Source of the DNA: Deltaproteobacteria bacterium
GTDB taxonomy: Bacteria > Myxococcota > Myxococcia > SLRQ01
Assembly: GCA_029210625.1 (NCBI GenBank)
Contig: JARGFU010000001.1
Coordinates: 69,806 to 133,805 of the forward strand
Length of the DNA stretch: 64,000 bases
Direction of reading: 5' to 3'
Shown: piece by piece, positions 1 through 64,000 of the stretch
How positions within the stretch are numbered: the stretch's first letter is position 1
Layout: each line of letters begins with the position of its first letter
The notes under the pieces: generated by a model
Databases searched by the model: none
Seen by the model: the letters and a program-made list of their open reading frames with translations, nothing else
Told to the model about the DNA's origin: nothing
Position numbers and translations under genes: made by a program

Positions 1-740
1 TGCGCGAGCTCACCCTCTCGCGGGAGAAGCTCGTCGAGAACGCCGCCCACCTGCCCCTCGATCCCCGCCGTCCCCACACGATCCGCGCCCAGGGCCGGGT
101 CGAGGTCCTCTCCGGCTTCCAGCCGATCCACCAGGCCCTCTACTACGCCGACGGCAGGGGAGCGGTGCCGGATCGCTTCGGCCTGATCGACTCCCGGAAG
201 GGGCCGCTGCGCCTGGGCAAGGGCCACGAGGCCCTCCACGCGATCCTCCTCGACGCGGCCACCGCTCGCTCGGACTCGCCGACCATGCGCGACCTGGTCG
301 ACGCCTGGCCCACCGGCTCCCTGGTGGTGCGCACCCGCAGCGGCAGCGTCAGCCTGCGCTTCGAGACCCAGCGGCTGCAGCTGCGCCGGATGGGGCTGAA
401 GCTCCTGCCCCTCAACGGCTACCGGCTGATCGAGATCGAGGTGCAGCTCCACCCCGAGGAGGCGCCGGGCGTGGCCTCGCCGGTCTTCCCCGAGCAGGTC
501 TTCTTCGCCGGCTTCCGCTCCCTGACCACCCTGGGGGGCAGCTCCCCCGAGGCCTCGGCGCCGGTCTTCACCGTGGTGGGGGACGGCAAGAGCTTCACCC
601 TCGACCACGTGAACGAGCTCTGGGTCTTCGTGATCGCCGAGGATCCCGAGCAGGTGGTGGGCTCCCTGAGCCTCCAGATCCGCGACCTCGGACCGGGCCG
701 GGAGCTCGACGAGATCGCCGCCGAGGAGCGGGCGAAGTGA
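1..740 (+). CDS. Hypothetical protein, 5'-truncated at window edge
   Basis: Frame of ORF 165..740 stays open back to position 3 with no stop. GC3-rich coding-like composition. Its stop TGA overlaps the GTG start of the downstream kinase (GTGA at 737-740), which suggests co-transcription. Confidence 0.5.
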   Translation, partial: RELTLSREKLVENAAHLPLDPRRPHTIRAQGRVEVLSGFQPIHQALYYADGRGAVPDRFGLIDSRKGPLRLGKGHEALHAILLDAATARSDSPTMRDLVDAWPTGSLVVRTRSGSVSLRFETQRLQLRRMGLKLLPLNGYRLIEIEVQLHPEEAPGVASPVFPEQVFFAGFRSLTTLGGSSPEASAPVFTVVGDGKSFTLDHVNELWVFVIAEDPEQVVGSLSLQIRDLGPGRELDEIAAEERAK

Positions 741-2830
741 GCGCCGGGCGACTGGGCGGCTACGAGCTCCTCCGGCCCCTCGCCGAGGGAGGCATGGCCG
801 AGGTCTTCGTGGCCCGCAGCCCCGTCGGCCGGCGCGTGGCCCTCAAGCGCGTGCGCTCCGACCTCGCCTCGGATCCGAAGTTCGCAGAGCTCTTCCTGCG
901 CGAGGCGCGGATCGCCATCGGCCTCGAGCACCCGAACATCGCCCACGTCCTCGACGTCGGCGAGGCCGAGGGCAGCTACTTCCTGGTGATGGAGCTGGTC
1001 GAGGGGATCTCCCTCCTCGCCCTCGATCGGGCCGCGGCGGCCCGGGACCAGCGCCTGCCGGTGCCGGTCGTCGCCTGGATCTTCGAGCGGGTCGCCCGGG
1101 CCCTCCACCACGCCCACGAGCGCCGCGACGCCTCCGGTGAGCCCCTGGGGATCGTCCACCGGGACGTGAGCCCCCAGAACATCCTCCTGGCCGAGGACGG
1201 CGGGGTGAAGCTCATCGACTTCGGCGTGGCGCGCGCCACCAACAGCGCGACCCTCACCCGGCCCGGCGTGACCCGCGGGAAGTACCTCTACTTCTCCCCC
1301 GAGCAGATCCGGATGCGGCCCCTCGACGGGCGCTCGGATCTCTTCGGCCTCGGCGCGGTCCTCTACGAGGCCCTCGTCGGCGTGCGCGCCTTCGACGGCG
1401 AGCTCGTCGACGTCCTGGGCGCCATCAGCCGGGGCGAGCTCGTCGAGCCCTGCGTGCGGGATCCGGGGCTGCCCGCTCCCCTCGGGGAGATCTGCCTGCA
1501 GGCGCTGCGGGTGAAGCGCGAGGCCCGCTGGCAGACCGGCGAGGCGCTGGCGACCGCGCTGGAGCACTGGCTGCACCGGGAGGCGCCGACGGTCAGCGAC
1601 GCCGTGGTGCGTGACTACCTCGCCCACGTCGCCTCGGCCGAGCTCTCCGAGGCGGTCGGTCACGAGGTCGCCCCCCGGCCCTTCCCGCCCGAGCTCGCCG
1701 CCTGGGCCCGGCCGCTCCTCGCCGGCAGCCCGGCCCTGCTCTCGGCCGACCTGGCCGCGGCGGCCCTGCCCACCACCGCCGCGACGCCGATGACCCGCCT
1801 GGAGCGCACCCTGCGTCAGGCGCTGCTCCCGCTCCTGATCCTGGCGGTGGCCGCCGGCGGCTTCGGCCTCTGGTGGCTGGTCAAGCCCTCGACCACCACC
1901 CGCTTCGTCGGCCACCGGCCCGAGCCCGGGCCCGCGCTGCCCGAGGAGCCGGCCAGCCCCCCTCCCCCCGAGCCCCGGGCACCACCGCCGCCGCCCGACC
2001 CCCGGCCCGCGCTCCCCCGGCTGCCGGAGCGCCCGGCCGACGGCTCGGCGCGGCAGAGCGAGGCCCTCGACCAGGGGTGGATCCTCCTGCGCTTCGAGCT
2101 GGACGACGTCCTCCTCGATCTCTCCTCCCTCGAGCCCTACCTGGCCGAGGGGCCGGGCGAGGTGAAGCTCGAGGGCAGGATGATGATCGGCGGCGAGTGG
2201 ATGGGGACCCGGAAGCTGGTCCTCGTGGAGGAGACCCTGAAGGGGCGGCGCCGGCCGCGCTTCGTCCAGGCGCCCGGCTTCGAGGTCGACGGGTCGGTCC
2301 AGACCCTCCGCTTCCTCCTCCTCAACCCCAGCTCCTACGGCAGCCGCCGCTTCGTCTTCCCCGAGGGAGGCTTCGAGGCGATCCGCCCCGCTCCCGGGGC
2401 GCCGCCGATCCGCCTGGGCCCGGGCCAGATCACGGACCCCTGGGCGCACCGCCTGCCTTACGTGCGCATCGACTCGAACTGGCACTACGAGATGATCCCG
2501 CGGCTGGGGGTGCCCGGCTCCGGCGAGGAGGCCGAGCGGGAGAAGGCCACCTTCCTCTGGGTCTCCACCCCCGTGGACCTGCTCCAGTGGGGGAGCCGCA
2601 AGAAGGCGGGCCTGACCGGGGACGATCTCTGGGGCCTGATCGAGGAGGGGGAGACCCTGAGGCTCGACGGCATCGGCGCCGTATGGTTCGCCCTGCTCGA
2701 CGCCCCCGAGGGCGTCCACGAGGGCGCGGGTGTCGCGCAGTTCCTCGTCGAGGTGAGGCAGGTCGGCGTCTCGAAGATCTTCCAGCAGCGCCTCCTCGGG
2801 CCGCGCGGGAAGAAGGGGCGGCGGCGGTGA
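737..2830 (+). CDS. Membrane-anchored Ser/Thr protein kinase (Hanks-type)
   Basis: N-terminal kinase motifs YELLRPLAEGGMAEVFVA (Gly-loop), VALKRV (VAIK Lys), HRDVSPQNILL (catalytic loop), DFGVAR (DFG), SPEQ (APE-like). Pro-rich linker, a predicted TM helix (LLPLLILAVAAGGFGLWWLV), then a ~300-aa C-terminal domain. GTG start overlaps the upstream stop. Confidence 0.85.
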   Translation: MSAGRLGGYELLRPLAEGGMAEVFVARSPVGRRVALKRVRSDLASDPKFAELFLREARIAIGLEHPNIAHVLDVGEAEGSYFLVMELVEGISLLALDRAAAARDQRLPVPVVAWIFERVARALHHAHERRDASGEPLGIVHRDVSPQNILLAEDGGVKLIDFGVARATNSATLTRPGVTRGKYLYFSPEQIRMRPLDGRSDLFGLGAVLYEALVGVRAFDGELVDVLGAISRGELVEPCVRDPGLPAPLGEICLQALRVKREARWQTGEALATALEHWLHREAPTVSDAVVRDYLAHVASAELSEAVGHEVAPRPFPPELAAWARPLLAGSPALLSADLAAAALPTTAATPMTRLERTLRQALLPLLILAVAAGGFGLWWLVKPSTTTRFVGHRPEPGPALPEEPASPPPPEPRAPPPPPDPRPALPRLPERPADGSARQSEALDQGWILLRFELDDVLLDLSSLEPYLAEGPGEVKLEGRMMIGGEWMGTRKLVLVEETLKGRRRPRFVQAPGFEVDGSVQTLRFLLLNPSSYGSRRFVFPEGGFEAIRPAPGAPPIRLGPGQITDPWAHRLPYVRIDSNWHYEMIPRLGVPGSGEEAEREKATFLWVSTPVDLLQWGSRKKAGLTGDDLWGLIEEGETLRLDGIGAVWFALLDAPEGVHEGAGVAQFLVEVRQVGVSKIFQQRLLGPRGKKGRRR

Positions 2831-4860
2831 ACGAGCAGGACCCCTCCCGCCTGGGCCCCTATCGCCTGCTGCGCCCCCTGGGCGCGGGAGGCATGGGCGA
2901 GGTGCACCTCGCCGAGCGCATCGGGGCGGCCGGCGTCGCCAAGAAGGTGGTGGTCAAGCGCATCAAGGGGCTGCGCGCCTCCGACGCGCTGGCCCGGGAG
3001 CGCTTCGTGAACGAGGCGCGCATCGCCATGCGTCTCGATCACCCCAACGTCGTGCAGGTCTTCGACTTCGGCCAGGAGGAGGCCGAGAACGGAGAGCTCT
3101 ACCTGGTGATGGAGTGGATCGACGGCCCCTCCCTCTTCGAGCTCTGGCGCGCGGCCCGGCAGCAGGGCGAGCGCATCCCCTTCGGGATCTCGGTCTTCGT
3201 CGTGCGGGGGCTCCTCGCGGGCCTCCACTTCGCCCACGAGCAGCTCGACGAGGCGGGGCGCCGCCTGGGCATCGTCCACCGCGACGTCTCCCCGCAGAAC
3301 GTCCTCCTCGATCGCAGCGGCCAGGTGAAGCTGACCGACTTCGGCATCGCCCGGGCCCGCGACGTCGTCTCCCGCACCCGCCCGGGGATGGTGCGCGGCA
3401 AGCTGGTCTACTTCTCGCCCGAGCAGCTCTCCCACGGCGCCGTCGATCGTCGCACCGACGTCTTCGCCGCCGGCGCGGTGCTCTACCAGCTGCTGACCGG
3501 CTCCCTCCCGGTGAAGGGCGAGCCGGAGACGGTGCGCCGCCTGATCCTCGAGGGCGGGTGGGCGCCCGCCTCGATGGTCGAGCCCGAGCTGCCCGCCGAG
3601 CTCCAGGCGATCCTCGAGCGGGCGATGGCCCGCGATCCCGCCGAGCGCTTCCCCACCGCCGAGGCCTTCGGCGCCGCCCTCGAGGGCTGGCTCGGCGACG
3701 CCGGGCTCCCCGTCAGCGAGGAGGATCTGGCCGACTACCTCTGCTGGATCGATCGCGAGAGCGCACCGGAGGGCCTCGCCCGCCTCCCCGAGGGCTACGC
3801 CGAGGCCATGGCTCACTGGTCGCGGGAGGTGCCCGGGCAACGAGAGGATCCCGACCTGGGCACCGCCGCCCTGCCCCTGCCCGGGCAGCGCGGCGCCACG
3901 GGGAGCCGGCCGGCTGCGGCCCCCGCCCGGCCCTGGCGGCCGATCCTCGCCGGGCTCGCCCTCCTCCTCGGGCTGGCCGGGCTCGCCGGCTGGTGGGCCG
4001 GCCCGGCGAGGGAGCCCCCGGGGGAGGCGCTCCCGGAGGCGCCGCGAGGTCCGCCGGCCCCCGAGCCGCTGCCCCACGGCCCCTCCCCCCGGCCGGCGCC
4101 GCCGCCCGCCACGCCACCCCCGGCGGGCCCGCGCCTGAGCGACGAGGAGGGCCGCCCGATCCTGCGCCAGCCCGGGACGGACAGCCTCCTGCCCGAGGGA
4201 GGGGAGCGGATCCTCCTGCACTCCGCCCTCTCGATCGATCCGGCCACCCTCCCCTGGGTCTGGCTCCCCCTCCCGGGGGGCTCGCCGACCCGGCTGAGCG
4301 TGGAGGGAGAGGTCTCCCTCGGCGGGGTGGTCCCCCGTCGCCTGCACACGGTGCTGGTGCGCGTCGAGCGAGGCAGAACCGGCCAGCTCCTCCTGCTGCG
4401 GCCGGGAGCCCCCCTCGAGCTGAAGGGCCCGGGGCGGGTCGGCCTCGCCATCTGCGATCCCATGGGCATCGACGACAACACGGGCACCCTGGTCGTGGAG
4501 GCGCGGCGGGGCAAGCAGAAGCGCCGGTACAACGTGGATCCCCGCCGGAACGTCTTCCGGGCGGACACCATCGGCGGGGTCACCCTCCGCGGCCTGCGCC
4601 CGGGAGAGCACTATCGGATCTCGCTGGAGGCCTCGGCCCTGGCGCCCCCCCTCTTCTGGATCCACCCCCTCCAGGTCGGCGCGGCCTTCACCCGCCAGGG
4701 CGAGGTCGATCGCTCGCTCGGGCTCCTGCGCGACGGCGAGGAGGCCCGGCTCTTCGGGGTCGAGCTCCTCGAGCTGATGGTCATCGGCGACGCGCCCGCC
4801 GACACGCCCTACACCCTCTCGATCCGGCTCGTCCCTGCGAGCGAGGCCCATCCGGAGTAG
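2827..4860 (+). CDS. Membrane-anchored Ser/Thr protein kinase
   Basis: GTG at 2827 overlaps the TGA of kinase 1 (GTGA). Motifs YRLLRPLGAGGMGEVHLA, VVVKRIK, HRDVSPQNVLL, DFGIARA, SPEQ. Pro-rich linker and a TM helix (ILAGLALLLGLAGLAGWWAG) precede a C-terminal extracytoplasmic domain. The track ORF 1873..4860 is an upstream read-through in this frame. Confidence 0.85.
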   Translation: MNEQDPSRLGPYRLLRPLGAGGMGEVHLAERIGAAGVAKKVVVKRIKGLRASDALARERFVNEARIAMRLDHPNVVQVFDFGQEEAENGELYLVMEWIDGPSLFELWRAARQQGERIPFGISVFVVRGLLAGLHFAHEQLDEAGRRLGIVHRDVSPQNVLLDRSGQVKLTDFGIARARDVVSRTRPGMVRGKLVYFSPEQLSHGAVDRRTDVFAAGAVLYQLLTGSLPVKGEPETVRRLILEGGWAPASMVEPELPAELQAILERAMARDPAERFPTAEAFGAALEGWLGDAGLPVSEEDLADYLCWIDRESAPEGLARLPEGYAEAMAHWSREVPGQREDPDLGTAALPLPGQRGATGSRPAAAPARPWRPILAGLALLLGLAGLAGWWAGPAREPPGEALPEAPRGPPAPEPLPHGPSPRPAPPPATPPPAGPRLSDEEGRPILRQPGTDSLLPEGGERILLHSALSIDPATLPWVWLPLPGGSPTRLSVEGEVSLGGVVPRRLHTVLVRVERGRTGQLLLLRPGAPLELKGPGRVGLAICDPMGIDDNTGTLVVEARRGKQKRRYNVDPRRNVFRADTIGGVTLRGLRPGEHYRISLEASALAPPLFWIHPLQVGAAFTRQGEVDRSLGLLRDGEEARLFGVELLELMVIGDAPADTPYTLSIRLVPASEAHPE

Positions 4861-4891
4861 ACTCGGAACCGCACGCGATCGAGGACGCTTC

Positions 4892-7210
4892 GTGGCCGCC
4901 CGCAGCAAGACCCAGACCCGTTTCGGGAAGTACCGCCTGCTGCGCCGGCTCGCCCGGGGCGGGATGGCCGAGATCTTCCTGGCCCGCTACGAGGCGGCCG
5001 CCGGCATCTCGAAGGTGGTGGTGGTCAAGAAGATCCTGCCGGCCTTCGCCGACAACCCGCGCTTCCTCAAGATGTTCATCGACGAGGCCCGGGTCACGGT
5101 GGGCCTCTCGCACGGCAACATCGCCCAGGTCTTCGACTTCGGAGAGATCGACGGCAGCTACTACCTGGCGATGGAGTACGTGCAGGGGCAGGCCCTCTCC
5201 TCGGTGCTGACCCGGACGACCGAGGCCGGGCTCGCCTTCCCGATCCCCATCGCCTGCTTCGTGACCATGGAGGTCTGCAAGGGCCTCGGCTACGCCCACC
5301 GCAAGTGCGACGAGACGGGCAAGCCCCTCGGGATCGTGCACCGCGACGTCTCGCCCCAGAACGTGATGATCTCCTACGAGGGGCAGGTGAAGGTCGTGGA
5401 CTTCGGCATCGCGAAGGCCGCCAACCTCGCCGGCGACACGCGCGCGGGCGCCCTGAAGGGCAAGTACCTCTACTTCGCGCCGGAGCAGGCCCGCTCCCGG
5501 CCCATCGACGCGCGCACCGACGTCTGCGCCACGGGGATCGTCCTCTACGAGCTGCTCACCGGCCGCCGCCCCTACTCGGGGGTGCTGATGGACGTCCTCG
5601 AGTCGATCCTGAAGGGGCACTTCCCGAAGCCCCGCGCCCTCGAGCCCGAGATCCCCCCCTCCCTCGAGCGGATCGTGCTCAAGGCGATGGCGGTCTCCCC
5701 GGACGATCGCTACCAGTCCGCCGCCGAGATGCAGGAGGCCATCGGCGCCTTCCTCTTCAAGGCCGCCCCGCGCTTCACCTCCTCCTCGGTGGCTCACTTC
5801 GTGCGCTACCTCTACCAGCCGGAGATCGAGGCCACCGGCCAGGCGGTGGAGCTCCCCGAGAGCTTCCTCGAGCAGGTCCCCCTCTGGGAGCGCCGCCACC
5901 ATCGCTCCACCCCCACCTCCCCGGGCTCCGCCGGCTCCGGCGAGAGCGCCCTGCCGGGCACGGCCGAGGAGCGCGGCCGCCTCGAGAGCGGTGACACCGG
6001 CGTGGACACCGCGGGGACCGACAGCGGCTCCTTCGCCAGCGCCGACCTCATCCACCCCTCGACCGCCGAGGCCCCGCTGCCCCGCCCCCGGCGGCCCCTG
6101 CCCCGCCCCGTGATCTGGGGCGGCCTCGGCGCCCTCCTGGCCGTGATCTTCGCGGCGGCCGGCCTCACCGCGGCGTCCTCCATGAAGCGGGTGCCCGGCG
6201 TGGGGGTGCTGGCGATCGAGAGCGAGCCCCCCGGGGCCCGGATCTTCCTGGACGGAGAGGACACCGGCCAGGAGACCCCCTACGTCTTCCAGGGGCTGGC
6301 GCCCGGCCAGCAGTACGGCCTCACCCTGCGCCTCGCGGGACACCAGCCGAGGATGGCCTCGGTGACCGCCTCCACCACCGGCTCGACCACCGTCACCTAC
6401 GACCTCGCCCCCGAGCGCCAGCCGGTCGCGCCGGTGGTCACCGCCACCGACGAGGAGCTCGACGAGGCGATCCGCCAGGCCGCCGAGAAGGAGGCCCAGA
6501 CCAACATCTCGGGGCTGGCCGGCGCGCTGGGCGATCTGGCCGCCGAGATGGGCCAGACCGGCAAGAAGCTCGACCCGACGCCCCAGCGCGTGACGGTGCG
6601 CACCCTCGACGTCCGCAAGCTCGGAGGGATCTCCCGGGGCCTCGATCCCAAGCAGCGCAACACCCTCTCGATGACCGGCGCCGCCTTCCTCGCCGATCCG
6701 ATGGTCACCGCCGCGACCACCCAGGCCTACTACGTGGTCGAGCGCCTCCGCGGAGACGCCTCCCTCGACCGCGGCGTGCTCTCCTCCGCCGAGCCGATCC
6801 AGATCCCCGCCGGCGCCCACCGGGTGCACTTCCTCTTCGCCGACGACAACATCGACGACGACTCCGGCCAGCTCATCGTCCGCATCCAGCCCGACCGGGG
6901 CCGCTTCCGGGAGGTCACCCTCGATCCCCGCCGGCACAGCTTCTCACCGGCGAAGCTGGGGCTGCCCTACCTGCAGCACCTCAAGGTCACCGAGCGCTAC
7001 GAGATCTACCTCGGCGATCAGCCGCCCTGCCTCTACAGCCGGGGCCCGATGCTCAAGACCTGGAGCGGCCTCTCCACCCCCGAGCCCGCCATCGGGGTCT
7101 TCGAGGACGGCGCCCTCATGCGCGGCGGCGTCGATCTGCGCATCTTCGACCTCGCCGCCGGCCGCCGCCCGAACCGCACCCTCGTGGTCAAGGCCACCCA
7201 CTCGCGCTAG
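4892..7210 (+). CDS. Membrane Ser/Thr protein kinase with PEGA-like extracytoplasmic domain
   Basis: Motifs YRLLRRLARGGMAEIFLA, VVVKKIL, HRDVSPQNVMIS, DFGIAKA, APEQ. TM helix (VIWGGLGALLAVIFAAAGLTAA) followed by a PEGA-like segment (GVLAIESEPPGARIFLDGEDTGQETPYVFQGLAPGQQYGLTLRLAGHQP) and a ~300-aa C-terminal domain. Confidence 0.85.
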   Translation: MAARSKTQTRFGKYRLLRRLARGGMAEIFLARYEAAAGISKVVVVKKILPAFADNPRFLKMFIDEARVTVGLSHGNIAQVFDFGEIDGSYYLAMEYVQGQALSSVLTRTTEAGLAFPIPIACFVTMEVCKGLGYAHRKCDETGKPLGIVHRDVSPQNVMISYEGQVKVVDFGIAKAANLAGDTRAGALKGKYLYFAPEQARSRPIDARTDVCATGIVLYELLTGRRPYSGVLMDVLESILKGHFPKPRALEPEIPPSLERIVLKAMAVSPDDRYQSAAEMQEAIGAFLFKAAPRFTSSSVAHFVRYLYQPEIEATGQAVELPESFLEQVPLWERRHHRSTPTSPGSAGSGESALPGTAEERGRLESGDTGVDTAGTDSGSFASADLIHPSTAEAPLPRPRRPLPRPVIWGGLGALLAVIFAAAGLTAASSMKRVPGVGVLAIESEPPGARIFLDGEDTGQETPYVFQGLAPGQQYGLTLRLAGHQPRMASVTASTTGSTTVTYDLAPERQPVAPVVTATDEELDEAIRQAAEKEAQTNISGLAGALGDLAAEMGQTGKKLDPTPQRVTVRTLDVRKLGGISRGLDPKQRNTLSMTGAAFLADPMVTAATTQAYYVVERLRGDASLDRGVLSSAEPIQIPAGAHRVHFLFADDNIDDDSGQLIVRIQPDRGRFREVTLDPRRHSFSPAKLGLPYLQHLKVTERYEIYLGDQPPCLYSRGPMLKTWSGLSTPEPAIGVFEDGALMRGGVDLRIFDLAAGRRPNRTLVVKATHSR

Positions 7211-7262
7211 GAGCTACGAGCTACCAGCTACCAGCTACGAGCTGCGAGCTGCGAGCTGCGAG
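7211..7262. repeat. Heptanucleotide tandem repeat (GAGCTAC x2, CAGCTAC x2, GAGCTGC x3, partial) between convergent genes
   Basis: Read directly: gagctac gagctac cagctac cagctac gagctgc gagctgc gagctgc gag. It begins immediately after the TAG stop at 7208-7210. Confidence 0.8.
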
Positions 7263-7280
7263 AAAGAGGGGCGTCCGCGG

Positions 7281-7955
7281 CTACACAGCGTCGCGGAGGA
7301 AGTGCACGGCGGTGCCGCGGCTGCGGTAGTGACCGGCGACGCGGCGGACGACGAGGAAGCGGTGGAGCGCGTCGAGGACGTGGCGGCCAGTGGTGCCGAC
7401 GAGGGACTCGATCTCGGTGGGGGTCGCCGGGCCCTGGTCGAGGCGGTTGAGGACCGCGCGGGGGACCTTGCCGTAGCGGGCGACGAGGGGCTCGATGAGC
7501 TCGGAGGGAGAGTAGCGCTCGACCTCACCGTCGCGGATGTGGAAGAGGGCGGGGCCGGAGAGGTCGCGCAGCCAGATCCAGCGGATCGGCGAGGGATGAT
7601 CGAAGAGCCGCCAGGCCGAGACCAGGCCGTCGCCCACCGACTCGGCCAGCGCCGCCGCGTACCAGCGCGCCATCTCCGGAGAGGCCTTCAGGAGCGCCAT
7701 CCCGAGGCGGCGGGCGTCCATCCCCGCCCGGGGGGCGAGGACCTCGAAGCCCTCCTGCAGGGCCGCCTCGAGGTTGCGCTCGGGCAGGGCCATGCCCCGC
7801 TCGATCGCCTGGAGGGCCTGCTCGGGATCCGCCCGGGGGCCGTCGAGGCTGCGCGCGACCTCGGCCAGCGCGGTGGAGGAGCGAGCCAGGAGGGCCGTCC
7901 GGTGCTCGCGCCAGATTCTCTCGACGACCTGGATGGCATCCACCGTCTGTCTCAT
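7281..7955 (-). CDS. Hypothetical protein
   Basis: 224-aa ORF with non-low-complexity translation and coding-like GC3 bias. It is convergent with kinase 3 and divergent from the zinc-finger gene at 8012. Confidence 0.55.
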   Translation of the reverse strand: MRQTVDAIQVVERIWREHRTALLARSSTALAEVARSLDGPRADPEQALQAIERGMALPERNLEAALQEGFEVLAPRAGMDARRLGMALLKASPEMARWYAAALAESVGDGLVSAWRLFDHPSPIRWIWLRDLSGPALFHIRDGEVERYSPSELIEPLVARYGKVPRAVLNRLDQGPATPTEIESLVGTTGRHVLDALHRFLVVRRVAGHYRSRGTAVHFLRDAV

Positions 7956-8011
7956 CCGCGGAGTCTCCCACGAGTGCGTGGCGCAAGGCCACCTGTGCTA
8001 CGGTCGAATCC

Positions 8012-8278
8012 GTGCTCTCGGGGCGCTGCACCAACCACCCCAAGCGGGTGGCCGTCGGGGTCTGCATCATCTGCCGGGACGTGATCTGCATCGAGTGCTC
8101 GACCCCGATCGACGGCATCCACCGCTGCCACCGCTGCATCGCGCAGATGAAGCGGGCCGCCGTCCCGAGCCACTGGGAGGGCTCCGAGGCGAGCCTGATG
8201 ACGTGGATCGTCCTGATCCTCTCCTTCGGCGGGCTGACCCTCTACTGGATGGGTCTCTCGGCCCTCCTCTGGGGCTGA
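8012..8278 (+). CDS. Small zinc-finger (B-box-like Cys/His cluster) membrane protein
   Basis: GTG start. N-terminal C-x2-H ... C-x2-C ... C-x2-C ... H-x-C-H-x-C cluster (CTNHPKRVAVGVCIICRDVICIECSTPIDGIHRCHRC) followed by one TM helix (WIVLILSFGGLTLYWMGLSALLW). Stop lies 1 nt before the start of the next gene. Confidence 0.55.
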   Translation: MLSGRCTNHPKRVAVGVCIICRDVICIECSTPIDGIHRCHRCIAQMKRAAVPSHWEGSEASLMTWIVLILSFGGLTLYWMGLSALLWG

Positions 8279-8279
8279 C

Positions 8280-10220
8280 GTGGACGGCGATCGAGCGGCC
8301 ACGCCCACCTTGCGGCCCCGGGGGATCTTCGCCCTCATCGACAGCGCCTTCACGGTGAGCGCGTCCGAGCCGGCCATCGTCTGGATCTCGATCCTGGGCA
8401 TGGCCCCGGTGGCCCTCCTCTCGCTCGTCCTCTGGTACGGAGCCACCGAGGCCGCCTTCGACGAGCGCACCGAGCTGCTGGTGGCGCTGGCCTGCGCCGC
8501 CGCCGCCCTCTGGCGCTACGTCCCGGGCGGCGCGGTCTCCCTCCTCGTGATGGAGCAGGTCAGCGGGCGCCCCCTCGCCGTGCGGGACGCCCTGCGGCAG
8601 GCCCTCGGCCGCGCCCCCTCGCTGATGGCCGCCGGCTCCCTCTCCCTCTGGGTGACCCTCCTCTCCCTGCTGGTGGCGGGCCTGCCGCTGGTGGCCTGGG
8701 CCGGGGTCTACCTGGCGCTGCCCCTGGTGCTGCGCCGCGACTGCCCGCCCTGGGGGGTGGTCGGCGCCGGCCGCAAGCTCCTGCGCGACCGGGTCACCGC
8801 CGCCGCCCTGCTCACCGCGCTCTGGTTCTCCGGGGTCTGCCTGCTGGCGGCGAACCTCTGGCTCGCCGTCTCCCTCGGCCTCTCCCTCGGCGCCTCGCTC
8901 TTCGATCTCGACACCGCGCTGCTCGGCCGCCTCCTCTCGCCGGCGAACCCGATCTTCCTCCCGGCGGTGGGCGCCATCGCCCTGACCCTGCTGGAGGGGC
9001 TGCGCCACACCAGCCTCACCCTCCTCTACCTCGACGCCCGGGTCCGCCGGGATGCCCTCGACCTCGAGGCGCAGGTCAGCGCCCTCGAGGACACGCAGGC
9101 GGGCCGGCGCCCGGGGAGCCGGCCGCGGGCCAGCCGGGTCGCCGGCCTCCTCGCCCTCGTCGGCCTCGGCGCCGCGCTCGCGGGGGGCCCGGCGAGCGCC
9201 CGGGCGCAGGGCGAGCGGAGCGCCTCCTCGGTGGCGGACCGCTTCATCGACGTGGCCAACGAGGCCATCGACCGGGGCGCCGCCGTGGACACCGAGCTGG
9301 CCGAGGAGGTCCTCGGGAGCCTGGACGCCCAGGCCGAGCAGGCCCTCGCTCCCCTGACCGAGCAGCTGCAGCGGGACCTCGACGAGGGCGCCATCGGCCG
9401 GGCCGAGGCGCGGCTGGAGCGGGCCTTCGAGGAGATGGAGTATCTCGCGGACCAGGAGCCGGTGCAGGGCGAGCCCGTCGATCGCCTCCTCACGGAGGTG
9501 CTCGCGCGGCCCGAGTTCCAGCGCGAGACCCGGGCCCGCCTCACCGGCAGGGAGCTCGAGGAGGAGCCGGAGAAGCGCGAGACCTGGCTCTCTCGCCTCC
9601 TCGAGCGCTTCTTCGACTGGCTCGAGGAGCTCTTCGAGCGCGACCCGAAGGAGCGGGACGAGCCCCTCTGGGACGGCCCCCTCCTCCCGGCGAACCTCTC
9701 CTGGCTGCTCTGGGCCGCCCTGCTGACGGTGGCCGGGGTCGGCATCGGGGTGGCCGTGGTGCGCGCCCTGGGGGCCACCGAGGAGGAGCTCGAGGAGGAG
9801 CTGGGCTCGGCCTCCGAGCGCGAGGAGGAGGAGGACGAGGTGCGCGGGCCGCAGTACGACGCCCTCTCCCGGGCCCCCGACGCCTGGCTCGCCGAGGCCG
9901 ACGCCCTGGCCGCCCGCGGCGAGCTGCGCGAGGCCCTCCGGGCCGCCTACCTCGCCCTCCTGGGCATCCTCGATCGCGCCGGCCACATCGCCTACCGCTC
10001 CGAGCAGACCAACTGGGAGCACGTCCGCGGCTTCGACGGACCCGAGGTCGCCCGCAAGCGCTTCCACGAGCTGACCTACAGCTTCGAGCGAAGCTGGTAC
10101 GGCTTCGATCCCGTCGAGCTCCACCACTACCGCACCGTCCGGGAGGGCGCCCTCGATCTCGCCTCGCTCTCCCCCCAGCGCCCGGTGGCCGGCGCGGAGC
10201 CGGTGGGGGGGGAGGCCTAG
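8280..10220 (+). CDS. Polytopic membrane protein with C-terminal DUF4129-like domain
   Basis: Multiple hydrophobic helices in the N-terminal 300 aa, an acidic coiled linker, and a C-terminal region (WLAEADALAARGELREALRAAYLALLGILDRAGHIAYRSEQTNWEH...FERSWYG) resembling DUF4129 proteins found in MoxR/DUF58 operons. Confidence 0.65.
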   Translation: MDGDRAATPTLRPRGIFALIDSAFTVSASEPAIVWISILGMAPVALLSLVLWYGATEAAFDERTELLVALACAAAALWRYVPGGAVSLLVMEQVSGRPLAVRDALRQALGRAPSLMAAGSLSLWVTLLSLLVAGLPLVAWAGVYLALPLVLRRDCPPWGVVGAGRKLLRDRVTAAALLTALWFSGVCLLAANLWLAVSLGLSLGASLFDLDTALLGRLLSPANPIFLPAVGAIALTLLEGLRHTSLTLLYLDARVRRDALDLEAQVSALEDTQAGRRPGSRPRASRVAGLLALVGLGAALAGGPASARAQGERSASSVADRFIDVANEAIDRGAAVDTELAEEVLGSLDAQAEQALAPLTEQLQRDLDEGAIGRAEARLERAFEEMEYLADQEPVQGEPVDRLLTEVLARPEFQRETRARLTGRELEEEPEKRETWLSRLLERFFDWLEELFERDPKERDEPLWDGPLLPANLSWLLWAALLTVAGVGIGVAVVRALGATEEELEEELGSASEREEEEDEVRGPQYDALSRAPDAWLAEADALAARGELREALRAAYLALLGILDRAGHIAYRSEQTNWEHVRGFDGPEVARKRFHELTYSFERSWYGFDPVELHHYRTVREGALDLASLSPQRPVAGAEPVGGEA

Positions 10221-10223
10221 GCC

Positions 10224-11741
10224 ATGGCGCGCTGGCTCACCCCCCTGCTCCTCCTGCTCGGGGTCTTCCTCGGCCTCGCGCTCCTGCTGCAGCAGTCCGC
10301 GAGGAGGGGCAGCTTCGCCGACGCCGGCAGCACCTACCGCGCCGCCGAGGACGGCGCCCGCGCCCTCTACCTCCTCTCCGAGGCCCGGGGCCTCCCGGTG
10401 GAGCGCCGCCACCTCGATCTCGGGCTGATCGAGCACGAGGGCGCGATCGTGCTGGTGGGCGTGAACGCCGGCGAGAGCTGCGAGTCGGAGGAGGAGCGCG
10501 AGGCACGCGACGAGAGCGAGGAGAGCGAGGCGCCGGCCCGGGCCGCCGAGGAGGAGGACGGGGACGAGCGGGCCGGGGAGGACGAGCCCCGGGACGTGGT
10601 GGTGGGGCCCAGCCCCGGGCTGGGGATCTTCGGCCCCCGCCTCTCCTCCGAGGAGTGCGCGGCGCTCCTCGACTGGGTGGCGGAGGGCGGCAACCTGGTG
10701 CACGTCACCCAGGAGCAGGACGCCCTCCTCTCCCGCCTCGAGCTGAGCCTGCGCGACCGCGCCACCCCCGTCGAGCCCGCGCCGGAGCCCGAGGCCGAGC
10801 CCGCCGGCTCCGTCGACGCGCCGGTGGATCAGGGCGAGGGCGAGGAGCGCCCCCCCTGGGAGGAGTGGCTGGAGGAGAGTGACGCGGAGCGCGCCCGGCG
10901 GGAGAAGCGCAAGAAGGAGGAGGAGCAGGCGATCGCCTTCCTCCCCCGCCGCCTCGAGGCCGAGGGTCCGCTCCACCGGCTCGTCCCGGGTCAGCCCTCG
11001 GTCTTCACCCGGGGGATCGAGGGCGTCGAGTCCACCGGCGAGGTGCGGATCCTGACGGATCGGGGGGACGCCGTCTCGGTGCTGGTCGAGGCCGAGGTCC
11101 CGCCGGAGGGACGGGCCCGGCCGGTCGCCGCGGTGGCCGTGCCTCACGGTAGCGGCTGGGTGCTCGCCGTCTCGGTGCCCGAGCTGGCGCTGAACCGCAC
11201 CCTGCCCCGGGCGGGGAACGCCGCCTTCTGGATGACCGCCCTCGCCGAGGTCACGCGCAATGGAAGCCTGGCCTTCGACGAGTACCACCACGGCCACGCC
11301 GCCGGCCGCACCATCCTCGGCTACGCCCTGGAGCACGGCCTGCTACCGGCCCTCCTCCAGCTGATGCTGATGACGGTGGTCGCCGTCCTCGCGGCCCGGC
11401 GCCTCGGCCGCATCGAGCTGCTGCCCGGCGAGACCCTGCGCAGCACCGCCGACCACCTCGCCACCATGGCCAACCTCTACCGCCTCGGCGGCCACCGCCG
11501 GCACGCCGCCCGCACCATCGCCCGGCGCGCCCTCGCGCAGGCCGAGCGCTACCGCAGCCTCCCCGCCGTGGAGGACGCGGCGGGCGCCCTCGAGGCCCAG
11601 CTCTCCCGGATCGAGCTCTCGAAGCCGACCGAGCGCGATCTGAGCGCGGTGGCCGCCGCCGCCGCCGCGCTCTACGAGATCATCAGAAGCAAGCAGCAAG
11701 GGACCGTCCCGCGACGCAAGAGAGGAAAGCATGCAGCCTGA
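10224..11741 (+). CDS. DUF4350-like protein (MoxR operon component)
   Basis: N-terminal signal/TM (LTPLLLLLGVFLGLALLL), acidic low-complexity insert, then a conserved C-terminal half (AFDEYHHG...). Its position between DUF4129 and MoxR is typical. The 3' end overlaps the MoxR start by 11 nt. Confidence 0.6.
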   Translation: MARWLTPLLLLLGVFLGLALLLQQSARRGSFADAGSTYRAAEDGARALYLLSEARGLPVERRHLDLGLIEHEGAIVLVGVNAGESCESEEEREARDESEESEAPARAAEEEDGDERAGEDEPRDVVVGPSPGLGIFGPRLSSEECAALLDWVAEGGNLVHVTQEQDALLSRLELSLRDRATPVEPAPEPEAEPAGSVDAPVDQGEGEERPPWEEWLEESDAERARREKRKKEEEQAIAFLPRRLEAEGPLHRLVPGQPSVFTRGIEGVESTGEVRILTDRGDAVSVLVEAEVPPEGRARPVAAVAVPHGSGWVLAVSVPELALNRTLPRAGNAAFWMTALAEVTRNGSLAFDEYHHGHAAGRTILGYALEHGLLPALLQLMLMTVVAVLAARRLGRIELLPGETLRSTADHLATMANLYRLGGHRRHAARTIARRALAQAERYRSLPAVEDAAGALEAQLSRIELSKPTERDLSAVAAAAAALYEIIRSKQQGTVPRRKRGKHAA

Positions 11742-12711
11742 AAGCCGAGCCCCCGCCGACGTGGAGGCCACCGCCCGGATCTTCGAGAAGGTGCGCACCG
11801 AGGTGCACAAGGCCGTGGTGGGGCAGGACGAGGTCCTCGAGCTCCTCCTCGTCGGCCTCATCGCCGGGGGGCACGTGCTCCTCGAGGGCGTGCCGGGGGT
11901 CGCCAAGACCCTGATGGTGCGAGCGATGGCCCGCTCCCTCTCGGCGACCTTCCGCCGGATCCAGTTCACCCCGGACCTGATGCCCTCGGACGTGCTGGGC
12001 ACCCGGGTCTTCGACCTGGAGACCCGCACCTTCGCCCTGACCCGCGGGCCGGTCTTCACCGACATCCTCCTGGCCGACGAGGTGAACCGCGCGCCGCCCA
12101 AGACCCAGTCGGCGCTCCTCGAGGCGATGCAGGAGCGCAGCGTCACCCTCGACGGCGAGCACCACGACCTGCCGCCGATCTTCACGGTCTTCGCCACCCA
12201 GAACCCCATCGAGTCCGAGGGCACCTATCCCCTGCCCGAGGCCCAGCTCGACCGCTTCCTCTTCAAGGTGCAGGTGGGCTACCCCACCGACGCCGAGGAG
12301 GATCGCATCCTCGAGCTGGCCCACCACGGGATGGCGCTGGGGGATCTCGACCGGGTGAAGATCGACTCGACGGTGACCGTCGAGGAGGTCCTCGCCGCCC
12401 GGGAGGCCCTCCACGCGGTGGAGGTCCGCGACGTGGTGCGCGACTACCTGCGGCAGCTGGTCGCCGCCACCCGCAAGGCCCCCGAGGTGCGGCTGGGCGC
12501 CGGCCCCCGGGCCGCGGTGCACCTGCTGCTCTGCACCAAGGCGGTCGCCGCCCTCGCCGGCCGCGACTTCGTCACCCCCGACGACGTGCGCCGGCTGGTG
12601 CCCCCCACCCTGGCCCACCGCCTGCTGCTCACCGCCGACGCGGAGGTCGACGGCATCCAGCCCGAGGAGGTCCTCGCCCGGATCCTCGACGAGATCGAGG
12701 TGCCGCGCTGA
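11731..12711 (+). CDS. MoxR-family AAA+ ATPase
   Basis: Walker A GVPGVAKT, Walker [11 protein letters not shown], sensor/arginine region [23 protein letters not shown]. Length of 326 aa is typical of MoxR. Confidence 0.9.
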
Positions 12712-12824
12712 AGTCCGGGGCCCAGACCCTCCCGGCGCCCGCGGCGCCGGCGGGGGAGGAGGGCGCGGCCGGGAAGGCCGTCGCTCCTCACCGCAAGACC
12801 CGGCAGCTGGTCCCCGGCCGCCGG

Positions 12825-14150
12825 GTGGTGGTGCTCCTCCTCTTGCCCCTCCTGCTGCTGCTCTTCGCGCCGGCCGAGCCGAGGGTGCTCTGGGCGGCGG
12901 GCCTCCTCGATCTGCTGATCCTGGGGCTGGCCTTCCTCGACGCCGAGCTGGCCAGCCTGACCCGGCTGGAGGTGGTGCGCGAGCTCCCGCCCCGCCTCTC
13001 GGTGGGCGTCGCCAGCGACGTCACCCTTCGCCTGAAGAACCACGGCACCCGCAGCGCCACCGTCGAGCTGCACGACCAGGCCCCGGCCGCCTTCGATCCG
13101 AGGCCCGAGCGCATCCCCCTGGTGGTGCCGCCCGCGACCCGGGTGCAGCGGGGAGAGAAGCAGGAGGAGCAGCCCGGCGAGGCGGCGGCTCTCCTGCGGG
13201 TGCAGCCCCCGGCCCGGGGCCGCTATGCCTGGGGGGCGGTCTACCTGCGGGTGCGCGGCCCCTTCGGCCTCGCCTGGGCCGAGCGGATCGAGCCCCTGGC
13301 CCGGCCGGTGAAGGTCTACCCCGACGTGCGCGCCGGCCGCCTGCTCCTGGCCGGCGGGGTGCGGGACCTGGAGCGGGTCGGCGCCCACCAGCTGCGCCGG
13401 GAGGGCGAGGGCTCCGAGCTCGAGACCCTGCGCGACTACGTCTACGGCGACCCCTTCCGGGACATCGACTGGAAGGCCACCGCCCGGCGCGAGAAGCCCG
13501 TGGTGCGGGTGCGCCAGCCCGAGCGCTCCCAGACCGTGCTCATCTGCGTCGACGCGAGCCGCCTGATGGCGGTGAAGAGCGGCAACCTCACCAAGCTCGA
13601 CTACGCGGTGAACGCCGCCCTCCTCACCGCCTTCGTCGCCCTGCGCAACGACGACCGGGTGGGGCTGATGCTCTTCGCCGACGACGTCCACACCTTCGTG
13701 CCCCCGGGGAAGGGGAAGGGGCAGTACCACCAGATCCTCGAGCGCCTCTACGCCGCCACCCCCACCCGCACCTACGTCGACTACCGCGCCTTCGCCCGCA
13801 CCCTCCTCGCCCGCCAGCCCCGCCGGGCCCTCGTGCTCACCCTCACCGAGCTCCACGACGAGGCCACCACCCGACCGCTGATGGATCAGGTGCGCCGCCT
13901 CTCGACCCGCCACCTGCCGGTGGTGGTCTCCCTGCGCGACCCCGGCCTGGAGGCCGCCGCCCGGCAGCGCCCCACCACCCCGGAGGATCGCTACCGGATG
14001 GCGGCCGCCGCCGAGCTGCTGACCGAGCGCGCCGCCCTGCAGCGGGGCCTCTCGGCGGCGGGGGCGCGGATCATCGACCGCCCCCCCGAGGACGCCGTCC
14101 TGGCCGCGGTGAACGCCTACGTCGAGGTCAAGCAGCGCCACCTCCTCTGA
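12825..14150 (+). CDS. DUF58 (vWA-like) domain protein
   Basis: Hallmark DUF58 motif [46 protein letters not shown]-terminal TM helices. Sits directly downstream of MoxR. Confidence 0.85.
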
Positions 14151-14151
14151 T

Positions 14152-14210
14152 GGGGTCAGACCCCGACAATTGACATAAGGGGCAAGTGTCAATTGTCAGG
14201 GTCTGACCCC
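14152..14210. terminator. Long AT-rich inverted repeat (24-nt arms, 11-nt loop); terminator and/or operator
   Basis: GGGGTCAGACCCCGACAATTGACA taaggggcaag TGTCAATTGTCAGGGTCTGACCCC. Arms are complementary except for one mismatch. It sits immediately after the DUF58 stop (14148-14150) and 40 nt before the rhodanese ATG. Confidence 0.5.
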
Positions 14211-14249
14211 ATCTGAATCCTTTCGTTTCAGGGGGGCTCCTAGGGATCG

Positions 14250-14606
14250 ATGAGACAGCACACGACCCTCCTGCTCGCCCTCGCGATCACCTCCCTCGCC
14301 CTGGCCTCGACCGGCTGTGACAACAAGGCCAAGAAGAGCCGGGGCGCGACCGCCAAGGAGCTGGTCGCCGCCGGCGCCGTCCTCCTCGACGTCCGCTCGC
14401 CCGGTGAGTACCAGCGAGGCCACCTGCCCAACGCGGTGAACATCCCGATCACCGAGCTCTCCCGCCGCCAGGGCGAGGTCGCCGACGGCGCCAAGGTCGT
14501 CGTCTACTGCGAGTCCGGCGTGCGCAGCCGCCAGGCCGTGAGCCTGCTGAAGAAGAAGGGCCACGAGGTCTTCGACCTTGGCTCCTGGCGAGACTGGGGG
14601 CCGTGA
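14250..14606 (+). CDS. Rhodanese-domain lipoprotein (sulfurtransferase-like)
   Basis: Lipoprotein signal LALASTGC. Rhodanese fold with active-site Cys loop VVVYCESGVRS and LLDVRSPGEYQRGHLPNAVNIP. Confidence 0.8.
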   Translation: MRQHTTLLLALAITSLALASTGCDNKAKKSRGATAKELVAAGAVLLDVRSPGEYQRGHLPNAVNIPITELSRRQGEVADGAKVVVYCESGVRSRQAVSLLKKKGHEVFDLGSWRDWGP

Positions 14607-14620
14607 TAGCTTCCCGGTGA

Positions 14621-15895
14621 ATGACCGGGGAATGGCCGATCCAGAGAGCACACCCTCGCTTCGGGGTGCGGATCCCCGTCTGGGTCTGGCGCCCCGACGA
14701 GGACCTGCCCGAGGAGGCGGAGGCGATCAACGTCAGCGCCGGCGGGATGCTCCTCGATCTGCCCCACCCCCCGCCCGCCGGGGCGAGGGTCCGGATCGGT
14801 CTCCACCTCGGGAAGCACGCCGAGGTGATCACCGCCGAGGCCGAGGTGCTGCGCCACCAGGAGCGGGACGGTGAGCTCCTGGCCGGCGTCCGCTTCGTCG
14901 AGGTGAGCGAGGAGCTGGCCGCCCTCATCGACCGGCTGGCCAGCGACGTCCACACCTTCGGCGACCTGCAGATCGAGGCCCTGGTGGGCAAGGGCGGGAT
15001 GGCCGAGGTCTACCGGGCCTCCAAGCGCAGCGGCGAGCGGATGTGGGAGAAGGTCGCCTTCAAGCGCATCCGGCCCGAGCTGCTGACCTCCGCGACGGCG
15101 GTCCGCCTCTTCCACGCCGAGGGCCTGCTCGCCAGCAAGCTGAAGCACCCGAACATCGTCGAGGTCTACGAGGTCGGGGAGCGGATGGGCCTGGCCTACA
15201 TCGTGATGGAGCTGGTCGAGGGCTGCGACCTCGAGCGCCTCCTCTTCGGCTGCCGCCTCCGGAAGATCCAGCTGCCGGTGGACCTCGCCGTCTACGTCGC
15301 TCACACGGTGGCGGTGGCCCTGCACCACGCCCACACCACCACCGATCCCGAGACGGGCCGCCCCCTGGGCATCGTCCACCGCGACGTCGGCCCCTCGAAC
15401 GTCTTCATCTCCGAGCTCGGCGAGATCAAGGTGGGCGACTTCGGGGTCGCCCACTTCGGCGACCTCGCCACCGAGATCACCGGCCCGGTGGGCAAGCCCT
15501 CCTACCAGGCCCCGGAGCAGATCGAGGGCGCCCGGCCCCACCCGGCCATGGACGTCTTCGCCACCGGCTGCGTCCTCTTCGAGCTGCTCACCGGCGAGCG
15601 GGCCTTCCCCCTCTCCGCGGACCAGGACGGGAGGCCGGCCCAGCTGGGCCCCCCCCCCTCGGCGAGGGCGCTGCGCGCCGAGGTGCCCGAGGCCCTCGAG
15701 GCGGTCCTCGTCCGGGCGCTGGCCCATGACGTGGACGGGCAGCAGGGCCTCCTCGCCCGCTTGAGCGGGCGGCCCACCCGCCACGCCAGCTGCGGCGAGC
15801 TCGCCGCCGCCCTGGAGGCCTGCTTCGATCCCGCCATCGGCAACCAGCTCGCCATCGCCGCCGTCGTCCGCGGCGTGCTCGCCAGCGCGGGCTAG
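14621..15895 (+). CDS. PilZ domain fused to Ser/Thr protein kinase
   Basis: N-terminal PilZ c-di-GMP motifs RAHPR (RxxxR) and NVSAGG (D/NxSxGG). Then kinase motifs LVGKGGMAEVYRA, VAFKRI, HRDVGPSNVFIS, DFGVAHF, APEQ. Confidence 0.8.
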   Translation: MTGEWPIQRAHPRFGVRIPVWVWRPDEDLPEEAEAINVSAGGMLLDLPHPPPAGARVRIGLHLGKHAEVITAEAEVLRHQERDGELLAGVRFVEVSEELAALIDRLASDVHTFGDLQIEALVGKGGMAEVYRASKRSGERMWEKVAFKRIRPELLTSATAVRLFHAEGLLASKLKHPNIVEVYEVGERMGLAYIVMELVEGCDLERLLFGCRLRKIQLPVDLAVYVAHTVAVALHHAHTTTDPETGRPLGIVHRDVGPSNVFISELGEIKVGDFGVAHFGDLATEITGPVGKPSYQAPEQIEGARPHPAMDVFATGCVLFELLTGERAFPLSADQDGRPAQLGPPPSARALRAEVPEALEAVLVRALAHDVDGQQGLLARLSGRPTRHASCGELAAALEACFDPAIGNQLAIAAVVRGVLASAG

Positions 15896-16047
15896 GGGCG
15901 TCGGCGCCGGGAGTTCACCTGTAATAGTTCAGGGAACGCAGCCGCCCGGCCTGACGCCAAAGCAGGTGCCGAAGCCCCCTCCCGGTGCTATTGTTTTGCC
16001 TCCGATTGATGGGGGCATCGGTTCGCTGCCCCGGATTCGAGGGGAGC

Positions 16048-16593
16048 ATGAACCAGCCGATGGCGGACACCTATCAGCAGCTCTTCCTGTCCTCCTACCG
16101 GAAGCCCGCGGGGGCGCTCTCGCTGGAGCGCTTCTCCGCCGAGCACGGCGAGGCCTTCCTGGTCTATTTCGGCGCCAGCTCCGAGCTCCGGGCACCGGCC
16201 CGGTCCTGGCAGGCGACGCGCTTCGACGACGGCCGGAAGGCCGGCGCCGAGAAGCAGAACCGCAGCGCCTCGGTGCAGATCTTCCCGGTGAGGTACACGG
16301 GCCGCAGCATCTCCGACCGCTGGGTGACCGTCGGCCGCGCCGCGCGCACCAACGACATCCCCATCGTCGACGAGTCCGTCTCGGCCAGCCACGCGGTCTT
16401 CGAGCGAGGCCGCGGGGGTGAGTTCCTCCTGCGGGACGCCAACTCCCGCACCGGCACCTTCGTGAACGACGAGCAGGTCGGCCCCGACGATCCGATGACC
16501 CTGAAGTCCGGGGACTCGATCCGCTTCGGAGCCGTGACGGTCGTCTTCCTCCAGGCCCCGGAGTTCGTCCAGCTGGTCCTGCAGCTGAGCTGA
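16048..16593 (+). CDS. FHA-domain protein
   Basis: C-terminal FHA signature WVTVGRAARTNDIPIVDESVSASHAVFER...FLLRDANSRTGTFVNDEQV. ATG at 16048 is preferred over the track GTG at 15985 (MNQPM...). Confidence 0.65.
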   Translation: MNQPMADTYQQLFLSSYRKPAGALSLERFSAEHGEAFLVYFGASSELRAPARSWQATRFDDGRKAGAEKQNRSASVQIFPVRYTGRSISDRWVTVGRAARTNDIPIVDESVSASHAVFERGRGGEFLLRDANSRTGTFVNDEQVGPDDPMTLKSGDSIRFGAVTVVFLQAPEFVQLVLQLS

Positions 16594-16618
16594 CGGCCGC
16601 CCCGACTCCCGGGGCGAC

Positions 16619-18037
16619 TCACCCCGGCAGCCGGAAGGTGAACTCCTTGTGGGCGATGGCGAGGGTGTCCCCGGATCGGAGGACGTGCCGCTTCACCTTC
16701 TCGCCGTTCACCCTGAGGCTACGCCGGCCGGCGAGGTGCTCTGCCAGAAAGCTGCCGTCGGCCTGCTTCTCGATCCGGACGTGGACCGGGGCGACGAAGA
16801 GGCCGCGGATCGGGATGTGAGTGTTGGGGCTCTTTCCGATGAGGAAGACGCTCCCCCACATCTCGTGCATCTTCCCGTCGTGGGCGACGCGCGCGATCGG
16901 CCCCCCGGAGGTCACGGCGACCGTCCGGTCGAAGCTCGCGACGGCCGCGGCGACCGGATCGGGCGGCGGTGGCGCCTCGACGGCCTCGGCCGCCCGGTCG
17001 TCCTCCACCGAGAGGGTGTACTTGCCGATCCCGATCTCCGCCCCGACCTCGAGGACGGCGCTCCTCACGAGGCGGCCGCGCAGCTTGAGGCCGTTCTCGC
17101 TGTCCTGGTCGACGATCTCCAGAGAGCCGCTCGGGCGACAGGTGATGACGGCGTGGTGGCGGGACACCGAGAGGTTGTCGAGGATCAGCTCGTTCTCCCC
17201 GCTGCGCCCCACGTGGATCTCGTCCCGGTCGACCGGGAAGCGAAAGACCACCCGGGAGCCGAGCTTCACGAGGAGGGAGAGGTTCCACTCGAGGGCGTTC
17301 GCCTCGGGTGCGATCGTGTAGGCGGTGATCGGCTTGCCGCCCTCCCGGTCCGGCGGCAGCTTGATCTCGTCGTAGAGATCGACGCTCACCGGCTCGGTGC
17401 GCCAGGGATCGTTGTAGATGTAGGCCAGGATGCTCTCGGTCACGCCACCAGCGGAGGGGAAGACCTCTCCCGGAGCGGCGTAGACCTTGGTGGGCACGCC
17501 CTGCCGGCAGAAGACCAGGCTGCGCGCGCGGCCGTGGCGGATCACCAGCACCGAGTCCTTCTTCTTCTCGAGCAGCATGGCGAGGAGCGCCTCGCCGTCC
17601 ATCATGCTCACCGGCACGATCGCCGAGGGGGCCTTCCGGAAGAGCACCGCCGAGCAGAGGAAGAGGGGGAGGTCGGTCTTGTAGAAGCTGACCTTCTGGG
17701 CCCGGGGCGCGGTGGCGAAGAACCAGCCGAGGGAGCGGGCGACGAAGCGCCCGTCCTCCTCGGCGCCAGCGCAGTAGGTCTTGCCCTGATGGAGGAAGAG
17801 GAAGGCCTGCTCGGTGCCGGTCTCGATCTCGAGGTAGCCGTCGGTGGCGATCCCCGCCTCGACCAGCTCCTGGATCCGGGACACCAGATCAGTGACCGGC
17901 TGGCACGGAATCGGTGTGGCCAGCAGGTGAGGCAGCTTCCCCCGCATGAAGTGGAATCTGGGCGTCGTCGGAGCTGCCGTCAATGGCGCGGTTTGATTGC
18001 CTGGCCTCTCCGGGGGTGCTACCGATCTGGGAGTCAT
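16619..18037 (-). CDS. Protein with two C-terminal FHA domains
   Basis: FHA 1: VHVGRSGENELILDNLSVSRHHAVITCRPSGSLEIVDQDSENGLKLRGRLV. FHA 2: VFLIGKSPNTHIPIRGLFVAPVHVRIEKQADGSFLAEHLAGRRSLRVNGEKV. N-terminal ~250 aa has unknown function. An alternative start at 17947 (MRGKLPHLL) would remove the overlap with the divergent gene at 18036. Confidence 0.7.
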   Translation of the reverse strand: MTPRSVAPPERPGNQTAPLTAAPTTPRFHFMRGKLPHLLATPIPCQPVTDLVSRIQELVEAGIATDGYLEIETGTEQAFLFLHQGKTYCAGAEEDGRFVARSLGWFFATAPRAQKVSFYKTDLPLFLCSAVLFRKAPSAIVPVSMMDGEALLAMLLEKKKDSVLVIRHGRARSLVFCRQGVPTKVYAAPGEVFPSAGGVTESILAYIYNDPWRTEPVSVDLYDEIKLPPDREGGKPITAYTIAPEANALEWNLSLLVKLGSRVVFRFPVDRDEIHVGRSGENELILDNLSVSRHHAVITCRPSGSLEIVDQDSENGLKLRGRLVRSAVLEVGAEIGIGKYTLSVEDDRAAEAVEAPPPPDPVAAAVASFDRTVAVTSGGPIARVAHDGKMHEMWGSVFLIGKSPNTHIPIRGLFVAPVHVRIEKQADGSFLAEHLAGRRSLRVNGEKVKRHVLRSGDTLAIAHKEFTFRLPG

Positions 18038-18647
18038 GTCGCTTCTGGTGGAGTTCCGTGGCGATCAACGCCTCAAGCACTTGCTGCACGACGTCAATTT
18101 CCTGGGTCGGGCGCCGGGCAACTCCATCCAGTTCATCGACCCGCTGGCCAGCCGCTACCATGCGGAGATCCGCAAGCAGCCGGACGGCCGCTTCGAGATC
18201 TCCGATCTGGGTAGCCGGCACGGCACCTACGTGGCCGGCGTGGCCGTCGAGAAGCACCTCCTGGCGCCGCAGGACGAGATCATCCTCGGGGCGACCCGCT
18301 TCCGCTTCGAGCAGGAGGCCCTCCTCGAAGGAGAAGGGAAGCGCTGGCACGAGCGCCTCACCTGCGTGTACCCGGTGCGCCTCCTCCTCGAGGAGCGCTC
18401 CTACGACACGCGAGCCGTCGATCTCTCGGTGGGTGGGGTCCGCATCGACCTGGACGAGCCCATCCCGGCGGGGACGGCCGTCAGGCTCTCCATCGGCTTC
18501 CCGGGCCGCACCCGCCGCTTCCGGGTCAACGGCCGGGTGACCAGCAACCCCTCCTCCCAGCGCGGCCTCGGCGTCGCCTTCGTCTTCGATACTCCGGGTC
18601 AGGAGACCGTGGTGGCCAGCGAGGTCGCGCGCCTGCTCAAGAAGTGA
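18036..18647 (+). CDS. FHA-PilZ fusion protein
   Basis: FHA: FLGRAPGNSIQFIDPLASRYHAEIRKQPDGRFEISDLGSRHGTYVAG. PilZ: RWHER (RxxxR) and DLSVGGVRI (DxSxGG). ATG at 18036 (MSLLVEF) is preferred to the track start 17997. Confidence 0.7.
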   Translation: MSLLVEFRGDQRLKHLLHDVNFLGRAPGNSIQFIDPLASRYHAEIRKQPDGRFEISDLGSRHGTYVAGVAVEKHLLAPQDEIILGATRFRFEQEALLEGEGKRWHERLTCVYPVRLLLEERSYDTRAVDLSVGGVRIDLDEPIPAGTAVRLSIGFPGRTRRFRVNGRVTSNPSSQRGLGVAFVFDTPGQETVVASEVARLLKK

Positions 18648-18651
18648 CCCC

Positions 18652-20622
18652 GTGAACGAACCTGCTCAGCGACGGAGCATCGCGACCCTCGTGGCGATCG
18701 ACCAACCGGTGGCCCGCCGCTTCCCGCTCGGCGAGTGCGCCACCATCGGGCGCGACGCCGAGTGCGAGGTCCAGGTGATCGATCCGATGGTCTCCAGGCG
18801 CCACGCCGAGATCCTCCAGCGAGACGACGGGCACTACGAGCTCGTCCACGTCGGGCAGAGCCACGGCACCTTCGTCGGCCAGGAGGCGGTCGACCGGCAC
18901 CTCCTGCGGGACGGGGACGAGATCATCGTGGGGGCCGCGAGGTTCCGCTTCGAGGAGCTGGCGCTCAACGAGGTGGGAGTCGCGGCCCTAGACCTCGAGG
19001 CCGCCCGCAAGAACACGGCGGTGAGCTTCCGGATCGACCTCGATCCGGCGAAGGCCTTCCCTCCCCAGGAGGACGTGGCGGACGAGCGGACCATCCGGCG
19101 CGACTACGAGAAGCTGCGCGTGGCACACGAGCTCTCCCGCTTCCTGGGCTCGGCGCCCCGCCTCGACCAGCTGATCGAGCGCACGCTCCTCACCGCCTTC
19201 GAGCTGCTGGCAGCCGAGCGAGGCGTGGTCCTCCTCTCCGACCCGGAGACCGGCCGCCTCGATCCCGCGCTGGCCTACAGCCGAACCGAGGCCGACGCGC
19301 CCATGGTGCTCTCGGCCACCGTCGTGCAGGAGGTCCTGCACTCCGGCAACGGGATCGTCTCGGCCGACGCCGCCAGCGATGATCGCTTCGATGGCTCGCA
19401 GAGCATCGAGCGCGAGGGCATCCACTCGATCATCTGTGTGCCGATGCGCCACGCCCAGGGCCTCGTCGGGATCATCTACCTGGACTCCAAGACCAGCACC
19501 TACCTCTTCGACGCGGGGGACCTCGACCTGCTCGGGGCGGTCGCCTCCCAGGCCGCGACCACGATCCAGAACGTCCTCCTCTCCGAGCAGCTGCGCGAGG
19601 AGAGCGAGCGGGTCGAGCAGCTGGTCCGCGATCTCCCCGACGCCGTGATCCTGCTCGACGCGGAGGGACGGATCGCCTTCCTCAACCCACAGGCGGTGCA
19701 CCTCCTGGCCTGCTGGACCGGAGCCGAGGTGGGGGATCCCCTGGAGACGATCGGGGACCTGCCGATCAACGAGGCCGTCAACCAGGCCGCCCACAGCCCC
19801 CTCGAGCTCGCGATGCAGGCCGGCGACAACCGCATCCTGCGGATCACGGCGAACAACACGGCCGAGTCGGGGGAGACGGTGCTGGTGATCCGCGACGTGA
19901 CCTACGAGCGGGAGCGAGAGCGGGTGCTGGCGGACCACGAGCGCATGCGGGTCCTGGGCGAGTTCGCCTGGGGGATCGCCCACGACTTCCGCAACATCAT
20001 CCAGATCGTCGATGCGCAGGCCGATCTCATCCAGGGCTCGGCGAACAGCGAGGACATCGGCCGCCGCGCCGAGTCCATCGGGCGGGCTGCGGGGCGCGCC
20101 ATGGAGCTGACGCGCAGGCTGGTGCTGCTCGGTCGAGGCGGGGTGCCGGAGAAGGTGACGGTGAACCTGAACGAGGTCGCCGGCAGGGTGCTCGAGTTCA
20201 TCGAGTCCCAGCTGCCCGGCAACATCAAGGTGAAGACGGCCTTCGCCGAGGATCTCGAGCCGATCCAGGCCGATCCGACCCAGCTCGAGCAGGTCATCGT
20301 GAACCTCTCGATGAACGCGAAGGACGCCATGGCCGGCGGCGGGGTCCTGCGGGTGGAGACGGCCAACGAGGAGCGCGACGGCGCGCAGCGCGTCGTCATC
20401 CGCCTCGCCGACACCGGCACCGGCATGCCCGAGGACGTCGTGAAGCGAGCCTTCGAGCCCTTCTTCACCACCAAACCCGAGGGCGAGGGGAGCGGCCTCG
20501 GACTGGCCCTCGTGCGGCGGATGGTCGAGGAGGAGCTCGGCGGCACCATCGAGCTCGCCTCCACCCTCGGCGAAGGGACGACCTTCACGCTCTCCTTCCC
20601 CCCCTCCGGGGCGACGGTCTAG
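18652..20622 (+). CDS. Cytoplasmic sensor histidine kinase with N-terminal FHA and GAF domains
   Basis: GTG start. FHA (ATIGRDAECEVQVIDPMVSRRHAEILQRDDGHYELVHVGQSHGTFVG). GAF-like segment (VVLLSD...HSIICVPMRHAQGLVGIIYLDS). HisKA H-box FAWGIAHDFRN. HATPase_c N/G boxes (NLSMNAKDAM, DTGTGMP, GSGLGLALV). No TM segment. Confidence 0.85.
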   Translation: MNEPAQRRSIATLVAIDQPVARRFPLGECATIGRDAECEVQVIDPMVSRRHAEILQRDDGHYELVHVGQSHGTFVGQEAVDRHLLRDGDEIIVGAARFRFEELALNEVGVAALDLEAARKNTAVSFRIDLDPAKAFPPQEDVADERTIRRDYEKLRVAHELSRFLGSAPRLDQLIERTLLTAFELLAAERGVVLLSDPETGRLDPALAYSRTEADAPMVLSATVVQEVLHSGNGIVSADAASDDRFDGSQSIEREGIHSIICVPMRHAQGLVGIIYLDSKTSTYLFDAGDLDLLGAVASQAATTIQNVLLSEQLREESERVEQLVRDLPDAVILLDAEGRIAFLNPQAVHLLACWTGAEVGDPLETIGDLPINEAVNQAAHSPLELAMQAGDNRILRITANNTAESGETVLVIRDVTYERERERVLADHERMRVLGEFAWGIAHDFRNIIQIVDAQADLIQGSANSEDIGRRAESIGRAAGRAMELTRRLVLLGRGGVPEKVTVNLNEVAGRVLEFIESQLPGNIKVKTAFAEDLEPIQADPTQLEQVIVNLSMNAKDAMAGGGVLRVETANEERDGAQRVVIRLADTGTGMPEDVVKRAFEPFFTTKPEGEGSGLGLALVRRMVEEELGGTIELASTLGEGTTFTLSFPPSGATV

Positions 20623-20776
20623 CCCTCCGGCTGCCTCGCCACTTCTCTGGCAACCCCTGGAGATTCAGGGCACAATCCCTCTTTCGAGGTCGAGTTCCCG
20701 CCACGGTGGGGGAAGATCCGCCCGGAGCGCCGGGCGGGCGGCCCGGGGTCCCGTTGTGATATCCAGGCAGGAGAAG

Positions 20777-22207
20777 ATGGTTCAGCCCTTTGGACAGGAC
20801 GACCCGCCTCGCGAGGAGGAGCGCGAGCAGGCGACCCTCCCCGTCGGGACGGTGCTCGGCTCGTACCGGATCGAGCGGATCCTGGGCATCGGGGGCATGG
20901 GCACGGTCTACCTGGCGATCCACCAGCGCCTCGGGCGCAAGGTCGCCCTGAAGACCCTCCACCCGGAGTTCGCGACGAACCCCACCGCAGTGCGGCGCCT
21001 CTTCGCGGAAGCCCGGGCGGTCAACCAGATCCAGCACGAGAACATCGTCGAGATCACCGACTTCGTCGAGACCGGCCAGCTCAAGTACTACATCATGGAG
21101 CTCCTGGACGGCCGGGACCTCGCCGAGATCCAGCTCGAGGAGACGCACCTCTCCATCGCCCGGGCGATCCGGATCGGCGTGCAGATCGCCGACACCCTCG
21201 AGGCGGTCCACGCCGGGGGCATCGTGCACCGGGACCTGAAGCCCGCGAACGTCTTCCTGATCGAGCGCTCGGGCCGCCCCGACTTCGTGAAGCTCCTCGA
21301 CTTCGGCGTTGCCAAGCTGATGGATCAGCCCAAGGGCGACGCCATGTCCCGGACCGCGGCGGGCGCCATCGTGGGCACCCCCGACTACATGTCGCCGGAG
21401 CAAGCGGCCGGCAAGCCGGTGGACCACCGTACCGACATCTACTCCCTGGGCGTGATCCTCTACGAGATGGTCGGAGGGCAGAAGCCCTTCAAGGCCAACA
21501 GCCTGGGTGAGCTGGTGGTGAAGCACCTCACCATCACCCCGACCCGGCCGAGCAAGCTCAAGGACCTGCCCCACGAGATCCCCGCCGAGCTCGAGCGGAT
21601 CATCCTCTCCTGCCTCGAGAAGGATGCCTCCCGCCGGCCCCAGAGCATCGGCGCCGTGGCGGCCCAGCTCCGCGAGCTGGGCATGGGGATGACGGACTGG
21701 GCCCTCCTCACGGGTGAGCACACCGCCCTGGCACCGGGCCGGCCTCGCCGCTCGCCCCTGCCCGCGATCGCCGGGGTCGTGGGGCTGGCCGCCGTCGCCG
21801 GCCTCACCGCTGTCTTCTGGCCCCGGGAGGAGCCCGGACCGGTCAACCCGCCGCCGATCGTCTTCGAGGCGCCCGTGAAGACCGAGGTGACCCTCTCGAT
21901 CGACTCGGTGCCCACGGGGGCGATGGTCTTCCTCGCCGGGCAGACCGAGCCCATCGGCCTCACCCCGCTCTCGGAGGTCTTCCCGCTGAGCGAGGAGCAG
22001 CAGCAGTTCGAGTTGAGGCTCGAGGGCTACGAGACCGAGACCTTCACCCTGCCCCTGGACGCCGACGCCCGGGTGAGCCGTGCGCTGAAGGAGATACCGG
22101 TGGTGGAGGAGCCCCCCAAGCCGGTGCCCAGGAAGAAGAGCCCGAAGGTCGTCAAGAAGCAGGGCCCCACGCACAAGCGGGGCGTCATCGACCCCTTCGC
22201 GAACTGA
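20777..22207 (+). CDS. Membrane Ser/Thr protein kinase with PEGA-like C-terminal domain
   Basis: ATG at 20777 has an AGGAGA Shine-Dalgarno 6 nt upstream. Motifs ILGIGGMGTVYLA, VALKTL, HRDLKPANVFL, DFGVAK, SPEQ. TM helix (AIAGVVGLAAVAGLTAVFW). PEGA-like segment (TLSIDSVPTGAMVFLAGQTEPIGLTPL...ELRLEGYETETFTLPL). Confidence 0.85.
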   Translation: MVQPFGQDDPPREEEREQATLPVGTVLGSYRIERILGIGGMGTVYLAIHQRLGRKVALKTLHPEFATNPTAVRRLFAEARAVNQIQHENIVEITDFVETGQLKYYIMELLDGRDLAEIQLEETHLSIARAIRIGVQIADTLEAVHAGGIVHRDLKPANVFLIERSGRPDFVKLLDFGVAKLMDQPKGDAMSRTAAGAIVGTPDYMSPEQAAGKPVDHRTDIYSLGVILYEMVGGQKPFKANSLGELVVKHLTITPTRPSKLKDLPHEIPAELERIILSCLEKDASRRPQSIGAVAAQLRELGMGMTDWALLTGEHTALAPGRPRRSPLPAIAGVVGLAAVAGLTAVFWPREEPGPVNPPPIVFEAPVKTEVTLSIDSVPTGAMVFLAGQTEPIGLTPLSEVFPLSEEQQQFELRLEGYETETFTLPLDADARVSRALKEIPVVEEPPKPVPRKKSPKVVKKQGPTHKRGVIDPFAN

Positions 22208-22231
22208 CCGGCCCGAGAACCGGGGGATCTC

Positions 22232-22975
22232 ATGACTCGCAGCACGCTCTGGACGCCACTCGTCCTCGCCCTCCTCCTTGCGCTGACCGGCCCCGGCCTG
22301 GCCGAGGCCCAGCGCGGCAAGACGGAGCGCCAGACCCGGGCCGAGGCCAAGACCCTCTTCCAGGACGGGCAGAAGCACTACACCCTCGGCGAGTTCGACC
22401 AGGCCCTCGAGAAGTTCACCGCCGCCTACGACAAGCTCCCCCTCGCCGCCTTCCTCTTCAACATCGCCCAGTGTCACAAGGAGATGAGGAACTACGAGCG
22501 GGCGGTCTTCTTCTTCGAGGGCTACATCCGGGAGGCCCCGGACGCCCCCAACAAGGACGTGGTGCTGGAGCTCATCGGGGAGAGCCGCACCGCGCTGGAG
22601 CGGAAGCAGGAGGAGGAGCGCCTCGCCAGGCTCGAGGCGGAGCGCCTCGAGGCCGAGAAGGCCGCCCACGAGGCCGAGCTGGCCGCGGCCCGGGCCGAGA
22701 ACGAGAAGATCCGAAAGGAGGCCTCCGAGCGGCGGGCCAAGGAGATGGCCGAGCTGCGCCGCATCGCCGAGGAGATGAAGACCCTCAAGGAGAGCGCGGC
22801 CTTCAATCCGCCACCTCCCGTCGAGGAGCCCAAGACGCCGGTCACCCGGAAGTGGTGGTTCTGGACCGCCCTCGGCGCCGTGGCCCTGGCCGCCGCCGGC
22901 GGGGGCACCGCCCTCGCCCTGCGCCCGACGGAGCTCCCCGGCGGGTCCCTTGGAACCATCGACCATCGTGAGTAG
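22232..22975 (+). CDS. Secreted TPR-like / coiled-coil protein with C-terminal TM helix
   Basis: Signal peptide (LVLALLLALTGPGLAEA). TPR-like helices (YTLGEFDQALEKFTAAYDK...FNIAQCHKEMRNYERAVFFFEGYI). E/R/K-rich coiled coil. C-terminal hydrophobic helix WWFWTALGAVALAAAGGGTALAL. Confidence 0.6.
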   Translation: MTRSTLWTPLVLALLLALTGPGLAEAQRGKTERQTRAEAKTLFQDGQKHYTLGEFDQALEKFTAAYDKLPLAAFLFNIAQCHKEMRNYERAVFFFEGYIREAPDAPNKDVVLELIGESRTALERKQEEERLARLEAERLEAEKAAHEAELAAARAENEKIRKEASERRAKEMAELRRIAEEMKTLKESAAFNPPPPVEEPKTPVTRKWWFWTALGAVALAAAGGGTALALRPTELPGGSLGTIDHRE

Positions 22976-22985
22976 CATCGAGAAG

Positions 22986-25031
22986 ATGTGGGGGGATTCC
23001 TTGACGACGAGCCGGCTCGTTCGCGGCGCCCTGATGCTCTGCCTGGTGGCGCTGGGCGTGGGCTGTCCTCCCAAGGTCGAGAAGGGCCTCACCGGCCTCG
23101 AGGTGACCGTGGTCTACGCCTCGGGCCTGGGCCTGGATCAGATCCTGCTGAGCGGGACCACCGAGGGCTCGGCCAGCTTCGGGCCCGACACCCTCCCGGA
23201 GCAGGCCCGCACCCTGGCCGCGACCCAGGAGTCGGTCGTGATCCTGCTGCCCGAGGCCTGGGGTGGCCTCAACTTCACCCTGGTGGCCGAGGGCCTCGTG
23301 CAGGGTCAGGCCGTGGCCCAGGGGACCTCCACCGTCACCACCCGCGCCCGGGAGGTGGTGAAGGTCACCGTGGCGCTCAACGCGGCGAACTGCGGCGACG
23401 GGACCTGCGACGCCACGAGCGAGTCGACCACGACCTGCCCGGCCGACTGCGGCACCAGCTGCGGCGACGGAGTCTGCAACGGCGACGAGTCCACCAGCCG
23501 CTGCTCCGACGACTGCGGCAGCGAGTGCGGCGACGGCGCCTGCAACGGCCCCGAGACCGCCTGCTCCTGCGCGGCCGACTGCGGCAACACCATCTGCGGC
23601 GACGGTTGTTGCGCCGGCCTCGAGAACACCTGCAACTGCCCGGGCGACTGCGGCTCCCTCTGCGGCGACACCTGCTGTAACGGGACCGAGACCTCGGCCG
23701 CCTGCGGCGCCGACTGCGGCGTCGTCTGCGGCGACGGCACCTGCGATCCCTCCGAGACCGCGGCCGGCTGCCCGGCAGACTGCGCCGGCTGCGGGGACGG
23801 CACCTGCGATGCCGGCTCCGAGGATCCGGCCACCTGCCCGGTCGACTGCCCCGACCAGTGCCCGGACGGGCTCTGCACCGGCAACGAGACCACGGCCACC
23901 TGCCCGGCGGATTGCGCCGGCTGCGGGGACAGCGCCTGCGTCGCCCCGGAGAACGCCTCGACCTGCCCGTCGGACTGCCCGGACCAGTGCCCGGACGGCT
24001 TCTGCACCGGCACCGAGACCGAGGCGACCTGCCCCGCCGATTGCGCGGGCTGCGGCGACGGCAGCTGCGATCCGCCGGAGACCCCCCAGACCTGCTCGGC
24101 CGACTGTCCCGACGTCTGCCCCGACGGGCTGTGCACCGGCGCCGAGACTCCCCTGACCTGCCCGGCCGACTGCCCGGACACCTGCGGCGACGGCCTCTGC
24201 ACCGGCGCCGAGACCGAATGCGGCTGCCCGGCGGACTGCGCGGACGACTGCGGCGACGGCTGCTGCACCGGCGCCGAGAACGCCTCCACCTGCCCCCAGG
24301 ACTGCCCGGACGTCTGCGGTGACACCTTCTGCACCGGCGCCGAGTCGGGCTGCGGCTGCCCCACCGACTGCGGCGCCTCCACCTGCGGGGACGGCACCTG
24401 CTGCGTCGCCGGGGGGGAGAGCTCGGCCACCTGCCCCGGAGACTGCGGGTCGGTCTGCGGAGACGGGTTCTGCACGACCGGCGAGGACGACGTCCTCTGC
24501 GCCGCCGACTGCGCCACCTGTGGCCCCTCCTGTATCGACGGGGCCTGCGTCACTTCCTGCGCGGCGGGCGCCTGTGCGCCGGGCTGCACGAACGACTGCC
24601 GGTGCAATCTCCAGTGCAGTGTGGCCGATCCCTGCGACGCCACCTGCGCCGGCACCGCCGTCTGCACCAGCCGCTGCGCGAAGAACCCGTCCACCGCGGT
24701 CTGCGGCATCACCTGCACGGACGCCTCCACCTGCTCGCACTCCTGCGGCCTGGCCACCGGCAACTGCTACCTGACCTGCGAGGACACGGCCACCTGCGAC
24801 CTCGACTGCTCGGGCCTCTCGGGCGGCTGCAACCCGGTCTGCCGGGATAACTCCACCTGCACCGTGACCTGCAACAACGTCACCGTCGACTGCACCCAGG
24901 CCTCCTGTGAGGGCAACGCCTACTGCGTCATCGACTGCCCGGTCTCGGGCGGCTGCAGCTTCGCCCGGTGCGACGGCGGCGAGATCACCTGTCCCAACGG
25001 CGACGTCGCCTGCGGCGGCCCCTGCCCCTAG
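22986..25031 (+). CDS. Cysteine-rich repeat lipoprotein (Myxococcus cysteine-rich repeat family)
   Basis: ATG at 22986 with lipoprotein-like signal (ALMLCLVALGVGC). About 20 tandem modules of the form CGDGxCxxxExxxxCPxDC (e.g. CGDGTCDATSESTTTCPADC, CGDGVCNGDESTSRCSDDC), mirrored by near-repeats at the DNA level from ~23390 to ~24500. Confidence 0.75.
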   Translation: MWGDSLTTSRLVRGALMLCLVALGVGCPPKVEKGLTGLEVTVVYASGLGLDQILLSGTTEGSASFGPDTLPEQARTLAATQESVVILLPEAWGGLNFTLVAEGLVQGQAVAQGTSTVTTRAREVVKVTVALNAANCGDGTCDATSESTTTCPADCGTSCGDGVCNGDESTSRCSDDCGSECGDGACNGPETACSCAADCGNTICGDGCCAGLENTCNCPGDCGSLCGDTCCNGTETSAACGADCGVVCGDGTCDPSETAAGCPADCAGCGDGTCDAGSEDPATCPVDCPDQCPDGLCTGNETTATCPADCAGCGDSACVAPENASTCPSDCPDQCPDGFCTGTETEATCPADCAGCGDGSCDPPETPQTCSADCPDVCPDGLCTGAETPLTCPADCPDTCGDGLCTGAETECGCPADCADDCGDGCCTGAENASTCPQDCPDVCGDTFCTGAESGCGCPTDCGASTCGDGTCCVAGGESSATCPGDCGSVCGDGFCTTGEDDVLCAADCATCGPSCIDGACVTSCAAGACAPGCTNDCRCNLQCSVADPCDATCAGTAVCTSRCAKNPSTAVCGITCTDASTCSHSCGLATGNCYLTCEDTATCDLDCSGLSGGCNPVCRDNSTCTVTCNNVTVDCTQASCEGNAYCVIDCPVSGGCSFARCDGGEITCPNGDVACGGPCP

Positions 25032-25080
25032 GACGCCCCCCCTCCGTGGCGGGTTCGACGGGGAGGGCTAGATCAGAGAG

Positions 25081-25644
25081 ATGGCCCCCTCTCCCCGCGT
25101 CCGCGTCTACCTCGCCTGCTCCCTCGACGGCTTCATCGCCGGCCCCGACCACGACATCGAGTGGCTCCACCGGGACCACTCCGCCGCCGGGGATCTCCCC
25201 CATCAGGTGGGCAGCCTCGGCTTCGAGTCCTTCCTGCGCGAGGTCGGCGCGATGCTCATGGGACGAGGCACCTACGACGTGGTCGAGGGCCTCGGCCAGT
25301 GGCCCTACGGTGACCTACCGGTCCTCGTCGCCACCCGCCGCCCCCTCGAGCCCGTCGCGCCGACGGTGCAGACCGCCGAGGGTGAGATCGGTGAGCTGAT
25401 CGCCCGGGCGAAGGAGGCGGCCGCCGGGAAGGACGTCTACCTCGACGGCGGGAACCTCGTCCGGCAGGCCCTCGCGGCCGGGCTCGTCGACGAGCTGACC
25501 CTCACCTTCATCCCCCTCCTCCTGGGGGAGGGCTTGCGCCTCTTCGACGCCCTCGTCGAGCGCAACCGGCTGCAGTTCACCTCCCACGCCTCGATGGAGG
25601 GCGGCCTCCTGCAGGTGAGCGCCCGGCTCCTGAACCCGGTCTGA
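25081..25644 (+). CDS. Dihydrofolate reductase-family protein (RibD C-terminal domain type)
   Basis: VYLACSLDGFIAGPDHDIEWL ... MGRGTY ... DVYLDGGNLVRQALAAGLVDELTLTFIPLLLGEG is typical of the YwjB/RibD_C family. Confidence 0.75.
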   Translation: MAPSPRVRVYLACSLDGFIAGPDHDIEWLHRDHSAAGDLPHQVGSLGFESFLREVGAMLMGRGTYDVVEGLGQWPYGDLPVLVATRRPLEPVAPTVQTAEGEIGELIARAKEAAAGKDVYLDGGNLVRQALAAGLVDELTLTFIPLLLGEGLRLFDALVERNRLQFTSHASMEGGLLQVSARLLNPV

Positions 25645-25713
25645 TCCTCCCGCGCCGACCCGGTTCTCCGAACTCCCGGGGAGATGTATGCAGCGGTCAG
25701 CAAAGGGGGAGTC

Positions 25714-26931
25714 ATGAAGACCTGGTTGGCTCCACTGGGGTTGTGTCTCTTCTTGGTTCTCGGGACGGGTGCGGCCTGTCGCGGCGGCGGCGGCGGTGGT
25801 GACCCCGACGCCGGCGTCGAGGACGGCGGTGGCAGCGACGGCGGCACCGTCGAGGGCTGGCGGTGGAAGGCCTGCCCCCTCCACACCGACGACATCTGGG
25901 GCAAGCAGGCCGAGTGCGCGATGATCCCGGTGCCGCTGGACTGGGCCGACCCCGAGGGACCCTCGATCGAGATCTTCGTCAAGCGGCTGAAGACCGAGGG
26001 CACGAGCAGGGGCCAGCTCTGGCTCCTCCAGGGCGGACCCGGCGGCTCGGGCGCGGTCTACGAGGTCTTCCAGGAGCAGTTCGCGCAGATCGACGGCAAC
26101 TGGGACACCTACGCCATCGACCACCGGGGCGTGGGCAAGTCGGCCCGCCTCGGCTGCCCCCAGGAGGCCGCCACCGCGAACAAGCCCTTCGGCCTCGCGC
26201 CCGAGGACTTCGAGGCCTGCCTCGCCTCTCTCCAGGCCGAGTGGGGCGAGGACCTCGCCCACTTCAACATCACCAACGCCGCGAAGGACCTCGAGCACCT
26301 CATCGCCGAGACCCGCGCCCCGGGCGAGCAGGTCTTCCTCTACGGCGCCTCCTACGGGACGACCTGGGCCCACCGCTACCTGCAGCTCGATCCGGAGCCG
26401 ATCGACGGGGTGATCCTCGACTCCCTGGCGATCAACATCTTCTTCACCGACTTCGACGCCTACTTCAACCAGGTCGGCGAGGACTTCCTCGCCCTCTGCA
26501 CCGCCGACACCGACTGCAACACCAAGGTCGGCGGCGACGCCTGGGGGGCCGTGGGCCTGGCCCTCGACGCCATCGAGGCCGGGAGCTGCTCCGAGCTGGG
26601 CCTCGATCGCAAGCACGCCCGCTGGTTCTTCGCCGAGCTGCTGATGAACGTCGCCACCCGCGACCTCATCCCGGCGATCGCCCACCGCATCCAGCGCTGC
26701 GAGGCCGGCGACGTCGCGGCCATCGAGCAGCTGCGCGGGGTGCTGGCCGGCTTCATGCCCGACTACCTGCGCGAGCTCGACTCCCGCTCGCTGGGCCTGA
26801 ACATCATCGCCTCCGAGTTCTGGCCCCTCTACCCCACCGACGCCCACCACCTGCAGTGGGCCGCGACCGACCTGCCGGTCCTCATCCTCCAGGGTGACCT
26901 GGATCCCCAGACCCCCCACTGGGTGGCCTAG
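25714..26931 (+). CDS. S33-family (TAP/proline-iminopeptidase-like) alpha/beta hydrolase lipoprotein, N-terminal ~400 aa (reading frame broken at 3' end)
   Basis: ATG at 25714 preceded by AAGGGGGA. Lipoprotein signal LVLGTGAAC. Nucleophile elbow GASYGT. LILQGDLDPQTP acid-residue strand. The ORF stops before any catalytic His. Confidence 0.6.
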   Translation: MKTWLAPLGLCLFLVLGTGAACRGGGGGGDPDAGVEDGGGSDGGTVEGWRWKACPLHTDDIWGKQAECAMIPVPLDWADPEGPSIEIFVKRLKTEGTSRGQLWLLQGGPGGSGAVYEVFQEQFAQIDGNWDTYAIDHRGVGKSARLGCPQEAATANKPFGLAPEDFEACLASLQAEWGEDLAHFNITNAAKDLEHLIAETRAPGEQVFLYGASYGTTWAHRYLQLDPEPIDGVILDSLAINIFFTDFDAYFNQVGEDFLALCTADTDCNTKVGGDAWGAVGLALDAIEAGSCSELGLDRKHARWFFAELLMNVATRDLIPAIAHRIQRCEAGDVAAIEQLRGVLAGFMPDYLRELDSRSLGLNIIASEFWPLYPTDAHHLQWAATDLPVLILQGDLDPQTPHWVA

Positions 26932-27269
26932 CCCGCCCCCACTTCTCCGGGGCGAGCCAGTGGTTCGTGACGGTGCCGAACTCCCCGCACGGGGTGCTGA
27001 TGCAGACCCCCACCACCAACTCGAACGTGCCTTGCGGCACCCAGATCTTCCAGTCCTTCCTGAACGATCCCACGGTCGCGCCGAACACCTGGTGTACGAG
27101 CAGGCTCCTGCCCATCAACTTCAACGGTCACCCCGGCTACGCCCAGTACTTCCTGGGCACCGACGACTTCTGGGAGAACGCCAAGACGCGCTCGGAAGAG
27201 CCCGCGCCCGCGCGCCCGGGCGTGGAGGAGTCGCTCCGCTTCAGCCGCAGCCTGGCCCCGCTCCGATGA
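25714..27269 (+). pseudogene. Same hydrolase gene including out-of-frame C-terminal segment (26898..27269) carrying the putative catalytic His
   Basis: A second frame, open from 26898, encodes ...ASQWFVTVPNSPHGVLMQ... Its 'vvvPgagHg' pattern is the expected His motif that should follow LQGDLDP. A C6 run at 26912-26917 and CCCGCCCCC at 26932-26940 are candidate indel sites. Confidence 0.45.
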
Positions 27270-27292
27270 CCCCCACTCGACGAGGTCTCCCC

Positions 27293-28588
27293 ATGCTTCG
27301 CTCTCTCGCTCTCACCTCTCTCGCCTTCCTCCTGCTCCTGGTCACCGCCTGCGGTGAGCCCGAGCCCGACGGCCCGAACACCGTGACCTTCCGGGGCAGC
27401 GTCGCCAGCCAGTTCGCCCCCACCCTCTTCCACGCCGACGCCTGGGTCGTCGTAGACGTACACGGCGGTGACCTCCTCGAGACCACCACCGACGCCAACG
27501 GCGAGTTCAGCGTCGAGGTCCCCGAAGGCTCCACCCTCACCGTCACCGCCGGCGCGGAGGGATCCGCACCGGTCACCCTGGTCGGCATCGACTCGGCCCG
27601 CCCGGGGTCACTGGACCTCTACCTCATGCCCTTCGACCAGACCCAGCTCCCGGGAGAGACCTGGTCGGTCTCGGTCACCGTCGACAACCTGCCCGCCGGC
27701 GCCACCCACGTCTTCGTCTACGGCGGAGATCAGGGCGGCTCCGCCTTTGCCCCCATCTCCGATCCCACCCAACCGGCGACCGTCAACTTCGACACCTTCG
27801 TCCTCGACGGCCTCGACGAGGTCGGCTTCACCCTCGGCGCGCTCAACGGCACGACCGCCGAGTTCTTCGACGCCGTCGCGCTGGTCGTCCGCCGCGCGGA
27901 CGCCGACAAGACCTACAGCCTGTCCATGCCGGGCGTCGCCCCCACGGTCCTGCAGATCACGACCAACCGTCCGGTGATCGACGGCAGCCCGTTCGACACC
28001 TTCAACAGCCGCTTCACCTACGTGATGGGCCAGGTCCGGGTGAACGACCCACCCGCCTTCAACACCGGGGCGGTCCTGGGCTTCACCACCACGGCCACCG
28101 ACACCGGCACCGGCTACGCCCTCGACGTCCCCTACGTCGTCACCGCCGACCATCCGGCCTTCGCCCAGGTCTACCTGAGCCGCGACCCCTCCGTTCCCGC
28201 CAACGGCATCTCACTGGTCCAGCAGGCGATCGAGCCGGGCGCCACCAGCCTCACCCTCGAGGCCCTCGACACTCCCACCGTCGACACCACCGTGACCTGG
28301 GAGCCGGGCGCCTCCCTCTCCTGGCCGGCCGTCGCCGGCGCCTCTTCCTATCTCTTCGCCGCGATCAGCGACGGAACCCTGCGCTGGCAGATCAGCACCC
28401 TGGAGCCCGAGCTGGCCTTCCCCCGCTTCCCCGAGGGCTTCGACCTCCAGCGCCTGAACCCGGGTGGCGGCTGGCGCCTCCAGGCCCGGCAGCAGGACAT
28501 CTCCTACTTCGACCACCCGGTGGAGTTCGACCCGACGATCGACACCTTCAAGGTGAGCGTGACCGCCGGCGGCCTGGTCTCGTTCTAG
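27293..28588 (+). CDS. Lipoprotein with carboxypeptidase-regulatory-like beta-sandwich segment
   Basis: ATG at 27293 with GAGGT 6 nt upstream. Signal LAFLLLLVTAC. TTDANGEFSVEVPEGSTLTVTA motif. The track ORF 26894..28588 carries a spurious Pro/Arg-rich N-terminal extension. Confidence 0.65.
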   Translation: MLRSLALTSLAFLLLLVTACGEPEPDGPNTVTFRGSVASQFAPTLFHADAWVVVDVHGGDLLETTTDANGEFSVEVPEGSTLTVTAGAEGSAPVTLVGIDSARPGSLDLYLMPFDQTQLPGETWSVSVTVDNLPAGATHVFVYGGDQGGSAFAPISDPTQPATVNFDTFVLDGLDEVGFTLGALNGTTAEFFDAVALVVRRADADKTYSLSMPGVAPTVLQITTNRPVIDGSPFDTFNSRFTYVMGQVRVNDPPAFNTGAVLGFTTTATDTGTGYALDVPYVVTADHPAFAQVYLSRDPSVPANGISLVQQAIEPGATSLTLEALDTPTVDTTVTWEPGASLSWPAVAGASSYLFAAISDGTLRWQISTLEPELAFPRFPEGFDLQRLNPGGGWRLQARQQDISYFDHPVEFDPTIDTFKVSVTAGGLVSF

Positions 28589-29595
28589 GCGGCCGCGCCG
28601 GAAGTAGCGCCCTCCTCGCCGGGCGTCACGCCGCGCCCGGCGCGCAGCAGGTAGAGCCAGAGCAGGACGAAGGCGGCGCAGGCGAAGGCCACCTTCACCC
28701 GCAGGTCGATCACCGGCTCGTGCCACTGGGAGATCGTCCCCTCGATCAGGCCGGCCACCACCAGCACCGGGGCGGTGCCCAGCACCAGGAGCACCGCCGT
28801 CTGGGCGGCCTCCCGCAGCGCCCGCCGGCGCCCGAGCCTCCCCGGGGCCAGGATCGAGCGCCCCAGGACGAAGCCCGCGCCGCCGGCGATGAAGACCGCC
28901 GAGAGCTCCAGCGAGCCGTGGGGGAAGATCCAGGCGACGAAGAACAAGCCGTGCCCCCGGGTCCAGTAGAGCCAGCCCAGCGCCCCCAGCCCGATGCCGT
29001 TGAAGAAGAGGAGCACCGCCGTGAGGATGCCGCCGGCCAGGCCCACCGCGAAGACCAGGATGGTGACCTGGATGTTATGGGTGAAGAGGAAGGCCGAGAA
29101 GGCCGCCTCCTCGTCCGCGTCGAGCTTGCGCCCGGCGTCCCGCTCCACCCGCTGGGCCGGATCGAGGTGCTGGTGCTGCTCGGGGACCAGGTAGATCCAC
29201 GCGTCGGGATCCACCGCCATCGCGATGCCGCCGAAGGCGGAGCCGGCCAGGAAGAAGGCCGTCGAGAGCGCGATGGCCCGCCACTCCTGCCGCACCAGGC
29301 GGGGGTAGCCCACCGCCAGGAAGCGGGTGATGGCCGAGAGGCGGGGCCGCGGGTTGGGGTGGATGCGGCCGTGGGCCCGGGCGACCAGGTCGTTCAGGTA
29401 GTCGACGACCTCGGCGCTCGCGCCGTGGCTGCGGGCCCAGAGCAGGTCGGCGGAGGCCTGCCGGTAGAGGCGGCCGAGATCCTTCGCCTCCGAGAGGTCG
29501 AGCTTGGCCACCCCGCGACGGTCGACCTCCGTCAGCAGCATCTCCAGGGCCTGCCAGCGTCCCCGGCCTTCCTCGAGAAATTGGGTCAGCTCCAC
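28585..29595 (-). CDS. Stage II sporulation protein M-like (DUF95) integral membrane protein
   Basis: Six hydrophobic helices (FTHNIQVTILVFAVGLAGGILTAVLLFFNGIGLGALGW ..., FVAWIFPHGSLELSAVFIAGGAGFVLG) with DUF95/SpoIIM topology. Divergent from the RDD gene. Confidence 0.7.
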   Translation of the reverse strand: MELTQFLEEGRGRWQALEMLLTEVDRRGVAKLDLSEAKDLGRLYRQASADLLWARSHGASAEVVDYLNDLVARAHGRIHPNPRPRLSAITRFLAVGYPRLVRQEWRAIALSTAFFLAGSAFGGIAMAVDPDAWIYLVPEQHQHLDPAQRVERDAGRKLDADEEAAFSAFLFTHNIQVTILVFAVGLAGGILTAVLLFFNGIGLGALGWLYWTRGHGLFFVAWIFPHGSLELSAVFIAGGAGFVLGRSILAPGRLGRRRALREAAQTAVLLVLGTAPVLVVAGLIEGTISQWHEPVIDLRVKVAFACAAFVLLWLYLLRAGRGVTPGEEGATSGAAA

Positions 29596-29660
29596 GGCCC
29601 GCCCATCGTAGCACCTCGGCCCCCGTCGGCGCTGCGCCGCGTGCTACCCTCGGGGGGCCC

Positions 29661-30473
29661 ATGCGCACCGACGCCCTGCATCAGGTGGAGACCAGCGAGT
29701 TCGTGATCTTCGAGTTCGAGCTGGCCGGCCTGGCCACGCGGGCGGCCGCCTGGATGATCGACGCCATGGTGATCGGCCTCCTGGTCGGCTCGATCTGGTT
29801 CGCCCTGGCCATCGCCTCGATCGTCGGCGGGGGCGTCGCCGTCGCCCTGGCCTTCGTCCTCTCCTTCCTCGTGCAGTGGGGCTACTTCACGATCCTGGAG
29901 TGGGCCTGGAAGGGGCAGACCCTGGGGAAGAAGGCCGTGGGCCTGCGGGTGCTCACCGATCGGGGCCTGCGGCCGGCCTTCTACCAGGTGCTGCTGCGCA
30001 ACCTGCTGCGGATCATCGACTCGATGCCGATGACCTATCTGGTGGGCGGCCTCTCCGCCTTCGCCTCCCGGAGCCACCAGCGCCTGGGGGATCTGGTGGC
30101 CGGCACCATCGTCGTGAAGGAGCGCAAGCGCCCCCTGCCCTCGGCGATCCTGCCCGAGCACGAGCGCTACAACTCCTTCCTGGAGGATCGGGCCGCCGCC
30201 GAGGCCGCCCGGCGCCTGGTCCCCGCGGCCCTGCGCGAGGTGATGATCTCCCTCTCCCTGCGCCGGGAGGAGATCGAGACCGACGCCCGCCTGCTCCTCT
30301 TCGACCGGGTCGCCCTGGCCCTGGTCGACGCCGGGGTGCCCCGCCCCCGGGCCCTCTCCGCCGAGCGCTTCGTGGTCGGGGCCACCGCGGCGATCCTCCA
30401 GGGGGAGAGCGGGCCGCGCGGCAAGGAGCGCCGCGCCCACAAGAGAGTCCCGCTCGGGCGGGGAGTCGGATAG
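29661..30473 (+). CDS. RDD-family membrane protein
   Basis: RDD domain with conserved R...D...D spacing (RAAAWMIDAMVIGLL ... RRLGDLVAGTIVV). Confidence 0.8.
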   Translation: MRTDALHQVETSEFVIFEFELAGLATRAAAWMIDAMVIGLLVGSIWFALAIASIVGGGVAVALAFVLSFLVQWGYFTILEWAWKGQTLGKKAVGLRVLTDRGLRPAFYQVLLRNLLRIIDSMPMTYLVGGLSAFASRSHQRLGDLVAGTIVVKERKRPLPSAILPEHERYNSFLEDRAAAEAARRLVPAALREVMISLSLRREEIETDARLLLFDRVALALVDAGVPRPRALSAERFVVGATAAILQGESGPRGKERRAHKRVPLGRGVG

Positions 30474-30485
30474 GCTGCCTCCCTC

Positions 30486-32942
30486 GTGATCGCCCGACTC
30501 CTGGCAAACCTGGCCTCGCGCCACGCAGGCAAGATGGTCCTCCTCTCGGCCCTCCTCACGGGGCTGATGGCCTGGGCCGCGACCGGGCTGCGGATCCACA
30601 CCTCGCTGACCGAGCTCCTCCCGGAGAAGGCGCGCGAGGTGCAGGACGTCCACGTGGTGAACGAGGAGGTGGGGGGCATCGGCTACCTCGTGGCGGTGAT
30701 CAAGGGTGAGGACGCCGAGGTGGTCGGCGACTTCGCCAACCGCTTCGTCGAGGCCGTCGGGAAGCTCCCGGACGTCCGCTACGTCGAGCACCACTACGAC
30801 CCGGAGTTCTTCAAGCAGCGCGCGCTGATGTTGCTGACCCCCGCGGAGATCGACGAGCTCGACGCGGCGGTGGCCGCCCGCATCGCGAAGGAGAAGCGGG
30901 ACGCGAACCCCCTCATCGTGAACCTCCTGGACGAGGAGGACGAGGAGGAGGTCCCCACCCTCGAGGAGCTGCAGAAGAAGTACGAGGCCCGGGCCCCCAC
31001 CCGCGAGCGCCTGACCTCGGACGAGGGGCGCACCGCCTACGTCATGATCAAGCCCGAGGGCCTCGCCGGCGATCTCGCCTTCGGCCAGGTCTTCGTGCCG
31101 AAGGTCCGGGCCATGGCCGCCGAGATGGGCGCCGCCACCGGCGGCTTCGACGGCAGCGTGGCGAAGGACGCCGAGGCGAAGGTCTGGGTCGGCCTCACCG
31201 GCAACTACGCCATCCGGGTGGAGGAGAACCAGGTCATCCTCCGGGACCTGCAGATGGCCGCCGTGATGGCCCTCCTCCTCTCGGTGGGGCTGGTCGTCGT
31301 CTGGACCCGGCGGATCCGGGCGCTGCTCCTGGTGGGCCTGCCCCTCCTGGCCGGCGTGCTCTGGACCGGCGGGATCGTGGCCCTCACGGTCGGTGAGATC
31401 AACATCATCACCGGCTTCCTCGTCGCCATCCTCTTCGGCCTCGGCGTCGACTTCGGCATCCACCTCTTCATGCGCTTCATGGAGGAGCGCCGCACCGGCG
31501 CCGAGGTGGAGGACGCCCTCCTGCGGGCCATCGAGGTCACCGGGCGGGCCACCGCCACCGGCGCGGCCACCACCGCCGCCGCCTTCTACGGCCTCTCCTT
31601 CGCCGACTTCGAGGGCTTCTCCCAGTTCGGCCAGGTCGCCGCCGTCGGCGTGCTGATCGCCTTCCTCGCCACCTACCTCACGGCCCCGCCCCTCTACGTC
31701 TACCTCGACCGCCTCAAGTCCATGATCCGGCCCCACCGGGTCAAGGAGGACAAGCCCGCCTTCTCCAACCGGGCGCCCGGGCTGGTCGCCGGCACCGTGA
31801 TCGTCGCCGTGCTCGGCTTCGCCGTCTTCTCGGTCTTCTCGATCCGGCACATCGGCTTCGTCACCGACTTCCGCAAGCTGCAGGGCACCCTGCCGGCCAC
31901 CGTCCTCCTGGACGAGGCCACCGAGGCCCTCGGCCGCACCCTCGCCCCGGCGATCATCATGACCCGGGGGGTGGAGAACGCCCGGAAGATCTCGGAAGAG
32001 CTCCACGCCATGCGCGACGCCCAGAGCGCCGAGGGGGTGGTGGGGCTGGTGCTCACCCTCAACGACGTGGTGCCGCCGGATCAGGACGCCCGCCTCGCGC
32101 GGCTGAAGGTGCTGCGGGAGACCCTGAGCGATCCCGCCGTCGGCACCCTGCCCGACGAGGACCGCAAGAAGGTCGAGAAGGCCATCGCGCTGACCAACCC
32201 CCCGAAGTGGGGCGTGGACGACCTGCCCCAGTACGTGCGCAACCGCTTCCTCTCCCCGGACGGTCAGGAGGTCATGTGCCTGGCCGCGCCGGTGAAGCCA
32301 CCCCTGCACATCTCGGTGCTCTTCGCCTGGGCCGACGCCCTCACGGAGCTGCGGGAGCGGGTGGGCGACATCCCCATCTGGACCGCCGACGAGAACCTCA
32401 TCGCCGCCAAGGTCTTCCGCCTGATGCGGGACGACGGCCCCCGGGTGCTCCTCGCCGCCATCCTCGCGGTCTTCTTCCTCCTCTTCATCGACCTGCGCAG
32501 CCCCTTCCGGGCCCTGCTGGTCCTCGGCCCCCTCCTCCTGGGCGTGCTCTGCATCGCCGGCGGGATGCGGCTCTTCGGGGTGGACCTGAACTTCCTCAAC
32601 GGCGTGATGATCCCCTCGATCGTCGGCATCGGCATCGACAACGCCGTGCACGTCTACCACCGCTACCGGGACGAGGGCCGGGGCAGCATCGGCCGCCTGG
32701 TGCGCAACACCGGCTCGGCGGCCTTCCTCGCCACCACCACCACCGCCATCGGCTTCGGCACCCTGGTGCTGGCCCACCACGGCGGCCTGCGCAGCGCCGG
32801 CGAGCTCGCCCTCATCGGGATGGGCGCCTGCTTCATCGGCACCACCGTCTTCTTCCCCGCCCTCCTCTGGGTCATGGAGCGCACCCCCTTCGGGCCGCCC
32901 GAGGCGCCCACCCCGGAGGCGCCGGAGCAGCCGGAGGACTAG
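30486..32942 (+). CDS. MMPL/RND-superfamily transporter
   Basis: 818 aa. Two blocks of ~6 TM helices, each preceded by a large soluble loop (MMPL architecture). GTG start. Confidence 0.8.
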   Translation: MIARLLANLASRHAGKMVLLSALLTGLMAWAATGLRIHTSLTELLPEKAREVQDVHVVNEEVGGIGYLVAVIKGEDAEVVGDFANRFVEAVGKLPDVRYVEHHYDPEFFKQRALMLLTPAEIDELDAAVAARIAKEKRDANPLIVNLLDEEDEEEVPTLEELQKKYEARAPTRERLTSDEGRTAYVMIKPEGLAGDLAFGQVFVPKVRAMAAEMGAATGGFDGSVAKDAEAKVWVGLTGNYAIRVEENQVILRDLQMAAVMALLLSVGLVVVWTRRIRALLLVGLPLLAGVLWTGGIVALTVGEINIITGFLVAILFGLGVDFGIHLFMRFMEERRTGAEVEDALLRAIEVTGRATATGAATTAAAFYGLSFADFEGFSQFGQVAAVGVLIAFLATYLTAPPLYVYLDRLKSMIRPHRVKEDKPAFSNRAPGLVAGTVIVAVLGFAVFSVFSIRHIGFVTDFRKLQGTLPATVLLDEATEALGRTLAPAIIMTRGVENARKISEELHAMRDAQSAEGVVGLVLTLNDVVPPDQDARLARLKVLRETLSDPAVGTLPDEDRKKVEKAIALTNPPKWGVDDLPQYVRNRFLSPDGQEVMCLAAPVKPPLHISVLFAWADALTELRERVGDIPIWTADENLIAAKVFRLMRDDGPRVLLAAILAVFFLLFIDLRSPFRALLVLGPLLLGVLCIAGGMRLFGVDLNFLNGVMIPSIVGIGIDNAVHVYHRYRDEGRGSIGRLVRNTGSAAFLATTTTAIGFGTLVLAHHGGLRSAGELALIGMGACFIGTTVFFPALLWVMERTPFGPPEAPTPEAPEQPED

Positions 32943-32946
32943 GCCG

Positions 32947-33702
32947 TTGGCTCACGAGGTAGAGGACGCCGGGGGGCGCCGCCGCCTGGTCGAGGCCCTG
33001 GCGATGGCCCAGGTCGAGCTCCTCGACACCGCCGAGCGGCTGCCCCCCGAGTCCCTCTCGGTCTTCGTCGACGATCCCGCCGACCCCTCCGGCCTGCTCA
33101 CCATCGCCTGGGGCGCCGGCCCCCTGGGCTTCTCGAACGAGGCGTCCCTCACCGCGGCCCGGATCACCTCCCTCGAGGAGCTGCTCGGCTGCCTGCCTCG
33201 CGGGCACGGCACGTACCGCCTCACCGTCCCCTTCTGGGCGGCGCCGGCGGTGAGCAGCCTCTTCAAGTGTGAGCTCTCGGGGCCGGTGGCCCGCTACGCC
33301 CTGCTGCAGGGCGAGCCCGCGCCCCACCCGGCCGCCGGGCAGACCGAGCCGCTCGCCCCCGACGATCTCGACATCGTCGCCTTCGCCTTTCCCCGGGCCG
33401 TCCCCGAGGCGCCCCACCGCGCGCTCATCCTCAAGGACGAGCTGGTGGCCGTCGCCATCACCACTCACCTGGCCGGCGGCGTCGCCCGGATCGGGGTGCA
33501 CGTGGGAGAGGAGCACCGGGGCCGGGGCTTCGGCGGCGGCGTCGCCCGGGCGCTGATCGCCGACCTGCGGGCCCGGGACCTGGCGGTCACCGCCGAGGTC
33601 GCCCTGGCGAGCGAGCCCGCGGTGCGGATGGCGGAGGGTCTGGGCCTCAGCATCATCGACGCCCGCCTCGCCTTCCACCTCGCCGGCCAGCACCCCGCCT
33701 GA
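32947..33702 (+). CDS. GNAT-family N-acetyltransferase
   Basis: C-terminal acetyl-CoA-binding motif HVGEEHRGRGFGGGVARALIADL (Q/RxxGxG/A). It ends 209 nt upstream of the KamA-family gene on the same strand. The track start looks non-canonical, so the start is uncertain. Confidence 0.55.
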   Translation: MAHEVEDAGGRRRLVEALAMAQVELLDTAERLPPESLSVFVDDPADPSGLLTIAWGAGPLGFSNEASLTAARITSLEELLGCLPRGHGTYRLTVPFWAAPAVSSLFKCELSGPVARYALLQGEPAPHPAAGQTEPLAPDDLDIVAFAFPRAVPEAPHRALILKDELVAVAITTHLAGGVARIGVHVGEEHRGRGFGGGVARALIADLRARDLAVTAEVALASEPAVRMAEGLGLSIIDARLAFHLAGQHPA

Positions 33703-33911
33703 AGGCCCCCCGGAGGGTGGATCCTTGACCGGTCGGGGGGCGCCCCCGTACCTTCGGGGGATGGAGAGGACGCTCCAGAGCCGGAGAAGGCCCGATCCAC
33801 GGGATCCCCCCGTGGCGTGAGCCGCGCCCTCGCCCCGGACCCCACCGCCGCGCCTCGCGAGGCGCCGGGCGGTCCAGCTCCTCTCCCCTCCTTCGCAGGA
33901 CGGATCCCACC

Positions 33912-35279
33912 ATGAAAGACCAGCTCAACGTCCCCGTCTCGACCCCCGAGCAGCCCTTCCCCTACCCCATCACCCGCCCCTTCATCGAGCCCGACTGGCG
34001 GCGGATCCCCGGCTACAAGAACGTCAGCCGCGAGGAGTGGGAGCGCGCCCGCTGGCAGCGGCGCAACACCATCAAGACCCTCGACAAGCTCAAGGAGGCC
34101 CTCGGGCCCCTGCTCCCCGAGGGCCTCGGCGAGTCCATCCGGCGGGACCAGCAGGAGCGGGCGACGATGTCCATCCTCGTCCCGCCCCACATGCTCAACC
34201 ACATGGACGTCACCAACCTCTGGGAGTGCCCGGTGCGCCGCTACATGCTGCCGGCCTACGACGACCGGCACCAGGAGTGGCCCAACCACCCCCGCGCCTC
34301 CCGGGACAGCCTCCACGAGCAGGACATGTGGGTGGTCGAGGGGCTGACCCACCGCTACCCGACCAAGGTGCTGGCCGAGCTGCTGCCCACCTGCCCCCAG
34401 TACTGCGGCCACTGCACGCGCATGGACCTGGTGGGCAACGACGTGCCGCAGGCCACGAAGCTGCGCTTCGAGATGAAGCGGGACACCCGCTACGAGGCGA
34501 TGCTCGACTACCTGCGCGAGACCAACTCCATCCGCGACGTCGTGGTCTCCGGTGGTGACATCGCCAACCTGCCGATGGCGGTCCTCGAGCCCTTCCTGAA
34601 CAAGCTGCTCGAGATCCCCCACATCCAGGACGTGCGCCTCGCCTCCAAGGCCGTCATGGCCCTGCCCCAGCACTTCCTCCAGCCCGAGGTGCTGCGCGGC
34701 CTCGAGCGCATCTCGCTGAAGGCCCGCCAGGAGGGCGTCAGCCTGGCGATGCACACCCACGTCAACCACGTCTCCCAGGTCACCCCCCTGATGGCCCGGG
34801 TCACCGAGAGCCTGCTCCACATGGGCTTCCGCGACGTGCGCAACCAGGGCGTGATGCTCCGGGGCACCAACGACGATCCGAAGCAGCTCCTCGACCTCTG
34901 CTTCCGGCTCCTCGATGACGCCAAGGTGATGCCCTACTACTTCTACATGTGCGACATGATCCCCAACGCCGAGCACTGGCGGATCTCGGTCGCCGAGGCC
35001 CAGCAGATCCAGCACGACATCATGGGCTACCTGCCGGGCTTCGCCACGCCGCGCCTCCTCTGCGACGTGCCCTACGTCGGCAAGCGCTGGGTGCACCAGA
35101 ACGAGAGCTACGACCGGGTGCGGGGCATCTCCTACTGGACCAAGAACTACCGCACCGGCATCGAGCTCGACGACCCGAAGGCCCTCGACCGGCGCTACGA
35201 GTTCTTCGATCCGATCTACACCCTCCCCGAGGAGGGGCAGGCCTGGTGGCGCGAGGCGCTCGCCAAGGGCGGCGAGTAG
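33912..35279 (+). CDS. KamA-family radical SAM enzyme (lysine 2,3-aminomutase-like)
   Basis: CPQYCGHCTR (CxxxCxxC). Conserved KamA blocks DVVVSGGD, MHTHVNH, YYFYMCDMIPNAEHWR. Full-length 455 aa. Confidence 0.85.
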   Translation: MKDQLNVPVSTPEQPFPYPITRPFIEPDWRRIPGYKNVSREEWERARWQRRNTIKTLDKLKEALGPLLPEGLGESIRRDQQERATMSILVPPHMLNHMDVTNLWECPVRRYMLPAYDDRHQEWPNHPRASRDSLHEQDMWVVEGLTHRYPTKVLAELLPTCPQYCGHCTRMDLVGNDVPQATKLRFEMKRDTRYEAMLDYLRETNSIRDVVVSGGDIANLPMAVLEPFLNKLLEIPHIQDVRLASKAVMALPQHFLQPEVLRGLERISLKARQEGVSLAMHTHVNHVSQVTPLMARVTESLLHMGFRDVRNQGVMLRGTNDDPKQLLDLCFRLLDDAKVMPYYFYMCDMIPNAEHWRISVAEAQQIQHDIMGYLPGFATPRLLCDVPYVGKRWVHQNESYDRVRGISYWTKNYRTGIELDDPKALDRRYEFFDPIYTLPEEGQAWWREALAKGGE

Positions 35280-35281
35280 CC

Positions 35282-35995
35282 TTGGCGGCCCGCAAGAAGC
35301 CGCCCCTCTCGACGAAGGCCGGCTTCAAGCAGATCGCCGGGGTGAAGCGGCCCGATCCCGATCGGGTCGCCGCCATCGACGCGCTCCTCCACGAGCACTA
35401 CGGCTGGGCGGAGTGCGCCCTCCACCACGAGACCCCCTTCCAGCTCCTCATCGCGACCATCCTCTCGGCCCAGTGCACCGACGAGGTGGTCAACCGCGTC
35501 ACCCCGGAGCTCTTCGCCGCCTACCCCGACGCCGAGGCCCTCGCCCAGGCCGACACCCCCGACGTCGAGCGGCTGGTCCACTCGACCGGCTTCTACCGGA
35601 ACAAGGCGAAGAACATCATCGGCGCCGCCCGGATGATCCACGAGGAGCTCGGCGGCGAGCTGCCCCGCGAGCTCGACGCCTTCGTGAAGATCCCCGGCGC
35701 CGCCCGCAAGACGGCCAACGTCGTGCTCGGCACCGCCTTCGGCCTGGCCCAGGGCGTGGTCGTCGACACCCACGTCGCCCGCCTCACCCGGCACTGGGGC
35801 TTCCACGACCTGAAGGACGCCGTGAAGATCGAGCAGGTGCTCATGGAGCTCCTGCCCCGCGAGCGCTGGATCGCGTTCTCCCACGAGGTGATCTGGCACG
35901 GCCGCCGGGTCTGCGACGCCCGCAAGCCGAAGTGCGAGGGCTGCGACTTCCTCCCCCACTGCCCGGAGGGGAGGCGGCGGGTCCCCCAGGACTAG
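35282..35995 (+). CDS. nth: Endonuclease III (DNA glycosylase/AP lyase)
   Basis: HhH-GPD region (LPGAARKTANVVLGTAFG...VVDTHVARL) and [4Fe-4S] cluster CDARKPKCEGCDFLPHC. Start uncertain: TTG at 35282 just after the kamA-like stop, or a later GTG. Confidence 0.8.
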   Translation: MAARKKPPLSTKAGFKQIAGVKRPDPDRVAAIDALLHEHYGWAECALHHETPFQLLIATILSAQCTDEVVNRVTPELFAAYPDAEALAQADTPDVERLVHSTGFYRNKAKNIIGAARMIHEELGGELPRELDAFVKIPGAARKTANVVLGTAFGLAQGVVVDTHVARLTRHWGFHDLKDAVKIEQVLMELLPRERWIAFSHEVIWHGRRVCDARKPKCEGCDFLPHCPEGRRRVPQD

Positions 35996-36004
35996 GGTTC
36001 GTCC

Positions 36005-37495
36005 ATGCTCGGATCGTTCGCCAGGGAGATCACGGAGCTGCTGCCCTCGCGCCGGGAGGCGCTGATCCTGGCGGCCCTGACCTCCCCCTACCTCCTGGTG
36101 CTCTGGGGGGTGGGCTACCCGATCATGCAGGACCTCTCCGGGCACCTGGAGGTGGCGCACCTGCTGCGCGAGCTGCTCGGCGGCAACGCCTTCTACGCCG
36201 AGTACTACCGGATCCAGCCCTGGCCCTGGCCCAACTCGGCCGGCGTCCTCCTCCTCGCCGGGCTCGAGGGCCTCGTCGCGCCGATGACGGCGGCGAAGCT
36301 CCTCCTCTCCGGCTACCTCTTCTTCTGGACCTTCGCCCTGGCCGCCTTCGCCAAGAGCCTGAAGCTCTCGCCCCTCACGGCGCTGCTAGGGATCTGCGCG
36401 GCGCTCGACTACAACTGGACCGCCGGCTTCTTCAACTGGCTCCTGGCCAAGCCCTTCGTCCTGCTCGTCCTCGCCCTCGCGATCCGCTACGCCACCGAGC
36501 GGCGCCGGTCCCAGGGGATCTGGGTCGCCGCGCTGCTCTGCCTGACCTTCGTCTTCCACGGGATGGTCTGGGGCTACGCCCTCGGGATGGCGGCCCTGAC
36601 CCTCGTCTTCTGGGGTGAGGGACGGCAGCGCTGGCGCTCCCTCTGGGTGCTCGCCCCCTCCTTCGGGATGATGCTGCCCTACCTCCTCTCCGAGCGGACC
36701 ACCGAGCGGATGTCGAACCAGACCCTCTGGTTCGGCCCCGACCAGGGCTTCTCTCACCTCTGGGACTACCTGGGGCAGCTCGGCAGCTCGAACACCGACG
36801 AGCTCGCCTGGCTGATCCCGCTCCTCCTCCTGGCCCTCGCGCCCCTCGCCACCCTGCACGACGACTGGCGCCGGCGCCGGCGCACCTACCTCCTGCTGGT
36901 GATCGGCGGCCTGATGGTCACCTACCTCTTCGGCCCGATGAACGTCCCCGACGTCTCCATCATCAGCGTGCGTCACCTGGTCTACGTCTGGGCGATGGTG
37001 ATCTGCCTGCCGGCCATCGAGTGGCGGCGCACCTTCACGGTGGCGGCCGTGGCCGCCCTCCTCCTCGCCGGGACCGTCCACGCCCTCGGGCTGCGCAGCA
37101 GCTACCTCGAGTTCGAGGCCCGGGACATGGAGGGCTTCCGGGAGCTGATCGCCCAGATCCCCGAGGAGCGCTTCCTGGCCGTGCAGTACGACTCGGCGAC
37201 CTCCAGCTTCGGGCGCCACGCCGCCGCCTGGCACTGGCCCAAGCACTACACGATCGAGGGCGGGGGGCTGACCAACGACTCCTTCGCCTTCCGCCGCACG
37301 ACCTTCGTGACCCTGAAGAGCGAGGAGGGGAAGGCGCGCCTCACCCACTCCTACCTCGGCGCGGACGCGGCCGAGTACTGGGACTACCTCCTCGTGCGCA
37401 CCGCGGGCTCGCCCCGCAACCGCCGGATGATCGAGCCCCTGACCGACCCGGTGGGCCGGGCGGGCACCTGGCGGCTCTACCGCTACCAGCGCTAG
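36005..37495 (+). CDS. Polytopic membrane protein of unknown function
   Basis: 496 aa. About 10 hydrophobic helices in the N-terminal 340 aa plus a C-terminal soluble domain. Resembles glycosyltransferase-39/DUF2079-like topologies. No catalytic motif recognised. Confidence 0.6.
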   Translation: MLGSFAREITELLPSRREALILAALTSPYLLVLWGVGYPIMQDLSGHLEVAHLLRELLGGNAFYAEYYRIQPWPWPNSAGVLLLAGLEGLVAPMTAAKLLLSGYLFFWTFALAAFAKSLKLSPLTALLGICAALDYNWTAGFFNWLLAKPFVLLVLALAIRYATERRRSQGIWVAALLCLTFVFHGMVWGYALGMAALTLVFWGEGRQRWRSLWVLAPSFGMMLPYLLSERTTERMSNQTLWFGPDQGFSHLWDYLGQLGSSNTDELAWLIPLLLLALAPLATLHDDWRRRRRTYLLLVIGGLMVTYLFGPMNVPDVSIISVRHLVYVWAMVICLPAIEWRRTFTVAAVAALLLAGTVHALGLRSSYLEFEARDMEGFRELIAQIPEERFLAVQYDSATSSFGRHAAAWHWPKHYTIEGGGLTNDSFAFRRTTFVTLKSEEGKARLTHSYLGADAAEYWDYLLVRTAGSPRNRRMIEPLTDPVGRAGTWRLYRYQR

Positions 37496-38397
37496 GAGAG
37501 CCGGAAGGCGCTCAGGCGCAGGGTGCGCTTCTCCTCGGCCTCGGGGAAGTCGCTGCCGCTCCGGCCGCGCCAGAGGACCTCGAGCGGGCGCTTTGCGCTC
37601 GCCGCGAAGGCCTCCTCGAGCTCGTCCCAGCTGCGCGGGTCGTGGTGGAAGAAGACCAGGATCCACCCCCCGCGCTCCACGAGGGCGGCGCAGGGTCCGG
37701 CCAGCGCGAGGGGGGTCAGCGCGTCGCGCTGCGCCCCGTCCTCGGGGCCCGGTGGGGGATCGAGGATCACCCCGCCGAAGCGGCGCTCGCCTCGCGCCGC
37801 CCTCCGCAGGAAGCGGGGGACGTCCTCGCGGACGCGGTCCCGGGCGTCGCTGCGCTGCGCGTTGAGCGCGTGGTTGGCGGCGCAGCGCTCGAGGGCGCGC
37901 CGCTGCGAGTCCACGTGGGTCACCGAGGCCGCCCCCCCGGCCAGGGCCGCCACGCCCAGGCTGCCGGCGAAGGAGAAAAGGTTGAGCACCCGCCGGCCTT
38001 CCGAGCTCGACTGCAGCCAGCGCCGCGCCGGCCGGGCGTCGAGGTAGAGGCCCGGGTTGCCCGCGGCCCAGGGCTCGATCGCGTAGCGCAGCCCCGCCTC
38101 GCGAACGACGAGCGGCTCCCCGGGCATCGTCCCGTGCAGCACGCTCACCGGCCGGCCCCGCTCCCGCAGCACGATGAGCTCGAAGCGCCCGAGCCCCCTC
38201 AGCCACGCGCCGGCCGCCGCGAGCTCGGCCTCGCTCGCGCCCTTGCCGGTGAGGATCGCCGCGTCGCCGTAGCGATCGATCTCGAGGCCAGGCACGCCCT
38301 CGCTGTAGCCGTGGAAGAGCCGGTAGACCTCCAGCCCCTCGTCGTCGCGCAGCCCGGCGCGCGCCGCGTCGGCGCGGGCGAGGGCCTCCTCGAGCAT
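37492..38397 (-). CDS. Class I SAM-dependent methyltransferase (RlmI/YccW-like catalytic domain)
   Basis: Motif I VLNLFSFAGSLGVAAL, VTHVDSQRRALE, post-I ILDPP. Start at internal Met 38397 (MLEEAL...). The upstream 181 aa of track ORF 37492..38940 is R/G-rich read-through across the opposite-strand rhodanese gene. Confidence 0.65.
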   Translation of the reverse strand: MLEEALARADAARAGLRDDEGLEVYRLFHGYSEGVPGLEIDRYGDAAILTGKGASEAELAAAGAWLRGLGRFELIVLRERGRPVSVLHGTMPGEPLVVREAGLRYAIEPWAAGNPGLYLDARPARRWLQSSSEGRRVLNLFSFAGSLGVAALAGGAASVTHVDSQRRALERCAANHALNAQRSDARDRVREDVPRFLRRAARGERRFGGVILDPPPGPEDGAQRDALTPLALAGPCAALVERGGWILVFFHHDPRSWDELEEAFAASAKRPLEVLWRGRSGSDFPEAEEKRTLRLSAFRLS

Positions 38398-38411
38398 GGC
38401 CGGAGACCCGC

Positions 38412-38855
38412 TCACTCGGTCGGCCGGCCGTCCTGGCTCCAGGCGCTCCAGTGGCCCTCGAGGAGCCGGACGTGGAGGTAGCCCGCGTCGACGAGGACGG
38501 TCTCGGCGGCGCTCGCCCGGCTGCCCCCGTGGCAGTAGACGACCAGCTCCTCCCCCGGGCTGGCGGGCACCTCGCCCAGCCGGCTCGCCAGCGTGTCGTG
38601 GGGGAGGTTCAAGGCGCCGGGCACGTGCCCGCCGGCGTACTCGGAGGGCGTGCGGACATCGAGGATGAAGGGCGCCAGGCCCGCCTCGATCCGCTGCTGC
38701 AGATCGGCCCCGCTGATCGGCCCCTCGGGGATGGTGACCGAAGCGTCCGGCGTGCCGCCGTCCCCTCCCTCCGGCGGCGGACCACAGCTCGCCAGGGCGA
38801 GCAGCAAGAGCGTCCCGACGATCCGACCCGAGGCCGACTCTCCCACGCGCGTCAT
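38412..38855 (-). CDS. Rhodanese-domain lipoprotein
   Basis: Signal LLLLALASC. ILDVRTPSEYAGGHVPGALNLP. Active-site loop VVYCHGGSRAS. Paralogue of the gene at 14250..14606. Confidence 0.75.
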   Translation of the reverse strand: MTRVGESASGRIVGTLLLLALASCGPPPEGGDGGTPDASVTIPEGPISGADLQQRIEAGLAPFILDVRTPSEYAGGHVPGALNLPHDTLASRLGEVPASPGEELVVYCHGGSRASAAETVLVDAGYLHVRLLEGHWSAWSQDGRPTE

Positions 38856-39030
38856 GCGCCCCATCCTCCTTCGGGTGTCGTCGCGGAGCCAGGCCCCTGC
38901 AGCCGCTGGTCGGGGCCTGAACACCGGGGGCGTAACGCATCGTTACCGAAACAGATGCTCTCCTGCCGTGATTTCAGGCCCTTGGAGGCCCCCGCAGGAC
39001 CCTGGCACGCTCACTGCTCTTCCCCGGGGC

Positions 39031-41286
39031 ATGATCCGCCCTGCCCTCGTGCCGCCCCTCCTCGTCCTCCTTTTGGCCGCCGCCTGTGGAGGGGAGCTCG
39101 GCTCCGAGCTCGCCAGCCGCCGGGACGCCCTCGCCGTCTCGGGTCCCTGGAGCGCCCCCGCCAGCACCCGCGAGGTCGCCGCCCACCAGTACGTCGACGT
39201 GGTCGATCCGCCGGCGGTCTCTCCCGATGGCTACTGCAGCTCGAGCAACCCCTTCGCCTGCTCCTGCGTCCACCCCGCCTGCTCGCCGGCCCACCCGGGG
39301 ACCGTCGAGCTCGATCGCTTCCTGCGAGCGCGCTTCCCCTACCTGAGCTCCGGGGGGCTCTTCTGCTGCCGGCAGAACAGCGCCACCACCAGCGTGCCCA
39401 GGCTCTCGGTCCACGCCATCGGCCGGGCCATCGACCTGATGGTCCCCATGTCGAGCGGGGACGCCGACAACGGCCTCGGGGATCCGGTGGTGAACTGGCT
39501 GGTGGAGAACGCCGAGTTCATCGGCGTGCAGCGCATCGTCTGGGACAAGGCCTACTGGAACGGCGAGCGCGGCTTCGGGTTGCTGGGCTCCTCCTCCTCG
39601 CCCCACACCAACCACATCCACCTCGAGCTCTCCCGCGCCGGCGCCGCGATGCAGACCCCCTTCTTCACCACCGGCGCCCACACCGGGGCCTGCGCCGCCC
39701 GCTGCGAGGGCGGCCTGCTCCTCGGCGCCGACTGCGGCGCGACCCGCTGCGCCGACTACGGCACCGAGTGTGTGGGCGGCGCCAGCCCTCGCTGCGGCGA
39801 GCCGCCGCCGCCGGAGCCGCCCGAGGCCGCCCACCACGCCGGGGCCGCGCTCCCCTCGGTCCGCCCGCAGGGCGCGCGAGGCCGCGTCACCCTCCTCCCC
39901 CCGACCCGCCTCTTCGACTCGCGGACCTCCAGCGCCAGCCGGGATCTCCTCCGCGCCGACGGCAGCCAGAGCGGCCCGCTGAAGCCGGGCGCCAACACCT
40001 GGGCGCCCTCCGCGTCGCTCTTGCCCGGTGGCGCCACCGCCGCCTGGCTGAACCTGGCCGCGGTGCCCGGTGAGAGCCCGGGTTTCCTGACCGGCGCTCC
40101 CGCCGGCGAGCGCCAGCCGGCCACCTCCAGCCTGAACTTCGCGCCCGGGCGGGTCCGCTCGAACGCCCTGCCCGTCGTCCTCGGCGCGGGCTCGGGCGTC
40201 AGCTTCCACACCGGCACCGAGGTCCACCTCGTGGGCGATCTCGGCGCGGTCTTCACCCCCGACGGCGACGGCCTCACCCTCACCGGCCCCACCCGCGTCC
40301 TCGACACCCGCGCCAGCGACGCCCCCCTCCTCGACGGAGAGGTCCGCGAGGTGGACGTCCGCGCTCCGGCGAACGCCACGGGCGTGTTCGCCTCCCTCGC
40401 CCTCATCGGGGGGGACGCGCCGGGCCACGTCGTCGCCTTCCCCTGCGGCGGCTCGCAGCCCTCCACCAGCAGCGTGAACTTCGCCGCCGGCTCCGTCTCG
40501 GCCCACACGGTCGTCTCCGGCCTCGGCGGCGGGAAGCTCTGCGTCCGCGCCCACAACTCGGCCCACCTCATCGTCGACGTGGCGGGCTTCCTCTCCCCCG
40601 GAGGTGAGCTGGCCTACCAGCCCCTCGCTCTGGTGCGCCTGCTCGACACCCGGGCGGCCGGCGCCCTCTACAGCGGCCGGCTGGGTGCCCGGCAGGTCAT
40701 CGAGCTTCCCCTGCAGTCCCTCGCCGGGATGCCCGAGGGCGCCTGGGGAGCAGCCCTCAACCTCACCACCGTGGGCGCCGACGGCCCGGGTCACCTCACG
40801 ACCTTCCCCTGCGGTGGCAGCGTCCCGAACACCTCCTCCCTCAACTTCGGTGCCGGCGACGCCACCGCCGCGCTCACGGTCTCCTCCCTCGGGCAGAGCG
40901 GCCGGCTCTGCGTCTTCGCCAGCTCCCGCACCCACCTGATCGCCGACCTCGTCGGGGTCTGGGTCCACGACGAGCGCGCCGCGCCGCCGCCCCCCTCACC
41001 GGAGCCCGATCCCGCGGACGGCGGCGACGCGCCCGAGGAGCCCGAGGCGCCCCTCCCGCCGGATCCGGAGGAGCCCGGCGACCCGGCGGTGCCCACCGCG
41101 CCGGGGATCCCCGATCCCTCGGGCGATCCCTCGGCCCCCGGCGAGCCCGGAGCGCCTCGCCAGGGCGAGGCGATCGGAGGCTGCAGCACGACCACCGGGA
41201 GCCCGAGCGGCGCCGCCCTGCTCCTCTTGCTCCTCCTCTTGCCCGAGGCGCACCGGCGAGCCCGGCGAGGCACGCCGGAGGCCTGA
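39031..41286 (+). CDS. Surface lipoprotein with MYXO-CTERM-type sorting tail, N-terminal peptidase-like domain and three internal repeats
   Basis: Lipoprotein signal LLVLLLAAAC. N-terminal domain with HTNHIHLEL. Three ~110-aa repeats each carrying P-x-R-(V/L)-(L/F)-D-(T/S)-R and FPCGGS.P.TSS(L/V)NF. Pro/Asp-rich linker, then GGCSTTTGSPSGAALLLLLLLLPEAHRRARRG (Cys + hydrophobic helix + Arg cluster). Confidence 0.7.
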   Translation: MIRPALVPPLLVLLLAAACGGELGSELASRRDALAVSGPWSAPASTREVAAHQYVDVVDPPAVSPDGYCSSSNPFACSCVHPACSPAHPGTVELDRFLRARFPYLSSGGLFCCRQNSATTSVPRLSVHAIGRAIDLMVPMSSGDADNGLGDPVVNWLVENAEFIGVQRIVWDKAYWNGERGFGLLGSSSSPHTNHIHLELSRAGAAMQTPFFTTGAHTGACAARCEGGLLLGADCGATRCADYGTECVGGASPRCGEPPPPEPPEAAHHAGAALPSVRPQGARGRVTLLPPTRLFDSRTSSASRDLLRADGSQSGPLKPGANTWAPSASLLPGGATAAWLNLAAVPGESPGFLTGAPAGERQPATSSLNFAPGRVRSNALPVVLGAGSGVSFHTGTEVHLVGDLGAVFTPDGDGLTLTGPTRVLDTRASDAPLLDGEVREVDVRAPANATGVFASLALIGGDAPGHVVAFPCGGSQPSTSSVNFAAGSVSAHTVVSGLGGGKLCVRAHNSAHLIVDVAGFLSPGGELAYQPLALVRLLDTRAAGALYSGRLGARQVIELPLQSLAGMPEGAWGAALNLTTVGADGPGHLTTFPCGGSVPNTSSLNFGAGDATAALTVSSLGQSGRLCVFASSRTHLIADLVGVWVHDERAAPPPPSPEPDPADGGDAPEEPEAPLPPDPEEPGDPAVPTAPGIPDPSGDPSAPGEPGAPRQGEAIGGCSTTTGSPSGAALLLLLLLLPEAHRRARRGTPEA

Positions 41287-41301
41287 TAGGCTCGGGAGAG
41301 C

Positions 41302-41790
41302 ATGCGGCTCTCCCGGACCCTCTGGCTCGCGGTGGCGCTGGCCTCGATCGGCGTGGTCCGGCTCTTCAGCGACTTCCTCACCGACATCGATCCCACCTGG
41401 ATCGACGCCTTCGAGGGCACCCCGCTGCGCTACCTGGCCCGCACCCCCGACGGCACCCTGGTCGGAGCCCTCAACAGCCAGTACTTCAAGGTCCTGGCGG
41501 TCCCCTGCGGCGTGGCCGGCATCTTCCTGGTCAACGCGGGCCTCACCGGCGGCCTGGCCGCGGCCGAGCAGCGCTGGGCCCGGCGCTCCTTCCGCCTGGC
41601 CGGCATCCTCGCCCTGGCCGTGATCTGCGCCGGCTGCGAGCTCGAGAAGGCGACCCACCTCTTCGGCCTGCCGACCGGCCTGGTGGAGGGCGAGCTGGCC
41701 TGGCTCAACCACGTGGTCCACAACGCCGGTGCGGTGCTGGCCTATCCGCTCTCCGGCTTCCTCCGCTACCGCGCTCCGGGGAGCGGCTAG
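41302..41790 (+). CDS. Small membrane protein, unknown function
   Basis: 162 aa with 3-4 hydrophobic helices. Lies downstream of the MYXO-CTERM gene and convergent with amtB. Confidence 0.5.
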   Translation: MRLSRTLWLAVALASIGVVRLFSDFLTDIDPTWIDAFEGTPLRYLARTPDGTLVGALNSQYFKVLAVPCGVAGIFLVNAGLTGGLAAAEQRWARRSFRLAGILALAVICAGCELEKATHLFGLPTGLVEGELAWLNHVVHNAGAVLAYPLSGFLRYRAPGSG

Positions 41791-41793
41791 CGC

Positions 41794-43101
41794 TCAGCGC
41801 TCGTCGAGCGCCGGAGCGAGCACCGGGGCCGCGGCGAGGTGCGCCCGGGCCGCCGCCGGCCGGGCCCCGTGGTGCGGGCCGGGCGAGAGATCGTAGGCCT
41901 GCATCCCGTGCTCACCGATGTCGAGGCCGAGCACCTCCTCTTCCTCGCTCACCCGCAGCCCCACCGTGGCGCGCAGCACCCAGAAGATCGCGAAGGCGAC
42001 CCCGAAGGCGAAGGCCCCGACGGCCAGCACGCCGACGAGCTGAGAGAGCACCTGCGCGGGCGAGGCCAGGGTCCCGAAGAGCCCGACCGCCAGGGTGCCC
42101 CAGACGCCGTTGAGGAGGTGCACCGAGATCGCGCCGACCGGATCGTCGAGCCGCAGGCGATCGAGGCCGAGGACCCCGAAGACCACGAGGCCACCGCCGA
42201 GGGCGCCCACGATCACGGCGTCCGCCGGCGAGAAGGTGTCGGCGCCGGCGGTGACCGCGACCAGGCCCGCCAGCAGACCGTTGAGCACCATCGAGAGGTC
42301 GGGCTTCCGGGAGAGGCGCCAGGAGACGAGGGTCGCGGCGACGATCCCCGCCGCCGCGGCGAGGTTGGTGGTGACCAGCACGTGGCTGACGGCGCCGGCG
42401 TCGGCGGAGAGCACCGAGCCGCCGTTGAAGCCGAACCAGCCCAGCCAGAGGAGGAAGGCGCCGATGGTGGCCAGCGGCAGGGAGTGCCCCATCACCGGGT
42501 TGATCCGCCCCCCCGCGTACTTGCCCTTGCGGGGCCCCACCAGGAGGGCGCCGGCGAGGGCCGCGAAGCCGCCGACCGCGTGGACCAGGGTCGAGCCGGC
42601 GAAGTCGTGGAAGGGGGTCTCGAGCGTGGCCAGGAAGCCTCCGCCCCAGCCCCACATCCCGGTCACGGGGTAGCCGATCGAGAGGAAGATCACGGCGAAG
42701 ACCAGGAAGCTCCCCAGCTTCACCCGCTCGGCCACCGCGCCGGAGACGATGGTCACCGCGGTGGCGGCGAACATCCCCTGGAAGAGGAAGTCGGTCCAGT
42801 AGGTGAAGTTGCCGTTGTAGGCCGGCTCGAGCCCCCCCTCGGGCACCACCAGCCCGAAGCCGCCGAAGCCGGCGATCCCGCCCGCGAAGGACTCCCCCGG
42901 GTACATCAGCCCGAACCCGACCGCGGCGTAGGTGAGCAGGCCGAGGGCCGGGATCAGGGTGTTCTTGAAGAGCACGTTGACGGTGTTCTTCGAGCGGGTG
43001 AGGCCAGCCTCGAGGGTGGCGAAGCCGAGGTGCATCACGAAGACCAGGGCCGTGGCGATCATCATCCAGAGGTTGGCGACGGTGAAGGAGACCTGTTCCA
43101 T
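41794..43101 (-). CDS. amtB: Ammonium transporter
   Basis: Amt family signature blocks (VFVMHLGFATLEAG, HAVGGFAALAGALLVGPRKGKY, twin-His region VHLLNGVWGTLAVGLF). 11 TM helices. Confidence 0.9.
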   Translation of the reverse strand: MEQVSFTVANLWMMIATALVFVMHLGFATLEAGLTRSKNTVNVLFKNTLIPALGLLTYAAVGFGLMYPGESFAGGIAGFGGFGLVVPEGGLEPAYNGNFTYWTDFLFQGMFAATAVTIVSGAVAERVKLGSFLVFAVIFLSIGYPVTGMWGWGGGFLATLETPFHDFAGSTLVHAVGGFAALAGALLVGPRKGKYAGGRINPVMGHSLPLATIGAFLLWLGWFGFNGGSVLSADAGAVSHVLVTTNLAAAAGIVAATLVSWRLSRKPDLSMVLNGLLAGLVAVTAGADTFSPADAVIVGALGGGLVVFGVLGLDRLRLDDPVGAISVHLLNGVWGTLAVGLFGTLASPAQVLSQLVGVLAVGAFAFGVAFAIFWVLRATVGLRVSEEEEVLGLDIGEHGMQAYDLSPGPHHGARPAAARAHLAAAPVLAPALDER

Positions 43102-43259
43102 GGCGCCGGGGAAGAGCCAGATCCGTGCCAGCCTCGGAGGGGCTCTTCAGCCGCGTGCTGCCCCCCTCGTGGGCAAACGCGGCGCGAGCACTGCCCGGAT
43201 CCTGGGCAGTGCCCGCTGCATGGGCAGCCGGCCCGAAGATCTCGTCGACCGGGCGCGCG

Positions 43260-43826
43260 CTACCAGCGGTAGCGCCACTGGCAGTTGGAGTCGCCGCGCA
43301 GCACGCAGGTGTGGTGGACGGCCTCCTTGATCGTGCAGCCGGAGAGCTCCAGCGGCGCCTGGTACCAGCCGCGCAGGCGGTGGTTGCACCACTCCGGGTG
43401 CTTGTAGGCGAAGCCCTCCAGGCGCAGGGTGACCGAGTCCTTCTGGCTCTCCACGATCACCAGGCGCCCCTGGGTGATCATCTTCTCGTAGACCGCGGCC
43501 GCCTTGCTGATGATGTAGCCCGGCTTCCCCAGCCGGAAGAAGATCGCGTAGACGCGGGAGAAGGACTGCTTCGCCGAGGCGAGGCTGATCTTGTAGTTGA
43601 TCTCGGGATCGTCCGGGCCCAGCACCCACTTGATGGCGTCGAGGAACTCCCCGACGTGCTCCACCGGGCACAGGGTCATGAAGAGCGCCGTCCTCGCCGT
43701 CTGCGCGGCCTCGGGGCTCATCGCGGCGAAGATCGCCTCCACGGCTGCTGGACCGTGCTTCGCCTTCAGGTAATCCAGGGTATGGACGAAGCCGCTCCCC
43801 TTCACCTGGATTCCAGATGTGATCAC
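43260..43826 (-). CDS. TIGR02265/DUF2378-like protein (myxobacterial paralogous family)
   Basis: GTG start preceded by GAAGGAG 6 nt upstream. 188 aa: VKGSGFVHTLDYLKAKHG ... CNHRLRGWYQAPLELSGC. The rest of track ORF 43260..44915 is read-through. Confidence 0.6.
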   Translation of the reverse strand: MITSGIQVKGSGFVHTLDYLKAKHGPAAVEAIFAAMSPEAAQTARTALFMTLCPVEHVGEFLDAIKWVLGPDDPEINYKISLASAKQSFSRVYAIFFRLGKPGYIISKAAAVYEKMITQGRLVIVESQKDSVTLRLEGFAYKHPEWCNHRLRGWYQAPLELSGCTIKEAVHHTCVLRGDSNCQWRYRW

Positions 43827-43877
43827 GGTGATCTCCTTCGCTCGAAGAGGTCGGGCAATGCTAGCCTGAGGGGCACG

Positions 43878-44990
43878 ATGAGGACCATGCGGCGCGCTGC
43901 TCTGGGGATCGGGCTCCTCCTCCTCTCGGCCACCGCCTGTCAGGGCATGGTCCGGCGGGCCCTGGTGCCCGACCAGCCCTTCGCCCAGACCGAGGCGCCG
44001 GCCGCCCCGGACTACGCCGACGAGGCGAGCTGGGCGGCCCTGCCGGATCGGGAGGACGACGCCGACGTGGCGCCGGAGGGCGAGAGCGACGGGCAGGCCA
44101 CGGCCGCCGTGGATGTCTTCTTCGTCCACCCGACGACCTACTACGACGACGCCTTCTGGAATCAGCCCCTCGACGACGAGAAGACGAACACCCGCACCGA
44201 CGAGGGCGTGATGCGCCGGCAGGCCAGCGCCTTCAACTCGGTGGGGCGCATCTACGCGCCCCGCTACCGGCAGGCCACCCTCGGCGCCTACCTGGCCGAG
44301 GACTTCGAGGACACCCGCCAGGCCCTCGACCTCGCCTACGGCGACGTGCGCCGGGCCTTCGAGCACTACCTGGCCACCTGGGCGCAGGACCGCCCGCTGA
44401 TCCTCGCCAGCCACAGCCAGGGCTCGGGGCACATGGTGCGCCTGGTCCACGAGTTCCTCTCCGGGGACGCCCCCGCGAACGTCGCGCTGCGCGCGCGCCT
44501 CGTCGCGGTCTACGCGATCGGTGGCGCCATCCCCCTCGACGAGGTGGAGCGCACCTTCCCCGAGATCCCGGTCTGCGCGACCCCGGAGCAGACCGGCTGC
44601 CTCCTCACCTACAACTCCCTGAAGGCCGGCGAGGCCCCCGGCGAGGAGTTCGAGCGGCGCATGTGGTACCCCGAGGGCTGGCTGCCCATCGAGGACCGCC
44701 CGCTGATCTGCGTGAACCCCGTGACCTGGCGGGACGACGACGAGGCGAGCGCCCAGGCCGAGCACCTCGGCGCCGTGCGCTTCGTGAAGGACGAGCTCTC
44801 CCCCGAGCCCGATCCGGCCTGGCTCACCGCCGCCTGCCGCGCCGACGGCTACCTCGACGTGGACCTCCTCGAGTCGCGCCGCTACGGCCCCGGGACCGGC
44901 GGCAGCAGCTACCACATCATCGACTACGCCCTCTTCTACCTGGACCTCCGCCGCAACGCGGAGGCCCGGGTCGCCGCCTTCCTGCCCTGA
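43878..44990 (+). CDS. DUF3089-like lipoprotein (alpha/beta-hydrolase-fold)
   Basis: Signal LLLLSATAC. Conserved VDVFFVHPTTYY and ASHSQGSGH blocks. Confidence 0.7.
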   Translation: MRTMRRAALGIGLLLLSATACQGMVRRALVPDQPFAQTEAPAAPDYADEASWAALPDREDDADVAPEGESDGQATAAVDVFFVHPTTYYDDAFWNQPLDDEKTNTRTDEGVMRRQASAFNSVGRIYAPRYRQATLGAYLAEDFEDTRQALDLAYGDVRRAFEHYLATWAQDRPLILASHSQGSGHMVRLVHEFLSGDAPANVALRARLVAVYAIGGAIPLDEVERTFPEIPVCATPEQTGCLLTYNSLKAGEAPGEEFERRMWYPEGWLPIEDRPLICVNPVTWRDDDEASAQAEHLGAVRFVKDELSPEPDPAWLTAACRADGYLDVDLLESRRYGPGTGGSSYHIIDYALFYLDLRRNAEARVAAFLP

Positions 44991-46073
44991 TCAGGGGCAG
45001 CGATCGGGCCGGCAGTCGACCTCCACCCGCCCCGAGAAGCGCATCTCTCCCATCACCACGTTGCGGGTGGTGTCGGTGGTCCCGGTGGCGGGATCGAAGT
45101 GGGAGAGCAGGATCGCGGCCGCCGACTCGATGTCCACGTCGCTCCCCGCACCCTCCGCCGGCCCCGAGTAGCGGAGCCGCGTGGGCGTGGTCACCCGGTA
45201 GATCGGATCGTCGGTCAGGTTCAGCGGCGTCCCCTCGTCGATGCCGACGAAGAGGTTGTAGGGCGCACCTCCGACCGTGACCTCGCCCACCGTCCCCGGC
45301 GGCACGAAGAAGCCGACCCAGGTGGCCTCGTCGGGCGCGGTGCCGCAGGCGCAGAAGGCCTGGACCCCCAGCGAGTCGGCCGGCGCGCCGGTGCTGGACT
45401 GGCTGGCGGGGTAGGTCTCGAGCTCGACCTGCTCCGTGAGGCAGACCCAGCGCCGCCCGGAGAGGACCAGGGTGACCGTATTGCCGATGCGCGCCGCGTC
45501 GGCGGGGTCGATGGTCAGCTCCTCGATCTCCTGGTCGGGGAAGACGGTCTCGGCGCCGACGGCCACGTCGAGGGTGCCCGCGCTGAGCACCCGCTCGTCA
45601 CCGCAGTCGCTGGTGAGGCGAAGCTCGTCGAAGGTCAGGCGCATCCGCCCTCCCACGGCGCCGACCTCCTGGACGGTGAGCTCACCGTCGTGGGCCGTCC
45701 AGCTGCGCGTCTCCGACTCCCGGAAGCGCACCCAGGGTCCGCGGCTGGAGGGGAAGAGGGCGTAGGAGAGGCGGTAGGTCCCGGGCGTCGTCCCCGCGGG
45801 CAGGTTCACCTGCAGCTTGGGGCCCAGGATCCGGTCGGGGACGGTCGCCGGCGAGCCCGCCTCCAGGAAGAGCTCGGTGTTCGGACCCAGCAGGTCCCGG
45901 GTCTGGTCGTGGACCGCGTAGGCCAGCTCCTCGAGGATCTCCACCGACTGCCCGTCGAGGGTGAAGCGCACGACGTTGGCGGCGGGGCCGTCACCGGGGC
46001 CATCGTCGGGGTGACCGAGGAGCCCACAGCCGGCCAGGCCGAGGGCGAAGACCCCCATCCATGCACGCTTCAT
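44991..46073 (-). CDS. Lipoprotein, unknown function
   Basis: Signal VFALGLAGC. 360 aa. Sits 4 nt downstream of gene 46078..47724 on the same strand. Confidence 0.6.
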   Translation of the reverse strand: MKRAWMGVFALGLAGCGLLGHPDDGPGDGPAANVVRFTLDGQSVEILEELAYAVHDQTRDLLGPNTELFLEAGSPATVPDRILGPKLQVNLPAGTTPGTYRLSYALFPSSRGPWVRFRESETRSWTAHDGELTVQEVGAVGGRMRLTFDELRLTSDCGDERVLSAGTLDVAVGAETVFPDQEIEELTIDPADAARIGNTVTLVLSGRRWVCLTEQVELETYPASQSSTGAPADSLGVQAFCACGTAPDEATWVGFFVPPGTVGEVTVGGAPYNLFVGIDEGTPLNLTDDPIYRVTTPTRLRYSGPAEGAGSDVDIESAAAILLSHFDPATGTTDTTRNVVMGEMRFSGRVEVDCRPDRCP

Positions 46074-46077
46074 CGCT

Positions 46078-47724
46078 TCAGACCTCCCAGATCAGACCCA
46101 GGCGCAGGGCCACCCCCTGGAGGGCCTGGAAAGGCGCCACCAGCGGGCGCTCCTCGTTCATGCCGCTGATCTGCGAGCGCACCTCCAGGTCGTGGAAGAC
46201 CCGGAAGAGGCGCAGGTCGATCAGGACCCCCAGGTGCCTGGTGAAGAGGAGCTCCACGCCGCCGCCCACCTCGAGGATGGGCGCGAGCGCGCTGTCGTCC
46301 TCCCGCACGTTCATCAGGCCGGCGATGGGGAGCGTGTCCCGGGGCTCGACCGGGACGAAGTGCTCGTCGCCCAGCAGCAGATCGAAGTAGCCCAGCCCCA
46401 GCCCCAGCCCCACGTGGGGCAGGACCAGGCCGTAGGCCCTGCGCCAGGCCACCAGCAGGATCCCCCGGTAGCTGTTGAGGGCCAGCTCGCTCTCCAGGCG
46501 GTTGTAGGCGGCCTGCCCGCTGTCGAGATCGCCCAGGAAGGAGAGCTTCGAAGAGGTCGAGGTCAGGGAGTCGAGCTCCAGGGCCACGCCCACCAGCACC
46601 ACCTCGGCCAGGGCGTGCTCGTAGGAGAGGCGCGCCGCGAAGGAGGGCGCCTGGATCATCGGCTCGACGCCGAGGGGCACGTAGAGCCCCGGACCGAGCG
46701 AGAGGGCGACGCGGCCCGGCTTGCGCCGCTGGGCCGCGCGCAGGGCCTCGAGGCTCCCGACCGCCAGGGGCTTGCCGAGCCCCTCACCCCGGGCCTCGGC
46801 CAGGAGGTTGAAGACCGCCGACTCCACCGCGGCCACCAGCCGGGCGTGGTCGCCCGAGAGCTGCTGCCGATCCCGGGCCCGCGCCCGGCCGCTGGCGCGA
46901 TCGAGGAGGGAGAGGGAGAGCAGGTGCTGGGAGCCGACCCTCCCCACCGAGCCCACCAGGAGGTGATCGGCCTCGGCGGCGCCGAGCAGGTCGAGATCGC
47001 AGTCCTCGCCGCAGCCCAGGAGCTGCTCGAGGGCGGCCCGATCCATCATCGCGGCCAGATCGTCCGGGGAGACCACCGTGATCTCGGGCAGCTTCTCCAG
47101 CTCGATCATCAGCACGTCGGTGAGCACCCGGGCGAGCTCGGGCTCGACCCCCTTCGCCGCGAGGCCGGAGAGGGCGATGCGCATGGCCCCCTTCGCCGGG
47201 GTCAGCGCGACCGCCTCGGCCGGCGCCGCGAGCAGCGGCCGCAGCAGGACCTCGGCCATCTCTCCGAGGAGGGCCGCGCGCTCCCCGGCGTCCTCGGGCA
47301 GGAAGCGCTGGGCCCGGGCGATCGCCTCGTGCGACTCGCGATCGAGGAGGCTCAGGGTGAGCGAGGGCCGTCCGTCCAGGCGCCCCAGGCGGCCGTGGAT
47401 CAGGCCGTCGATCTCGAGGGCCGTGAGGAGCTGCCCGGCGCACTCCCCGGTGTCACAGCCCAGGAGCTGATCGAGGGCGGCCCGCTCGGCCAGGGCCGTC
47501 AGCTCGGAGGGCGCGAGCACCTCGAGCCGGCCGGCGGCCCGCCCCCGCAGAGCCTCGACCAGGCCGTCGGTGAGCGTGGCCCTCAGCCCGGCCTCCTCGT
47601 CCGCGCCCGCCACCGGCCGCAGGCCGATCCGCGCCACGTCCGCGCTCGCCAGCCCGGGCAGGAGGAGCGCCACGGACAGGAGCGCCCTTCGGACCCATCC
47701 CCAACGATCCCCGGAGCGCCTCAT
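46078..47724 (-). CDS. Secreted/outer-membrane protein with duplicated N-terminal module and beta-rich C-terminal half
   Basis: Start at ATG 47724 (MRRSGDRWGWVRRALLSVALLLPGLASA); the track TTG start is 36 nt upstream. Two ~130-aa repeats each containing L(D/E)QLLGC...C...G.V.R.G...L.L.LLDR. C-terminal half has alternating hydrophobic pattern and a terminal aromatic (…GLIWEV). Confidence 0.6.
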   Translation of the reverse strand: MRRSGDRWGWVRRALLSVALLLPGLASADVARIGLRPVAGADEEAGLRATLTDGLVEALRGRAAGRLEVLAPSELTALAERAALDQLLGCDTGECAGQLLTALEIDGLIHGRLGRLDGRPSLTLSLLDRESHEAIARAQRFLPEDAGERAALLGEMAEVLLRPLLAAPAEAVALTPAKGAMRIALSGLAAKGVEPELARVLTDVLMIELEKLPEITVVSPDDLAAMMDRAALEQLLGCGEDCDLDLLGAAEADHLLVGSVGRVGSQHLLSLSLLDRASGRARARDRQQLSGDHARLVAAVESAVFNLLAEARGEGLGKPLAVGSLEALRAAQRRKPGRVALSLGPGLYVPLGVEPMIQAPSFAARLSYEHALAEVVLVGVALELDSLTSTSSKLSFLGDLDSGQAAYNRLESELALNSYRGILLVAWRRAYGLVLPHVGLGLGLGYFDLLLGDEHFVPVEPRDTLPIAGLMNVREDDSALAPILEVGGGVELLFTRHLGVLIDLRLFRVFHDLEVRSQISGMNEERPLVAPFQALQGVALRLGLIWEV

Positions 47725-47867
47725 GCGCCGCAAGCTAGCAGAGCGGCCGGGGAAGCCCAACGCGCCGGGTTCAGAGTCAGAGGCGGAAGAGGAGGAAGAG
47801 CCCTCCCCCGAAGAAGCCGAGGACGAAGAGCGACTCGCCGCTCCCGCTCACCCCTTCTCGCCTCGCG

Positions 47868-49397
47868 TCAGGGCACCGCGCAGGTGGTGTCGAAGACCCG
47901 GGGGACGAAGCCCGCCGGGAGCACCGGCCGGGTGGAGACCGAGAAGCGCTCGGGAGAGAAGAAGTCGTCGGTCCGGTAGGTCACGTCGACGAAGGCCACC
48001 GTGCCCGCGTCGGTGGGGAAGGCCGCCAGCTTGGCGAAGGCGCCGCCGCCCTGATCGTCGAGCCCCACCCGCAGGAAGGTCAGGCCGCCGTCGCCGCTCC
48101 ACCAGACCTCGGCGGCCTCGGCCTGGAGCCCCGCGCAGGTGGTGTCGACCCGGGCGTCGACCTGGGTGACGGCACCGAGGGGGGTGAGGGTGAAGGTGGG
48201 CGTCTCGGGCAAGCAGGCGTAGGCCGCGTCGGTGCCGAAGTGGTGATGGAACCAGGCGCGCTGGGCGCCCCGCGCCCGCAGATCGGCCCGGGCCTGGATC
48301 TCGGAAGGAGCGTCGATGCCGGGGACGCCGAGCGCGACCAGGCAGCCGTGGTCACCGTTGCCGATCAGCGTGCTGCGGCGGGAGGCATGATCGAAGGCAT
48401 CGTAGGTGGCGAAGTGAGCTGGCAGCGGGAAGAACTCGTCGCTGGAGCCGTTCACCATCCAGATCGCCGCGGTGGTCCCGGAGAGGAGGGCCTCGGCGTC
48501 GAGGGCCTCGACCAGGGCCAGCCACTCGGGCGAGCTGGTGTCGAGGCCGCCGCTCTCCAGCAGGTCGTGCTGCCAGGCGTTCGGGGACGCGACCGCCAGC
48601 TCCCAGCGCAGGGAGGCCGAGAGGGGCACCCCGGCCACGATGCGGTCGTCCACCCCCGAGGCGATGAGGGTCGCCACGCCGCCGGCCGAGTAGCCGGTGA
48701 AGCCCAGCCGGGTGGTGTCCACCTCGGGGCGCGTCGCCAGGCAGGTCAGCCCGCGCAGTCCGGCGACGGTGTGGGACCAGATCCAGCTGCCCCGGGGATC
48801 GGGGATCGTGTCGAAGAGCCGGCGGCCGCGCCGGGCGCTCGGCCCGAGGCCCTCGGAGGTGTTCTCGGGCACGGTGCCGCCGCCGGGCCCGGTGAAGGCC
48901 AGCACGAAGGTGCCCAGCAGGGCGGCCGGCCCGGTGGCGTTGTCCACCTCCGCGTACCCACCCAGGCCGTGGGCCTGCACCACGCCCGGGATCGCACCCG
49001 TGGCCGCCTGCGGGCGGGCGGCAAAGCCCCGGATGGTGATCGGCTGGAGCACGCCGTCGATGGACTCCCAGCTGGTGTAGGAGACGTCCCAGACCACGAG
49101 GGCCACCAGGTCCTTCACCGCCCGGCGCTCGTTCTCGAAGGTGCAGCCCGCGGTGCTCGCGTCCCGGATGGCGTCGAGGTCGAAGAAGGGCTCGGCGCCG
49201 CCGTCCGCGCCGCCGCCATCTGCTCCACCGCCGTCGAAGCCACCGTCAGCGCCCCCATCGCTGCCGGCGTCCATCCCGCCTCCGTCCAGGCCCGCGTCGA
49301 GGCTGGCGTCCGGCGTACCCCCATCCGGCCCCTCCGCCACGCCGTTGCCACAGGCGACGAGGAAGAGGCAGAAGAACCCGATCGCATGACGGATCAT
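47868..49397 (-). CDS. Secreted alpha/beta hydrolase (esterase/dienelactone-hydrolase-like) lipoprotein
   Basis: Signal FFCLFLVACG. GxSxG nucleophile elbow GYSAGG. Gly/Asp-rich N-terminal linker. Confidence 0.7.
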   Translation of the reverse strand: MIRHAIGFFCLFLVACGNGVAEGPDGGTPDASLDAGLDGGGMDAGSDGGADGGFDGGGADGGGADGGAEPFFDLDAIRDASTAGCTFENERRAVKDLVALVVWDVSYTSWESIDGVLQPITIRGFAARPQAATGAIPGVVQAHGLGGYAEVDNATGPAALLGTFVLAFTGPGGGTVPENTSEGLGPSARRGRRLFDTIPDPRGSWIWSHTVAGLRGLTCLATRPEVDTTRLGFTGYSAGGVATLIASGVDDRIVAGVPLSASLRWELAVASPNAWQHDLLESGGLDTSSPEWLALVEALDAEALLSGTTAAIWMVNGSSDEFFPLPAHFATYDAFDHASRRSTLIGNGDHGCLVALGVPGIDAPSEIQARADLRARGAQRAWFHHHFGTDAAYACLPETPTFTLTPLGAVTQVDARVDTTCAGLQAEAAEVWWSGDGGLTFLRVGLDDQGGGAFAKLAAFPTDAGTVAFVDVTYRTDDFFSPERFSVSTRPVLPAGFVPRVFDTTCAVP

Positions 49398-49516
49398 GAG
49401 CTGGACGCTAGCACCCGAGATCGAGGGGGGGGAGAGGCGCGAGCCTCTTTGCTCTCGCCCACCCGGGACCGCTAGACTTCGAGGGTTCGGCGGTCGATCC
49501 GTCGAAGGAGGGATTC

Positions 49517-50437
49517 ATGCCGAGGGTGTCTCACACGCTATTGCTCTCGCTCGTCCTCTGCGGGCTCGGCCTGCCCCGCGCGGCCGACGCCGAGGAGAAG
49601 GAGGAGCGCATCGCCATCGCCGTGACACCGATGGTGACGCGCGGCCCGATCGAACACACGGAGGTCGAGGGCCTCGAGCTGGTCCTGGCCGCCGCGCTCC
49701 AGAACGAGCCCCGGGTCAGGGCCATCATGCCCTCCGAGATCCAGACCCTCCTGGGCCTCGAGGCCCAGAAGCAGCTCATGGGCTGCGAGTCCGACTCCTC
49801 CTGTCTGGCCGAGATCGGCGGCGCGCTGGGCGCCCCCTACGTCCTCTCGTCGCAGGTCTCCCGGGTGGGCAGCACCTGGCTCCTGCAGCTCTCCATACTG
49901 GACGCCGCCGCCAGCGAGACCGTCCACCGGGCGACCCGCGAGACCGACGGCATCGACCCGCTGGTCAAGGCGATCAAGTCGGCCGTGGCCGAAATCCTGC
50001 CGAAGCTCCCCGAGCTGCAGAACGCCGCCGGTCCGCGGGCGGGCTCGGCGGCGACCACCCCCTCCCACGTGGTCGCGGCCCCGAACAAGGGCTCGAGGAC
50101 TCTCTTCTGGATCGGCCTGGGCACGGGCGTGGCGATGGTCGCCGCGGGCGGCGGCATCTGGGCGGTCAACGAGAGCACCATCGCCCGCCACAACGACGCC
50201 TCCCTCGCCCTGCAGTCGGGGACCGTGACCCAGCCCTCGGACTACCTGCTGGACTCGGAGGAGGCCCGCAGCGTGAAGGCCGGCCGCAACGTCGGTGTCC
50301 TCCTCACCGGGCTCGGGGCCGCCCTGATCGCCGCGGACGTCACCCTGGGCGCCCTGGGCGGCGGCAAGACGACCCAGGCCGCGATCGTGCCCCTCGAGGG
50401 CGGAGCCTATGCCACCCTGCGCTGGAGGCTGCCATGA
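49517..50437 (+). CDS. Secreted protein with the same LGC-module as 46078..47724, plus C-terminal TM segment
   Basis: Signal LLLSLVLCGLGLPRAADA. Module ...QKQLMGCESDSSCLAEIGGALGAPYVLSSQVSRVGSTWLLQLSILD. Hydrophobic helix near the C-terminus. Its stop overlaps the next gene start (ATGA). Confidence 0.6.
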   Translation: MPRVSHTLLLSLVLCGLGLPRAADAEEKEERIAIAVTPMVTRGPIEHTEVEGLELVLAAALQNEPRVRAIMPSEIQTLLGLEAQKQLMGCESDSSCLAEIGGALGAPYVLSSQVSRVGSTWLLQLSILDAAASETVHRATRETDGIDPLVKAIKSAVAEILPKLPELQNAAGPRAGSAATTPSHVVAAPNKGSRTLFWIGLGTGVAMVAAGGGIWAVNESTIARHNDASLALQSGTVTQPSDYLLDSEEARSVKAGRNVGVLLTGLGAALIAADVTLGALGGGKTTQAAIVPLEGGAYATLRWRLP

Positions 50438-52236
50438 GCGCTCACCGCGAGACCCCCTTCGCCCCGCTCCTGGGCGCGCTCGCCCTCGGGGCCATCGCCC
50501 TGATGGCCACCAGCTGCTGGGTCGACGACCACTACCGCTGCGACCCCACCGACGCCGGCGAGTACGCTCCCTGTGAGGCCTTCCAGGTCTGCACCCCCCG
50601 GGGCATCTGCGCCTACGTCTGCGGACCCGAGCACCCGGAGGGCGCCGGCGACTGCGGCGCCAGTGTGGGCAGCAACGAGGTCTGCGGGCCCGAGGGCTAC
50701 TGCATCCTCGCCACGGGTGACGGGGGCAGTGACGACGGCGGCGCCCCCGACGGCGGTGCCCCCGACGGCGGTGCCCCCGACGGCGGTGCCCCCGACGGCG
50801 GTGCCCCCGACGGCGGTGATACCGATGGAGGAGAAACCGACGGCGGCGGCTCCGATGGCGGCCCCCCGGAGACCTGCGGCGACGGCATCCAGAATCAGGA
50901 CGAGACCGGCGTCGACTGCGGCGGGGTCTGCCCACCCTGCGGCACGGAGACCTGCGACGACGGCGTCCGGAACCAGGACGAGACCGACGTCGACTGCGGT
51001 GGCGTCTGCCTGCCCTGCGCCGGCTCGCCCTGCGACCTGAGCACCGGGTGCAGCGAGGGTTCCTTCTGCCTCTGCGACGGAGACGACTGCGCCCGGCCGG
51101 TCTGCCGGAGCATCCGGCGGGTCCCCTTCGGGGGCTCGGTCCTGCGGGCCACCCTGAGCGTGGATCCGGACACCTCCGCCACGATCAGCGGCCACTGGGC
51201 GGCGGACATCGTCTACGAGTACGACCAGAACAACCGCAGGGTCGACGCCTGGCTCGCCGAGGAGCAGTGGTCCACGCCCTACCTCCTCGCCGATGCGACC
51301 GAGCTCCACGCCGACGGTGCCTTCCCCACCCTCACCCGGGACGGCGGCGACAACCTGCAGGTGGGCTACCTCGTCGGGGGCACCAGCGACCCCTTCCTCG
51401 CCCTCCAGACCTTCGACAACATCTGGATCCCGACGCGCTTCTGCCCCTCCACGCCCATCGGAGAGGTCGCCCGGGGCCCCCGGATCGCCCACGACCCGGT
51501 CGGCGGAAACACCCTGGCCTCCTTCGCCGGGAACCCGAACAACACGGTCTACGCCGGCTTCTGCGACGCCGCCGAGACCTGGTCGCCGATCTACACCGGT
51601 CTCGTGAACACGCCGGGCACGCCGCCCCGCACCTACCTCACCGTGAACCCGACCACCGGCGCCCACCACCTGACCCACCTCATGGACCTCGGGGGGGCAG
51701 GCGGGCTCTACTACCACACCGACGCCGACCCCGCGCCGGCCTCCCAGTCGGGCAACATCCCCGCGATGGACATCCCCGCGGACCTCCCCCTCGCGCCGCA
51801 CACCCCGGTGGCCGTCGACGGCAACGGGGAGGTCTTCGTCGCCTACCGGATCGACAACGGGACGATTCCGAACCAGATCGACCTGAAGATCGCCCACGCT
51901 CACCCCGCCGACACGAGCTGGAGCGACACCCGGATCTTCGGCTCCGTCGATCCGGTCCTCGGTGGAACCGAGCCCGGCCTCGGAGTGGACATCGAGGTCT
52001 CGGCCAACGGCTCCCTCCACCTCGCCTACCGCGACACCGCCTGGAACGGGGTGGTCTACGCCCGGCAGCTGCAGCCCGACACCACCAACTTCCAGTACTA
52101 CGTCCTCGGGGTCTTCGAGATCCCGCCGGATCCGACCATCGAGCTCGAGCTGGATCCCGACGGCTACCCCCACATCATCTTCGTGGGGAACGCCACCGAC
52201 AGCTACCCGGCCGAGTACTTCTACATCGGCCCCTAG
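50434..52236 (+). CDS. Secreted Cys-rich protein with GAPDGG repeats and duplicated CGDG..QDETxVDCGGVCxPC modules
   Basis: ATG at 50434 overlaps the upstream stop. Signal LGALALGAIALMATSC. GAPDGG x5. Two copies of CGDG(I/V)(Q/R)NQDET(G/D)VDCGGVC(P/L)PC. C-terminal ~380 aa beta-rich domain. Track ORF 49396..52236 is upstream read-through. Confidence 0.65.
   Translation: MSAHRETPFAPLLGALALGAIALMATSCWVDDHYRCDPTDAGEYAPCEAFQVCTPRGICAYVCGPEHPEGAGDCGASVGSNEVCGPEGYCILATGDGGSDDGGAPDGGAPDGGAPDGGAPDGGAPDGGDTDGGETDGGGSDGGPPETCGDGIQNQDETGVDCGGVCPPCGTETCDDGVRNQDETDVDCGGVCLPCAGSPCDLSTGCSEGSFCLCDGDDCARPVCRSIRRVPFGGSVLRATLSVDPDTSATISGHWAADIVYEYDQNNRRVDAWLAEEQWSTPYLLADATELHADGAFPTLTRDGGDNLQVGYLVGGTSDPFLALQTFDNIWIPTRFCPSTPIGEVARGPRIAHDPVGGNTLASFAGNPNNTVYAGFCDAAETWSPIYTGLVNTPGTPPRTYLTVNPTTGAHHLTHLMDLGGAGGLYYHTDADPAPASQSGNIPAMDIPADLPLAPHTPVAVDGNGEVFVAYRIDNGTIPNQIDLKIAHAHPADTSWSDTRIFGSVDPVLGGTEPGLGVDIEVSANGSLHLAYRDTAWNGVVYARQLQPDTTNFQYYVLGVFEIPPDPTIELELDPDGYPHIIFVGNATDSYPAEYFYIGP
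50735..50818 (+). repeat. Near-perfect 15-nt tandem repeat (gacggcggtgccccc, about five and a half copies) encoding GAPDG
   Basis: Read directly from sequence at 50735-50818. Confidence 0.8.
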
Positions 52237-52853
52237 GGCGCTCGCGCCACCACGGTGTTGAAGTCCGGGTAGAGATCGAGGGTCTCGCCCCCGGTGAAGC
52301 CGGCGGCCTCCAGCTCGGCCAGGAGGGTCCCGGCCGTCGCGCGGATCTCCCGAGGGGGGCCGCGCTCGATCACGGCATCGGGGGACCAGTCGCAGATCAC
52401 GATCCGGGCGCCGGGCGCGCAGACCGCCTTCACCGAGGCCAGGAAGCGCGGCCGGTCGTCGATCTCGTGGTGGAGGTTCATCATCAGGACCAGCGCGAAG
52501 GGCGCCTCGACCTCGGGGAAGGCGGCCGGGTCCTCCGAGGGGACCTCCAGCAGCTCGAGCCGCCCGGCCAGCCCCCGCTCCATGGCCCGCCCGTAGAGCA
52601 CGCCCAGCATCCGGGGCTCGACGTCCAGGGCGGCCAGCCGGGCCTCACCGAAGCGCTCGAGGAGCGGCAGGGCGAAGGTGCCGGTGCCGGCGCCGACGTC
52701 GAGGATCCGGGCAGGGGTGCCACCGGCGGCGAGGTGCTCGATCAGCACCGCGGGGTTCTGGAACTCCATCCGCTCCGGGCCGTCGAGCTTCGCGACCTGG
52801 GAGAACCTGAAGCGGTGCTCACCGTGAGCGTGGTCGTGCTTGTGATCGTGCAT
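52233..52853 (-). CDS. Class I SAM-dependent methyltransferase with His-rich N-terminus
   Basis: Start at ATG 52853 (MHDHKHDHAHGEH...). Motif I ILDVGAGTGTFALPL. 206 aa. The remainder of track ORF 52233..54821 is antisense read-through across acs. Confidence 0.75.
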   Translation of the reverse strand: MHDHKHDHAHGEHRFRFSQVAKLDGPERMEFQNPAVLIEHLAAGGTPARILDVGAGTGTFALPLLERFGEARLAALDVEPRMLGVLYGRAMERGLAGRLELLEVPSEDPAAFPEVEAPFALVLMMNLHHEIDDRPRFLASVKAVCAPGARIVICDWSPDAVIERGPPREIRATAGTLLAELEAAGFTGGETLDLYPDFNTVVARAP

Positions 52854-52901
52854 GGAAGGGGAGGCTAGACCTCGCCGGGCCCAGGCGCCACACTGACGAG
52901 G

Positions 52902-54833
<1,932 letters not shown>

Positions 54834-54837
54834 CGCG

Positions 54838-55392
54838 CTAGCGCCAGTCGAGGACCAGCAGGGTGGTCGTGTCTCCCCGCCAGCTCTCGGCGAAGAAGCG
54901 CGCCTCCACCCGCCCGGCGCCGGCCAGCTCCAGCAGGCGGGTGAAGAAGCCCATCGCCTGGGTCGCCGCGGCCTCCTCGGCCTTGGGCTCCATCCCGTAG
55001 CCGATGGCGAGGCGGATCTCCGTGTCGACCAGCTTCGTCGTCCGGAAGACCGTGAAGTCGAAGTAGCTGGCCTGATGGACCAGCAGCCTCATGAGCGACT
55101 CCCGGGGATCGCCGCGCACCAGCAGGGCCGGCGTCTTCTCCACGAGACTGTCGGCGGTCACCCGGCCCCAGAGGCGCACCTGCTCCAGGGCGTCGCCCGG
55201 GATCGTCTCCAGGAGGGCCAGCCCCAGCTGCTCCATCACGTCGAGGCGGTACCACTCGTCCGGGTCGATGGTGAGGCCGAGGTACTCGTGGTCCTCGGGG
55301 GCGAGGCGCTCGGACCAGTCGATGTCCTTGCGCGCCCGGAGCATCCGCACGTAGTCGACGAAGAGGATCCCCTTGACCTTCCGCTTCCCCAT
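54838..55392 (-). CDS. TIGR02265/DUF2378-like protein (second paralogue)
   Basis: Start at internal ATG 55392 (MGKRKVKGILFVDYVRMLRARK...). Its N-terminal pattern VKG..FV..L.Y(L/M)(K/R)A(K/R) is shared with gene 43260..43826. Confidence 0.55.
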   Translation of the reverse strand: MGKRKVKGILFVDYVRMLRARKDIDWSERLAPEDHEYLGLTIDPDEWYRLDVMEQLGLALLETIPGDALEQVRLWGRVTADSLVEKTPALLVRGDPRESLMRLLVHQASYFDFTVFRTTKLVDTEIRLAIGYGMEPKAEEAAATQAMGFFTRLLELAGAGRVEARFFAESWRGDTTTLLVLDWR

Positions 55393-55459
55393 GGGGGGAA
55401 GGAGAGACCACGAAGGGGGACCTCCGGGCAAGACCCGCGAGGGCGGGCCGACCGGGGGC

Positions 55460-56489
55460 TCAGCCGCGCTTGATGCTGCCGTCGCCGGCGACCGACCAGA
55501 GCTCGCCCGAGTAGATCAGCTCCTCGAGGGTGCCCTTGCCGGTCTTCTCGATCTGCTCCTCGATCTGCGCGGCCACGACCTGCTCGTAGGCCGGCTGCTC
55601 CACCGAGCGGAAGATGCCGATCGGGGTCGGGAAGTCGGGGGGCAGCATCTGGGCCAACATGAAGGCGAGGGTGGGGTTCTCCTCGGTGGGATCCCAGACG
55701 ATGCAGTCGTCCTCGGTGACGCCGTCGCCGAGGGCGACGACCTCGAGGCGGGTCCCGTTCATCCGGATGCCCTTGTCCCGGCCCTTACCGAAGACCAGCG
55801 GCTTGCCCGCCTCCAGGGTCAGGCCCTGCTCGTCCCGGACCGGCTTGTCGGTCATGAAGGTGTAGGCGCCGTCGTTGAAGATGTTGCAGTTCTGGTAGAC
55901 CTCGATGAAGGCCGAGCCCTCGTGCGCCGCCGCCGCGGCGACCACCTCGCGCAGGTGGGGCTGGAAGACGTCCACGCTCCGGGCCACGAAGGAGGCGCCG
56001 GCCCCCAGCACCAGGGCCAGGGGGTTGAAGGGGGTGTCCACCGAGCCGAAGGGGGTCGACTTGGTCTTCTTCCCCACCGGGCTGGTGGGGGAGTACTGCC
56101 CCTTGGTCAGGCCGTAGATCCGGTTGTTGAACATCACCACCTTCACCCCCACGTTGCGCCGCAGGAGGTGGATGAGGTGGTTGCCGCCGATGCTCATGGC
56201 GTCGCCGTCACCAGTGGCGACCCAGACCTGGAGGTCGGGCCTCGCCATCTTGACGCCGGTGGCGATCCCCGGCGCCCGGCCATGGATGCCGTGGAAGCCG
56301 TAGGTGTCCATGTAGTAGGGGAAGCGGCTCGAGCAGCCGATCCCCGAGACCACCACGAACTTCTCCTTGGGGACGCCCAGGGTGGGCAGGACCGTCTGGA
56401 TCGCCGAGAGGATGGCGTAGTCGCCACAGCCCGGGCACCAGCGGACCTCCTGGTCCGACTGGAAGTCCTTCTTCGTCAGCTTCACGACC

Positions 56490-56497
<8 letters not shown>
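55460..56497 (-). CDS. korB: 2-oxoglutarate:ferredoxin oxidoreductase, beta (TPP-binding) subunit
   Basis: WCPGCGDYAI. TPP motif GDGDAMSIGGNHL. Overlaps korA by 8 nt. Confidence 0.9.
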
Positions 56498-58367
<1,870 letters not shown>

Positions 58368-58478
58368 GGCCCTCTCTACCTGATGCCCCCGAAGCGAAGA
58401 TGGCAAGAAGGTAGGCCGATGAATCCCTGGAGCCAACGGATCCGGCGATCTTTTCGCATTCTCCGGGGGTACCGGCGG

Positions 58479-59789
58479 TCAGCGGCGGCCCGGGGTTCGC
58501 CCCAGGGCGAAGCCGAGGAAGCGCGAGCGCACCTGCCGGCTGGCCAGCGCCCGCTCCGCCCCCGGCAGGCGGCAGAGGGCGTCCACGGCCTGGCCGAGGA
58601 AGCTCGCGCCGAGGCTCTCGCCTCCGTCGAAGATCAGCTGCCCGAGGCGCCCCCGCTCCAGACTCTGGCGGATCACGCGATCCACCGAGTTCAGGGGGAC
58701 ATCGGGGTCCTCGGCGCGCTGCCTCATCCGCATGGCCTCCTTGCCGCAGGCGGTGGCGCAGACCCCGCAGCCGATGCAGCGCTCCTCTTCGACCACCGGC
58801 CGCATCTGGTTCTTCCGGACCGTCCGCTCCCTCCGGGGCACCATCGAGATGGCCGCGATGGGGCAGGCGCGGGAGCAGCGCTGGCAGCCCACGCAGGTCT
58901 CGTCGTCGGCCTCGGCCAGGAAGCGGCTGGGGTTCACGGCCGGCAGGTCGTACTCGTTGATCGCCTGGAGCTGACCACAGCAGCAGCCACAGCAGTTGCA
59001 GAGGTAGCTCGGCCGGCGCTGGACGTTGTCGGCGATCTGCACCAGGCCCGCCTCGCGGGAGCGGTGGAGGATCTCGAGGGCCTCGCTCCTCTCGATCGAC
59101 CACCCGAAGCCCCGCCGGGCGATGAACTCGGCGCCGGCGTCCAGGGAGAGGCAGTTGTCCATCTCGCTGTCGCACTGCTCCCCGAGGTGCTCGGCCTTGT
59201 GGCGGCAGTAGCAGAGGGCCACCGCGAGGCTGCGGGCGCCCTCGATCAGCTCGGTGGCCCGCTCCCAGGGCAGGACGTCGGGCAGCGCGGCGGCCCCGAT
59301 CGCCGTCTCGTGCACCATGGCCCGGCCGATCATCGTCTCGTGGCCGAAGGCCTCCCGGGCGAAGGTCTCGTCGCCGTGGGTGTAGGCCCGCAGGGCCTCG
59401 GCCATCTTCTTGCGGGGGATCTCGTCGTGGGCCCGCATCAGGGAGAACTCGAAGAAGCCCACCACCGGCGGGGAGAGGAGGTAGCGGGTCTTGCCGGTCT
59501 TCGGGTCGACCACGTCCATCACCAGCCCCTTGTCGGCCATCCGGTCGAGGCGGGGCTTCAGCTCCTCGGGGGCAAGCTTCAGCTTCGCCGCGATCTTCCC
59601 CAGGCCCGAGGGCTTCAGCGGCAGGCGGGCCGCGAGGGCCGCCTCCTCTGGGGTGTAGAGGATCTCCAGGATCTCCCGCCAGCCGAAGGCCGCCTTCTCC
59701 GAGGCCGGCTTCGGGTAGCCCACGGGGCCGGCGTCCAGGCGCTCGACGAGATCGGCGTACTCCTGCTTGAGGTGACCGAGGTGACCCAT
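58479..59789 (-). CDS. Multi-cluster iron-sulfur (4Fe-4S) protein
   Basis: Start at ATG 59789 (MGHLGHLKQEY...). Cys clusters CNCCGCCCGQ, CVGCQRCSRACP, CIGCGVCATAC. Same strand as korAB, directly upstream. Confidence 0.7.
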   Translation of the reverse strand: MGHLGHLKQEYADLVERLDAGPVGYPKPASEKAAFGWREILEILYTPEEAALAARLPLKPSGLGKIAAKLKLAPEELKPRLDRMADKGLVMDVVDPKTGKTRYLLSPPVVGFFEFSLMRAHDEIPRKKMAEALRAYTHGDETFAREAFGHETMIGRAMVHETAIGAAALPDVLPWERATELIEGARSLAVALCYCRHKAEHLGEQCDSEMDNCLSLDAGAEFIARRGFGWSIERSEALEILHRSREAGLVQIADNVQRRPSYLCNCCGCCCGQLQAINEYDLPAVNPSRFLAEADDETCVGCQRCSRACPIAAISMVPRRERTVRKNQMRPVVEEERCIGCGVCATACGKEAMRMRQRAEDPDVPLNSVDRVIRQSLERGRLGQLIFDGGESLGASFLGQAVDALCRLPGAERALASRQVRSRFLGFALGRTPGRR

Positions 59790-60124
59790 GGGCGTCCTTT
59801 CGAGGGAGCGGGGAGCGGGTGAGCGAGGGGAGAGCCTACCATTCTGGCGCGAGCGGGACGGCCCCCAATCGAGCGCCCCGGAAGGGGCCAATGGGTGTCC
59901 TGATTCAGGACAGTCTTCGGTTTCGTAAACAATTGATTTCTTTGTGGTTATCGAAAATTGTCCCTCGAATCGCCCGGGAGATGGCTTCCAAGCTGTTTTC
60001 TGTCGCTACAGATGCCGCCCTGGTATGTCCCCTCCTTACACAGGCGCCCAGGAGCGTCACCGTGGCACACATCCTGAGTATGGTTTCCCGGCATTCGAAT
60101 CGCCTCATCGCAAGGGAGCACCGC

Positions 60125-61306
60125 ATGAAGACCCAGATCCTCCGTATCGCCTCCTTCCTGGCCGTCTCGGCCCTCCTCTCGGCCTGCGTGGTCGAGCAGC
60201 GCTTCGACCCGAACGCGAGCGCAGACCCCGATCTGAGGGGGGATCTCACCACCCCGAACATGAGCGTGGCCCCCCGGCGCAGCTGCGGTACCCCCAACCC
60301 GACCGCCACCGAGGTCGAGCAGGTCGCGGTGGTCCTCGACGCCCACCGGGCCGCCATGCGCCTGGCCGCCTCCACCGCGGTCACCATCCCGGTGGCCTGG
60401 CACGTCATCCACAAGGGCAACACCGGCAAGCTCTCCAACGGCGCCATCAGCGGCTCGATCAACGTGCTCAACCAGTCCTACGGCGGCAACACCGGCGGCG
60501 TGGACACCGGCTTCACCTTCTCCCTGGCCAGCGTCACCTACACCGACGACGCCAACTGGTACGACAACTGCGACAGCAGCACGGTCGAGGCGGCGATGAA
60601 GAGCACGCTGCGCACCGGCGGCCCCGAGACCCTCAACGTCTACTCCTGCGGCATGACCGGCAGCGGCCTCCTGGGCTGGGCGACCTTCCCGAGCTGGTAC
60701 GGCGGCAACCCCTCGGACGACGGCGTGGTCCTCCTCGACGGCTCGGTCCCCGGCGGCAACGCGGCCCCCTACAACGAGGGCGACACCCTCACCCACGAGG
60801 TCGGCCACTGGCTCGGCCTCTACCACACCTTCCAGGGCGGCTGCCGTGGCGCGGGTGACTACGTCGACGACACCCCGGCCGAGTCCAGCCCGGCCTACGG
60901 CTGCCCGGTCGGCCGCGACAGCTGCCGCCGCGACACCGGTGACGATCCGGTCGTGAACTTCATGGACTACAGCGACGACTACTGCATGTTCGAGTTCACG
61001 AACGGCCAGGCCGCGCGCATCGTCGACGCCTGGGGCGCCTACCGCGGCGCGGCGGTCCCCGAGTGCAGCGCCGACGCCGACTGCGACGACGGCGACGCCT
61101 GCAACGGCCTCGAGACCTGCTCCGGCGGCGCCTGCCAGGCCGGCACGGCGGTGAGCTGCGGCGCGGGCGAGACCTGCAACGCCTCCACCGGCGCCTGCGA
61201 GGCCGCGCCGCCCGCACCCGAGTGCGCTCCCCGCAAGGCTGCCTGCTCCACCGGCGCGGACTGCTGCTCCGGCAACTGCAACCCCCGGAAGGGCACCTGC
61301 AACTAG
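60125..61306 (+). CDS. Zinc metalloprotease, M43 (pappalysin/ulilysin-like) family lipoprotein with C-terminal Cys-rich domain
   Basis: Signal FLAVSALLSAC. Zinc motif HEVGHWLGLYH (HExxHxxGxxH). C-terminal CxDGDACNGLETCSGGAC... repeats. The track ORF begins 306 nt upstream (read-through). Confidence 0.8.
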   Translation: MKTQILRIASFLAVSALLSACVVEQRFDPNASADPDLRGDLTTPNMSVAPRRSCGTPNPTATEVEQVAVVLDAHRAAMRLAASTAVTIPVAWHVIHKGNTGKLSNGAISGSINVLNQSYGGNTGGVDTGFTFSLASVTYTDDANWYDNCDSSTVEAAMKSTLRTGGPETLNVYSCGMTGSGLLGWATFPSWYGGNPSDDGVVLLDGSVPGGNAAPYNEGDTLTHEVGHWLGLYHTFQGGCRGAGDYVDDTPAESSPAYGCPVGRDSCRRDTGDDPVVNFMDYSDDYCMFEFTNGQAARIVDAWGAYRGAAVPECSADADCDDGDACNGLETCSGGACQAGTAVSCGAGETCNASTGACEAAPPAPECAPRKAACSTGADCCSGNCNPRKGTCN

Positions 61307-61369
61307 GCCGCCGAGGGCGTGAACGAGCGGCCCCCCTCCCCTCCCGGGGTCGGGGGCCGTTCTCTTGGT

Positions 61370-62653
61370 TCACACCTCGAGCTTGCCGAGGTGGTGACCG
61401 CCGGCGAGATCGACGGCGGTCAGCCGCAGGGGCGTGCCGCCCCGGACGGTGAGGGGCTCGCTCTCGACGGTGACCGGATCGGGGTGCCGCCCGCCGGTGG
61501 GGCGGTGGGTGAACCAGATCGGGGTCTTGGAGCTGCGCTCGCAGATCCACCAGGCGTCCAGGCGCTCGAGGCTGGAGACCTCCCTCGGGCCGTCGGCGCC
61601 GGGGACCTCCAGGAGGCGAACGACCGGGCCGGCGAGGCTCCACTCGGCCTCGGCCTCGAGGCCGCCGGCGCGCTCGGGGATCTCTCCGGCGACGGCGAAG
61701 GGGACGCCCTCGTCGATCAGGCGGCGACGGCTCTGGTGGATCGCCAGGGGCAAGGCGTCGATCGAGACGAACTCCCGGCCGAGGCGCGCGGCGGCCACCG
61801 CGGTGGTGCCGGCGCCGCCGAAGGGATCGAGGACGAGGTCCCCGGGATCGCTCGACGCCTCGACGATCCGCTCGAGCAGCGCCACGTTCTTCTGGGTGGC
61901 GTAGCCGGTCTTCTCGGCGCTGAAGCTCTTCACCTGGATCGAGTCGAGGTCGGTCCAGACGTCCTCGATGGGGCGGCCCTCGCCCTCGCCCCCGCCGCGC
62001 CGCTCGTATCCATCCGGGTGGGGCAGGAGCTTCTTGTGGAAGGGCGCGCCGGGCCGGGCGTAGTAGAGGATGACGTCGTGGTTGCGCACCCAGTTCTGGG
62101 CCCGGGTCTTGAAGCCCGAGACCCAGCCGATGCGCCAGATGATCTGCCGGGAGAAGTGCTCGGCCCCGAAGATCTCGTCCATGAGCACCTTCACGTAGTG
62201 GGCCGCCGAGGCGTCGAGGTGCAGGTAGACCGAGCCGTCCTCGGCCAGCAGGTGCGCGATCAGGCGCAGGCGCGGCTCGAGGAAGGAGAGGTACTCCCCC
62301 AGGCCTCCCGACCAGACGTCGTCGAAGGCGTCGACCTCCCAGGAGAGGTCCCGCAGCTTGATCCGGTGCCGGTAGCGGGCCCCGCTGAAGAAGGGGGGAT
62401 CGAGGTAGCAGAGGCGGACCGAGCCGGGCTCCAGGGCCGCCATCGCCGGGAGGTTGTCCCCGAGGATCAGCCGGCCGGAGAGGTTGGCCGCGCGGTCGGC
62501 CCAGCGCTCGTTGTTCTCGAGCAGGGCCGGCTCCACCTCGAGCGGCCCCTCCGGCCTCCCCTCCCAGTGGAGGCGGGGCGCGCCGGCTGCCGCAGCTCGC
62601 TCGATCCGCAGGCTCACCCCGACAGGAATCGCGCCTCGGTTTGCCAGCGTCAA
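61370..62653 (-). CDS. Beta-class N6-adenine/N4-cytosine DNA methyltransferase (DNA methylase N-4/N-6 domain), apparently orphan
   Basis: RLILGDNLPAMAAL...VRLCYLDPPF (motif IV DPPF) followed later by VLDPFGGAGTTAVAA (motif I). This order defines the beta class. A 130-aa C-terminal extension. No restriction-enzyme-like gene on either side. Confidence 0.85.
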   Translation of the reverse strand: MTLANRGAIPVGVSLRIERAAAAGAPRLHWEGRPEGPLEVEPALLENNERWADRAANLSGRLILGDNLPAMAALEPGSVRLCYLDPPFFSGARYRHRIKLRDLSWEVDAFDDVWSGGLGEYLSFLEPRLRLIAHLLAEDGSVYLHLDASAAHYVKVLMDEIFGAEHFSRQIIWRIGWVSGFKTRAQNWVRNHDVILYYARPGAPFHKKLLPHPDGYERRGGGEGEGRPIEDVWTDLDSIQVKSFSAEKTGYATQKNVALLERIVEASSDPGDLVLDPFGGAGTTAVAAARLGREFVSIDALPLAIHQSRRRLIDEGVPFAVAGEIPERAGGLEAEAEWSLAGPVVRLLEVPGADGPREVSSLERLDAWWICERSSKTPIWFTHRPTGGRHPDPVTVESEPLTVRGGTPLRLTAVDLAGGHHLGKLEV

Positions 62654-62715
62654 GGGTCGGCGAGGTCACCCGCGGCGCTTCGCGGCGGCCCGGGCGAGGA
62701 GTAGACTCCCGCGCC

Positions 62716-63795
62716 ATGGACGCACGCAGCGTATTCCTGAAGCAGATCACCGAGGCCTTCGGACCCCCGGGGATGGAGGACGAGGTCGCCGCCATCCTGC
62801 GCGAGCGGGTCGCGCACTTCTGCGAGGTGAGCCGGGACAACATCGGCTCCTTCATCGCGGAGAAGAAGGGCAGCGCCGAGGGCCCCCGGATCATGGTCGC
62901 CGGTCACATGGACGAGGTGGCCTGGATGGTCACCGACCTCGAGAGCGGCGGCTACCTGCGCATCCGCCCTCTGGGCGGCTGGTGGCCCCACGTCATGCTC
63001 GGCCAGCGGGTGATCGTCCGCACGGCCAAGGGCTCCTTCCTGGGGATCATCGGCTCCAAGCCGCCCCACGAGCTCAAGGAGGACGAGCGCAAGAAGGTCC
63101 TCGACTGGGACGACATCTTCGTCGACCTCGGCGCGGCCGAGAACTTCGACGTCCTCGAGGCCACCGGCGTCCGCCGCGGCGACTTCGTGGTGCCCCACGC
63201 GCCCTACGAGACCCTCGTCAACGAGAAGCTCTCGGTGGTGAAGGCCTGGGACAACCGGGTGGGCTGCGCCCTGGCCACCGATCTGCTCCGGGAGCTGAAG
63301 GACCAGGATCACCCCAACACGGTCTTCGGCGTCGCCACCGTGCAGGAGGAGATCGGCCTGCGGGGCGCCGACACCAGCGCCTACTCGGTGAAGCCCGACA
63401 TCGCCTTCGCCGTCGACGTGGGCCTCGCCCTCGACACCCCGGGCTCCAAGAAGAGCGAGAAGAACCCCGAGCGCCTCGGCAGCGGCGTGAGCATCCTGCT
63501 CCTCGAGGGCCGGGCCGTGGCCCACCCCCGCCTCGCCCGCTTCGTGATGGACGTGGCCGAGGAGGAGAAGATCCCCTACCACGCCACGTCGTTGGGTGGA
63601 GGCAGCACGGACGCCAACCGCTTCCAGGTCGCCGGCGCCGGCGTACCCAGCGTGGCGATCTGCGTCCCCTCCCGCTACATCCACTCCCACTCCTCGTTGA
63701 TCCACCGCGACGACTACGATTCGGCGCTGGCGCTGCTCACCGCCGTCACGAAGCGGCTGGACGAGGAGACGGTGCGGAAGATCCGGGGCGGCTGA
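62716..63795 (+). CDS. M42-family aminopeptidase (FrvX/YsdC-like)
   Basis: Start at ATG 62716 (MDARSVFLKQ...). Conserved blocks MVAGHMDEVAWMV, VQEEIGLRGA, GGGSTDA. Confidence 0.85.
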   Translation: MDARSVFLKQITEAFGPPGMEDEVAAILRERVAHFCEVSRDNIGSFIAEKKGSAEGPRIMVAGHMDEVAWMVTDLESGGYLRIRPLGGWWPHVMLGQRVIVRTAKGSFLGIIGSKPPHELKEDERKKVLDWDDIFVDLGAAENFDVLEATGVRRGDFVVPHAPYETLVNEKLSVVKAWDNRVGCALATDLLRELKDQDHPNTVFGVATVQEEIGLRGADTSAYSVKPDIAFAVDVGLALDTPGSKKSEKNPERLGSGVSILLLEGRAVAHPRLARFVMDVAEEEKIPYHATSLGGGSTDANRFQVAGAGVPSVAICVPSRYIHSHSSLIHRDDYDSALALLTAVTKRLDEETVRKIRGG

Positions 63796-63840
63796 CGAGG
63801 GCCGGGTGAGGGCGGCGCGCTCCCGTACGCCGCCCTCGCG

Positions 63841-64000
63841 CGCGGCCGGATCAGCTCTCGCTGGTCAGCGCCTCCGGCGCCTTCGCGGCGCCGCGGGTGC
63901 TGAAGCCCAGGAGGGTGTAGGCGGGACAGGTCCCGAGCGCGCCGGTGACCAGCGGCAGCAGGCCGATCCAACCCCAGGGGGTCTGGGGACCGACGAAGAC
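63841..64000 (-). CDS. DUF2892 (YgaP C-terminal-like) membrane protein, 5' part outside window
   Basis: Reverse-strand translation ...GPQTPWGWIGLLPLVTGALGTCPAYTLLGFSTRGAAKAPEALTSES* with stop at 63841-63843. Confidence 0.45.

Follow-up and report, generated by a model that had tools for sequence, protein, structure and literature searches.

Why should an operon built around a MoxR-family AAA+ ATPase begin, in a myxobacterium, with the gene of a small zinc-finger protein carrying a single transmembrane (TM) helix? The locus lies in a stretch of 64,000 nucleotides from a Deltaproteobacteria bacterium of the Myxococcota (the whole of this stretch is called here the window), and a preliminary description had seen in the small protein either a dedicated regulator, reminiscent of an anti-sigma factor, or a substrate adaptor. 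The MoxR/DUF4129/DUF4350/DUF58 system is widespread, and the gene of this B-box-like protein is its conserved first gene in myxobacteria. Judging from sequence, we give somewhat better than an even chance to the reading in which the locus encodes a myxobacterial inner-membrane MoxR-ATPase system with the B-box protein as a dedicated membrane subunit or adaptor.

An operon of five genes

Five co-directional open reading frames (ORFs) of the + strand, spanning 8012-14150, were all found where the preliminary description had placed them (Table 1). Their GC3 ranges from 0.957 to 0.978, against 0.55-0.82 for the overlapping alternative-frame ORFs; since the former values are the coding signature of a genome of ~73% GC, the five ORFs are considered coding. 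The successive junctions measure +1, +3, -11 and +113 nt, the start of the MoxR gene overlapping the end of the DUF4350 gene by 11 nt. Coordinates, GC3 and junctions thus confirm the five-gene operon, and the DUF4129, DUF4350, MoxR (AAA_3) and DUF58/VWA assignments all pass the Pfam GA thresholds.

Table 1. Position of the operon genes and of their displaced partners in the window, with the evidence for each
Feature	Coordinates	Strand	Evidence
Putatively tail-anchored B-box-like zinc-finger protein, 88 aa	8012..8278	+	GC3, sub-GA Pfam zf-B_box, invariant ligands, AF2 helix, 73/73 Myxococcota loci
Multi-TM/DUF4129 fusion membrane protein, 646 aa	8280..10220	+	Pfam, hydropathy, AF2, split-gene homologues, hhalign
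DUF4350 protein, 505 aa	10224..11741	+	Pfam, TM prediction, 9-sequence alignment
MoxR-family AAA+ ATPase, 326 aa	11731..12711	+	AAA_3 and AAA_lid_2, Walker motifs
Apparent 113-nt spacer, possible N-terminal extension of DUF58	12712..12824	+	Codon-position composition in DUF58 frame
DUF58 protein, 441 aa	12825..14150	+	Pfam DUF58 and VWA_2, TM prediction, alignment
SpoIIM-like membrane protein	28585..29595	-	Pfam SpoIIM, phmmer vs L006 SpoIIM gene
RDD-family membrane protein	29661..30473	+	Pfam RDD, phmmer vs L006 RDD gene

The last junction had been described as a gap; its length is right, but its nature as a true spacer is doubtful. Read in the DUF58 frame, this stretch has a coding-like composition (GC3 35/37, GC2 26/37; binomial P about 0.002 at 75% GC). 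The frame stays open upstream as far as 11742 and holds no ATG, GTG or TTG start upstream of the annotated one, and a CTG overlapping the MoxR stop TGA (CGCTGAAG) falls at the site where the homologous locus L006 has a 4-nt start/stop overlap. The gap may be an effect of start-codon choice rather than an intergenic spacer, and the stretch may encode an N-terminal extension of the DUF58 protein, initiated at a non-canonical start codon.

The small zinc-finger protein

The N-terminal finger of the small protein (residues 6-42) follows the pattern C-x2-H-x8-C-x2-C-x4-C-x2-C-x9-C-x2-C. Homologues at 35-85% identity retain all eight zinc ligands, seven Cys and one His, with C6, H9, C18, C21, C26, C29, C39 and C42 invariant down to 35% identity. 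The best Pfam family is zf-B_box, at 18.3 bits for the small ORF and 18-23 bits for the B-box overall, under the GA of 24.1, and the top PDB sequence match is B-box1 of MID1 (2jun, 2ffw), with an E-value of only 0.04. AF2 predicts a C-terminal TM helix at residues 62-87 (pLDDT 83-93), the finger having a pLDDT of about 63; a Foldseek search with the AF2 model of the finger gave no significant match. The invariant ligands and the predicted helix uphold the Cys/His finger and TM helix initially proposed. Since only 0-3 residues lie past this helix, the protein is devoid of an extracytoplasmic sensor. It would be tail-anchored, with its finger in the cytoplasm.

Could the ORF have stayed open by chance at so high a GC content, without being a gene? 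Many spurious long ORFs are present across the window and the Pfam match is sub-threshold, but a GC3 of 0.978 goes together with a GC2 of 0.517, homologues occur in >100 loci with invariant ligands and conserved positions, and a B-box-TM profile matches 54 representative clusters at E <= 1e-10. The conservation data refute this candidate, whose chances are negligible; the first ORF, of 88 aa, is a genuine gene. In total, the profile matched 719 representative clusters, most of them of 85-130 aa and consisting of a B-box and a TM helix. Among the longer matches listed, Pfam assigns an N-terminal B-box fused to PrsW protease, Yip1, T2SS GspG-like or Toastrack domains, and in the longer fusion sequences inspected a TM helix comes after the B-box.

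Seven invariant Cys and one invariant His would also suit a zinc or redox switch, in which envelope or oxidative stress, sensed through Cys oxidation or zinc loss, would toggle the complex. Stress tolerance has been connected with related MoxR/DUF58 operons, reportedly through the MoxR of R. anatipestifer and the Bacteroides aerotolerance operon. Nevertheless, the zinc of B-box and RING-like fingers normally plays a structural role, no redox enzyme is found among the conserved neighbours, and the sequence does not separate a sensory from a structural site, so that we grant this switch a slim chance.

The membrane proteins and the MoxR/DUF58 pair

The 646-aa protein joins a multi-TM protein (GPDPase_memb/DUF7847-like) and a DUF4129 protein in one chain. 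Its N-terminal multi-TM domain (~15-265), with the terminal motif Y-L-D-A-R-V-R-R-D-A-L-D-L, is followed by a TM helix, a predicted extracytoplasmic acidic/coiled region (~306-472), a second TM helix (473-500) and a cytoplasmic DUF4129 domain (residues 556-622; 28.3 bits, GA 24.8), a layout based on hydropathy and an AF2 model. Both halves are encoded as separate genes in two homologous loci (L093 and L099), and hhalign matches the last part of the N-terminal domain with a GPDPase_memb protein of L122 at a probability of 91%.

The DUF4350 protein (38.2 bits, GA 30.4) begins with a signal anchor, after which come a large extracytoplasmic domain containing acidic inserts, a TM helix (371-395) and a cytoplasmic tail. 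Immediately before this C-terminal helix stands the motif F-D-E-x-x-H-G, whose residues F351, D352, E353, H356 and G357 are invariant in 9/9 aligned sequences, including members from Longimicrobiales, Dormibacter and Actinomycetota. The MoxR protein scores 214 bits for AAA_3 and 75 bits for AAA_lid_2, and carries the Walker A GVPGVAKT and Walker B LLADEV motifs. In the DUF58 protein (DUF58 128.9 bits, VWA_2 43.5 bits) a predicted N-terminal TM hairpin precedes the DUF58/VWA domain, whose MIDAS motif is degenerate in the alignment (D-A-S-R-L-M). No peptidase or transglutaminase domain was detected in any operon protein, and a degradative role is therefore left without a catalytic candidate.

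Two further membrane proteins are usual partners of the system, which makes the five-gene description incomplete. A SpoIIM-like match comes after DUF58 in 49/57 Myxococcota loci showing DUF58, usually within about 2 kb, and its pairing with an RDD gene is also seen in L006, L098, L105 and L120-L123. In the window, the SpoIIM-like gene (Pfam SpoIIM 134.4 bits; phmmer vs the L006 gene 2e-115) and the RDD gene (Pfam RDD 75.6 bits; phmmer vs the L006 gene 2.5e-67) lie divergently 14 kb downstream of the operon, the intervening DNA being occupied by signalling genes. Neither this membership nor the fusion in the 646-aa protein had appeared in the preliminary description.

Conservation and gene neighbourhood

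The small ORF is conserved upstream of the system in myxobacterial relatives, the point on which the initial reading had been made to depend. It stands directly upstream of the DUF4129 gene in all 73 Myxococcota genome loci holding upstream DNA, the seven others of the 80 being cut at a contig end. The order B-box, DUF4129, DUF4350, MoxR, DUF58 is kept wherever a locus extends far enough to reveal it, and 59/66 loci scored have -4 to +8 nt between the B-box stop and the start of the DUF4129 gene.

As an independent test, a metagenome scan seeded with the B-box motif only recovered 29 loci with a GC of 0.47-0.77. A DUF4129-family gene is next to the B-box in 15/15 of those with at least 1.5 kb downstream; DUF4350 is also present in 13 of them, the contigs of the other two (L095, L113) ending first. 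MoxR, DUF58, SpoIIM and RDD come next in L098 and L105/L106, as do MoxR, DUF58 and SpoIIM in L099 before its contig ends. In L093, L114/L116 and L115/L117, the B-box, multi-TM/DUF4129 and DUF4350 genes are retained, with MoxR and DUF58 not adjacent, which identifies the membrane proteins as the closest partners of the B-box gene. Furthermore, the distant forms of the system in Longimicrobiales, Dormibacter, Actinomycetota and L123, four in all, have no B-box gene within 8 kb; the B-box protein is thus not required by the core machine and constitutes an accessory found only in some lineages.

These data bear on the possibility that the B-box protein is a client of the MoxR/DUF58 machine, which would handle its insertion, metallation or turnover. 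MoxR systems are often encoded beside the complex that they mature, as in CbbQ/O, NorQ/D and CoxD/E, and strict adjacency suits a client and a subunit equally. The general view of MoxR genes adjoining such complexes is given in PMC3893208. However, loci in which MoxR and DUF58 are not adjacent still keep the B-box gene beside DUF4129 and DUF4350; it cannot encode a general client, since the core system exists without it in other phyla; and B-box heads occur fused to many membrane modules with no relation to one another, as one would sooner expect of an adaptor than of a dedicated client. We regard the client reading as unlikely.

The neighbourhood also bears on the anti-sigma proposal, in which the small protein would control transcription of the operon from the membrane, as a zinc-binding anti-sigma (ZAS) factor or as a regulator of another kind. 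Many anti-sigma factors indeed share its general layout, a Cys/His zinc domain at the N-terminus and a single TM helix, and a divergent 224-aa gene of unknown family, 56 nt upstream of the B-box gene in the window and its closest relatives, could be a regulator; this gene is, however, confined to the closest relatives of the window (L011 and L020 of 80 genome loci). No sigma-70/ECF gene is adjacent in the window, nor do the gene calls of L006, L008 and L009 show one in the surroundings of the operon, and the upstream neighbours vary between loci (kinase, periplasmic binding protein, MFS transporter). Neither sigma factors nor DNA-binding genes are conserved neighbours, which speaks against an anti-sigma role. 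So do the absence of an extracytoplasmic sensor, the eight ligands with B-box1 spacing, the absence of the ZAS signature H-x3-C-x2-C, and a constant partner that is the multi-TM/DUF4129 gene. The chance of such a role is very slim: of the two functions first suggested, regulator is unsupported and adaptor still reasonable. The B-box protein resembles a subunit or adaptor anchored in the membrane, not a regulator of genes.

Proposed role of the system

A cytoplasmic MoxR and a membrane-tethered DUF58/VWA protein are encoded alongside three or four integral membrane proteins, namely the multi-TM/DUF4129 fusion, the DUF4350 protein and, further along the window, the SpoIIM-like and RDD proteins. 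In the favoured reading, the B-box protein would serve the multi-TM/DUF4129 protein as a dedicated subunit. On the cytoplasmic side, the finger would act as a head that binds peptides or oligomerises, and this head could help to bring either clients or the DUF58/MoxR pair to the membrane scaffold. With the VWA domain of DUF58 as its putative adaptor, MoxR would then use ATP to remodel a membrane or envelope client.

Comparison with known systems

The eukaryotic B-box1 of MID1/TRIM proteins has the spacing C-x2-[CH]-x7-10-C-x2-C-x4-5-C-x2-C, which fits the window finger, whereas its last ligand pair is H-x2-8-H instead of C-x2-C after nine residues; the window protein also differs in having neither RING nor coiled coil, and in its membrane tail anchor. 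Prokaryotic B-box domains were described by Burroughs, Iyer and Aravind (2011, Mol Biosyst), as cited in PMC4506424 and PMC11237479, the former linking them to the folding, stability and proteolysis of membrane proteins. According to these citing accounts, they are binuclear treble-clef fingers that stand N-terminally, on the cytoplasmic side, in membrane-anchored proteins, as in the reading given here of the window protein, and their fusions to PrsW protease and Toastrack domains, recovered here too, were known. The novelty is modest, since B-boxes on prokaryotic membrane proteins were reported already in 2011.

In archaea, arCOG01314 (DUF4350) with MoxR and vWA proteins has been predicted to make up a complex for secretion or for membrane remodelling (Makarova et al. 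2015, PMC5898192). As outlined in the parts of that source drawn on here, these neighbourhoods have in common with the window a membrane-anchored DUF4350 with an extracytoplasmic domain, a COG0714 MoxR and a vWA protein; they include S-layer or Ig-like proteins, while B-box, DUF4129, SpoIIM and RDD are not described in those parts. MoxR and vWA (DUF58) with a YebA/TgpA-type membrane transglutaminase-like peptidase have been proposed to act as an ATP-dependent degradation system close to the membrane (Zhang and Aravind 2012, PMC3495828). In that operon type, too, a polytopic membrane protein accompanies MoxR and DUF58, but it includes a transglutaminase-like peptidase, and no such domain was detected in the window operon. 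TgpA-type proteins presumably end in a DUF4129 domain, like the 646-aa protein.

Gene families and their order are shared with the Rv3689-Rv3695 cluster of Mycobacterium tuberculosis (membrane protein, DUF4350, MoxR2, DUF58, SpoIIM-like, RDD), an arrangement tabulated for mycobacteria in PMC8191103 and seen here in the Actinomycetota, Dormibacter, Longimicrobiales and L123 loci. Unlike the window operon, loci of this type have no B-box gene within 8 kb and encode the multi-TM and DUF4129 proteins separately instead of fused; another difference is the 14 kb that part the SpoIIM-like and RDD genes from the operon in the window. The window operon is the myxobacterial form of this conserved cluster of multi-TM, DUF4129, DUF4350, MoxR, DUF58, SpoIIM-like and RDD proteins.

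The five-gene operon

In a window of about 73% GC, spurious long ORFs are common, and third-position GC was for that reason taken as the coding test. The five ORFs of the operon present GC3 values of 0.957-0.978 and GC2 values of 0.42-0.52, against a GC3 of 0.55-0.82 for the overlapping ORFs in alternative frames. That the small first ORF arises by chance is virtually inconceivable, and this reading was rejected. Successive genes are separated by +1, +3, -11 and +113 nt, which confirms the tight spacing reported in the preliminary description. The DUF4129, DUF4350, MoxR and DUF58 assignments made there also hold, all of them lying above the Pfam thresholds: DUF4129 reaches 28.3 bits in the 646-aa protein (gathering threshold, GA, 24.8), which is 100% identical to the protein with locus tag P1V51_00375 in a metagenome-assembled genome named 'Deltaproteobacteria bacterium'; DUF4350 reaches 38.2 bits (GA 30.4); MoxR matches AAA_3 (214 bits) and AAA_lid_2 (75.3 bits) and has intact Walker A (GVPGVAKT) and Walker B (LLADEV) motifs; and the last protein matches DUF58 (128.9 bits) and VWA_2 (43.5 bits). 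In NCBIfam, no match was found for the B-box, DUF4129, DUF4350, 224-aa, SpoIIM-like or RDD proteins, and DUF58 gave a weak BatA match alone (17.8 bits against a cut-off of 380). Promoter, terminator and Rfam scans of the 7.0-15.0 kb region gave no match.

Genes of the operon and associated genes in the window
Feature	Position	Strand	Remarks
224-aa gene	7281-7955	-	no known family; GC3 0.94
B-box-like small ORF	8012-8278	+	
multi-TM/DUF4129 gene, 646 aa	8280-10220	+	DUF4129 at residues 556-622
DUF4350 gene	10224-11741	+	
MoxR gene	11731-12711	+	
DUF58 gene	12825-14150	+	directly downstream of MoxR
SpoIIM-like gene	28585-29595	-	
RDD gene	29661-30473	+	

A B-box-like finger at the membrane

The 88-aa product of the first gene carries eight Cys/His ligands with the spacing of a type 1 B-box (C6-x2-H9-x8-C18-x2-C21-x4-C26-x2-C29-x9-C39-x2-C42), all of them invariant in alignments of nine close and 22 distant sequences. 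In the alignment of nine, the finger is followed by a variable linker and then by a hydrophobic C-terminal helix. Against Pfam zf-B_box (PF00643) the protein scores 18.3 bits, under the GA of 24.1, as do the single-copy relatives tested (17.7-23.1 bits); only the three-copy relative P0117 passes, with 39.1 bits. Nevertheless, zf-B_box is the highest-ranking zinc-finger family in every relative tested, and a profile search of the PDB has the B-box1 structures of MID1 as its best matches (E = 0.04-0.06). The AF2 model of the finger is of low confidence (pLDDT about 63), and its top Foldseek matches, none of them at E <= 0.001, are all binuclear treble clefs of the LIM, RING, FYVE-like or B-box kinds. 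The finger is thus best named B-box-like, and the ligand pattern predicts the binding of two zinc ions. A role of the finger as a zinc or redox switch seems very unlikely.

Furthermore, the N-terminal finger is basic, and only 0-3 residues lie beyond the TM helix (about residues 62-87; AF2 pLDDT 83-93), a layout suggesting a tail-anchored protein whose finger would be cytoplasmic. The preliminary description had likened the protein to an anti-sigma factor or regulator. Zinc-binding anti-sigma (ZAS) factors carry the motif H-x3-C-x2-C, which is absent from the B-box protein alignment, and neither the window nor the homologous loci L006, L008 and L009 have a sigma gene next to the operon; this reading was consequently dropped as highly improbable.

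A fixed first gene in front of DUF4129

Word-indexed homologue searches returned four matches for the B-box protein (57-85% identity) and eight for the DUF4129 protein and, such searches being shallow, a wider sampling was drawn from a full HMM scan and from locus scans. The genes of three of the four B-box homologues (P0002-P0004) each lie directly upstream of a large ORF; a DUF4129 match was seen for the one in locus L001. Archangium lipolyticum and a Myxococcaceae genome are among the sources of relatives of the 646-aa protein (30-71% identity), and the four relatives that were looked up (P0006, P0009, P0011, P0012) all have an ORF of 87-90 aa in front.

When an alignment of DUF4129 proteins was scanned against one genome per species, 80 loci were recovered. 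All are from Myxococcota except two, whose records bear the titles Comamonas and, with nothing more specific, Proteobacteria. When the six-frame ORFs of these loci were searched with an HMM of the small protein, a B-box ORF was placed directly upstream of the DUF4129 gene in 73 of the 80; in the other seven the DUF4129 match starts at a contig end. The distance from the B-box stop to the DUF4129 start is -4 to +8 nt in 59 of the 66 loci scored, and the order B-box, DUF4129, DUF4350, MoxR, DUF58 is kept in every sufficiently long locus of this survey. The preliminary description had named a lack of the small ORF upstream in relatives as the result that would speak against it; the ORF is clearly conserved there.

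The locus titled 'Comamonas sp. KCTC 72670' (L087, BNCN01000003.1) holds a typical Myxococcaceae-like operon with its B-box gene; a wrong label or contamination of this record is possible.

Partners and fusions of the B-box gene

A five-sequence B-box profile, scanned against 1.84 billion representative proteins, matched 719 clusters at E <= 0.001, of which 54 reach E <= 1e-10; the majority are 85-130 aa long and align over finger and helix. A trimmed alignment of eight B-box sequences supplied the motif EC[SGT]T[KR][IVL]DG[IV], and a metagenome scan seeded by this motif alone recovered 29 loci, whose GC contents are 0.47-0.77. Wherever at least 1.5 kb of downstream sequence was available (15 loci), a DUF4129-family gene comes next after the B-box gene or genes, and it is accompanied by DUF4350 in 13 of these, the contigs of the remaining two (L095, L113) ending before. 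The cluster continues with MoxR, DUF58, SpoIIM and RDD in L098 and L105/L106, and with MoxR, DUF58 and SpoIIM up to the contig end in L099. In L093, L114/L116 and L115/L117, B-box, multi-TM/DUF4129 and DUF4350 genes occur without adjacent MoxR or DUF58 and are followed by other genes, such as those for a D12 methyltransferase or a PLD-like protein. Because the B-box gene stays with DUF4129 and DUF4350 where MoxR and DUF58 are not adjacent, its tightest link is to these membrane proteins and not to the MoxR ATPase.

Longer relatives have the N-terminal B-box fused to a PrsW intramembrane protease, to Yip1, to a T2SS GspG-like domain, to Toastrack or to other extracytoplasmic domains. L099 (49% GC) encodes a second, Yip1-fused B-box protein upstream, and the first two products of L093 are of the B-box/TM/GspG-like (T2SSG) and zinc-ribbon/Yip1 kinds. 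Such fusions to membrane modules agree with the roles in membrane-protein folding, stability and proteolysis that are ascribed to prokaryotic B-boxes in PMC4506424, with credit to Burroughs et al. 2011.

The GspG-like proteins form a subfamily of 205-245 aa (L093 1601-2275; P0018, P0025, P0048-P0052, P0056) in which an N-terminal B-box and a TM helix are combined with a T2SSG pseudopilin domain, the zinc finger replacing the prepilin leader. Their gene lies upstream of DUF4129 genes in L093, where DUF4350 follows, and in L095, where the contig ends first; the contigs of L094, L096 and L097, which also carry it, stop short of the DUF4129 position. In the 430-kb metagenome contig of L105, three more B-box ORFs (17428-19412) lie just downstream of the RDD gene, so that at least four B-box proteins surround one system.

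Distant versions and the wider cluster

A profile search seeded with DUF4350 reached Longimicrobiales, Dormibacter, Actinomycetota and one further lineage. In the four distant loci that were read (L120-L123), the order is invariably a DUF7847/GPDPase_memb/UPF0259 multi-TM protein, DUF4129, DUF4350, MoxR, DUF58, SpoIIM and RDD, and no B-box ORF was detected within 8 kb, either with the HMM at E <= 1 or with a regular expression of the ligand pattern.

In mycobacteria, the same cluster corresponds to the annotated genes Rv3689-Rv3695 (table in PMC8191103). The window carries the full set of this type, with the multi-TM, DUF4129, DUF4350, MoxR and DUF58 parts in order and SpoIIM-like and RDD genes in addition; these last two are present but stand about 14 kb from DUF58, the interval being occupied by kinase, FHA, PilZ, histidine-kinase and other genes. 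MMPL and GNAT genes follow the RDD gene, as in L006. This cluster is conserved across several bacterial phyla and includes the M. tuberculosis genes Rv3689-Rv3695.

Features of the larger proteins

The N-terminal half of the 646-aa protein comprises about six TM helices ending in the invariant motif Y-L-D-A-R-V-R-x-D/E-x-L-D-L. In the AF2 model, the rest begins with a TM helix and an acidic helical region that is modelled poorly, and continues with a TM helix at 473-500 and the helical DUF4129 domain, which is modelled with confidence. The protein is a gene fusion of multi-TM and DUF4129 parts, whose counterparts in L099 are two genes (309-aa multi-TM and 362-aa DUF4129 products). Neither the N-terminal multi-TM domain nor the 306-572 linker matched Pfam at E <= 5. 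The multi-TM half occupies an operon position equivalent to that of the GPDPase_memb/DUF7847 proteins of L120-L123, and in hhalign comparisons with GPDPase_memb proteins the shared part is only the terminal motif Y-x-D-x-R-V-R-x-E-x-x-D-L, with a probability of 91% for the C-terminal end of the L122 protein and 16% for that of L121. Foldseek searches of the PDB with the AF2 model gave nothing at E <= 0.001, just weak HEPN-like helical bundles.

In the DUF4350 protein, an extracytoplasmic domain is predicted between a signal anchor and a C-terminal TM helix. Directly before this helix, residues 351-357 form the motif F-D-E-x-x-H-G, whose F, D, E, H and G are invariant in all nine aligned sequences, from Myxococcota to Actinomycetota and including Longimicrobiales and Dormibacter; the motif is a candidate for a metal-binding or catalytic site on the external side of the membrane.

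In turn, the DUF58 protein combines an N-terminal TM hairpin with a VWA domain. Its MIDAS region departs from the canonical D-x-S-x-S, reading D-A-S-R-L-M in the window and D-A-G-R-M-M or similar in homologues, with the Asp and the Met alone invariant in the alignment. The annotated GTG start at 12825 probably truncates this protein, as the following observations suggest. In the DUF58 frame, positions 12714-12824 have a coding pattern (GC3 35/37, GC2 26/37; binomial P about 0.002 at 75% GC); a CTG overlaps the TGA of MoxR, where L006 shows a 4-nt start/stop overlap; and the homologous N-terminus M-[IL]-P-T-x-R-L aligns with L-V-P-G-R-R of the window. The frame is open back to 11742, and NTG codons are nearly excluded upstream in it because their middle base is the GC-rich third position of MoxR codons.

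Genomic neighbourhood

Genes of Ser/Thr-kinase signalling are dense around the operon (737-7210 and 14250-22207). Upstream lie two kinases, one of them with a PEGA domain; downstream there are a rhodanese, a PilZ-kinase, three FHA proteins (one also with PilZ), an FHA-GAF-PAS histidine kinase and a further PEGA kinase. In many Myxococcota loci, the 202-aa FHA protein (15985-16593) has a syntenic homologue on the downstream side of the RDD gene, and in L008 and L009 kinases come after DUF58. The MoxR/DUF58 system may be linked to Ser/Thr phosphorylation. In bifidobacteria, the PFNA cluster likewise brings a kinase together with MoxR, DUF58 and a transglutaminase (PMC8430577).

The 224-aa gene and the B-box gene are divergent, their starts lying 56 nt apart. 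The 224-aa gene is conserved at this position only in the closest relatives (L001, L002, L004, L005, L007/L011, L020); in Myxococcaceae and Archangiaceae it is not conserved there. Its product could be a local regulator, since the C-terminus looks like a winged helix. The gene converges with that of the PEGA-domain Ser/Thr kinase (4892-7210), and between it and the kinase stop codon sits a tandem repeat of the 7-nt unit GCTACGA (7206-7262; 8.1 copies, 92% matches).

A putative membrane-remodelling machine

Gene content, gene order, tight gene coupling, lineage distribution and predicted topologies are established here. The mechanism that we propose follows earlier proposals for related MoxR/vWA systems: in PMC3495828, membrane-proximal degradation with the help of a transglutaminase-like peptidase, and in PMC5898192, a complex of archaea that contains DUF4350 and serves secretion or remodelling. 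The multi-TM/DUF4129, DUF4350, SpoIIM-like and RDD proteins would form a membrane scaffold, onto which the VWA protein DUF58 would dock MoxR; the docked MoxR would then remodel a membrane or envelope client in an ATP-driven manner, and the B-box protein would be a dedicated subunit or adaptor of the multi-TM/DUF4129 protein at the cytoplasmic face. It differs from the degradation system in that no peptidase is detectable among the proteins of this operon.

The B-box protein might also be itself a client of the machine, which we consider unlikely. Going beyond the subunit or adaptor role, the tail-anchored protein would be a true substrate receptor that hands membrane-protein tails to the MoxR AAA+ unfoldase at the membrane, a distinctly unlikely proposition. 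If true, the way in which eukaryotes couple RING/B-box recognition modules to AAA+ remodelling machines would have a bacterial precursor here, and the repeated Yip1, pseudopilin-like and PrsW fusions would point to a general but so far undescribed class of membrane quality-control systems guided by B-boxes. The B-box/TM protein is a small non-enzymatic component in tractable myxobacteria, and the proteins that it binds could show what the system acts on.

Comparison with known systems

The operon type, all the domain families and membrane-linked bacterial B-boxes are already known, and the association of the B-box with this operon may already have been given in Burroughs et al. 2011. The new content is incremental, and the system described here is perhaps a lineage variant of the known operon type. 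To this knowledge we add that the B-box/TM gene is the fixed first gene of the system in Myxococcota and some other lineages, where its tie to the DUF4129 and DUF4350 genes is tighter than that to MoxR, and that it is missing from four distant versions in other lineages. Furthermore, the SpoIIM-like and RDD genes are part of the set, and the DUF4129 protein of the window is a gene fusion. These results give prokaryotic B-box domains a well-defined genomic context.
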